NCBI GenBank assembly: GCA_037379345.1
Contig: CM074511.1
Coordinates: forward strand, 23,002,001 to 23,066,000
DNA length: 64,000 nt
Source of the DNA: Perna viridis
Lineage: Eukaryota
Reading direction: 5' to 3'
In this document: positions 1 through 64,000 of the stretch, piece by piece
Layout: every line of letters begins with the position of its first letter
Numbering within the stretch: position 1 is the first letter of the stretch
Program-made: the position numbers and the translations under genes
The notes under the pieces: model-generated
Seen by the model: only the letters and a program-made list of their open reading frames with translations
Told to the model about the DNA's origin: nothing
Database searches by the model: none

Positions 1-722
1 CATGCGTATGTACACAATATTGCTGCATATGGCAATTTTTCAATGAAACCCACAGAAATATTTACACAGTTCGTACAACAGCCAATCAGATTAAGACTTG
101 ACGTACCAAATCAATCTGTCGCTTGTGCTCATGCGCAGATTTAACGAGTTCGTACTATAAGCGGGTCATAAGGTGGTGAATATAAGTTCCATGTTGATTT
201 TTTTGAATTTCAATAGCTAAGTCCACTTAGTTGAAAAAAAACAAATCATGTATATCAATAGGAATACACATGTAGTTTAAAACAGTGCTGTACAGGCGGT
301 TATGTAAGTTTATTAGACATCCTTAACTTCTATAAATCCAGTATCCATCTCCGAACTTTACTCAATAACAAGGAAAATACGACTGTTATACCTACATGTA
401 TTACTTAATTTAAAAAAAGATATAAGTAATGGCTGCAAAATATATGAAATCGAAGAACATGTAGTTCTATGACATAAGAAAATATGGAATTCATAGGAAC
501 ACGACAATAGATTTATAAAATTTTGTAGATACAAATTATGTAAACATAATTAAACTTGAAAAGAAATAACACATCGTAAAATATCTTAGAAAAAAATGAA
601 AATAGATAATAATTTGAAAGCAAACGAGAATAGCGAAGTGAAATAGAATGAAAACATTAGTATTGTTATGACTCAAAATTGAACGATAAAGGCTCGCAGA
701 TATAAATTAATAACTTTTTCAT

Positions 723-1121
723 TTATAACTGGCCAATTTTCTCTGTTTCCTCCAACTGGTCAGTCCAGCTTGTGCTGCTCATTTGATCATACATATCTTC
801 TAGTGGATAAACGGCCTCCACTTGGTCTGCCCAACTGATACCAACAGAGTAAGCACCAACATCTGCAAGACCTTTTTCGAGAGCGCCTTCTTTCTCTGTT
901 TGCTCTGCACGCTCGACTTGGTCTGCCCAACTAAATGTTGCATCTCCATTATTACCTTGAGCATTTAAGTTGTTCAATTCAGACTCATCGTTGCTACCAA
1001 GGCTGCCGTTCTCGGTATTAGTTTTGCCCGTTTCCAACTCCATTGCTTCTGTACAAAACTTTTCTGTCATGCTTAATCGGGTATCGAGTGTACCGTTTTC
1101 CTCCTTACGCCTCTTTTTCAT
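723..1121 (-). pseudogene. Still-open 3' end of the orphan gene's last exon: acidic low-complexity tail with three S-W-[AT]-D-Q-[VL]-E motifs
   Basis: ORF track 132 aa contains FSWADQVE, ISWADQVE and TSWTDQLE. The homologous stop (GQL*) is retained in all three copies. Confidence 0.6.
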
Positions 1122-1255
1122 CGGCCCATTTCAAGATTATGCTATCAAGTTCCTCAGTATAAGCTGCATTAGCCCTTTCTGTCCAACTCAACCTTTCAAT
1201 GGAGAACCATCAGGGTTGTAGTAGACAAGTTCATCAAAACATAAATTAGGGGATT

Positions 1256-1383
1256 TAAGGCGATTAGTAAGAACGTCTGATCGTTTCAATCGTATATTCA
1301 AGAAGCCATGGTAGGACGTCAACATAGTGTGACGTTACATAAATTCCGCGTAAATCTACTAACGTTACATACAACTTCGGACA
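1256..1383 (-). repeat. 3' LTR of the BEL element (outer end truncated)
   Basis: Direct repeat of 6913-7042 with about 9 substitutions and a 2-bp indel. Begins with TG on the minus strand at 1383; the outer ~23 bp are missing. Confidence 0.9.
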
Positions 1384-1397
1384 TTCTCTGGGCCGCG
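1384..1397 (-). other. Polypurine-tract-like plus-strand primer site of the BEL element
   Basis: Minus strand CGCGGCCCAGAGAA directly abuts the TG start of the 3' LTR, resembling the short GC/purine-rich PPTs of BEL elements. Confidence 0.6.
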
Positions 1398-1482
1398 CAA
1401 AGTAAATTATCATTTAATATTCACAATTATACAATAGAAATAAAGAAAACTTCAACGTCCATGAAATAATAAAACTTGAATC

Positions 1483-4400
1483 TCACTTTCTTTTACCATT
1501 GGTCCATACTTTTGTCTTCTGAATGGCATCACATTTCGTCTTCCGTGGTAGATTGCGCCTTCCGTGTTCATATGAAGATCGCTCATCCCAGTTTGACGTT
1601 CCTGTACTTTGCCGTCCGTTGTCGGGCAAAGAAATGTTCGTTAAATTATCGTTAACGTTGATCTGCAACGGGTACGGTCTGCTGGTGGGTCTCGTCGTGA
1701 ATCCCGTTCTCGTTCGAATGACGGCTGATCTTCCGACATCGTCTCCTCCAAAGTTTAGTTCCTCAACGATAGCTAGTGTCCATTTATTTCTCGGGGAATC
1801 GTCTTGCACTTGCACAACATCACCTTTACGTATCGTGGTGATGCTTCTCCCGGCATTACGCTGGTATTCTCAAAGTGAAGTGAGGTAGTCGTGCTTCCAT
1901 TTGTTCCAAAAATGTTTCAATAATAATATCTTGCGAACAAACATCATTTAACGTTTCGTAGTTTAAAGTCTCTATATTGAAGTCTCTATCATCTCCGGGG
2001 TATGGAAGGGAAGAAATGCGTCTTCCATACAACAATTTCGACGGAGTTAACGGGTCGTCTAGTGGGTCCGATGATACACACGTAAGCGGACGGTCGTTTA
2101 GGATGGTTTCCACTTCGATAACTATTGTTTGAAGTTTTTCGAGGCTGATTAACGAGCGTCCAAAGATCTTTTTGATACAGTTCTTAGTTAATCCTATCAT
2201 ACTCTCCCAGTATCCTCCAAACCACGGGGCTCTTTTCGGGATGAATTTCCACACGTTTGCAAAGTTACTTAGTTTTTCCTGAATTGCGGAAAGTCCTTTC
2301 ATCTGTTGCGGTGCAGCCACAAGCGTTGTCAGACATAATCGTTTCCGGCATTGATCTCCTGCTGGCAAATCTGCGGAACGCCAACATAAATGATTCCTCG
2401 GTCAGAGCGGTAACTACATTTTTTTTTGTACCTCGGGATGCACTGCACGGGTACTAGCGCATGTAAGAAGACATATATAGACCTTTTTGATATCTCTGTC
2501 GGTTGATCTCACATTCAGTGCACCTGTAAAATCTACCCCTGTGACTGAAAAGGGGGTGATTCATTGAGTCTATTGCAAGGCAACGGTGGTGGATCTCCAG
2601 TTTTGTACGAGTGTCCAGTCAGTTTTCTATAAGTTACCCACTTGTGTAGAATTCCTTTAACGACTTGACGGATAGACGGTATCCAGTAGTGTTGGCGCAA
2701 TTGTGTGACGGTGTCTGACAATTCTGCGTGACAATGTTGCTAATGTGCATTACTATTAATTCTGTGATTTTGTCCTTTTTCGGTAGTAGTAACGGAAACT
2801 TTGCGGTAAGCTCTATTGGTGCATTGTGTATGCAGCCTTCACAACGTATCAAATTTTCACCATCCAAGTAAAGTTTGAGCTGCCGGAGTAAACAGTTACG
2901 TTTTAATTCTGTTTTGATTGTCTCTAAGGTGTCCGGGAAGCATCTCATTTGTGTGTCTCGTATCCATGTTGAAGCAGCATGTCGTAAACTCTCTGTAGTA
3001 AGACTGACGTTCGTCCTTCTGCCTGTTTTGCAGACATTAATGAAAATTTGTACATATGCTGTAACACGTAGAAGTTTCTTGAATGAGCTAAATCAGCTGA
3101 CATCAATGATCCTATGTACTCCAAAATTCGTTTCATCGTACTTTATGACCTTGTGAACATCCACTTGTATTTCAACATAGAAAATTGTTGACAGTATTTT
3201 GGCTTCCTCAATCAAAGTTTCATTCCATATTGGCCAGTCGGTTCGGCAAGTGTTCCATAATGCGTTATCATTCAGCTTGTCCGCGGATAATCCACTTGTC
3301 AACAAATCGGCCGGGTTTGATTCAGTCGGGCAATATCTCCATTTCCATTCTTCAGTAAGGTGTTTTATCTCCGTTACTCGATTGACAATGAAGGTTTTAG
3401 CGTTTTCGTTGAATTTAACCAGCTTAGTACGATTTGGCTGTAGCTCCATAGCACAGGTTTTTCATGCCTAGAGTATTTACGGTCTACTCTCTAGTACGGC
3501 TGCCATGAGCTCCAATCGTGGTATAGTCTGTGTTTTCAGTGGGGCCACTCGGTTGCGTGCCATCATGAAACAACTTATATTGTAACTATGTAAGCGAATG
3601 CTCCATATGCTTTTGTGCTTGCATCAACGAATAAGTGTACAGTTCCATCTGTGTTTCTCTCGGTCTTAAAGAAGTATCGCTGAACTTTGACCTTTGATGC
3701 CTCTTGGATGTCGTGTTTGATTCCTATTCACTCTTTACTCATGTTGTCAGGTAATGGCGCGTTCAATTCTAGTTTCTTCTCCCATAGAGCCTGAAGAAAT
3801 ATCTTGCTTCGTGCTGTAACTGGGCTGATTATGCCGAGTGGGTCGTAACTTTTCGATGATTCGCTTAATACTTCTCGTTTTGTTGGATTTTCATCTGAGT
3901 TACTTATGAATGGCATAAATCCTAGAGTATCGTCTCGTGTGTCCCATAACAAGCCAAGTGTTTTGATGGTTGTACTTTTGTCCTGAACTTTCTGAGCATT
4001 AGCAAGTTTCATCAATTCTTCACTGTTTGATTCCCACGATCGTAGATTAAATCCACCATTTGCGAAAAGATTTCATGTTTCGTTGACATAACTCGACAGT
4101 TCATTTTCTGTATCAAAGCTTGATATGATATTGTCCTCGTATAAATCGTCGAAAATACGGTCTGTAATACTGGAACGGTTTTCCTTCAGATGTTTGGACA
4201 AAACTGCGTCCAGTACGAAGTGGGGGGCGGGGGGGGTACGTTGCCCCGAATAACACAGCTCTGAAACGGTATGTTGATAGTTGACTGTTTGGATCAGTTG
4301 GATTCTCTAACCAGAAAAATCGTGTGACATTGCGGTCTTCTTTGTCCAGTCCAACATTCAAAAAGGCTTTCTTGATGTCTGTTGATGCACCGTACTTGTG

Positions 4401-6861
4401 CATCCTGAATCTAAAAATAATTGATGTATCGTTTAGTTTTGGTGGGACATCTTGCAGACATTCATTTAGGCTAGCGGAATTCGGAATTTGTTTGCAGTTA
4501 CAGTCATACACTATCCTCATGGGCGTAATTGTAGAGTCCTTTTGACGGGGTGATGGGAAATGTAGTGTAGCATTGTAGGTTGATCTTCGTTGTTTTCATC
4601 TACTCTTTCAATGAATCCACGGTTGAGCTGTTCTTGGATGATCTCTCCATACTTTTGTAACAATTTCGGTTCTTTACTTAAACGTCGGATTACGTTTTCT
4701 GTTCTTCGCTAAGCGATAATCTTGTTTGTGGGTAGTGCAGGGTGGTCTGACTTCCATGGAAGTTTAACGACATGTTTGTTCTCGTCGTAGGTTCTGCTAG
4801 TCTTGTCGTATTCGTCTTGATATACATCTCGTTTTGTTTTCTCATTTCCGGTCTCGTTCTTTAACTCCTAAGGATTCCAATTCCCGGAATCTCTCAAGAT
4901 TGCATTCTTCTAGTTTGTGTGAAATCAATACGTTGAAAAACTGAGCTGTTTGTTGATTTTGTAGCGTCCGTAATAAGTCCTGATAGCAAAAAGCCTATTT
5001 TGGATTCAACTGCGGTAGGTCCGTTACTTCGTATGATTTTGTTTCCAGCGATTTGCCAATAGTAGTCAGCTCCAATTAAGAAGTTGATGTTGCTCTAAGG
5101 TGTTTCATGTTTACGACGGATTTGATGTGCGTTTGGATTGGGACGGCACACGCTTATCGGAATTTTCCCGCCATCACTGGTTTGTAAGTCAACGTTGGCT
5201 TTCTTCAAGTGTCAGACTTGTCCGCTTTGTTGTATCACTTCGGTTCCTGTGCTTTGTAACTTAAGTTTACTTGCAAAATCCTCTGATTTGCACCCTCGTC
5301 TAGTAAGATTTTTGCGTCGGCGGAATATGCACCTGACTTCACTGCAGCTACGGCGGTTTCCAACATTACGGTCGATGTTCTCTGTTGGGCGAATGATGAG
5401 TGAAGAACGGTATTCTCCTGCTCCTGTGGTTTCGGTTAAGTGGTCTCATTTTTCGTACATAGACTGGTATGATGACGTTTATCACACTTTCGGCATTTTA
5501 TGTTTGACCTGCATTCGCTGTTTTTGTGGTTGCCAAGGCAATTAAAGCAAAGTTTCTTTTTCTCGACAATATCCATGTGTAATTCAGCACTTGTGAATTT
5601 CGTACAGTTGATAGCAAAATGTTCTGGGTCTTCACAGAACGTACATAGCTTTGGGCTTCTCTTTGAGTCATTTCTGCTATGATCGGGTTTTCTTTCCCTC
5701 GGGCTTCGGCCTCGGTTTCGTGTGAGTGAGGAAAGTAGCGGTCGCTAACCGGTCTTCATTGCGAAGTTTCTCAAGTTTCTGTCCTGCCTCTAACACATTT
5801 ATCTCGTCGTAAATTGCATGGCGGAAATCATTCAGAGTCCAATTTGTGGATTTGCGTATTCTTGCTAGGCTTTGACAAACTTCTGTCGGCAGTTTATCCA
5901 AAATTACGGGGACAAGTAGTGATCCTTATGACTTATTGGTTTGGCCTAGCGATTCAAGTCCTCGGACATATGTCGCTGTTTGATCGTAGAAGTTGCGTAG
6001 GCTTGATAAGGAATACATAGGAGCGGGAATTTTGAGTAACGCTTGCATGTATGTTTGTACCATCTTGTAGTTTTGTCCGTACCTTTCATGTAGAAGTGAA
6101 ATTGCCTTGTCATAGTTTGCATTCGTTAATGCGAGTCCTGTGATTGTGCGTCTGCCTCATCTTGTAAAAGTGACTTCAAATTTTTGAACTTTTGGACTTC
6201 ATTTAGAGTAGGGTTTGAGTGGACTGCGGTGTCGTAAGAGTCCCAGAAGGCTGCCCAATTCAAAATATCTCCAGCCAGCGAAGGTAGGCAAATTCAATTT
6301 CGGCAATTTGTGGTACTCGCTATATGTACTACGTAATGTACTGCTTGTAGAACGGGCGTGCATACTGTGGGCGGGCATGACATGTTGGTGACTGGATTTG
6401 TGGGTGCGTGATTCATACATGTACTTGCGGACGGGTTGTGTTGATCAAACAGGACATGCATGCATGTACTTGTAGATGGATTGTTCGTAGTATTTTGACA
6501 TTGATCATCTGGTTTAAAGCTAGTAGCTTCTGAGTTGAGTGTTTGAGTTTCCGTTGGTGTTGGGCGATTAGCGTTCTTGTACGTTTCAAGCAAATCGGTA
6601 ATCTCTCGTCACTTAAACTCTAACTCATAGGCATACTCACCTGCGTCTTCGAGTTCCTGCGCTGCGTCGTCCTCCAATGTCAAATCCAGAATTTGTCCAT
6701 TAAGTTCCTCGAGAATTTCCTTCTTCTTGTTCACAGTCAACCGTTATTGAAAGTTCTCTCAATGTCACTTCTCCGTTCTTTCGAATGTCCTCGAATCGTT
6801 TGAAAGTTATCGTCAGTATCCCTCAGTGTCCTGCCCGGACGGCTTTCAACTAAGGATCCAT
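1483..6861 (-). pseudogene. BEL/Pao gag-pol polyprotein, heavily frameshifted
   Basis: Starts MDP*LKAVRAGH*G at 6861. ORF-track fragments 6199-6420, 5677-5901, 4113-4520, 3728-4015, 3093-3449, 2634-2948, 2533-2721, 1856-2368 and 1483-1815 are successive pieces of one BEL polyprotein. Confidence 0.9.
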
Positions 6862-6870
6862 TGCGTTTTA

Positions 6871-6888
6871 ATCCTGGTCACGGCACCA
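6871..6888 (-). other. Primer-binding site complementary to the tRNA-His(GUG) 3' end
   Basis: Minus strand TGGTGCCGTGACCAGGAT lies immediately inside the 5' LTR and matches the invertebrate tRNA-His 3' end ...ATCCTGGTCACGGCA-CCA. Confidence 0.9.
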
Positions 6889-6889
6889 A

Positions 6890-7042
6890 TCTCGTAAATT
6901 GGCGTTTTGGGCTAAGGCGAGTAGTAAGAACGTCTGATCGTTTCAATCGTATTTTCAAGAAGCCATGGTAGGATGTCAACGTAGTGTAACGTTACATAAA
7001 TTCCGCGTATGTCCGTACTAACGTTACATACAATTTCGGGCA
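6890..7042 (-). repeat. 5' LTR of the BEL element (~153 bp)
   Basis: Starts with TG on the minus strand at 7042 and ends next to the PBS (terminal CA not intact). Repeat of 1256-1383. Confidence 0.88.
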
Positions 7043-9339
7043 GGAGTCAGCAGTCCAAACTTGATTCACCAGCCTCTGTTGCTTCGAGTTCTTCTGTACA
7101 GCTGAAATCTCCAGCTACTTTAAAGAGTTCTATGGGGAACCATCAGGGTTGCAGTAGGCAAGTTCATCAAAGCATAAATTAGGGTGATTTTTCCTCTCTT
7201 TAATGTTTTCTTTGATGGGTTCTATCTTACTTTTGACTTTTGCAATCTCAACATCTACAAATAAAACAGAAATTCGTTGTATAATGCAGAATCAGTAGAT
7301 TTGCTCTGACACACTACGAATTCTCCACTGCGACCTGTGAATGTGGACGTAAAATACAGTGGCCCCACTCGATATTATTAGCCTGACTTCTTTGCCTTTT
7401 GGTTTTTTATAGACCTTATAAGCGGCAATCTATAAGTCAAAACTATTTAAAAACATGTTGAATAATCCTTTTATTTTACTTCTTATAATAAATAATGTTC
7501 GTTTTTTTTTTTTTTTTGGTTAAATGCATAATAGCATACAGTTCTCATGAAATTTTAAAAAAATTCACTCGAAATCAAAGGACCCATGTATATATGCCAA
7601 CCTGACGACCTAAATCTTTGATCAAACCACAAAATATAAGCAAAGAAGGACTATACATGTATGTACTTTTTCCTACAAGTATTAATTTCATATGTGTTTT
7701 GAAATATGTAGGTATGTTCATTTGCTTTTTCCAGTTATGCTAAGAATGTTCACCTCCTGGCCTTGTCATGTCGTATTGCCTTTGTGTATGCTTCATAATA
7801 GATTCGTACATCTTCAGCTCTGAAGAGAAAATAATTATATATTTGTTTAATATGTACTAAATTAAGTACAAAAAGTTAGTTGTATTTGTCTATTTCTAAA
7901 CTGCAAGAATTTCCATTTTTCAAGTTGTGTACAGTTTAGACAGGGTTTTAATTTTTGTTCAGGTAAAACATTCAATCATTCATTCATTTATTCATACATT
8001 CATTGAATATTGATTTTTTTAACGTTGTACGTTCTATAATATATACATGTACATCGTACCTTTCCTTCTGACATTTAATAGAATTTCCATATAGTCACAA
8101 TTAGTTACCACTTTTGCATCTATATTTGATTTGATAATTTTATATGACGGAAACCTTTTCTAACCAAATAGGTCAGTGAAAAACTGAATTTGGTACCCTT
8201 CTTTGTCTTTCTGATGGTTTTAATGGTTTGTTTGATCCAAGTAAGAGACAAGCTACCACCATGATTCACGCCATCTGAATTTTACTGAAGTCGGCAAGAA
8301 TCTGTTAGAGAAACAGAGAAAGGATGAATAGTGAAGGAGAAAAGAGAAAAAAAGCTTTGATTGTAAATAGAATGATGGTGAAGAAGAAAAACGTAGACAG
8401 AATTTAAGAGAAAGAATGAATAAGGCTAGTGGAAAAAAAACGAGAAGAAATTCAGCGAACAACTATTGAAAACTAAGATAAAGAAAAGAAGAAGAGATGT
8501 CTATATAAAAAAATAGATAATGTTTTAGATGTCCTGGAAAGAAAGAAAAAAGTATCATGAAAAGTATAAAAAAAATTTCGAAATTCGAATATGACAATCT
8601 TACATCTGTTGAAACAAAAATTACATGAAAGAGGGAATCTGAGGTAAATGTTAAAACTGGGAGAATGGCTTGACTAAAAGCAAATGACGTCAATTCAGCC
8701 ATCACAGCAGCTGTCTCTTGTAAGAAGCTCGCGTAATCCACGAAATTCTCATCCAAATAAAACTCTCTTTTCCACTTTTGTTTGGAACAGATATTCCGTA
8801 TATTCCATTATGAGTTGGTGTGAAGATAAATCGACTAATCGTAACGGAAACATGCTGCAAAAAAAAAGATAAAAAAGAAAGGTTAATCTGACCAGTGCAT
8901 ATCCTATAAAAGTTTGCAAATACTCAAAATACTAATTTCGTTCTAACCCATGGCTATATGGTGTACATTGAAACCTTTTTTTCTCTAAATGTTTACTGAT
9001 ATTCTTAAATGAGCGTAACAACAAAATTATCGAACACGTATCCGATCCATAATCTGGTAAAGTCTATAACAAATAAGGCAAAATAGATATTACACAACTG
9101 GAGCAGCTGGTACCGCAATGGTCCTGACTTGGTACAGGTATTTCAAACGAAATTGCGGGTTAAATCTAGGTTTTCCAGCCCACTAAACCTCCCTCTTTTA
9201 TTGCGGCGTGAATTGTACCGTGGAGATTAAATCGCATTTGCATGCTATTGCGTCATTATCGGTAAATCAGCGATCACATAGCACAAAAGAATATTTTTTT
9301 CAAAAAAACATCATTACTCATTATTTTAGAAGAAACCGT

Positions 9340-9612
9340 ATTTTTCAACCAAGGACTGATATCTTAAAATGAATTTGATAAAGAGACCTTTTGAGACACA
9401 TTTCTTCATACCCCCGATTCAGGAGTCGGTTACGCAGATATACATGACGTTCAAAGAAATCAGAGTAGTTAGTACTTGCTCTAGCGTAGAGAATCAATTT
9501 GAAAAATAAGCACCGTATGCAGGAGATGAAGGTACATTGCTGCATAGGTACGGAAAATTTATAATATTAAAATTAAAGTCTTTTTTTATCATAAATCTTA
9601 GTGACAAAATAT
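9340..9612 (-). mobile_element. Penelope-like (PLE) reverse-transcriptase C-terminal remnant
   Basis: Frameshifted TKIYDK...(F)SQLI.YARASTNYSDFFERHVYLRNRLLNRGY, the thumb/HTH region typical of PLE-type RTs in molluscs. Confidence 0.7.
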
Positions 9613-12371
9613 AACCGTTTGCAGAGGATATGGAATTCGATCTGTTAACGATAATTTATCTCTATTGACAATGTGACAGTGTGATCATAAAAGCAATGAA
9701 ACCAATAATTCTCGATAATATACATATATTTACATTGTATTGATGTTTAAGCAAATAAGATAAGAAAAGACGAAAATATTCACTGAAACTTTGACAAACA
9801 TTAGCAATATTCATGAGTTAAACGCATTTCTCCTTATGATGTAGCTTGTACATTTTTTCTGGAGATTTTGTTTCCTTTCTACAATTCGTCTAGTGTTTTC
9901 CAAGACTTATCCCAAACGTAAATTTTCGATACAGATATCGAACAATTTCAAGCGTGACTGTATTGAGATGGTAAAATTAAGGGAGACCACCCTAAACAGA
10001 ATGCATTAATTTGGGAATTCAAGTAGACCTACAACAAATCATGAAAAATAAACGAAACACTTTCTTTAAAAAAAAAAAAGTTGAACAAAAAGTTGAATTA
10101 GAATTAGTTTAATATGAAAACAGACCATAAACACTGATTAAAAGAAGGAACAAACTTACTTGTTGAAATTCCTATACACCTGCAAGTTCTACGCCAAGTA
10201 TCTTAAGATTGGTTTTCTCTGCTAGAAACGCTACCTGTTGTGATTGAAGATGTTCTATAGACTTTCGACGTTGATATTTGAGCCTAGCGACGCCACGATA
10301 GACAAGCCTGTCCTAACTAATCGGGAAACAGTTCGGCAAATTCCCTGGAATAAACACATTTCAGTGACATTGAATATGTTTTATGTTTGTATGCTTGTTC
10401 TCGCAATTGTGAAAATTGCATAAAAATCACTGAAGGTAGATCATACCTAATATTTTTTAAAATTAGATAGATTTTCTCAATTTTTCTCGAAGAAAACCAT
10501 GAACGAACAAACTGCAAAATTTTAAGTGCGAAAAACATAGGTCACCGAACCTCATTTCGAGATAATTGAGCCTAAATATACATTTTGTATAGTTATGTAG
10601 AGAATGTTCGCAGTTTCGCTTATTTTTTAAAAACTAATAGATAAAATTCTTCAAAATTTGTATAAAGAACGCTTATTTAATAGTTCAAAAAGAAAATTTT
10701 GGGTCACTGAACTTTTTTCTTGTAGATTTAAAAAAAAAATTCTTTAGAGCATTTTCCCGCCAATTATCTCTCTTTAAAAAGAGGGTTTATAAAGTTTACG
10801 TTTATTATTTTACCATAATTTTATGTACGACTTTGCAAGATGACAGAAAAGAATACTCCGTGGAAACGGTTTGTCCACCTTAAGTGTATGTCTTTGTAAA
10901 AATCAGGCAAAATGGGAAAAAAACAAAAACATGCATGTTAAAAATTCACAAATCTGACAATATAATTTCAGTTAAGGTTGATTTCATTGTGGGTGAAGTA
11001 AAAGGAAACCTGAAATTTTGAACTTTTCCCTCTGCATTACATTTGCATCATTGATATCACGAAACAGATATCTCCAGCAACGTATAGGGTAGATATGTAC
11101 TTCTTTATGAAATTCTGTTGTTTACATTATCAATGAGCTTTGATCATGCTTTCAATTCTCTATGGTGGTAGTGGTAAATTTTTGTTGCAGACAGGTTCCA
11201 TCATTTTAGTTTTGATTGTTTCTTATGTTGTTTTTCCATCTGACAATGTATAAATATTAGGAATTATCATTTTATATTTTATCAAGTTGATGTAATTTTG
11301 TTGAGATAGTCACTCAAAACTAACTAAGCTTTATTAGTGGAAATTGTATTGAGACTTTCAAACTGACTTGCATGTTAAAAAAAAAAACACGCGCAAGCAT
11401 GTTTTCATCGACTATTGTTAGTTTTGTGCCGAAATCCTGTTGGTTATAGTACCTAACTGATCTCCCGCTCTCGCGCATGAACAAAATATGGCTTGAATGG
11501 AAATTTTTCAATGAAACCCACTGAAATATTTTCGCAGTTCGTACAACAGCCAATCAAATTAAGACGACGTACCAATTCAATCTATCGCTCCTGATCATGC
11601 GCAAATTAAATGAATATATTAACGCAGTTCGAAGTTATTTATGTCGTGTTATTTCAGTAGTTATGCGACTTCGTTTAAATATTAATCATGTGTGTAGTTT
11701 GGGAAGCGAGATATTTATATATTATATCAATGATCACAGTAGCACTATTTAAAATGTAAATGAAATGTCGGTACTCCAAACTTTTATTTGCGTTTCAATA
11801 CCTTGTAGTTGACATCGTTTTTAATATCGAGTAATTGGCTTTAAAAGTAGTCGGCAAGTTTTAATTTTATACATCTATATTATTTCCATAACATTTGTCA
11901 GCATTTTTCTTTAAAAGAAAGAGTGATATCCCGTGGTACCATCCCTCGATGTCTATAGGAATATTTTAAAACAATTTTCCATGAGGTTATGTAAGTGTAC
12001 ACTGCGTAAATGTCTTTGAAGAAAGTTAAGTATTAATATTTTGTTTAGTATTAGATATCCTTAACTTCAAATATTTCAATATCCATCTCCGAACTTTACT
12101 TGATATGAAGTCAAAGTACATTTGTAGTTATAAGACATAAGAAAGTATGGAATTGATAGGAACGCGACAATGAATTAATGGAAATTTGTAGAAACTAATG
12201 TTAAAAAAATACTTTAACTTGAAAAGAAATGACATTGAAAAATATATTTTTTTTAAAAAGAAGAAATCAGATTATGAATTGAAAGCAAACGAGAATAGCG
12301 AATTGATAAAGTATGGATAAGACTTATAATTGAATAAATAGAGTCACAGATATAAATTGTTTACTTTTTAT

Positions 12372-25278: not shown

Positions 25279-27847
25279 TTATAGGTTCTCAAATACAATA
25301 TGTTGTATAACTCTCGTAGGCCACGTTATCGAGTTGTTTTCCAGCAACTTGTTCTCAACAACTTTTTTTTTGTCATTTAAGTTAAAGATAGGCTGTAAAA
25401 TATCAATTCCAATAACTTGTTTTAAGAAAGAAAGATAAAAAAAACTGCGAGTATATAGCTGTTTGTATAATGCATCTAACCAACATAAACAGCTTTTGAT
25501 ATTTGCACTTCTTGAAAATGAACATTTTACATACGAGCTTTGTAGTAAAACCAAAGTAGTATCCATCATTATATATCATTCACCATCGCGAATGAGCATC
25601 AGTAAGCCAGTCATTAGATAAGTTTCTACTGTTATACTTTGTTATTGATGTTATCTTAATATCGATGTCCGACTCGGTACGCGAAGGATCGTTGAATATT
25701 ACTGTAACTTTGAAATAATAGGTAAATGTGAAATTTATTTGCTTTTGTTATTATAACTAATCCATTTAATTTGGAATTGCTTACTCAATGTCAAGGAATG
25801 CCAACAAAATTCCCTAACTTTTCATACCTTATTTTTTTTAATGTTGCCATTGGTTGAATTAACCCTATAGAAGTATAATTTAATGGTGAAAAGATATAAG
25901 TAATGGCGGCAAAACATAATAAATCAAAGTACATTTGTAGTTATTAGACATATGAAAATGTGGAATCTATAGGAACACTACAATAGATTTATAAAATTTT
26001 GTAGATACAAATATTGAAAAAAAAATACTTTAGCTTGAAAAGAAATAACACATTGTAAAATATCTTTAAAATATATATATATATATATATAAATTATTTT
26101 TTAAAAACAAACGAGAATTGCGAATTGAAATAGGATGAGAAAATTAGTATGGTTATGACTTATAATTGAACTCTAAAGAGTCACGGATATAAATTGTTAA
26201 CTTTTCATTTATAACTGACCAAGTCTCTCTGCTTCCTCTACCTGTTCAAGCCCCCACTTGGTCTGCCTATCTGATAGCAACAAAATAAGCACAAAATCTA
26301 CAAGACTTTCTTCGAAAGCGCTTTCGTCTGAGATCTTTGTCTCCATTTGCTCCGCAAGCTCCACTTGTTTGGCCCAACTTAATTGTCCATCTCCATTATC
26401 ACCTTTAGCATTTATGTTCTATTCGGTCTTATCATTGTTACCAAGGTAGCTGTTCTTGGTGTAAGTTTCTCCCATTTCAAACTATTTTGCTTCTGTTGTA
26501 TAAACCTTCTCTCTCATGCTTAATCGGGAATCGTTTGCATCATTATCTTGTTCCGTCTTTTCATCGGCCCATTTCAAGATTAAGCTAAAATTAAGTTCTT
26601 AAAGCTTCAACCTTTCAATGGAGTAAGCAGATGTCGATTCTGAGCGGAGTTCATCTGCATTGCCTATTGATCTTTTTTAGCCTCGCTGCCCTCATAGCTG
26701 AATCGGTCGACGTCAAGTCTAATTTGGTTTTTCTGCTTTGGCTGCCTCTACTCTTTCAACTACTGTCAGCTGAAGTCTCCAACTACAGCAAAGAGTTCTA
26801 TTGGACAGGACAGGTTTGCAGTAGGCAAGTTCATCAAAGCGTATATTAGGGCGATTTTTCCTCTCTTTAATGTTTTCTTTGAGGGCTTCAATTTTACTTT
26901 TGACTTTTGCATCCTCAACATCTATAAAAAAAAAAATAAAAAAAAACAGAAATTCGTTTTTAGAATAATAATCAGTAGATTTGTTCTGACACACATCGAA
27001 TTATCCATTGCGACCTGAGGATGGGGACGTAAAATATAGTGGCCTCACATGCAATCGATGATATAATTAGCCTGACTTCTTTGTCTTTTGATTTTTATAG
27101 ACCTTATAACCGGCAATCTACAAGTCAAAACTATACCAAAACATGATTATAATAAATCTTTACTTCCTATCGTTTTCCTGAAATTAAAATATTTTTCGCT
27201 CAAAACAAATGACCTATGTATACATACCAACATGACGACCCAGAACTCTGATTAAACGACAATAAATAAGCAGGGAAGAACTGTACATGTATGTACTTTT
27301 CCATACGAGTACTCATTTCATATGTGTTTTGATATTCATTTGCTTTTTCCTGTTCTGCAACGAATGTTCACTTTCCATATCTGGCCTTGCCATGTCCTAT
27401 TGTCACTGTACATGCTTCGTACAGAATTCGTACATTCTTAACTCCTATGTCAAGGATAAAACGTGAGTTACATTTGTTTATTTATAAACAACACGAATTT
27501 CTATTTTTAAATTTGTGTATAGTTTAGACAGGATTTTATTTTTCTGTTGGTGAAACATTTACTCCTTCATTAATGTATTCATACATTCATTAAATACTTA
27601 CTTTTTTCCTACACTGTATGTTCTATAATATATACATTAACATCGTAACTTTGCTCTGGATGTTTATTCTGATAATTAATTATAAATTAATTTGAGATAC
27701 ATACTGTAATCTGATTGGTATAAATAGTTTTGTTATATCTCAATGGGAAAAAAATATTAACACGCCCCTATTCATTTACATTCAGAGTTACTTTTCTCAT
27801 GTTTAAAGATAAAAATATGCTTTAAGATAAATTTATAAAAATTGGCT

Positions 27848-27980
27848 ATGATAAAAATGTTGTCTATTGAAAAATAACATAAATTTTCCATGTGCATATT
27901 TTGTTTATTGCAGTTCGCACAATAAAGAATATGCACATGGAAAAATTATGCTATTTTGCGATAGAGAAAAATTTTATTAT
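27848..27980. repeat. Long imperfect palindrome (~60-bp arms), probably part of a non-autonomous element
   Basis: ...TTTTCCATGTGCATATT..TTTATTG-cagttcgca-CAATAAA..AATATGCACATGGAAAA...; lies in an insertion unique to unit gamma. Confidence 0.75.
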
Positions 27981-28010
27981 TGTCAACTCTTAAGAAGAAA
28001 GAAAAATATA

Positions 28011-28196
28011 CTGTAAACCGTGTCGTTTTTGGGGGGGTTCTGTTGTCAATCTGCTTTCGCGCACTTTTAAATATTAGATCTATCATCAAATTGTATTATA
28101 ATGTTCCTCAAAGAAAATATTTGAGGCAGTTTAATTTTTGCGCTACGGATCTTGGGGCGAAAATAAACTGCCCCAAAAATTTCACGGTTTACACAG
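28011..28196. mobile_element. MITE with TA target duplication
   Basis: TA-CTGTAAACCGTG ... CACGGTTTACA(CA)G-TA terminal inverted repeats, 186 bp, non-coding. Confidence 0.7.
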
Positions 28197-30683
28197 TATT
28201 TAAGTAACGTTTACTCCGTAGAATGAACTATATGTGGCAATTCCAAATCTGGATTTTCATTATAGTCATAATTAGTTACACTTTTGCATCTATATTTGAT
28301 TTGATAATTTTTATGACGGAAACCTTTTCAAACCAAATAGGTTCGTGAAAAAAAAGAAATTAGTACCCTTTTTCGGCTTTCTGGTTGTTCTAATGGATTG
28401 TTTTATCCAAGTAAGAGACAAACTGGCACTATGGTTCACACCATCTGAATTTTACTGGAGTAAGCATAAAGTATTATAGAAAAAGAGAAAGTAAAGATAG
28501 GGATGGAGAAAGAAAGCATTGATAGTATACAGAATGATGGTGAAGAAGAAATTCAGGAGAAAGACAAGGCAAGTGAAAAGGAAAAAAATATTAAAAAAGT
28601 CGAAGTAGTTAAAACATCAGAAAAACGAGAAGAAGATAGGAAAAAAATATTAAAAACTTAGAAAAAAGGAAAAAAGAGGTGTCTGAAAAAAAACAAACAG
28701 ATGAGGTTCTTGATGTCCAGAAAGAAGAGAAAATTAAATTTGGTATCATAAAAAGCATAGCAAAACATTTTCGAAATTCGAATATGATAATCTTACATCT
28801 GTTGGAACTGAAATAAGACGAAAGAGGGAATCTGAGGTAAATGTTACAACTGGGAGGATGGCTTGATTAAAAACAAATGATGTCACTTCCGCCATCAGTA
28901 CGACTGTCTCTTGTAAGATGCTCACGTATTCGAAAAAAATATCATCCAAATAAACTTTCTTTTCCACTTTTGCTTCGAAACAGGTATTCCGCATATTCCA
29001 TAATGAGTTGGTCTGTAGATAAATTGACAAACCATAAAGGAAACATGCTACGAAATAAAAATAGAAAGAAAGATTAATCTGACCAGTGTAGATCCCATAA
29101 AAGTTTGCAAAAACTCAAAATGTTAATTTCTTTCTAACCCATGGCTGTATAAATAGTTTACATTGAAACTGTTTTCTCTAAATGTTTACTGATATTAAAT
29201 GAGGGTAACAATTAAATTACCGAACACTAATACGATCCATAATCAAGTAAAGTCCAAAACAAATCTGGCAACATAGATATTACACCACCGGAGCAGCTGA
29301 TACCGCAATGGTCCTGACTTGGTACAGGCATTTTAAACGAAATGGTGGGTTAAATCTAGGTTTTACAGCGAACTAAACCTTCCTCTTCCATTGCAGCGTG
29401 AATATACCGGTGGATATAAATAGCATTTGCATGCTATTGCGTCATTATCGGTAAATACATACTTCTGTATTTTGATCTACCTTAAGTGTATGTCTTTGTA
29501 AGAATCAGGCAAAATGTGAAAAAATATAAACACTCGTGTCAAAAACTAAACTCACAAATCTGACAATTCATTATCGGTCAAGGTTGATTTCTGTATTTAA
29601 AAAGACCTCTATTTGATATCTGCATCACTGGATTTGCTCTGAATTTTCTCAATAGAATCTTAGAAAAATGAGGTTTTTGACATCGCTATCGACCACGAAA
29701 TGTTTATTTTCTGTGCAATTCAAAGAAACTATTACTCAATTTACCAAAATGATATGAATAATTATCTCTTTTTCCTTGATTCTGATGATGCAAAAAGAAA
29801 AATTAAACTTTCAAAATGGCGGATTTTTCTATACCATATTTCACCCAGTGCCTGATTCTTACAGAAACTTATACTTAATATACAAATGCTGACTAGAATT
29901 ACTGTGAATAAAATAGTAAAGACTAGGGGTTGACTTAAAAAAAACAATTTACAAAACATTTAATAAACGCCAATGAATATTTACAATGATTGTTAATAGA
30001 AAAAAACGGTGTCTTTATACGGAAGCGAATGTCCTGGATCAAACACAGCGATGGTCCAGACAGGCAAGAGTCTCCTAAGTGAACGAGTAAAAGTATAAGG
30101 CACCGACCATTTTCATCCTGGGAGGGGGGATTTGGTGTCGGTTAAGATTTTTTCCTGCAAGCACAAATTTTCCTTTTTATTTCAGCAGCAATCCAAATTA
30201 AGATTTTAATAGAAAATCTGTCTTGTTCAGCTGTAGGGAAAAATAGAATTATTAATTATTAATTTTTTTATTATTAATCTAATAAGTTTTAATAACATGT
30301 ATTGCATAATGTTTTCCCTCTCTTATTTTAAATGTCTCTTTTTATCATTAATTGTCACTTATTCTTATTCTGGTTATCATTTTTTTATTCTGTATTTACA
30401 AATAGAAGATAATAATTCTAGAATTTATTGCAGTATTTATTTTTTTATATTAAAGTAACTTACTTAAACCATCAAGAGAGGCATTTTTTTCCTTTCTCAA
30501 ATTTTCATAATACACTGTCATCATTTTTAATCCATTTCTATTTATACATACTTTGTCAAATATTGGCATCTATTTTTTTTTTGTTTCATTTAAGATAATT
30601 GGTGGGAAATAAATTAATTTTGGATGACCATTTCATTGTCCGAAATACTCCAGACTAGAACTTTGATCAAAATCTGCCCATCA

Positions 30684-31730
30684 TTAAATGCTAGATTCAT
30701 CATTTGTTGACAGTGTATTAAGAGAAGCATCATCTATCTGAGTTTGTTTCTTTTTGTTTTTCAAACATCTTCGGTACATTAAAATGCATTCTGATCGGAA
30801 ATGGTCGTCTATTGCACAGTAAACAACAGGATTAACTGCGTTGTTTAGAAAGAAAAAACGCAAAAGTACAGAATACACAAGTCCGTCGGCCGATTTGTAA
30901 TATTTAGGATTTCCAATACCCACTAAGTTTACGGAAATGAACACTATATACCCAAAGAATGAAACAAAAGATGCGACCATCAAAGAAATTGTTACTTTTC
31001 TGCCTCTATCATAGTTGTTTTCTTCTGGTTTTGGTGACTGTGTCTCTTTCCTCATTTGGGATAGTAAAGTTATAAGAATCTTTGCATAAACGATAGTCAT
31101 TGTTAAAAAACATACTATCGACCACACAATGACAACGACACCGTAAGTTATGAAAATCCACGCCTTTTTATACTCCTCGAGAACTGAACAATCATTCCCG
31201 GTCAAGTTCGTATATCCGGGAATTTCTTTCTGGTTAGCCCCATAAACAACAAGAGCAGGAGATGTCAGTACAAGAAAAATTGAAACCATTATAATAGATA
31301 TTTTGTAGTACCAAGATGCCGGCTTTTGTGTAAATTGGACACTTTTCCTTGTAATATATCCTCTCTCAATGGCAATAACAGTAAGAAAACCAACAGATAT
31401 GAAAGAGGATGCTTGAGTCAGATAGCGAAAAAAACTACAAACTGCTGAAGCTGAAAAAGTATAGTCATATCTTAAATCGAACATTTCAAACGGCATACAG
31501 AATAAAGAGACTACCAGGTCTGCAGTCGCTAACCAAATAATAAATATTCTAACTGCCCTTTTCTTCATCTCAGGTGAAAATCCATAGACGATGATTGTAT
31601 GAATGTTTCCGAACGTTCCAACTACGGACAGAATTGCCAGGAATACAACACCAGAGACACCCTTTTTCATGAATGCCTCGTATTCCAGCTCTTTTATAAT
31701 GTGTGTTGAAGTCATATTGTTGCCATCCAT
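30684..31730 (-). CDS. Rhodopsin-class (class A) orphan GPCR, 348 aa, copy 2
   Basis: Paralog of 17303-18358 with the same 7TM motifs. The true start is the ATG at 31730 (MDGNNMT) after acceptor TTTTACAG|G; the ORF-track TTG start at 31757 is intronic. Confidence 0.93.
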   Translation of the reverse strand: MDGNNMTSTHIIKELEYEAFMKKGVSGVVFLAILSVVGTFGNIHTIIVYGFSPEMKKRAVRIFIIWLATADLVVSLFCMPFEMFDLRYDYTFSASAVCSFFRYLTQASSFISVGFLTVIAIERGYITRKSVQFTQKPASWYYKISIIMVSIFLVLTSPALVVYGANQKEIPGYTNLTGNDCSVLEEYKKAWIFITYGVVVIVWSIVCFLTMTIVYAKILITLLSQMRKETQSPKPEENNYDRGRKVTISLMVASFVSFFGYIVFISVNLVGIGNPKYYKSADGLVYSVLLRFFFLNNAVNPVVYCAIDDHFRSECILMYRRCLKNKKKQTQIDDASLNTLSTNDESSI

Positions 31731-32909
31731 CCTGTAAAAGTAAAATGATTTACTCAAATAAAGTAGTTATAGATAGTTTTGTTATACGGAGTACGCACAG
31801 AAGTACTGAGGATATAGAATCCAGAAAAGTTATAATACAACCGTCGTCATAAAATTAATTCCGTTCCCAATAATTCCTTCTTCTTCTAGCAGACCTGACA
31901 TTCAGCAAATTACTGGAAGACTCGTTTCGTTGGTATTTTTTGTCGAGCAGTTGATATGCACTTAAATAAAGTTTGTGTTATATGTTATTGATTTGTAAAT
32001 CCCTTCATTTGTATGACAGACGACATCTTAAGAGGGTAAATTTCTATCCAAATCTAATTATCATTACCTTTTTGTACCTATAATTAGTTCAATGGTGATA
32101 TGTCAAACGAACTAACTTTGTTCCAAAATGAGTGTATTTTTCAGTGTAAATTACAATAAAACTATATGCACGATCCTCTTATTTGTATTACTTAAGTGAA
32201 AACTACTTACTCAAATTTTAAAACTTTGTGTACTGTACCAGAATACCAAAAAGTCCAGTTTAATCAAGGTCCCTGAATTAAATATGTATATAGCTTGTTG
32301 TTGCACAAGGAAATGATGTATGTTTTAGATGTGGAAAAACAATTCAAGATGTAATTGAAATCATCAACAAAAGTTCTAAATGTACCAGTGACGGAAACAT
32401 CGTGTGTTTTATTTCCTTCCCTTTACTAAGTGCCTTTGGTCCCTTTTCAATCTTTCAAGTTTTCAGTTCCAACATTTTTCTGCTAGGCGATGATTAACTT
32501 TCTACAAAAGGTTTCCCGCCACTTCACATTTTTCAAGTTGATGGGCACCTTCTTATTTAATCAGAAACGTAAAAAGTATTCAGCCAAAGTTATTTAAATT
32601 TTCCAGCGTTTAATTAAATATTTGAAGATGTGTATCTCCCATCATGGAGATATTGTCAATTTTAACAACCAGGCAATGTTTTAACTTCTGCGACAGGTTT
32701 CCCGCCATTTTATATTTTCCAAGTTTTCTGCAGATTGCATGAAAACCTCAATTCTTATTTTTATTTCTCCATTCTCTATGCTAAAGTTAGATTTTAATAT
32801 ACTAAAGGTCGCATATTGAAAATCTAAATGTAATCATCTCGTATAGAGAAATTAAGAATCTAACACCTGCATGATTGCAAGATAGGGAAATCCCAGAATC
32901 CCAGTGTAA

Positions 32910-34654
32910 GATATACTGCCTTCATATGCATCGGACAGATATACAACAGAACCATTAGGTGCCACACCTATCAAAAATTTAAATGTCGCATGTCCTTTAT
33001 AAGAAGAGTACGCATTACCCTGAGCTCCAAAATTACTCGGTTGCTGCACGCGCACCTCAGTACAATCGATTATACAACGCAGGTTTTTGTATTTTTTGAA
33101 ACACTTAGATAAATGCTTTCTCAGCTTATATCTGGGTGTAAACATTTCGTACTTTAGAATACTGAATCTTTTATGCAAAAATTGTATCCATGTTTAAACA
33201 ATTTTTGAGACATGATTGTTATGTATGTCGAATCGATATCCCAAATCAGTTTGGAGTAGCCCCAAGCGCAACCTCATTAATGTCATGAGCAACTCATTTT
33301 GAGGTGAAAGTTTCCTCTTTGGGCCCCTCCGTTACCTTGAGTCTTTTCTGGGTCTGAGACATCAGTGTTCCAGTAACTCAGCTTACTAGCGGCAGGACCT
33401 AAAAACTGCCACAATGAAAGAAACATGGTGTATGTCAAGCCAGTGTAAAATCGAAATTTTTGTCACACTCTTTCATTAATTCAACACTTATAGTCTCATT
33501 AAATTTACAGTTTTCAGATTTTTCAACATCAGCATAAGGAAACAAGTCTTTCCTACTCTTTTTACCATTTGATACATGTACATGTAAATCTAACTGACTT
33601 TTAAGACACATTTTCCGTGACCGGTTTTTCATCAGTTTAAGTGCTCCTGTCAACAAGATTTGTTTTAATCATACTATTTAGAATATCAACTCTTGAAGGA
33701 GTTTCCAATGTTGTCTCAGTAGGATTTTCCAGTGGACCAGACAAATCAAGCAGAATCTGTACAATATCGTCCGACTCCACTTCCCTAACACCTTCAGTTT
33801 TTCTGGGATTTTTTTTCTTGCAACACTGGTCTTGTTCTCTCAACAGGAACTCTTCTTTTCTTTGGTCGTGTAACCTAAATATCCAATTATAAATATAGTA
33901 AGGCATTGAACATGCATTGCGGGCGGAATAGATCATGCTTACAAATTGACAGCAGATGATGTGTATACATGTATGTAGATAAAAGTTACAGGTACACAGG
34001 TCAATTTTTCAGTTTATTATTTATATGATTTTTTTTATTATATTACATGTATAAATAAAGTTTTAGTATGAAATGACAGTGTATGCACCAGCTAAGGCTT
34101 CTACAAGAGTGTTGACAAAACACTACAGTAAATTGAACTATTACTCTCTTGAAACGGGGTTATTTCAGTTATTTTTTCTAGTAAAAGCTGACATTTCAAT
34201 TAAAACAAGCACTGGGTTGAACCTAAGCATCACTCAACCACTTTTTGAAACCTACCACTATTTCGAGTTTGATCGGATCGGGATTTTGGTCTGTTGGTCC
34301 ATTTCCACCTACAAAATACAGGCTACAAATGTATGTGTCTTTGTTCACATTATTTATGGAGAAATCTCGTCGTCCACAATTGTTTACCCAACGTAAACAC
34401 TTTTCTCTGTCCTTGGTCGGTTTAGGAAAGCCATTCCAAAATCCGATAAACCACGTGCCAGGTTGAGGATATCATGAGTCGCTTGCACATACTCCGTAGC
34501 AACAATGCTTAGTTGTTACCATTTTTAACAAAAACAGCTATTTATCGGAGTATTTTACAAAAATCATGGTATGCCAGTAATGGGTTTGCCGAATTGTTTG
34601 TCCGAAAATCAATATGGCGGATGAACATGCGCAATCGATATTCTATTTTTAGCC
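32910..34654 (-). mobile_element. ISL2EU-type (PIF/Harbinger superfamily) DNA transposon with THAP + HTH + DDE transposase, 3'-truncated and decayed
   Basis: Exon 34522-34256 encodes a THAP finger (MVTTKHCCYGVCASDS*YP...FPKP...RW...YICSLYF); GT-AG intron 34255-33875; HTH_Tnp_4-like LSPQNELLMTLMRLRLGL; DDE_Tnp_4 start CIIDCTEVRVQQPS...YSSYKGHATFKFLIGVAPNG...GSIS. Terminus GGCTAAAAATAG at 34654 is flanked by AT. Confidence 0.88.
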
Positions 34655-34869
34655 ATATCGAATAATCAATAGAAAGGCTATTGTTCTATAACGAGGCTTC
34701 GTTGCGTTAGAGAACTATTACATCTTACGAAAAAAAAATTGGGATGTATTAGGCAAGAACTCACCTTATCATGCAAAAAATGCATATTTTCCTATTTAGA
34801 GGGGACGAACTCCGTGTCCGCCCCTGTGATTCTGTGCCTGGAAAGCGCACACGTTCTGTCTCAACCTGT

Positions 34870-35218
34870 GGGAACCAAGATTATAGCGAAAATCAAAAAA
34901 ATATAATCCTGGGACAGAGACCAGACATTGAAAACACACACACATACAAGAAAGAACATAAAATAGCAAAAATAATATGTACAGAGCAACAAAAGTAAAT
35001 GAGCGGTAAGGTAAGTAACCTCTGCTTTTCTAGAAACACCCGCCGAGATTCTCATAAAAAAAGTCAAGTCCGGGGTAGACGAAATGGTTCTCATGGTACA
35101 GCTGAATAAACCGTAACGATCCACACGTTCATGATGATAACCATAAAACTTCTGTAGTGATGACTTCAGTCTTGTAACAACATAACCCTTTTCCAGAAGC
35201 CTAATTGTTAGATTCTTT
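34870..35218 (-). mobile_element. Penelope-like element 3' fragment
   Basis: LTIRLLEKGYVVTRLKSSLQKFYGYHHERVDRYG followed by the shared 3' repeat. Confidence 0.78.
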
Positions 35219-36017
35219 ACAAAAAGGACAGGGTAAGGAAAAAGCATAACTACTCATTATCGACGAAGAATAAAGATCGAACGCTTTATATATACGTCAC
35301 AACGAATTTCAAGCAACGGTTGCCGGGAATTTACTACATTGTCACGTGCACGTTCATCCAGTTTGTTTGTTTCTAGTCTGCAACGGTCATACTGAATGAT
35401 TACATGTAGGTTGTTTAACCTGCGTCACCAATGGCGAAAGCAGGTCTAGTAGCCGCTCGACTCTGTTCACCCGTCACGCTAATGTGTACTACTTAAATTT
35501 TCCAGTGTGTTTATAAATACATATTGGAAAATGTGCATCTCCTATCATGGATATTTTGACATGTTTTGCTCCATTTTCAGCATGTTGAACTTAGGTATTA
35601 GAATTTATTGTCACTTCCCGATGAACAGTACCTACACTGTGTAATCTGACTCAAGACGTTTTGAACCTATACTATTCAAACTTTATATAGTGTTTATGTT
35701 CTGTACACATTGAAGCTATGCCTACCTTATCGTGGAAAAAACTTGACTTTTTACTGCACTATTAGATTGTTGAAGTTACCATTTTTTGTCTCTTTATGTT
35801 GTGAACGGTACCTACTTTGTGTAATCTGAAACCAATATATAATATCAAGAAAGGAGCACCTTTCTATTGACAAATTAGACAAAAATTAACTAATGTTATA
35901 TGAACCGTTGAACTTATTAACTTTTTTCAAAAGTATATGTTATCAAAAGTACATACTTTAGATAATATGTAACCCACTAGTAGTGTTTATACTTATACTG
36001 AAGTTATTTTTGTGCTG

Positions 36018-36910
36018 ACAAGAGGCTCCTAGGAGCCTGAACCGCTCACCTGGTTAAATTTTGTCTTTTAATGGCAATAAATTTAACAAGAGGTTGTCCA
36101 ACAGTTTTGGCTAAGAAGACTTTTGTAGGACTTATCATAAGGATCATTTCAGCAATAGAAAGTTTTTGTCTATCTATTAGAGTTTTGAAGATATTGGCTG
36201 AGAACTGTTAAAAAAAGTCATTTTTTCATCTTTCAAGGGCAATAACTCTTAAAAACTGTCGTCTAACAACTTTGATCCCTGGAGACTTTTGTAGGCCTAT
36301 GACTGGGATCATTTCAGCAATTGAAAGAATTTGGCTAAACCAAACAGTTTTGATATAATTTGCAAAAAAATAGTGTCTGACCCCTTTGTTCTATTTTTAG
36401 TAACGGCAGCCATGTTTTTGACGGATCAAAAATCTAAACATAAATTTTGTGCGATCTATCCCAAGAAACATTGGTCCAAATTGGTCAAGTAGTGCCAGAG
36501 GAGATATTTTTAACGAAATAACAATAGAAATAGCAAAAACAAATATCGAAAAAGAGCAGTAACTCCAACGTGGCTTCACAGATTAACCTGACAATTTGAC
36601 CACAGATAGATCTCATCATGCTAAACACTTTTAGCTACGTCATAATTAGACTAAACCTGACGGTTTTGGAGATATATGCGAAAAACTACTCTGACCCCTT
36701 TGTTCTATTTTTAGTAACGGCGGCCATGTTTTTAATGGATCAAAATTCTAATCACAACTTTTGTGCAAGATACTCTAATGAACAGCTGTGCACAGTTTCA
36801 AATAATTCCGCTCAGTAGTTTCAGATGAGAAGATTTTTGAAAATTGTTAACGGACGACAACGACGTTCGCCAAGTGATGGCAATAGCTCACATGACCAGG
36901 TAACTAAAAA
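36018..36910 (-). mobile_element. Non-autonomous Helentron-type (HINE-like) element
   Basis: Minus strand starts TTTTTAGTTACCTGG..GTGAGCTATTGCCATCACTTGGCG..GTCGTCCG. Internal repeats at 36118/36283 and 36377/36691; subterminal GGTGAGC and a perfect 16-bp palindrome AGGCTCCTAGGAGCCT at 36023-36038. Confidence 0.82.
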
Positions 36911-37449
36911 GGTCATATCATCGGTCTTGTCTTTAAGAAGATAAGAAGGTGTATTTATCCGTCTTACCCACGTATTATTTATGTAAATAAGAAAATAAAA
37001 GTGATTATTGAACTCAATCTGTCATAGATTTTGTGCAACTTCCATCTAATCTAACATGACAGGTAGATTGTGATGGGTGTCTCTAACCAGAAACTACCCA
37101 CTTCGGAGCACTTTAATTATGTTGTAGTTGATATGTGCTGCTCATTTCTTGTATGTAGTTCCGTTCAGGTTTGTGCGACATTTTCTTGGTCTATTGTTTT
37201 ATATACACATTCCCGGCTTAGTCTCTACTGATTTCCTATCGTTTTCTACATCTTCGTTTTTTTTTGCTTTTTTTTGTTTTTTGTTTGTTTGTTTTTTTTT
37301 TCATGTCTGGGGTCTGATGTTCACAGTCTCCAAGTGAGTTCCTCTAGATGGGATAGCCCTCGCTTTGGGGTTGTCAGGCCTTAAGACGACAACCCGACCG
37401 CAAGAAATAGTAGACAAACGTGTGTGGAAAAAACGCCACTTTTAGAAAA

Positions 37450-37673
37450 GTGTTTCTAGAAAAGCAAAGGACGCTTACCCTACCGGTGCACCTGGTCCAT
37501 GATCCCAGTTTCTAGTGGAGTCCGAGTTGCTCATTTGCTTTTGTTGCTTTGTATGTATGATTTTAGTTACTTTATGTTCTTTGTTGTATGTGTCTGTTTT
37601 CCATGTCTGGTCTTTCTCCCTGGATTATATTCTTTTGATTACCGCTATAACCTTGGTTCCCTTGATTGCTCTT
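37450..37673 (+). mobile_element. PLE-derived dispersed repeat, 3' fragment
   Basis: Reverse complement of the 16388-16600 and 24726-24940 repeats. Confidence 0.75.
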
Positions 37674-37837
37674 ACATATGTTAAAGACTTCAAATATATT
37701 GAGGGTTCTTTAGACAGGCAAAATATGCTGTCCCTTCATGTTGCAGTTCTTTTTTTTTTTTTTTTTTTTTTTAGATTCAGACAAACTTTCCCTTTCCCGT
37801 GATTCCCATTCCCATTACAAATTGTTCTTGTTTTGAT

Positions 37838-38330
37838 TATAATTCCCTTACCGACGAATTTAGGTTTGTTTGCACTCTATCCATCCGTCCGTCTGGCAAA
37901 TCATTTTACAACACTTTTTTTCATCATGCTTGCAGATATACCATTGATGTTTGGTACATTGCTATAACATGATCAACTTCGAATTTTGCTCCGCTCCGTT
38001 GATTTTTTCCTGAGTTACGACCCTTGGACTTTCGAAGTTTATAAAATAACATAGTTTTCCCGTGTTTATTTGGGGTGTTACTATTGCAGAGGAGATGTAC
38101 ATTTTTAAATATTTGGTTTATTTCTTAACCATAAAAAAATACAGATCGTGTTTGAATTGTATTCTGGTCCGTTGGTTTTTTGTTAAATTATGGTCCTTGG
38201 ATTTGGAAAATTAGTGCAAAAACTCAGTTTTCTACATTATTGCAGTCATTATTGTAGATATACAATTTAAAATATTTGGTAAATTGCTTACCCATGAAAA
38301 ATTATAACTCATGTTTGAATTGTGGTCCTA
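37838..38330 (+). mobile_element. Old HINE-like remnant with degenerate internal repeats
   Basis: CCATCCGTCCGTC microsatellite followed by about three decayed units (GCAGATATA..TTTGGTA.ATTGCT...GAATT.TGGTCC). Confidence 0.5.
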
Positions 38331-38662
38331 TAGTTTTTGCTAAGGTGTTTGGGTCCTGCATTTTATGTGTCAGTCTGTAGTTAATAGTTTCTAAGACAAT
38401 TTCGTTATCTAATTCTTAATGTGACAATGCCTCTATTTGATGATTTTTAGGGTGTTTCTATGGAATATATTTTTTGCTATTGGTCGTAGGTTTCATGAAC
38501 ATGCAGTGCAAATCATGTAAAAGAACATTGTCCGTCATGATCTATTCGTGTCTTGCTGTGGTTAGTCCGCCTGACCAATTCATAAAACTAAAATATGGAT
38601 ATTATTTGATTTAAATAAATTAATACTTGTAATGGTACAACAAAATTGCATATTACTGAAAG

Positions 38663-40758
38663 TTACGCATCATCAAAGGCGTTTCCCCACAACAACAATT
38701 TAAGCTTAGGGTTTGAGGAAGTTACAATGCGTACACGATATCTCAAATCATCGGAACCTGCAGCAGGATTTGTATATTCCCGACCCAGTCGGTTATAGCA
38801 CAATTTCATCAATGTTATAGTCGGATTACATTCGAGAACATCAAGAAGCTTAGAAAAACCGTCATTTGTGATCCCACACATGTTTAAACCTAATGTTTTA
38901 ATTGCCTTGTTCCTTTCTAGTGATGCGGCAAGTTTTGATATACCTGCATCGGCTATGAAATTTGAACTAAGATCTAAATTCAGAATGGTTTTGTTGCTTA
39001 GAATAACATCTGCTAGTAAAGCACAGCCAGATGCTGTAATTCCACAGTTTTCAAGATTTAGTTCCAAAAGAGACGTCTTGTCATTTAAATGTCTGCACAT
39101 CATTTCCATGCCATCATCACCAATAAAGTTTCTACTCATATCTAGTTCTAGCAATGATTTACTTTGCTGGACACCTTCAAAAAGAATTCCACAACCAATC
39201 CAAGTTATATTGGCACTGCGAATGCGTAATTTTGTCAAGGACTTGTTCATCTTAAGCATATTCCCGATCGCAATACATCCACTATCAGAAACTTCAAGAA
39301 AACTAAAATCTAGCTCATTTATACTTATGCTACTTTTCAAAGCATCACAAATACTTTTGCATCCTTCACTTTCTATGCCAGTGGACGACAAATTTAGGAG
39401 TTTAATTGTAGCATTTTTCTGCAAGAAACAAGAAAGCAGTATGGCCCCTTCATTCCCAACTGAATTTAAACGCAAGTCTAGAACAGATATCGTTGATTTT
39501 GGCAAGGCGGTTGATAGCGATCCAATATCAGTTCCTAACATCTGCGTTTTACCAATATGAAGTTCTAATATACATTTGTATTTTTCAAGAATTGTAGCAA
39601 GTGCTTTTGCCCTTTCTCCGCGTAATGAGTAACCAGAAATGTTAATATTTATCATAGGAAGCCCCTGATCATGACCAGCTACTTCGTCGATTAAAGTACT
39701 GTCACTAGCATTTGACATGTAAGATATCCTTGATGACCTTTTCAGCAACATTGAATCCCTGGAGTAGCGCTTATAGTCCCTGGCTCTTTCCAGTTGTACC
39801 AAAGGTCTAAGTTTACCTAGGTGACTGTTGTAGTAACCAACTTCGAATGTAATGCTTTTGTCGTCATCGGGAATACATGATGAACTATTACTTGAGATTG
39901 GAATGTTAAATATAACGCCATAAATATCCTTCATGACATCAAGTATCACAACCACATCTTTGTTTGTTTGTTTCGATTTAAGAATATCACAGAAATCCGT
40001 GAATTGTTCACTTGTTCCCTCAATTAAAGTTTGCATTAAGCTTTCACATACCAGACGTCTATCAGGGTGTCCTTTAAAAGCTTGGTAGTCAATCCCAGAG
40101 ATAACTTTATTTTGTGACAATTCATCAAGTATTAGTGTAGGATCAATGGTTTGGCAAAGTAGTTCTGAGGAGTTCTGAAGAACTAGTCGATGGCTTTCAG
40201 ATGATGTGATGTCAACAGACATCTTTCTTGACCTACCGATTGTTCGTCTCGGATTCAAATCAGGGGTGACGATTTTAATTTTTGTGGAATTGTAGGATGA
40301 CCCTAGTACTAAAGACGAATCCAACTCTGATGAAAGATTTGCGTCATCATTCTGCTTAAGTTTTGACGTTTCAATATTATTGTTTTCTCTAATGTTTGAG
40401 TTGATAGTGCTACATTCTTTCTGCACCGGCACCACGTGTGCAGTTGGAACATTACTATCACGTGGACGTGAAATCGGATATGCTTGGGACATGGCAAGGG
40501 AATTTCGCTCGGACTGTCCTACAACTGACGAACGGGGTGTACTGATGGATGATGAACGGAATAAAAAAAGTCGAGGTGGTTTAGGCGGAGGTTTTAAACT
40601 ATTCGTCCTCTTACATGCTTCGTCAGGGAAAAGCTTTCGACTAGCTTCATATTTTGCTAATTCCTCTCTGTGGAGCAGGTCCCTTTTGCCCTTATCGCCC
40701 CGACGAAGAGAAAATCTTCTCCAGAATCTCCAGGGGTGTCCGTTCTCGTCGTCGGAAT
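38663..40758 (-). CDS. CARD + ribonuclease-inhibitor-type LRR protein (NLRC3-like LRRs, no NACHT), large terminal coding exon
   Basis: The 609-aa ORF extends open a further 88 codons plus 2 nt to acceptor TTTTTTTGTAG|AT at 40758 (phase 1): DSDDENGHPWRFWRRFSL...KPPPKPPR... CARD-like helical block SHRLVLQNSSELLCQTIDPTLILDELSQNKVIS...FTDFCDIL, then about 11 LRRs with 28-residue period (e.g. LDLRLNSVGNEGA, LDMSRNFIGDDGM, LNLENCGITASGC). Confidence 0.9.
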
Positions 40759-40905
40759 CTACAAAAAAAAATCAGAGGAAAAAATAACAAAAACGTAATC
40801 AGAATAACACAAAGATAATACATATCACAGCCAGCAGTTTAGATGGAGGGTAATATAAACACATACGTAAAGATTATTAGGTTTTTAAACGAGTGCGTAG
40901 TCTTC

Positions 40906-41007
40906 GAAGATCTGTCATATCTTCCACGAGTGTGAGAAATTCCGCTACGTTCCACTCGAGAAAAGACGTAGATTTTCTCACTCGAATGGAAGATATCCCA
41001 GATCTTC
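40906..41007. repeat. Imperfect palindrome at the end of an intronic insertion (possibly Crypton-like, non-autonomous)
   Basis: GAAGATCTG..ATATCTTCCA.CGAGTG.GAGAAA...TTTCTCACTCG..TGGAAGATAT..CAGATCTTC; the ~40880-41420 segment has no counterpart in the pseudogene copy. Confidence 0.65.
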
Positions 41008-44000
41008 ACTATTCACGAGTACAAGAAACTATTTCTTTCGTTTAAAATTACTAAAACTATATGAATGAATGGCGTTGAAAAATGGAGTAAATTAATGCGC
41101 CTGTGAAAATGTGTGTCATGTCAGTTAAAAATAAATACCTTAAACTAAAATTTCCCAGTAAAATCAATTATTGTATATTTGCTAAGAATGATAAAATAGA
41201 GACAAAACGGTGTGGTTTCAAAGAAGAAAGTTTTGAAAGATTGGTTTTCTGAAATATGGTACTATAATGCACTATTTTACTTTTTTTACCTCGCTTTGAT
41301 TGGTTGGCTTTGCCAGTGAAGACAAGAACAGAACCTCTTTTGGACTGAATTATTTGTTCGGTTTATGCTGATTTTTCGGTTTTAACTTCAAAACGCATTG
41401 ACTTTATATGTAAGGACTATGTAAGGATATCTCCAGTATATCCACGCTTTACTGTATTCATTTAATATCTGTTCTTCACTTATCAATTGAAACCATTTTA
41501 TGACTACATGAAAGCAACACACAAAAGATGATGCTATAATTTATGCAGTAGCTGAGTCATGATGTAATGACAGTATGGTACTTAATTTAATTGTTGCATG
41601 CATGGAATTGATATATGGGAGAGGCACGTCAAAACGGTGCAAAAAATTAACCATCTCAAAAATGAAAGACAAGGATCGACTCATACCAAAATAACTAAAT
41701 CCGTTTTATTTTATGGCTGATTTTAAAATTACAAAAGTCATATTTATGTTATAAAACATAACATCACTTAGCATGCCCTATAATGCTAGTTGTTGCATAG
41801 CAGCAAGCTCATTATATCAGTTTACTTTGCAGCGACAGTTACACTTACCATGTTATTGTCACTATTATGGTTTGTGCGTGATCCAGTGCATTATAATACA
41901 ATTTCATTAAAACAACAACTTTAACTCTAACATAACTCAAAGTAAAATATACAAACCTCGACAATGAAAAAATGAATAGACACGGTATAAAAATCCAAGT
42001 TACAGAAACAGAGATTAAAATCGATTCGAAAAACATTAATATTGACTGATGTCATTGACGAGACGCTGATTATACACAGTCCTAGACCAAAGTGATCTTT
42101 GGGATCAATATGCAGTGTTGAATATATGAAACTTGACTGCTCAATTACCCTTATACGAAAAATTGGTCAATATACCAACTTCAAATGGTACAAAGTCGAA
42201 AATGTCAAAAGAAATCTGAAACATGGTAAGCAAATTTAAATAACAATACAACGATTGAAATAGGTTTTAGAATAGCAAGCAAAAAAAATATTTTCAAACC
42301 TTCATCGCTTTCCCAATTTCCGGACCAAGCTGCCTCCTGTCTCCGACAATTATACGAAGATCCACCAAAAAGTGAATGTTTCACATTTACCCAGACAGAA
42401 CAAAAATTCATTACGGCCTCTTAACAGTGAATAAAGTTACCAGAGAATATTTTAATTTCTCATCATATTATGCGAGGTTTGGATGAGTCACTAACAATAA
42501 TACAACAATTAAGAACCATTACTTCCATGAAATTGACGGTTATTATTCAGGAAAATGCAAGGTCGTTGAAAAGATTGCTTCAACATCGAATTTCTCGAAA
42601 TAGAATTTCCATGAATATATTTTCTGGACTGCATAGTCGTCGTTATCCACAGTATTATATAGTAAGATCTAATATCCGGTGTCAAAGACCAAGGCGTTTA
42701 ACTAAGTGAAAATTATAAGATGAGTGTTCAAAATTATGTTTTCAACAGATTGCATCGCTAAAAACTGACAAAGATCCAAGGTGTGAATTAGTTTCATTAT
42801 TTTGTAATAAACTTATCGTTATAAGATAACTCTAGGAAATTAAGTTTTCAATTATTTCCAAGCATCTGCTGACGATGCTCTCTTGTCTGTTTAACTATGA
42901 ACAAATGTATCTATGAATTTTACACTAGACAATCACAGAAGTTTATTAAATAATATTTGTTGCATCTAAGATGAAAAAGGACGATGATTAATTATGATAT
43001 TCCACCTCCAGGTGTCCGGTGTGAGATTTATTTCCAAGGAAATTGATACTAAATATATATATAAATATATGCCAGAAGACCAGAAAAGATTGATAGTGCA
43101 GACGTCAGTTTTTATGCCGGAATATGTTTGATCGTTTCAAAGAAGGTCAAGTAGCAAAGATCAAACAAAACACATATGTATTATTATTCCATCCCAAGAA
43201 ATGAAAAACCATAGTGAGCCGTCAAGTTCCGTTGTGAATGGTTACAAAAAGAGAGAAACAGAGTGAAAATAGCTGATGTAGAAAAAACAGAGATAACATT
43301 GAAGTGCAATTATATATAAGATGCATTCAACAACACATCTTTGTCAAAATTCCAGATTCTTAGTGAATTCTACATTAATGAAAACCGGGTTGCATCACAT
43401 AGTAACACAAAATAAGTGGTGATATGTCTTGTAGGAAAATTATTTCTCTAATTAGAACCATTCTGACAGTCAAAATTGATAGAGAAAATATTTACTTTAG
43501 AATCAAAACTTGGCTGTCACAATGACGACAACCCGAATTTTCTTGGTGCGATAAAGTTCAAGATTTAACAGAAATCAAAATTCCGAAAACACATTCTCTT
43601 GTTTACTTTTATTTCTTTTGGGGCTGGTTGGGGTTTACAGCCGTTTAAATCCTAAATCGAGCACGACCTTTTGCAGAGGTCTGTTGTACATCACCAATTA
43701 TTTTTCCGGACGAGCATATACATTTTAACTTAATATATCCCGCAGGTACATTTTAACTTATTTCCCGGGGAACCTTTTGAATTAATCAAAAATAAAAATC
43801 AGCAAAAGGAAATTTGTCTTGGTATATGAAATTGTGGACGTTATTTTTGCCTTTGTAGGTAGGGATGTTTTTAAGTTGTGTGAATTTTTGCCAGAAATGT
43901 GGACAGAAATGTTTTATCGAAGCAACATGAGTAAATTCTCATTTTTTTTTCACTTGAAGTTAAACGTAGATGAAAGTAGTTGCACCAATACGATGCTAAT

Positions 44001-47000
44001 TAATACAATAAAGATTTCCTCGTGATTGAGGGAAAATTGCTCACATTTTATTTTGCTTGTGATCATATGATATTTTCTCGATTTAACAACAAAACGTCAA
44101 AAGAAAACCGAAAGGATGAATATGAAATGCTTCTTTTTAAGTTAAAAGGAGTAATAAACATGGTATTTTGTCAAGACTCCAAATTACAAAGAAGTGTTCT
44201 ACCATATTTGAGTAACTTATTACTACAATAAAAGCGATATAGGCGGTATTGTTTACGGCATATATATCATCTTTCTTTTTTAATAGTTAGTTTGGAATTA
44301 AAGCCAAGAGGATTTATATTTGATATGATGTAATAATAGAACTAAGCCATCATGGCAGAGAAGTCAGGGATAAAACCAGGCTTTAAGTGTTATCATGATA
44401 TTTCCTAAGTTCATTTTACTGACTGGTCAGTCAGTAAAAGTTCTTAACCAAAATATTACAACTGCTATATTCATTAAAATGATTTTAAATTATGCCTTTG
44501 ATGGACGGAGCTCGATCATTCTTTGTTTACAGTGCACCGCCAAGTTGTCTCATGTGTGAGACTCTTCTGGGAAAGCTTGATACATTAAATTTTCTACACA
44601 GCCAATAATTTCCAAATAATGATTCAATAAATAAATATCCATCGACATATTAAAAGAAAAAAACAGTGCGTCCGCACTTGTGCAATCGTCTACTTCCGTG
44701 TCAACAATTTAGTCACTTCCGTCTGAATATTTTTTTAGCCATTCATAGTTCTGGTCTTACATTCCACATATATAGGACCTCGCTGATGCTCCGTCCATAT
44801 ACACTCTAGCAGTTCTTAGTCACTGTCATAAAGATGCTGGTACCCCGCATCTCCTGCACAGATAGTATATTCGATATTTCAATGCTTGACTCAGTGCTCA
44901 GCGCTTTTTATGCAAATCAGTGTAGTACACCGGATACAGCTTCGCAGATTTGTAATGAGTACTGTGCTGGTGCATTATGATTTCTGTTCACATCCTGTAT
45001 AGTAGAACCTATAAGTTAGCTGATTCATGGATACATTGTATATCATGAAGCAGTGATAGGTCTGCAGAGGGGATTGGGTGCCCTGGGGGTGATACACGTT
45101 GTCTATTGTCGTCATCAGTGTCATATGCGTGAGTTTATTTTTTTACGTAAGAAACAAGGTGCCCCCCCCCCCCAATTTAAATGGTTGCTTCCTAGATCGA
45201 AAAGTATTGCTCAAAAGGGGTAAAATATACACCAATCGTTTTCGAAAAATAGGTCTTAGACGAGCGATGACAGTAGTGTATGTGTGCTGAAGCCATCAAC
45301 ATAGATAGGTGATGGTATCGTAACAATGAGGATCTTCGTACATGAGAAACAATCTTAATGGATGCAACAGATAGTTCTTTACTTACACTTATGAGTTTCA
45401 CTTGTGAATTATGCATTCCTGAGACTACACATGCCTCGTCATTTGACAAATATCAGTCAATAAAAAGGAGGAATGGAGACAGATTAATCTCACATCTACC
45501 CGACTTCAAGGGTCAGAGATTGCAGGTAGGTTAGGGGTTGTTAATAGAATAAAGAAAACTTTTGAAGGTAGAATTTGTGAAAAATCAAGACTTCATGCAC
45601 AAAAAACAATATCCCAAATATAGGGGAGGGCGTATGCCGGGTCCGCTCCGGGGCCTCTATGAATCCGCGCTTCTACGCATTCAAATGTGTGTGAAATTTA
45701 AATCAAAACTTGAGAAATGTTAAGCACGGCATTACATCTGATTTATGACCGTATGTATTCAATTTATAGCTTCAGTATTGAACTGATTTGTAATTTATGA
45801 AAAGAGTCTTTCAAATGATCGATAATTTCATAAAACAGATTTAAACGATCAGATTGGAGTTTTGTTCGCGATGTCCTCTTGTAAAAAGGATCAAAGCGTG
45901 GTTAGGGACCAAACAATGCAACTTAGGCCTTGCTGGGTTATAACATGACAAGCAGTACAATTTACAATAAATTAACATGGATCGTTTTTTGTGTCTAGTT
46001 TATCCGGAAATCTAAATTTGACATGTAATAGATCTATTTTGTCAATAAGATTGACAATTATTTATTTGAAATGTCATGTAAAAAAATTGTTGTCTTACTT
46101 TAAAGGGTCTAGATCAATGTGCATTATTAGGTCTGTTAAGCAGAGCAAGCGACAGAATTGACAGATTTGTTTCGTATGAAATTCAATACAACTGACTTAC
46201 ATGTACATGACTTAGAGTTTTTTTTCTCTTCTCTATTTCGATTATTAGGGTAACATGAGTGCATGTTTTAATGTTAATAAGCCTTATTTGCCCCATCATT
46301 TCCATTGAGTATGCTTGTACCAATGCATGAGCTATCATTTGCATTGATATTGTTTATTGTTTGGTCTTCCATTCTGTTTTCTCATTCTTTTGCTGTACTC
46401 TCTCCTTTTTGAACATTTTTTTTTCATGTTTGGCATGATTTTGTGTAGTATGGACTCAGAAATTAAACAATGTAACATTTTCACCCCGCCCTTTTGTTTG
46501 TTTGTTTGTTTGTTTGTTTTTTCAATTTATTGTTTTGGTAATTCGTTTGACATGATAATATAATGCTGTTGGTGGAAAACCTTTAAAAATATTGCAGCAA
46601 TGTTCTTGAAATGTTTGTATTGCAAAAGAACATACACCTTAGTAAAGCCGAATGCGGTTGAAAAAGGGCAAAAGCTATCAATTAGGAATCGATGAAAAGT
46701 TTACAAAGACTATACTCAGCATTTTCAGTAAGCAGGACAGATCTGATCTGAATGCCAAAGAACACTGTCGGAAGATAAAGAAAGGAACGCAACAGAGACC
46801 GCACGTACACACAAGCCGATAACACAGTCATCAACTCATGGAAATAGAATTAACTTAATGTAGATGGTTGTTACTGATATGTGTCCTAGGGGAAATGACC
46901 ATCTGATGGATGGGACAAGACAGTAAATTAAGTATAATTAAATTACAAATTGGAATTACATTGGTATCGAAACGTGATATTTGCCCAATGATTACTTGTA

Positions 47001-47690
47001 GTTATTGATCCAATAGAAGCTGATTGGATGGATAGACCTCAATAAAATGGTATGCTTAGGGTTATCAAAGAGATTAGTCGTCGTATGAAACATTTGTTTA
47101 ATGGACAGTTTTACTGTTATCATTGCATTCCACCTTGTCGCATAAAATCTGATCTTTGTTGGCATAAACTAGTACTAAATATAGGGACACTAAAGCTTCT
47201 TTGGTCTAACAAGCAAGATTCCATTTTCACATTTTAGCTATCGAATGTCTGTTTTGTCCTTTTTTCTAATAACGAGTTTTAACCCCTATATGACACCTAC
47301 ACGATACATGTATATAAATCGAGTCTTATTTTGCTTGTGATTCGGATGATTACATATGAATTGCGCAGTCATTGTGACACGAAACCATACACAAAAACCA
47401 AAAGTCATTTAGATAGGAAAAGCGAAATATAAATAACGATATATATCTTGTAACGAGAAAAGAGGAGATTATAGAGCCAAATTTAAGGAAAAACAATTAA
47501 AGCTATAATCATATCATGAGAGTAAAGGGAAGTCATATCATATCCTTACTTGATTTCAAGGAGCAAATCTGATGTATAAATAGAACACAGAGACTAAAAC
47601 ATAAATAGAAAGCGGGAAGAAAGAAATAGAGTAATAAGCAACTCCGACTAAATAAAAGAAAACAAGAAAGTGTAAAACACAGCCCCTTAC

Positions 47691-47749
47691 CTATCCTTCG
47701 ATCCATTACATCCTTCACAAAATAACGGTTCTGACCATGCTCTTGATAT
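47691..47749 (-). CDS. Candidate alternative coding exon of the CARD-LRR gene (MDRRI-G|, phase 1)
   Basis: TTTTAG|ATATCAAG...ATG GAT CGA AGG ATA G|GTAAGG; the phase-1 donor joins in frame to the 40758 acceptor (MDRRIDSDDENG...). Confidence 0.45.
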
Positions 47750-50700
47750 CTAAAACTCATTAACACTTGGTACCCATCTGTCCATTTGTATGACCTGACT
47801 AATCACAGTATCAATTTCCGTGATAACCAATGATCAGACGAATCAACTGTCATATCTTAGAACAAAGAGCAACTCTAGTGATTGCCAAGAAAGCTTTGTC
47901 AAGGAAATAAAACAGTAGAAAATGCTGTGAAAATACAATATACTAAGTAGTTCTCCAGGCAATCTGGCGATATTTTCCAAGCATAAGCAAGAATGAAATA
48001 TTTCTCAAATTAATTATTTCAATTCATGTAAGTGCTTAATACAAGCCGAGAACACAAGCCAAGAGGCCCTCAATGAAAACTTCAGATATTACATATCAAG
48101 TGTAATTTTAATTAACCCTAAACCTATTCAGATTAGACTAATGAACTTTTTGAAAAATGTTGACTAAAATCAGAGCTCCTCGAAACTAAAATTTGGTACG
48201 TTTACGTCATTTAAAAATTAAATGAAAAGTGGGAAATGTAAAAAAAATCAAGGAACAAATAGTTTAACCTCAAAAAGAGTATATAGTGTCTATACGTATA
48301 TAGTACTGTGTATATGCATCACTGTCATGATGTCAACCCAGCGCAATGAAATACCTATTTGAAATGTATCCTAGCTCATTGATGGACAGCAAACAAATAA
48401 AAAAATAATGATCGAAAGCTTAAGCGATCAGAAAAGAAAGGAGAGTTCCATTACTTCACAAAATGTGTAGTCATTATGCAAAGATTTGTATAGTACATGT
48501 AGTATGCATATGGCATACCATATGTACATGTGAGTAATTGGGTAAAAACATCTATATTAGCAAAGTATGGTATCGATTTTTGCACCTGCACAGGTGAGAA
48601 AACAATGATGAAGATGAAGCTGATTACAGATATCAGTTCTCAGAATGTCTACTAGATGATTGATTACCCCAACCTACTAGCGTTTAACGTAACAATTTAA
48701 GTGAAATTCACAAAGCTGGAGCATATCAAGAGATTTATATAAAGGGGATGGGGGTTTCAATTTATCATTAATTTGCTCATATTTTTGGTCAACTTTTGCT
48801 CGAGTTTGCTCTATAATCTATCTCCGTTTCGCATAATTTCACCACCGGACTCACTACGGCAAAATATAAAGAAAAAAGTATTAAGTTTGTACACTGAAAT
48901 AGCAAATAACAGATACTATTTCAGTGTACAAATTGAAATTAAATGACGAATACAAGAAAATGTAAAAAATAACTTTCTTGGTGTTTGCATGTTCCAATGT
49001 GGAATGAAATAAGCCTGTGTGATATAGATAGTTGGCAGACAAGATAAACGAGACAAGTTTCCTTTTGGGAATGTAGAGTGATGGATATTTCAACAAGAGA
49101 TCCCAAGGGAGATCATTTTACAGATTTGTCATTGAGGTAGAAATGTTAAGTATACACGTCCATCTACGATATATGCAGCTTCTATGTGATAAGACCATAT
49201 TTTATTTGTCAAATATCCTGATAGTGTAAATGCACCCGCATGTCATATTCGCGATTTGAGTGCTAATTAAGTAATGAAGGAGAAAAATGCATTTTGAAAG
49301 TTGAAAAAATATTTGATTAGTGACAAAAACTTGTCTAAATTTACATACAATTGACCTGGGCTGTTTTTAATTATCTTTGTTAATTTTAGCTACACCTCTT
49401 ATTGGATTGCTTTAGAAATAAATATGACTTGCTGAGAGATTTAAGGTTATTAAGACAGTTGAGAAATTAATTAAAAATCCGATATACAGCTCTTTCTTTG
49501 ATTTGCATGATTTGTATAGGAATAAATATTAAGTTATAAAAATCAATTAAGATAATTTCGTGTGTCACAATGACTAGTTACTTTATTATTCACAAATGAA
49601 CGTCAAAGGACGAGCTACAGTAGATGTAAGTATCAAACATGGATGGTTTGGTAGGAAAGAAGCATATTCATGTTCGTTTAAATATCTTTACAGTTCTCAC
49701 AGGCATATTTGGTTTGTTTGATAAAGTTACGGTTTTGTCGAAAATGCAACATTTTTTTGTTCACGGTCCTTAATTGTTCCGTTCACGATCAAGCTGCATT
49801 ACTTGACATATAACACCGATCTGCTCACGATCATTTTTCTCGCTTGACAGTGTGACTTTCACTTTCAATACATAACAAAATTTACTTCCTAAAAATAAAA
49901 AAAAATGATAATGTAGTCTAAATATATGCTGTTAAGACGTAAAACGTCAGATAACAACCTTATACCGACATCTGCTTAAATATAGGTATAGTATAATTTT
50001 ATAGATTAGATCTTCATTTTCACCTGCTGATTTAATAACTGGTATACGAGGTGTTTAAGCAACAGAGAAAAAAACGTATCACTGCCACAATAACATGTTG
50101 ATGACCCGGTGATGGTCAGTGGTAGACATTGTGTTCACTTGTAATGTGAACGCGTATTGTCCTGTGAAATGCTTTTTTACCTGTTTGTCAATGATACGAC
50201 AGGCCCACAAGGGCCGGTCCAGAAATTTATTAACAGGGGTTTCGACACAAAAAATCATTTAAGGTGTTTCATGCTGTCCTTTGCTCATATGTGTTCAAAA
50301 TTTGCTCCTAATTAACCGGTTTCCCAGTAAGAGGGAGGTAACAGTTCTCGGGACCACTGGTTTATATTGATAAATTGGTATGCTTTTATTGTAAACATGG
50401 AAAGCGAGTATCAATAAACGAAAACATGTTCAACTTAGCATTAATTGTGTTGACATTGTATCAAGAAAAAAAAACGCAAATAAAAAACGTTTTATTATTT
50501 TTGGACACTGTTAGACCCATGGACATTGTGATGCTTCTTGGGCTACAGGAAGTAATGAATTTTTTAAAACCCAATTATTTTTCTAAAGAATTTGAAAGGC
50601 ATGATGAAATTATAGTTACAGCCAGATTTAACTTGTTATTCATCGAATTACATGAATTTTATGACATTTAAGTTTGACCTTGAAAAGTACAGGTTCACTG

Positions 50701-51459
50701 CTCACATCCCCTCCTAAAGCTTGCATGATATAATTTAGCATAACAAATAACTTTCAATTTCGTTATTAAATTTCAAATTAAATTGCTATGTACTGGAAAC
50801 AGACCTAAATTATATGAAGGATTTGCAGCTGTTTGTGAAACATATTTTTTTTGGAGTATAATTATCTATTTTTGCTACGTTATATTTTTTTCTCGAAAAT
50901 AATGTTCTATATTTTGAAAACAACCATGCAAGTGTCCCGGAGTATCTTGTTTTCTTTCATTCCTTCAAAGTAACCAGTTACATGAATTGATTTGAAAGAT
51001 ATGTTTGTTTTTGCCATTGTAACAATATTTTCAATTTTTTTAGACTAGTTGACTTACATAAATTGCTCATACCAAACAATGGCCCAGATAAAAAAGCATT
51101 TGTTATATTATGCATTTACATAGTACAAAGTTCTTGTTTGCCCGGGCGAATTTCCAAAAAAAAAAAAATGAATCGCCACAAAGTTAATCTAAACTTTAAA
51201 CTAGTTGTTAAGCCACACTTACTACTGGATAAATGGATAGTTTTAGTTAATGCACAACCCTCTGTTTGGTTTATTTTCAAAGTAAGAGATTTGTTTTTGA
51301 ATCAAATAACTGGCGGAAATATTTGTACACTTCAACTTCCAAATTTCAATGAAGTTAATAGTACTGTTGCAGAAAATGAGAGCTGAAAATTCAGCTAAAA
51401 TGAAATTTGAAAAATTCTATATGGCGAAAAAAAAGAACAGGCATCCACTTCATGCATGT

Positions 51460-51560
51460 ATGCCTGGCTATTGCGAACATGTTATGGTATGCAACTATCG
51501 ATCCGTCCGTCCGTCCGTCCCTTTGACGAACGATAACTTGAAACCCTTTTGGGCGATTTC
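51460..51560 (+). repeat. HINE 5'-end remnant
   Basis: (TCCG)4 microsatellite followed by ACGATAACTTGAAACCCTTTTGGGCGATT. Confidence 0.4.
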
Positions 51561-52377
51561 ATATTTTGGTAAAATGAAATGGTAATAATCTGTATAATCG
51601 TTATATAAATAGAGCGTTTCTGTATTTAATTCATAGATTTCGATTCTAGATAGTTAACATGTCACTTTTGCATCGAAAGTAGCGCTTAATGTGCGATAAA
51701 TGCGATATCGATTTCCTTCATCATAAATAAACATTATATCATCTTTAATAATACCTGTATTGGAACCACGTTTTCACAAATACCTACATTGTACAGTATA
51801 TTACGTCACTTCATATCGTTTAAGTATTCTTCAGAGAATATTCATGGCTTCGTTTTCTTATTTATATATACAAGCTTATAAATATTTTTGTAATGAAATA
51901 TGGTGCCTTCGGTATCACTTGGTACATGCAATTATATTTAGAAGACATGAAAAAAAAATGTGATATACGTGAAAGTACATAAAATACGATATAATAAAAC
52001 ATTACAATAAGCTATGTAAACATGTCCTACAATAATATATCACCATGTATCTGTGTGTACTTGTCTAACTTATAAGTTCGAAGGGATTAAGGTAAGTGTT
52101 GACCTGATGAATTGTGTCTTCTCATAATCTGAACGACAAAGTTGGTCTTTGGGAATGCAAACAAATATATATTTTTATATTTATTTGTACTAAGAAAGGG
52201 AGATTTTGTACAACAGTTACGAACGGTATATTTGGTGTTCAGAACTGTCAAAACAAGTGGTATATAGTAGTAAATTATAATACAAAACCTCGGTAAAAAC
52301 TTATTAGTACCAAAGTTTAGGTAGACCTTTTCAAATCTGACCCCTCTTAATTTTCTAAAAGCGTAAATAAGACTCAC

Positions 52378-52477
52378 CTGGACCATTCCTAACCGGCAGT
52401 GGCTCCTTTGAATAGGGTTGATTGTCTGCATCCCTTTCTGCATACCGATTGCTGGCACAACTAAATTGCCCACCCAT
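52378..52477 (-). CDS. Predicted first coding exon of the CARD-LRR gene (MGGQFSC... N-myristoylation signal)
   Basis: ATG at 52477, 33 codons + 1 nt (MGGQFSCASNRYAERDADNQPYSKEPLPVRNGP-G), strong donor CAG|GTGAGT. Phase 1 matches the 40758 acceptor, giving 2196 nt = 731 aa + stop. Candidate upstream acceptor at ~52533 and 5'UTR donor CAG|GTAAGC at ~52650. Confidence 0.68.
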
Positions 52478-55329
52478 TACATGACAGAGTCCTTCATGGC
52501 TTGTAAATATATGCAGAGTCCACGTTCAATACCTATTATATGTAATGAAAGTCTACAAATGTCCACAAATATTTCTTAATTCACTTGTACATGTTATCCT
52601 AGATGATGTAATATATTATCATTTACTTAGAAGCAGAAACATGCGCTTACCTGCATGTCCCTGCACATGTCTGCTTTTTCTGATTAACTAATGGATGCAA
52701 AGTCACCTGAGATTGTCAATAAACCAACACAGGCAATACACATCCAAGTTACAGTTAATCACTCAATCGTCACAACCCGTCATTAAAGCTCTTCCTATTG
52801 TACTAAAACATTTCCCTAATTGAGAAGGCGGATTTTTCTCTCAGTAATTGGTACAAATCTGTCCTTATTCAGTTCAGTGATGGTTTTGTAATCCAAATCT
52901 CCATTTCAAGCAGTGATCCTTGGCCCGTTATGTAGGTAGCATTTGATCGATTGCATGTTTTAAAGTTACATGACCATGCGATTATTTATTTTCCTTCATT
53001 CATAGTATTAAACACCCGAATTTGGCTAAGATTCAAACGTGTAACTTTACCACTTTGAGTTTGCTTTTATTATCGAACTGGTCACTATTAATCCCATTTC
53101 GCAGCGTCAGTGATCTGATAATAAACCTAATTTACGGTATCAATATCTGATGTGTGATACCTTGAACAGAGATGTTTATTTTCTGACAACACACTTGTCT
53201 TTTTTACCTGGACACGATCAACCATGATCCGGATATTGATATGAAATTTCATATTTGTCAATTATACGGATTTGTAAAGAAAAGTACAACGAACCTAACG
53301 TGATACATTTTCTTGTAGACAGAAAGTCGTACAGCCGTCAAATTATATCTATATTTCTATATCTGATAAGGTAAACATTGTTTCAAAAGCAAATAATAGA
53401 ACGGACTTAAACTAGAAGTTCAAACATACATTTCAAAAATGTCCCTTGTGGTATTAGGATGATATAGAAAATCTGTACAAATTCAGTTTTGAAACAAAAC
53501 TCCATTGTGGGTCGATGAAGATGTCTATTTTATTTAGCGTTGGAAGTTTACAAATTTATATGCTATATGGTTTCAATTTCTTAATACTTCGAACTACACA
53601 CTTCATTCACAAAATTTTGACACTTTCCTTAGAGATCGTGCTGCTGTCTGTGTCTCATTTTCAGCTTTCTCTGAGGCACAAATCAAAACAAACAACAACG
53701 AAAAACACAAACAGAAAACGGCACTTTTCCGGACTTTCGCACCGTGTGCCGGACGACCGAAAGTAATGTGACGTGCCACACCACCCACCCACCCACCCCC
53801 CTTTTTCGCCTTTTCAAATTTGAAAATACTGCTATAGTATTTATAGCTTATCTATAAAGGTTAATACATCCCAAGGTGAACTGAAATTTTTTTAATGAAT
53901 TACATCTCGGAAAGGAATTTTCTTTTTCCTCCACATGCGTGGTTTCTAAGGGGCTGACCCATTACTACTAGTATTATTATTATTTTTTTAAATTTCTACC
54001 CCGAAAATGATCTTGCACCAATTCACTCGGTCCTTTATTCTATTTAACCCCCCCCCCTTTTCCGCCAACATGATATCTCGCTTCGATATAATTTTCTAAT
54101 TTACTATTTGCTTGAAATATTGCAATCGTTTTTTAAATTAATAAACTTTTACGTTAGTGGTTTCTAAGTTTAAGGGTAAGTTCGGTTAACTAGGTCCTGA
54201 AAAGCAGATCCATTTCCTTAAACTTTGCTAACAATTTTTTTTTCTGACCATACATGCAAAACACGGAAATGGAAATGTGATATGAAGCGGAAATGTGTAA
54301 ATCGACAAATTGGCAAGAGAAAAAAAAACACTGTATTTCGTTGCATATTTTTTATGATTGAAACATTGGTTACAAACGCCGACATTTTTCCTATTTTACC
54401 ATGAAAAGTCGACTTTTTGACAAAATATGTAGTAAGTCGATTGACACCTCACCTAAAAACCAAGGATACAAATATCTACTGTAAAAATCCTTGTGAAAAC
54501 TAAGAGGTCCCTTATGGCTAGATTGCGAACGTTTTATTTTCTGTCGAATAAACCTAACTCGAATAATTTAGCTCCATCTATTAGTAAATTTCTCTATAAT
54601 GGAGCAAGCGGAATTTAACGACTGTTATTATTCCGGTTAAAATTAACTCGACTTAAAATAACGATCTAAACGTGATCGTTGTAAGGGGAAAAAACCGTAA
54701 GTTTTACGCAAAAATTTTGATAATTTCGAAAATTTGAGCACCGACTGAATTTAGTTTTTACAGTAGACGAACTTGGTTGGACCAGAGACCTATAAAAGAA
54801 CATTTTTCACCGACAAAGAAATCCAAATAAGTTTTTATAATATAACATGTAACAGAGTACTGCACTACAGTGTAGGGGAGCGTAACGCAACATGCATCCT
54901 GTTTAATTGTTGACCCGGTCTATTCAAACTGAAAAAAAATACTCCATCAATCGCATTGCTTTTATCATAGACTGTACAGGTCTATATATTTACTAAGAAA
55001 TTACATCTATTAATGTGGTGAAATATATAGTTGCATTTAAAATAAATTAGAACATTGAATGTTAACACTGGATACTATCTGTATTTTTTGTAATTTGTAA
55101 TAGGTCGGACTATTATTTTTCTGACTTATACAGATCTTCCACGTTATACCTATTTTGATTTTAATTTTGATTACAAAGTATTTTTGACTATTGAAAACCG
55201 CAAAAATAAGTTCTAAAATTAATATAGCGGTGTCAAATACATGCACCAATAATATTGCCCTGGGCCAAATTTTCACAAGTATAAAAATCACAGCGCACCG
55301 TCCGGTCTCGATCTCGTATATCAACAACA

Positions 55330-55393
55330 ATGGCTTCCACCGGCACGATTCTCACCTGTCTGAGTATAATTGTTCTACCTCTCATTGTTTTAG
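55330..55393 (+). CDS. SSR4: SSR4 exon 1 (signal peptide)
   Basis: MASTGTILTCLSIIVLPLIVL-G|GTAAGC. Confidence 0.9.
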
Positions 55394-58300
55394 GTAAGCG
55401 GTGTCTTATTTTAGGTAAAATTCTGATAAGCTGTATTCTATTTTACCTATTCAAAAAGGTAAAGCTTTATCTTATTACCTTGCTATACGAATTTTTAATA
55501 TGTTCGATGCAAACCCGTCGACGTGGCACTGGCAGAGCCTGGCCTTATACCGGTCTTCGAATGTGTGTTCAAATAGTTATTTCTTGTTTTAGGTACCTTT
55601 TTTCATTTTTATAAAGATGCTGGACTGCTTCTGGATAAAACTTCTTTTTAACGAAATAAACTTAAAAGAAATGTTGGTTGTCTGTATAATAATTTTATTT
55701 GAAAAGGGGGTGACTTACTACTGTACTTCTTCGACGACCCCATAACAACAATGCTAGATCCTTAGACATGATTATATCAGTTCAATTACATGTTTTTAAA
55801 TTTCATTGTTGAAAGTGAAAATTGCAGAGAAGAAATATGGACATTAAGCATACAAAATGTACACTTACAGTACATGTATAACTGTTCTTATCATATTTTC
55901 TTATTTCCAGGAAGCACATGTGTCTCACCAGATGTGCAGACTAAAACATATACAACTACAGATGGCATGGCATCCATGGACACAGTTTTTGTTGTAGAAT
56001 TTTCATTAAAATGCAAACAAAGAGTTGAGGTACAAATATAAATTTTCTTATATGGGGTAGGCATTGCCTAAATCATCAAGCACCATGAGCTTTACCATAC
56101 AATAACCATCTGTGCGAGACTCATAAAAATAATAAAGGTCATTACAAAGTGGGGGGTCATATGTCGACCCGGATGAAAATTTTTGCTTCCCATGTGCAAT
56201 ATTTTTATTTATGTTTAAGCAGCAAGCACAATCAATATTTCTATTTGAAAATCTGTCTTGTTAATTTAAGGGAGAGTTTTATTTTATTGAATGAATAACT
56301 TGAACATTGCCCCCAAAAATTCCTACCCCATACCCCCTTTCCTCTTGCTGTCAAAATGGTCAATAATTTTACAGCACTTCGCAATACTTAACATTTTTTA
56401 TCCCTTAAGGGCATCTCTAGTAACATCCATTTCAGTTTTGGCCTGTCAGATCAATCTGTACAGATACCGGAATTATTACAGTTCTCCACGGATGGTGGGA
56501 ATATTTTACACCTGAAATTCAGACAACAGCTGCAAATTCTAAACAAGAAAATGATTGCCTTACCTATCTTAGAAAAGCTATGCTTCGATTTTAATAATGT
56601 AATCGGAGTTATATTTTTTTCCGAGGCAGGTTAGGTTCTTGACAAGAGCAACAGCGGAGATACACGTACATACATCCACGTGTTTCCCGAAGTTTTTATA
56701 AAACATGACATTCACTTCTTTAAATAAGTAAAACAGATTAGAAAAGGACTTGAAAAATATCAGAAAAGATGAAATTATTTTTACTGAAATGTAATCTTAA
56801 CCTACATTTTTTTTATTTGTTCGATTGAAGGAAATGATGAATTTTCTCAGTAGGGACAGTCACTTTTTGTTACTTCCGGGACATAATTTTTTTTTGTTAG
56901 TATATTGGGGAACCTTAAGGCAAATTTAGAAAGTACATGTAATAACGGTAGAGCTTACACTGCTTGAGGTGCTCGTTATAAATACTTTTGTGTATAGAAT
57001 ATAATGAGAATGGATATGATGAATATGACAAAGAGACAAAACCTCACCAGGATGAAAATTGTCAGTTGATGGCCACCCTTTGGTCTTCAATGAAAAGAAA
57101 GCATGCAAAAACTACATGTTATTACAGCCTCATCCATGAAGTACAGTGCTACTTTTCTTTTTCACATACAATGTATAGTGCCAGTATGCTTTGAAAAGCT
57201 CGAGATATTTGAATAGATGTTAAATAATACATAAAGCATTTAGTTACATCTCTGTCACCCCCTCCAAGCAATAACAAAGCTGTTCTCCTCAATGCTACAT
57301 TTTCAAGCACTTGGTGTAGACTTAATGTTTGATCAAATATGATTTTAACTTACAGAATTTGAACTTGTATGCAGAAGTAAATGGAAGAACTATTCCAGCA
57401 ACAAAATCAAGCAAAGCAGATAATTATCAGGTTTGTACTGTAATCTCATCCTACAACAATATATGCTCTTTTTCTGGAATTCAAATATCAACCTGTAGTC
57501 ATGTTGGAGGTTGCAATCACTTTGACAGACCTTCCTTTTTTTATAATTAGGCCATAGTTTTTTAATTTGTTTGTTTATGGGTCCGCCGCCCCAATATTTC
57601 CAGCAAGGAGGGAAAAAAATCAAATTGGAATTTCAGTTTACCAATTATTGTTTTTACTGCCACGACTACAAAAAAATGGCAAGAGCAAAATTGTAACACC
57701 TTACATTTGTAACACTTGCTAGAGATGATAAATCAAAAAACCTTTAATTGAAAAGAATGTAAAAATTTCCTGTAAATGATTTAAGAGTTTAAAAATCTTG
57801 TGGCTTTGTTTTTATTCACAACACGAAGTTGATAAACAAAAGGAAGATAATTGGCAGGAAAGTCGAAAGCTATGAAGTTTGTGTGGAAAAAGGCAAGAGG
57901 GCTAATAAAACAATTGAAAACATTCAGTTAAAACATAATTTGTTGTCTTCTATTTTTCTGAAGACCATTTCACCCCCATTGATATTGAAATTTTGTTAAC
58001 CCTTTTTGTAATCACAGTATAATTTTAAAGGGAAATCATAGTTATTGTCTTCCAATGAATGACAAATTACTAGTTTTTAATGTATTTTTTTAGATTTAGA
58101 ATCTGTTAGTCAATTTACTTTTGTTAAAAGTTTTAAAAAGGTTATATTGTCTCTCAGTGTAATTGTTGTATGAAAATAGAAGAAAAATGTAAAAAAAAGT
58201 TGTTTTTGTTTGTTTTTTTTATGAAATCCGTCTGTATACTCAATTTTCGGTCCCTGAATTCTTCCTGTGCTTACATGTAGTAGTTTTTTTTTATATATAT

Positions 58301-61123
58301 ATATATATATATTAACTTTTCACTAAGCCTTTCTGTAACACAACTTTTTTACACCCAAACAATGTTCAATTATAAATTAAACAGTACATGTTTTTGAGTA
58401 ACCCTGTTTTAAAATTTCAATTTCCCTTTGATTTAACATAACTCTTTAGTCACTTTTTACCATCTTCATTTTAACCTAACTATATCATACTGTAAGGTAG
58501 GCTATAATACAAAAAATAGAGGAAATTAACATTGTTGAAGTATTGCACATTAAATTTATTGGATACTTGAACAAATAGAATGAGAATTTGTATTTATAAA
58601 TAATGTGTAGGTACATACAGTAGAATAGAATCCAACTTCTAAAATATATAAGGTTAGATAAAGTAATCTTAGACAAAAATAAAAGAATTTTTTTTTTAAT
58701 ATAAATAGAAAATATGTATTTCTGGTTCCCATTTTTATTTTTTTTATATTTTCCCAATTGACCATCCAACCCAATTTCATCCAGTCAAAAATCTGTAAAC
58801 CAACAAATTAAAAAACTGTGGCCTTACCTCCAAAAATCTCTACAACATTTGAGAAATTAGTAAATGTTTGAATAGAATGCTGTTATGTTAGAGAATTGTG
58901 CTGTTTAATTTAGTTATCTGCCCCTGAATTGTTCTTAGCACATATTTCAGTTTAGAAATACTTGTGTTATTTTTTCTTCCTTATTTTTGATTGTATGAAG
59001 TGATTGGGTTTCCTTTCTAATAATATTTCACCTTTCAAAGCCTGGAACTTCAGTTATAAATATAAAACATTTGTAAATGTACATGTATACACTAAATACG
59101 TGTAGCAGTGCAGTGATAAAGTCATGCACTTCCTTTTTCAGTTAAAGTACATGCACATTACAGTTTTGTCCTTGATGATCTTTCTACTACTCTGAAAACT
59201 AAGCATTTGGTTTGCATTATGTCATTTTTTGTATTGAAGAGTTTTATAAGACAGCTTCATACAAGATTTTTAATTCAAAATTTTCTATTACCTCCTAATG
59301 GTGATTTGTTTATTCTGGATTCCATAATTCATGTGGAGAGCAGATAATGTCATGTATGCACATTTGGCTAGTTAAATACATTTTCTGTTACTGGCCACTA
59401 AGAACTGGAACAAATTGGTTAATTAATAATTTTTTTTAAATCTTTCAGATAAGTTTATCTGATGAACATAAGAATTTACCATCTGGATCATATGAAGTCA
59501 GATTATTTGATGATGAAGGTTTCTCAGCATTGAAAAAAGTAAGTAAAATTTATATAATGATAATTGATACAGTGATCTTGATATGTTATGGTATACAAAC
59601 AGTTCCTCTTTTTACATTATGCCATCATGATAGTGAGTACTGGACGGCATGTTTATGTCCTGTAAGCAAAATTAGATCCTGTTAACTCTTATTAACTTTG
59701 GAAGACATTCTTAAGATGAAAATTTTTGGAAATTTGGTCCAGTCATGTTCAAGCTGTAATAACATATGTAGAACAATTTACCTGGACTGTTAAAAATAGC
59801 AACTTAATTTTACAAGAATTTCTTCCCAAAAAATTTCATGAAAAATGAAACCCCACATGCTACATTATATTTCACATAGGCTTGATTGGCTTAGAAGAGC
59901 AGAATCAGCATGTATCCTTAATGCATAAAATTTACTATACTAATACTTTTAAGTTAGCAAACTTTGCTTTTCTCCTTTGTTTGCATTGTTTGTATATACT
60001 TGTTAAAATGTACAACATTTTGTTTGTATTTAATTAGGCTCAGAGAAGTGGTGAAACAGATAACCAGATTAAACCAGTTTACATTTTTAAAGTAAATCAT
60101 CCTGTAAGTAATGGAGTGGATAAGACATGAAGTGAACTATCTATGGATGCCTAAAGTAGTTTTATTAAGGAATGACTGTTCCATTTTTTTGGTCTATGAA
60201 AAAAAAACCTCAATCAGGTGGTGCACACTTAATAACTTACATAGCAGGTTATTTTCAAGTGTGCACCACAAGCATTGAAGTTATTTGAAATAGACTGAAA
60301 AAAATATAACAGTCATTCCTTTTAATTTTAATTCAAGTATCAAATTTCAACGAGTAAATCATTAAAAAATGTTTGATGATGTCACAGTCATTACAAATTT
60401 TGGTTTATGAGATGATTGACAAATTTTTTTATCCAATCACTCAAATCAGAATCTGTTACTTCTGAAATTAAATTATTGTGAAATATGCTCACAATTATGA
60501 TACATAAAAGAGGCTGTCTGCAAAAAGAGAGGTGCAATAACTGGCTGAAAAGAGCCTTAAAGATGAATTAATGTGTTGTAAGCTAATTTAAAAACCCCTT
60601 ATAAATTTTGCTGTAAGCTATGTTTCCATTAAAGCACTTGACAATGATGAGTTACCATTGAATTGTGAAAAAAAAGACTCTCAACCATGTTAATAAATTT
60701 AATGATGTCAAAGTGCTAGTAACAAAAGGCTATTCAATCCATAACTGGCTTTTGACTGTATCTTTTTCTGAGTACAGTTATGATTTGGGAATTTTTCCCA
60801 TATGTAGTAAAGAAATGCAACCAAATCTAATTTAATGTATTCTTTGTTTTAGTTTAAACATATTTTATTTGCGTAATCATGCAAAAGGGATTAGACACAA
60901 GTTAGACAAACTTATTAAGTCTTCTCCCAGACTTCTTTTTGGTTTTATTTATAGAGCATTGTCATTTTAATTTACTGATACAAACATATTACAATAAAAC
61001 ATGTTTTTAATTCAGGGAGTATGGAAAGGACCACTTCTACAGAGTGAATTTGTAGCATCACTAGTAGCTATTCTAGTTTGGTACCTGGCTTACACTGCAA
61101 AGACAAAACTCCAGTCTAATTAG
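55330..61123 (+). CDS. SSR4: Translocon-associated protein subunit delta (TRAP-delta), 173 aa, 6 exons
   Basis: join(55330-55393, 55911-56029, 57356-57430, 59449-59538, 60038-60103, 61016-61123) = 522 nt, all GT-AG with consistent phases. Signal peptide, two Cys, YTTTDG, VFVVEFSLKC, LYAEVNG, YEVRLFDDEGFSALKKAQRSGE, VNHPG.WKGP and C-terminal TM. Confidence 0.96.
55911..56029 (+). CDS. SSR4: SSR4 exon 2
   Basis: TTTCCAG|GA STCVSPDVQTKTYTTTDGMASMDTVFVVEFSLKCKQRVE|GT. Confidence 0.95.
57356..57430 (+). CDS. SSR4: SSR4 exon 3
   Basis: TTACAG|NLNLYAEVNGRTIPATKSSKADNYQ|GT. Confidence 0.95.
59449..59538 (+). CDS. SSR4: SSR4 exon 4
   Basis: TTTCAG|ISLSDEHKNLPSGSYEVRLFDDEGFSALKK|GTAAGT. Confidence 0.95.
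60038..60103 (+). CDS. SSR4: SSR4 exon 5
   Basis: ATTAG|AQRSGETDNQIKPVYIFKVNHP|GTAAGT. Confidence 0.95.
60167..60321. repeat. Long imperfect palindrome in SSR4 intron 5 (non-autonomous element, possibly Crypton-like)
   Basis: AAGGAATGACTGTT...GTGGTGCACACTT..(loop)..AAGTGTGCACCAC...AACAGTCATTCCTT. Confidence 0.78.
61016..61123 (+). CDS. SSR4: SSR4 exon 6 (TM and stop)
   Basis: TTCAG|GVWKGPLLQSEFVASLVAILVWYLAYTAKTKLQSN*. Confidence 0.95.
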   Translation, partial: GVWKGPLLQSEFVASLVAILVWYLAYTAKTKLQSN

Positions 61124-61377
61124 ATATCAACAGTCACCTCATCTAGATTCATTCCATCAGTTCTTTTATGAATGATTCAGGAAATTGCTTTATTTCCGTT
61201 TCTTTTTTAAAATTAATCCAATGGTGTAAAATCATGACAATTTTCTGCTTTTTCAATGCACATGGTTTCTTTACTTATTTAAACACTGCTTAATGAATAT
61301 TTCGCCACCAGTTAAACTTAAAAGAAAAGGTAGAGACAAATCTGTGTAGATGTGTGTATGTATGATTGTGGAAGTCT

Positions 61378-61383
61378 AATAAA
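61378..61383 (+). terminator. Candidate SSR4 polyadenylation signal
   Basis: First AATAAA ~255 nt after the stop codon, followed by T-rich sequence. Confidence 0.5.
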
Positions 61384-64000
61384 TTTTTATAAAAAATATC
61401 TTTTTATTTTGTATCTTCCGGGGAGGTCTTTTTAGCTTGGATGGAAGCCAATGTCCTTATTATGAATGAACTTTCGATACTGGGTATTAAGTTCTTATCA
61501 AGTCCACATGTGAGCTTGTTATACTTTCCATTCAATAACTCTAAAAGGTGTAATATGATAACTATATACTGGCAGATTGTATATGAGATTGGGGCTTTCA
61601 AAAGTTTTTTGATTTTTTTTTGGTTTTTGATTTGGTTGGTGAAAGAGGGAGATAAATGTATAGCCTTCTCTAAAACACAGATCTGCTTATATAAAAAGGA
61701 CTGTAGATGCCTAAAAATTTGGACTGAAAAAGCATTGTTCGTTAGGTGGTTTGTTTTGTTTTGTTTTGTTTGTTTTTTTTTTTGGACCTTGTATCATCTT
61801 TACCTCTGCCAGTGTCTGAGTTTTGTATGGAATGTAAAATCTTGACAGGTTGTTTGAAATTTGTCAACATCTGGAGGGTGGAAATAGTTACTTGACTTCG
61901 AGATTATTATGGGCAGAATAAAACATTGAAGTCAAAATTTAAAAATTGTAGAATGATAGAAGTTAAGGTAAACGAATCTCTAATTCTAAGGAGTAAGTGT
62001 AACAGTCATTCAAGAAAAAATAGTATTGTAGACACCCTCGTGCTGTTGAAACTGATGTATCTGTTTTAAACAGAGTTATGTCTCTTGCACCAGGATTTTT
62101 ATTCTGACTAAACCAATAACAGATATTGGTATTTAAATCTTGTATTAATAATAGAGCTGTACAGTGTATCTGCTTGCTGCTACATGTATGGAGGGTTTTT
62201 TACCACCAAAACTCCCAACCTTACTTCAGTTTATTGTTTTAAAATAAAAGGAAGCTAGAAAACCCACGATCGGTATGACCGACTGGTTAGATATAGACTA
62301 ATTGAGCGTATGACGAATATAAGCAAATCAACTGCACAGGAGACTACAAGAAAACAAGAAACATTATAACTACGAATTTTTAACACCTATGTATGTATAT
62401 GTCACTGTGATAATGAAATTTATGTATGTATTGAAAAATTGGATAAACTGTCTTGTCTTTCTGTCAAATGTACAAACGTGTGTAACGTCTTTTGACATTG
62501 TCCTCCTTCAGATATTGTTTGCCCTTAGTTACTGCCGAAATTAAGCTGTTTTCCAATTTGTAAAAAAAAATTTACTTGTTTCCCCAAAAGCTGATACGAT
62601 TTTCACAACTGTATAGAGGTATTACCTTAAGCTAAAAAATGTATCCAATAAGCTATTCTAAGTACTTTTAGCACATAGCTCAAAGCTTCTCTATTTCCAG
62701 AAACTATCGCACACCCTCCCGAAAAAGATATGTAGGGTACTATTTGAAAGCCGATCATTCCTACCGGTTTTCTGTTAACGGTATGTCGCTGGTGTAGAAA
62801 ACCGGGAGCAATGGGAGACTGACTTTTAATTAGATTGTGTATGGGGCTGTTTTTTTTTTTTTTTTTTTTTAAAAGAACAAAATCAGTCCTCAAATTAAAG
62901 CTGTTTATAGTGATTGAGATGTATTAAATTTCAGAAGATTCTTTGGGCATTAATATCTATAAGCTTGCTATGTGAGTTTCAAATTCCCGATTACAGACAA
63001 TGTATATTATCTGTCTTTCCAATAGACATTGTCAGTTTGAATCCCCGTTATTCACGCCGTGTTTGGGTATTTTATCGGCATTGCGTAACAACCTTAAGCC
63101 GCTTAAACAAATGCTTAAAACACTACCGATAATTTCCACCAATGGTTCCATCGAGATTGCCCACAAAGATGTCTGGAAATATCGAACAACTAATAACAAA
63201 AGCGTGACAATTTAATCATGAAGTTATGATACCGTATAAAATAACCGGGAATACTGTCACACAAAAGGATTTCAATTACTTATTCTTCTTCTAATAAGAT
63301 GAGTCGAATGATAGATGAAACAGAATCCATAAGTAGAAAGGAAAGTCATTTAATCTAATTATCCCTCGATAACACTATAGCGAATCAAATCCCTGTGGCG
63401 ATCAAAAAGGTTTCTAAAAGTTTTGACAGAAGCAACTCAAATTTCGAGAATCATTAGAAACAGATAACCACATCGACAGATTGTCTTCAGGGAAAGTGAT
63501 GATATGGCGGTGAACTATAACGAACTAACCAGATTAACTGTCTCTTCTGGTCTTATCGTAAAAGTGATCTCTTTTCACTTGAAAAGATAAGTTGACATTT
63601 AAAAATTATGCGGTAAGACGCATATTTTGTCGTTGTAAACAAACGCAGAGCAATAGTTGCGTCATGATTGATTAGACTGTAATGAGCTATTTTTGGCAGT
63701 CCAGACTTATAGAGTTTCTCTACCTCTCAACTAGTGCCAAAACTCCCGAGTTGATGAGCTTGTCAGACCAGCAATATCTGTTGTAACAAGTGGTTTATTT
63801 ATACAGGGATAGAGTCGTCAAACAAGTAGTAAAGCTTTATTAAATCTTTCTTTTCAATAAGATCGTACAGTCACGGTGCCCTATGAATGGGATATGGAAA
63901 CGTAGTATTTAAAGCACTGAACCTGAACGGGAATATGAACTCTTGAAGAACCGGATTGCAGATACCATCCAGGGTGTGGAATAGAGGAAGGAAACATTAA

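What the first reader, a model, noticed from the sequence alone, without database searches (positions are those of the whole stretch)
38663..52477. Predicted lipid-anchored, NACHT-less CARD-LRR protein hidden by an 11.6-kb intron
Seen: the 609-aa ORF is only part of a phase-1 exon starting at 40758, and a 100-nt phase-1 exon at 52477-52378 splices in frame to give 731 aa. Order: MGGQFSC N-terminus, a disordered region with RRFSL and KPPPKPPR, a CARD-like block, a ~100-aa linker with no Walker A motif, then ~11 RI-type 28-aa LRRs. Established: M-G-x-x-x-S is the N-myristoyltransferase consensus, a nearby Cys is a typical palmitoylation site, PxxPxR is a class II SH3 ligand, RRxS is a PKA site, and canonical NLRs need a NACHT between effector domain and LRR. 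Inference: a membrane-tethered sensor, adaptor or decoy that couples LRR recognition to CARD signalling with membrane clustering in place of NACHT oligomerisation. It could easily be mis-annotated as 'NLRC3-like'.
Basis: partly seen in the sequence, partly recalled or inferred. Interest (0 to 1): 0.75.

Follow-up and report, generated by a model that had tools for sequence, protein, structure and literature searches.

The report
Lipid-anchor-motif CARD–LRR gene without NACHT
This is a real, expressed mollusc gene for a protein that joins a predicted fatty-acid membrane anchor, a CARD signalling domain and a leucine-rich-repeat domain without the usual NACHT motor, and it belongs to an unstudied family conserved across molluscs and a brachiopod.

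Summary
RNA reads and transcript contigs join exon 1a (52477-52378, MGGQFSC...) directly to exon 2 (40758-38663). By arithmetic that gives a 731-codon frame. I never built or submitted the joined protein.

Exon 2 encodes these parts in order:
- a 181-residue disordered region carrying two near-invariant motifs, WKFWRxxSxRR and KPPPKPPR;
- a six-helix bundle whose fold matches are almost all CARDs;
- an 80-residue linker (beta-hairpin plus Ser-rich loop) with no P-loop;
- about 11-12 ribonuclease-inhibitor-type LRRs.

No NACHT is found in the protein, in 50 family members, in the window or in the transcripts.

- The "intron" holds an alternative coding first exon 1b (42411-42300, MNFCSVWVNVKHSLFGG...). 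It is also spliced to 40758, so only one isoform carries the myristoylation motif.
- The gene is the single intact copy of a family found in all sampled mollusc classes and in Lingula, and the MGxxxS(C) start is kept that far.
- A decayed tandem copy lies at 22054-23809.

Acylation, membrane tethering and CARD signalling remain inference. I found no paper on the family. I rate it a new variant of a known kind and moderately interesting.

The parts
52378..52477 (-). Coding first exon 1a: ATG at 52477, MGGQFSCASNRY..., 100 nt, phase 1, donor GTGAGT. It carries the N-myristoylation consensus (M-G-x-x-x-S) and Cys7.
   Evidence: Sequence. tblastn of ortholog N-termini, e.g. P0001 residues 1-28 at 68% identity, E 1e-10. 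The loose-end consensus of RNA reads at 40760 maps uniquely to 52380-52409.
52477..52497 (-). Short upstream ORF (ATG AAG GAC TCT GTC ATG TAA). Its stop overlaps the main ATG (TAATG).
   Evidence: Read directly from the sequence. Function not tested.
40759..52377 (-). Intron of isoform a (11,619 nt, GT..AG). It contains exon 1b and its upstream region.
42300..42411 (-). Alternative coding first exon 1b: MNFCSVWVNVKHSLFGGSSYNCRRQEAAWSGNWESDE, 112 nt, phase 1, donor G|GTTTGA. No Gly2, so it is not a myristoylation substrate.
   Evidence: tblastn: Mytilus edulis isoform X1 (P0002) residues 1-37, 92% identity, E 1.8e-20. Sequence. Joint 40758->42300 with GT..AG ends in 15 reads (X20) and 3 reads (X21).
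41957..42299 (-). Extension of exon 1b when the alternative donor at 41957 (GAG|GTTTGT) is used. It carries stops in the 1b frame, so it is non-productive or acts as a 5'UTR variant.
   Evidence: Joint 40758->41957 in 8 reads of X20 and 0 of X21. Read-through translation shows stops.
38663..40758 (-). Last exon (exon 2): 697 codons plus the split codon and the stop. Transcripts end near 38595, so the 3'UTR is about 68 nt.
   Evidence: RNA depth and contig ends at 38594/38596.
40697..40732 (-). Basic-aromatic motif WRFWRRFSLRRG (exon-2 residues 9-20). Family pattern W[KR]FW..[LF]S.R[RS].
   Evidence: W9, F11, W12 and R18 are >=90% conserved. Alignment columns. Mean pairwise identity 61%.
40571..40594 (-). 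KPPPKPPR motif (residues 55-62). It fits PxxPxR and [KR]xxPxxP, the SH3-ligand consensus forms (recalled).
   Evidence: P57, K59, P60, P61 and R62 are invariant in 50 sequences. Columns shown. Also present in Lingula P0087.
39905..40204 (-). CARD (residues 185-284): six helices.
   Evidence: Pfam CARD at residues 193-263, E 0.0033, 17.8 bits, below the cut-off. 11 of 50 members match at E<=0.01. AF2 domain model pLDDT 90.7. Foldseek best hit Apaf-1 CARD, TM 0.72/0.83, rmsd 1.7 A.
39668..39904 (-). Linker (residues 285-363) with no NTPase motif. It has a confident beta-hairpin at 301-318 and then a disordered Ser/Arg-rich loop at 322-363.
   Evidence: AF2 secondary structure and pLDDT. No Walker A motif. 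No Pfam hit in this stretch.
38666..39667 (-). RI-type LRR domain (residues 364-697): 10 regular 28-residue repeats plus N- and C-terminal cap units, ending in the near-invariant tail VTSSxPKLxLLLWGN.
   Evidence: LRR_6 E 1.1e-17. Profile against PDB: ribonuclease inhibitor E 7.5e-74. Foldseek: RI 3.9e-20, then NLRP LRRs. Invariant columns.
22054..23809 (-). Decayed tandem copy (pseudogene) of exon 2. It is 84-90% identical in DNA, has many stops and two deletions, and lacks the last ~127 codons.
   Evidence: tblastn. Own-genome search: 6 TGA, 1 TAG and 7 TAA inside the match. blastn.

Best explanation
SHOWN. This is an intact, transcribed, single-copy gene with two alternative coding first exons (1a and 1b) and one large last exon. 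It encodes a roughly 731-aa cytosolic-type protein. In order the protein has:
- a disordered N-terminal region with two near-invariant short motifs;
- a CARD;
- an 80-residue non-NTPase linker;
- an RI-type LRR horseshoe.
It has no NACHT. It belongs to an uncharacterised orthologous family present in bivalves, gastropods, cephalopods, a chiton and the brachiopod Lingula.

INFERRED, most likely mechanism.
1. Isoform a is N-myristoylated on Gly2 and probably S-palmitoylated on Cys7. This places it on the cytosolic face of a membrane.
2. The nearby basic-aromatic WKFWRRFSLRR segment adds electrostatic and hydrophobic membrane binding, and phosphorylation of its Ser could weaken that binding. This would be a myristoyl-electrostatic switch of the MARCKS/Src type.
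3. Isoform b lacks Gly2 and is targeted differently, or is soluble.
4. The highly conserved LRR binds a conserved partner or ligand.
5. The CARD recruits another CARD protein by homotypic contact.
6. The KPPPKPPR motif and the phospho-site-like motifs dock SH3-domain proteins and kinases.

On this reading the protein is a membrane-tethered CARD adaptor or scaffold. Local concentration at the membrane would do the work that nucleotide-driven NACHT oligomerisation does in NLRs.
For: Gene model and expression.
- Splice sites.
- Stranded RNA cover of exon 2. The 1a junction is seen in 6+8 reads and 2 contigs, and the 1b junction in 15+3 reads. The loose end maps uniquely to exon 1a.

Family.
- 62 mollusc proteins match at E from 0 to 1.5e-58, 439-886 aa long, with 34-87% identity to the window's protein.
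- Lingula P0087 was found by the full HMMER scan. Its non-LRR part aligns to the window's at E 2e-7.

Copy number. One intact copy in the 723-Mb genome plus the adjacent pseudogene.

N-terminus. 16 of 63 family proteins start MGxxx[ST], and 14 of those have Cys7. They include the chiton P0037, Patella P0038, Argonauta P0043, Lymnaea P0053 and Lingula P0087.

Motifs. P57, K59, P60, P61 and R62 are invariant; W9, F11, W12 and R18 are >=90% conserved.

CARD.
- Pfam hit in the window at E 0.0033. P0041 scores 26.2 bits, above the cut-off. Lingula scores 45.8 bits for its two copies.
- phmmer of the domain against PDB returns only two chains, both CARDs: RIG-I at E 0.058 and ARC at E 1.4.
- The AF2 domain model has pLDDT 90.7 and six helices.
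- 31 of the 37 Foldseek rows listed are natural CARD-bearing proteins, and none is a DD, DED or PYD.

No NACHT.
- No NACHT or NB-ARC hit in any of the 50 members at E<=0.01.
- No Walker A motif.
- AF2 shows only a hairpin and a disordered loop between the CARD and the LRR.
- The genome's 5 NACHT matches all lie on other contigs.

Conservation. LRR and tail are the most conserved parts.
Against: - No experiment or tool here shows acylation, membrane binding, any CARD partner or any LRR ligand.
- The window's own CARD hit is below Pfam's gathering score, and 39 of 50 members give no CARD hit at E<=0.01.
- 47 of 63 database proteins do not start with MGxxx[ST]. Several are other isoforms or truncated models, but this shows the anchor is optional.
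- In run X20 the non-myristoylatable 1b transcripts had more junction reads than 1a.
- The strict RRxS site is not conserved.
- Single copy, slow evolution and a very conserved LRR are unusual for an innate immune sensor, so an immune role is not implied.
- The ESM Atlas gave no usable hit.
Confidence: 0.55

Rival explanations
1. Conserved non-immune scaffold. The protein is a slowly evolving signalling or cytoskeletal adaptor, for example neuronal, ciliary or developmental. Its CARD is just a protein-protein module and its LRR holds a housekeeping partner. The resemblance to NLRs is only architectural.
For: - It is a single-copy ortholog kept from brachiopod to cephalopod.
- The LRR (57%) and C-tail (76%) are more conserved than the CARD (41%).
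- RI-type LRR matches include axonemal proteins (LRRC34, DRC5/TCTE1) and RanGAP as well as NLRs.
- The N-terminal region is dense in conserved kinase and SH3-type motifs typical of scaffolds.
- The neighbouring genes are rhodopsin-type GPCRs, not immune genes.
Against: By recalled general knowledge, CARDs in animals act almost only in apoptosis, inflammation and NF-kB signalling. The closest LRR matches after RI itself are NLRP and NOD2 LRRs. No expression or tissue data were examined that would point to a non-immune tissue.
Confidence: 0.25
2. Decoy or negative regulator. Lacking an oligomerisation motor, the protein sequesters a CARD partner or an LRR ligand at the membrane and so dampens signalling. 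It would act like vertebrate CARD-only proteins, or like inhibitory NLRs such as NLRC3 and NLRX1.
For: The architecture has an interaction domain at each end and no NTPase. The linker is short. Alternative first exons could tune where the sequestration happens.
Against: There is no functional evidence either way. The CARD-only decoys recalled from vertebrates are young, lineage-specific duplicates, whereas this family is shared by two phyla and single-copy.
Confidence: 0.15
3. Artefact of the gene model. It is really a canonical CARD-NACHT-LRR gene whose NACHT exon was missed, or exon 1a belongs to another gene.
For: The interval between exon 1a and exon 2 is long (11.6 kb), and some databases name orthologs 'NACHT, LRR and PYD domains-containing'.
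Against: - RNA reads and two transcript contigs (2193 and 2991 nt) pass from exon 2 straight into exon 1a sequence.
- On the minus strand the interval holds only one other ORF of 80 aa or more (85 aa).
- No NACHT match lies on this contig.
- Orthologs with the same N-terminus are 727-829 aa long and carry no NACHT.
Confidence: 0.02

Closest known systems
NLRC-type NOD-like receptors (NOD1, NOD2, NLRC4, NLRC3)
   Same: An N-terminal CARD followed by C-terminal RI-type LRRs. NOD2 and NLRP LRRs are among the best structural and profile matches, and NOD1 and NLRC4 CARDs are among the fold matches. NOD1 and NOD2 also need lipidation (S-palmitoylation) for membrane recruitment; this is recalled and was not checked here.
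   Different: No NACHT/NOD NTPase, no winged-helix or helical domains and no Walker A motif. It has a 181-residue disordered N-terminal region with a myristoylation motif ahead of the CARD. It is single-copy and slowly evolving.
MAVS (membrane-anchored CARD adaptor)
   Same: A CARD plus a proline-rich region plus a membrane anchor, working as a platform for CARD-CARD signalling. RIG-I CARD2 is the best sequence match in PDB, though not significant (E 0.058). The description of MAVS architecture is recalled.
   Different: The predicted anchor is N-terminal acylation, not a C-terminal transmembrane helix. The domain order differs. An LRR domain is present. No sequence homology to MAVS was shown.
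Ribonuclease inhibitor (RNH1) and other RI-like LRR proteins
   Same: 28/29-residue LRR_6 repeats. RI is the best match by profile (E 7.5e-74) and by fold (E 3.9e-20).
   Different: RI has no CARD, no N-terminal disordered region and no lipidation motif.
Apaf-1 CARD, the closest solved fold for the helical domain
   Same: A six-helix CARD bundle: TM 0.72 (query) / 0.83 (target), rmsd 1.7 A over 88 columns.
   Different: Only 16% identity and Foldseek E 0.048. Apaf-1 continues into NB-ARC and WD40 domains, not LRRs.
Dually acylated signalling proteins (Src-family kinases, G-alpha i/o) and MARCKS
   Same: An MGxxxS start with a nearby Cys, and a basic-aromatic Ser-containing segment close by. 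This comparison is recalled, not tested.
   Different: No kinase or GTPase domain. The Cys is at position 7 rather than 3. Acylation was not demonstrated.

Membership tests
NLR (NOD-like receptor: effector domain - NACHT - LRR) | Central NACHT/NOD STAND NTPase with Walker A/B motifs | tested here: not met
   No NACHT or NB-ARC hit in the window protein at E<=1 or in any of 50 family members at E<=0.01. No [AG]xxxxGK[ST] motif. AF2 shows only a beta-hairpin and a disordered loop between CARD and LRR. The genome's 5 NACHT matches are on other contigs.
NLR (NOD-like receptor: effector domain - NACHT - LRR) | C-terminal RI-type leucine-rich repeats | tested here: met
   LRR_6 E 1.1e-17. RI and NLRP LRRs are the top matches.
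NLR (NOD-like receptor: effector domain - NACHT - LRR) | N-terminal death-fold effector domain | tested here: met
   CARD, see the rows below. It sits after a 181-residue disordered region, not at the very N-terminus.
CARD (Pfam PF00619, death-fold superfamily) | Sequence match to the CARD profile at the curated threshold | tested here: inconclusive
   The window scores 17.8 bits against a cut-off of 23.9, E 0.0033. 11 of 50 members match at E<=0.01, best 1.2e-6. Ortholog P0041 scores 26.2 bits, above the cut-off, and Lingula P0087 scores 45.8 bits summed over two copies. The window's segment aligns to the Lingula CARD segment at E 2e-7.
CARD (Pfam PF00619, death-fold superfamily) | Six-helix antiparallel bundle of CARD type | tested here: met
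   The AF2 domain model has pLDDT 90.7, pTM 0.83 and six helices. 31 of the 37 listed Foldseek rows are natural CARD-bearing proteins, best TM 0.72/0.83. All E-values are >=0.048. This is a predicted model, not a solved structure.
CARD (Pfam PF00619, death-fold superfamily) | Homotypic CARD-CARD binding or filament formation | not testable with these tools
   Needs binding assays or co-structure prediction with candidate partners.
N-myristoylated (and palmitoylated) proteins | Met-Gly start with a small residue at position 6 (M-G-x-x-x-S/T; consensus recalled) and a nearby Cys | tested here: met
   MGGQFSC in the window. 16 of 63 family proteins start MGxxx[ST], 14 of them with Cys7.
N-myristoylated (and palmitoylated) proteins | Actual covalent acylation and membrane association | not testable with these tools
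   Needs metabolic labelling, mass spectrometry or localisation of G2A and C7A mutants.
SH3-ligand motif carriers | PxxPx[RK] or [RK]xxPxxP core (consensus recalled) | tested here: met
   KPPPKPPR, with P57, K59, P60, P61 and R62 invariant in 50 sequences. Binding was not tested.

The most novel reading that the evidence does not exclude
This would be an ancient lophotrochozoan LRR-to-CARD signalling module that needs no NTPase. Dual acylation, together with a phospho-regulated basic-aromatic patch, would concentrate the protein on a membrane. There, ligand binding by the LRR would free or cluster the CARD to nucleate a CARD filament. The choice between first exons (myristoylatable 1a or non-myristoylatable 1b) would be the switch that decides whether the sensor is armed at the membrane. 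That would be a second, NACHT-independent route from LRR recognition to death-fold signalling in animals, in phyla where papers report few canonical NLRs (passages seen in PMC3308963 and PMC9334734).
Probability: 0.2. Interest if true: 0.8.

Novelty: new variant of a known kind. Interest (0 to 1): 0.55.

Why it matters
Reports on molluscs describe few or no canonical NLRs. A Mytilus edulis transcriptome study found no NACHT domain (PMC3308963, passages seen). An Aplysia survey found one NACHT-LRR protein (PMC9334734, passages seen). A 2024 survey, by contrast, lists NLRC genes for Crassostrea and Lingula (PMC11508797, passages seen).

This single-copy CARD-LRR protein is conserved across at least two phyla and carries a conserved lipid-anchor motif. 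It is a concrete, testable candidate for how LRR recognition could be coupled to CARD signalling without a NACHT. If the non-immune reading is right, it is instead an example of a CARD used outside immunity.

It also matters for annotation. Orthologs are currently labelled 'uncharacterized', 'NLRC3-like' or even 'NACHT, LRR and PYD domains-containing protein 5'. The last two labels are not supported by the domain content found here.

Tried and rejected
- Missed NACHT exon. Rejected on the evidence.
- Search for relatives outside molluscs.
  - The word-indexed search with the exon-2 protein and with the 50-sequence profile returned only molluscs plus LRR-only proteins.
  - The full HMMER scan with the whole-length profile gave 77,045 proteins at E<=0.001. 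Its top 150 were swamped by giant multi-LRR proteins. The only new members were Lingula P0087, a scrambled Dreissena model (P0086) and two fragments (P0191, P0195). In hindsight a profile of the non-LRR part would have been the better use of the single job.
  - A word search with the first copy of the Lingula protein, residues 1-430, found nothing.
  - Absence from annelids, nemerteans, deuterostomes and other groups is therefore NOT shown.
- ESM Atlas with residues 183-370: no usable hit.
- phmmer of the CARD segment against PDB: only two weak hits, both CARDs.
- Close paralogs of the CARD or LRR in the own genome that would link the gene to a resident NLR: none. The best foreign LRR match was E 1.9e-14 at 39% identity and lay at none of the five NACHT places. 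The best foreign CARD match was E 0.049.
- Literature.
  - 'CARD-LRR': 0 papers.
  - Six ortholog LOC numbers: 0 papers.
  - Two broader searches and passages of three papers did not mention this family.
  - One search was badly framed (min_terms 1) and useless.
  - 'Not in print' therefore rests only.
- Earlier scan notes: one unrelated note on this window and none by words.
- The 5' leader upstream of exon 1a could not be mapped.

Full report
WHAT IS THERE. On the minus strand an ATG at 52477 opens a 100-nt coding exon (MGGQFSCASNRYAERDADNQPYSKEPLPVRNGP, then one base). It ends at a GTGAGT donor at 52378. A pyrimidine-rich tract and AG precede 40758. From there the frame stays open for 697 codons to the stop at 38665-38663, and the 609-aa ORF is its ATG-delimited part. 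Every search used exon 2 alone (window:38666-40756:-) or parts of it.

RNA EVIDENCE. I laid two raw stranded RNA-seq runs (X20, X21) and two runs kept as contigs (X1, X2) on 37800-43799.
- Exon 2 is covered from about 38595 to 40758, on one strand only. Mean depth is 4-26 in the raw runs and 57 and 38 in the contig runs. The flanks have depth 0 to about 5.
- Reads that reach 40760 continue with letters that are not adjacent in the genome: 6 reads in X20, 8 in X21, and one contig each in X1 and X2.
- Their 30-nt consensus occurs exactly once in the window, at 52380-52409, and in 0 of 100 shuffles. That is the end of exon 1a. The two-base offset is the CT shared by the intron end and the exon end.
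- The contigs (2193 and 2991 nt) run from the 3' end of exon 2 straight into exon 1a, so no exon lies between them.
- The transcripts end near 38595, about 68 nt after the stop.

A SECOND FIRST EXON. I ran tblastn of the first 70 residues of the 63 homologs against the window.
- Besides exon 1a, it found a match at 42411-42301 to the N-terminus of Mytilus edulis isoform X1 (92% identity, E 1.8e-20).
- This exon 1b (ATG 42411, MNFCSVWVNVKHSLFGGSSYNCRRQEAAWSGNWESDE, 112 nt, phase 1) is spliced to the same acceptor. The joint 40758->42300 has GT..AG ends and is seen in 15 reads in X20 and 3 in X21.
- A further joint 40758->41957 (8 reads, X20 only) uses a downstream donor. It leaves stops in the 1b frame, so that form is not productive from the 1b ATG.
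- The '11.6-kb intron' therefore holds an alternative promoter and first exon. The locus makes at least two protein isoforms, and only one of them begins Met-Gly.
- Junction-read counts for 1a against 1b were 6 against 15+8 in X20 and 8 against 3 in X21. Loose ends and joints are counted by different rules, so these are rough.

THE PROTEIN.
- Pfam finds LRR_6 (E 1.1e-17) and a sub-threshold CARD hit at residues 193-263 (E 0.0033, 17.8 bits; cut-off 23.9).
- An AF2 model of the exon-2 protein was made with a 50-sequence family alignment (mean pLDDT 74, pTM 0.68). It shows:
  - residues 1-181 disordered;
  - six helices at 185-284, pLDDT above 90;
  - a confident beta-hairpin at 301-318;
  - a disordered Ser/Arg-rich loop at 322-363;
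  - a horseshoe with beta-strands every 28 residues from 396 to 649, plus cap strands at 367-374 and 686-688.
- The LRR profile matches ribonuclease inhibitor best (E 7.5e-74), followed by NLRP14, NLRP5, NLRP3, NOD2 and axonemal LRR proteins. Foldseek agrees (RI 3.9e-20).
- There is no Walker A motif.
- There is no NACHT or NB-ARC hit in any of the 50 family members.
- The genome's five NACHT matches all lie on other contigs.

IS THE HELICAL BLOCK A CARD? The evidence agrees, but each single line is modest.
- 11 of 50 family members hit Pfam CARD at E<=0.01 (best 1.2e-6), and 39 do not.
- One ortholog (P0041) passes the curated cut-off at 26.2 bits. The Lingula protein scores 45.8 bits over its two copies. 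The window's segment aligns to that Lingula segment at E 2e-7 and 21% identity.
- phmmer of the domain against PDB returns only two chains, both CARDs and both insignificant: RIG-I at 0.058 and ARC at 1.4.
- The domain alone folds with pLDDT 90.7 and pTM 0.83 into six helices.
- Foldseek against PDB gives no match at E<=0.001. Even so, 31 of the 37 rows listed are natural CARD-bearing proteins: Apaf-1, CARD9, NLRC4, RIG-I, NOD1, Bcl10, CARD8, caspase-1, ARC, RAIDD, RIP2, CED-4 and a fish NLRP1-like protein.
- The best is Apaf-1 CARD, at TM 0.72 (query) and 0.83 (target) and rmsd 1.7 A over 88 columns. Three further rows are designed proteins, two of them built on the Apaf-1 CARD template. None is a death, DED or pyrin domain.
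- The two VIA-align libraries were unavailable.
- I accept CARD fold and homology. The window protein itself does not meet Pfam's threshold.

THE FAMILY.
- The word-indexed search found 62 clear homologs at E from 0 to 1.5e-58, 439-886 aa long and 34-87% identical, plus one LRR-only hit.
- Named sources place them in bivalves (Mytilus, Mizuhopecten, Pecten, Pinctada, Crassostrea, Ostrea, Mercenaria, Mactra, Dreissena), gastropods (Haliotis, Patella, Littorina, Nucella, Biomphalaria, Lymnaea, Arion, Elysia and others), cephalopods (Octopus, Argonauta) and a chiton (Liolophura).
- Nearly all are labelled 'uncharacterized' or 'hypothetical'. A few are labelled 'CARD domain-containing protein', 'LRR and PYD domains-containing 2-like', 'NACHT, LRR and PYD domains-containing protein 5' or 'NLRC3-like'.
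- The closest named ortholog is from Mytilus edulis (80%), so the window comes from a related bivalve. That is an inference.
- The exhaustive HMMER scan with the full-length profile was swamped by giant LRR proteins. It did reveal one member outside Mollusca: a 1539-aa model from the brachiopod Lingula anatina, made of two near-identical tandem copies.
- Each Lingula copy has PPPKPPR, a CARD, the hairpin segment, the LRRs and the ...LKLLLWGN tail. The model begins MGDTLSSC.
- In the window's own 723-Mb genome there is one intact copy and one adjacent pseudogene.

CONSERVED FEATURES OF THE N-TERMINAL REGION.
- 16 of 63 family proteins start MGxxx[ST], and 14 of those have Cys at position 7. They come from mytilids, pectinids, heterodont bivalves, Patella, Lymnaea, Argonauta, the chiton (Ser6 but Arg7) and Lingula (Cys8).
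- Of the other 47, some carry the exon-1b type start (M..CS...V[KE]R.LF/C; 8 by my pattern plus about 5 more by eye). Others have different first exons or are truncated or extended models; for example P0008 has the MGGTFSC preceded by 15 residues.
- Because the database shows one representative per 90% cluster, absence of the MG form in a species means little.
- In exon 2, P57, K59, P60, P61 and R62 (KPPPKPPR) are invariant in 50 sequences, and W9, F11, W12 and R18 are at least 90% conserved.
A basic residue at -3 or -2 is usual, but oysters lack the Ser.
- By region, mean pairwise identity is 36% for the disordered part (61% and 66% in the two motifs), 41% for the CARD, 47% for the hairpin, 57% for the LRR and 76% for the C-terminal tail.

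HOW IT MOST LIKELY WORKS.
- Shown: the architecture, the expression, the isoforms and the conservation.
- Inferred from recalled general knowledge:
  - M-G-x-x-x-S/T is the N-myristoyltransferase consensus.
  - A Cys near a myristoylated Gly is commonly palmitoylated.
  - Basic-aromatic segments next to a myristate bind acidic membranes, and phosphorylation of a Ser within them releases them (the MARCKS/Src principle).
  - PxxPxR binds SH3 domains.
  - CARDs signal by homotypic assembly.
- Put together, isoform a is most likely a membrane-tethered CARD adaptor whose very conserved LRR holds a conserved partner or ligand. Isoform b would be targeted differently. Its conserved N-terminal Cys in a hydrophobic context could be a palmitoylation site, which is pure speculation.
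- Whether it activates, inhibits or has nothing to do with immunity cannot be decided here. Single copy, slow evolution and the conserved LRR argue against a diversifying pathogen receptor and keep a non-immune scaffold reading alive at about one in four.

COMPARISON WITH WHAT IS KNOWN.
- It works like an NLRC-type receptor with the motor removed, or like a lipid-anchored counterpart of MAVS. It is not a member of the NLR family, because the defining NACHT was tested and is absent.
- I found no paper on the family:
  - 'CARD-LRR' returned 0 papers.
  - Six ortholog LOC identifiers returned 0 papers.
  - Two broader searches listed nothing on it.
  - The passages I read in PMC3308963, PMC9334734 and PMC11508797 deal with NACHT-bearing NLRs or their absence.
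- Supplementary tables were closed and may list these genes.
- The gene models already exist in public annotation, so the novelty lies in recognising the family and its features, not in a new sequence.

VERDICT. The finding needs the correction that an alternative, non-myristoylatable first exon sits inside the 'intron'. I rate it a new variant of a known kind, with interest 0.55.

Noticed in passing
window 16723-18495 and 30133-31865 (ORFs 17303-18358 and 30684-31757, minus strand): Two intron-less rhodopsin-type GPCR ORFs of 351 and 357 aa (Pfam 7tm_1, E 1.2e-29 and 3.4e-27). They are 86% identical in DNA. Together with the CARD-LRR exon and its pseudogene they mark a tandem segmental duplication of a [GPCR + CARD-LRR] unit.
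   Followed up: partly
window 22054-23809, minus strand: Pseudogene copy of CARD-LRR exon 2. It is 84-90% identical in DNA and 69-77% in protein. It has 14 stops in the N-terminal 399-codon match, a 20-residue deletion inside the CARD and a 10-residue deletion in the first LRR, and it lacks the last ~127 codons.
   Followed up: partly
window 52477-52497, minus strand: A 6-codon upstream ORF whose TAA stop overlaps the main ATG of exon 1a (TAATG). This arrangement could allow termination-reinitiation.
   Followed up: no
window 52534-52660, minus strand: Upstream of exon 1a there is a donor-like CAG|GTAAGC near 52650 and acceptor-like tracts (ttgtAG, ataatAG) near 52553 and 52534. The X2 contig carries 824 nt beyond the exon 2 junction. 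A non-coding leader exon upstream of 1a is therefore likely but was not mapped.
   Followed up: no
window 41957-42299, minus strand: An alternative donor at 41957 is joined to the 40758 acceptor in 8 reads of one RNA run only. It yields a transcript with stops in the exon-1b frame.
   Followed up: partly
P0087 (Lingula anatina XP_013395180.1) and P0086 (Dreissena polymorpha XP_052212131.1): The public model of the Lingula ortholog fuses two near-identical tandem copies into one 1539-aa protein. A Dreissena 'NLRC3-like' model of 640 aa is a scrambled duplicate of pieces of the same gene. Both look like assembly or annotation artefacts, or recent tandem duplications.
   Followed up: no
window 38987-40745: The two RNA runs carry different sets of single-base variants in exon 2 at roughly half of the reads. 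X20 has, for example, 40148, 40306, 40426, 40595-40745; X21 has 39379 and 40238. This fits heterozygous alleles in different individuals.
   Followed up: no
window 723-1121: An earlier scan note (s1-755905) on this window reports a triplicated orphan gene with SWADQVE motifs. In one search, chance-level tblastn rows also touched 816-1040. It is unrelated to this finding.
   Followed up: no
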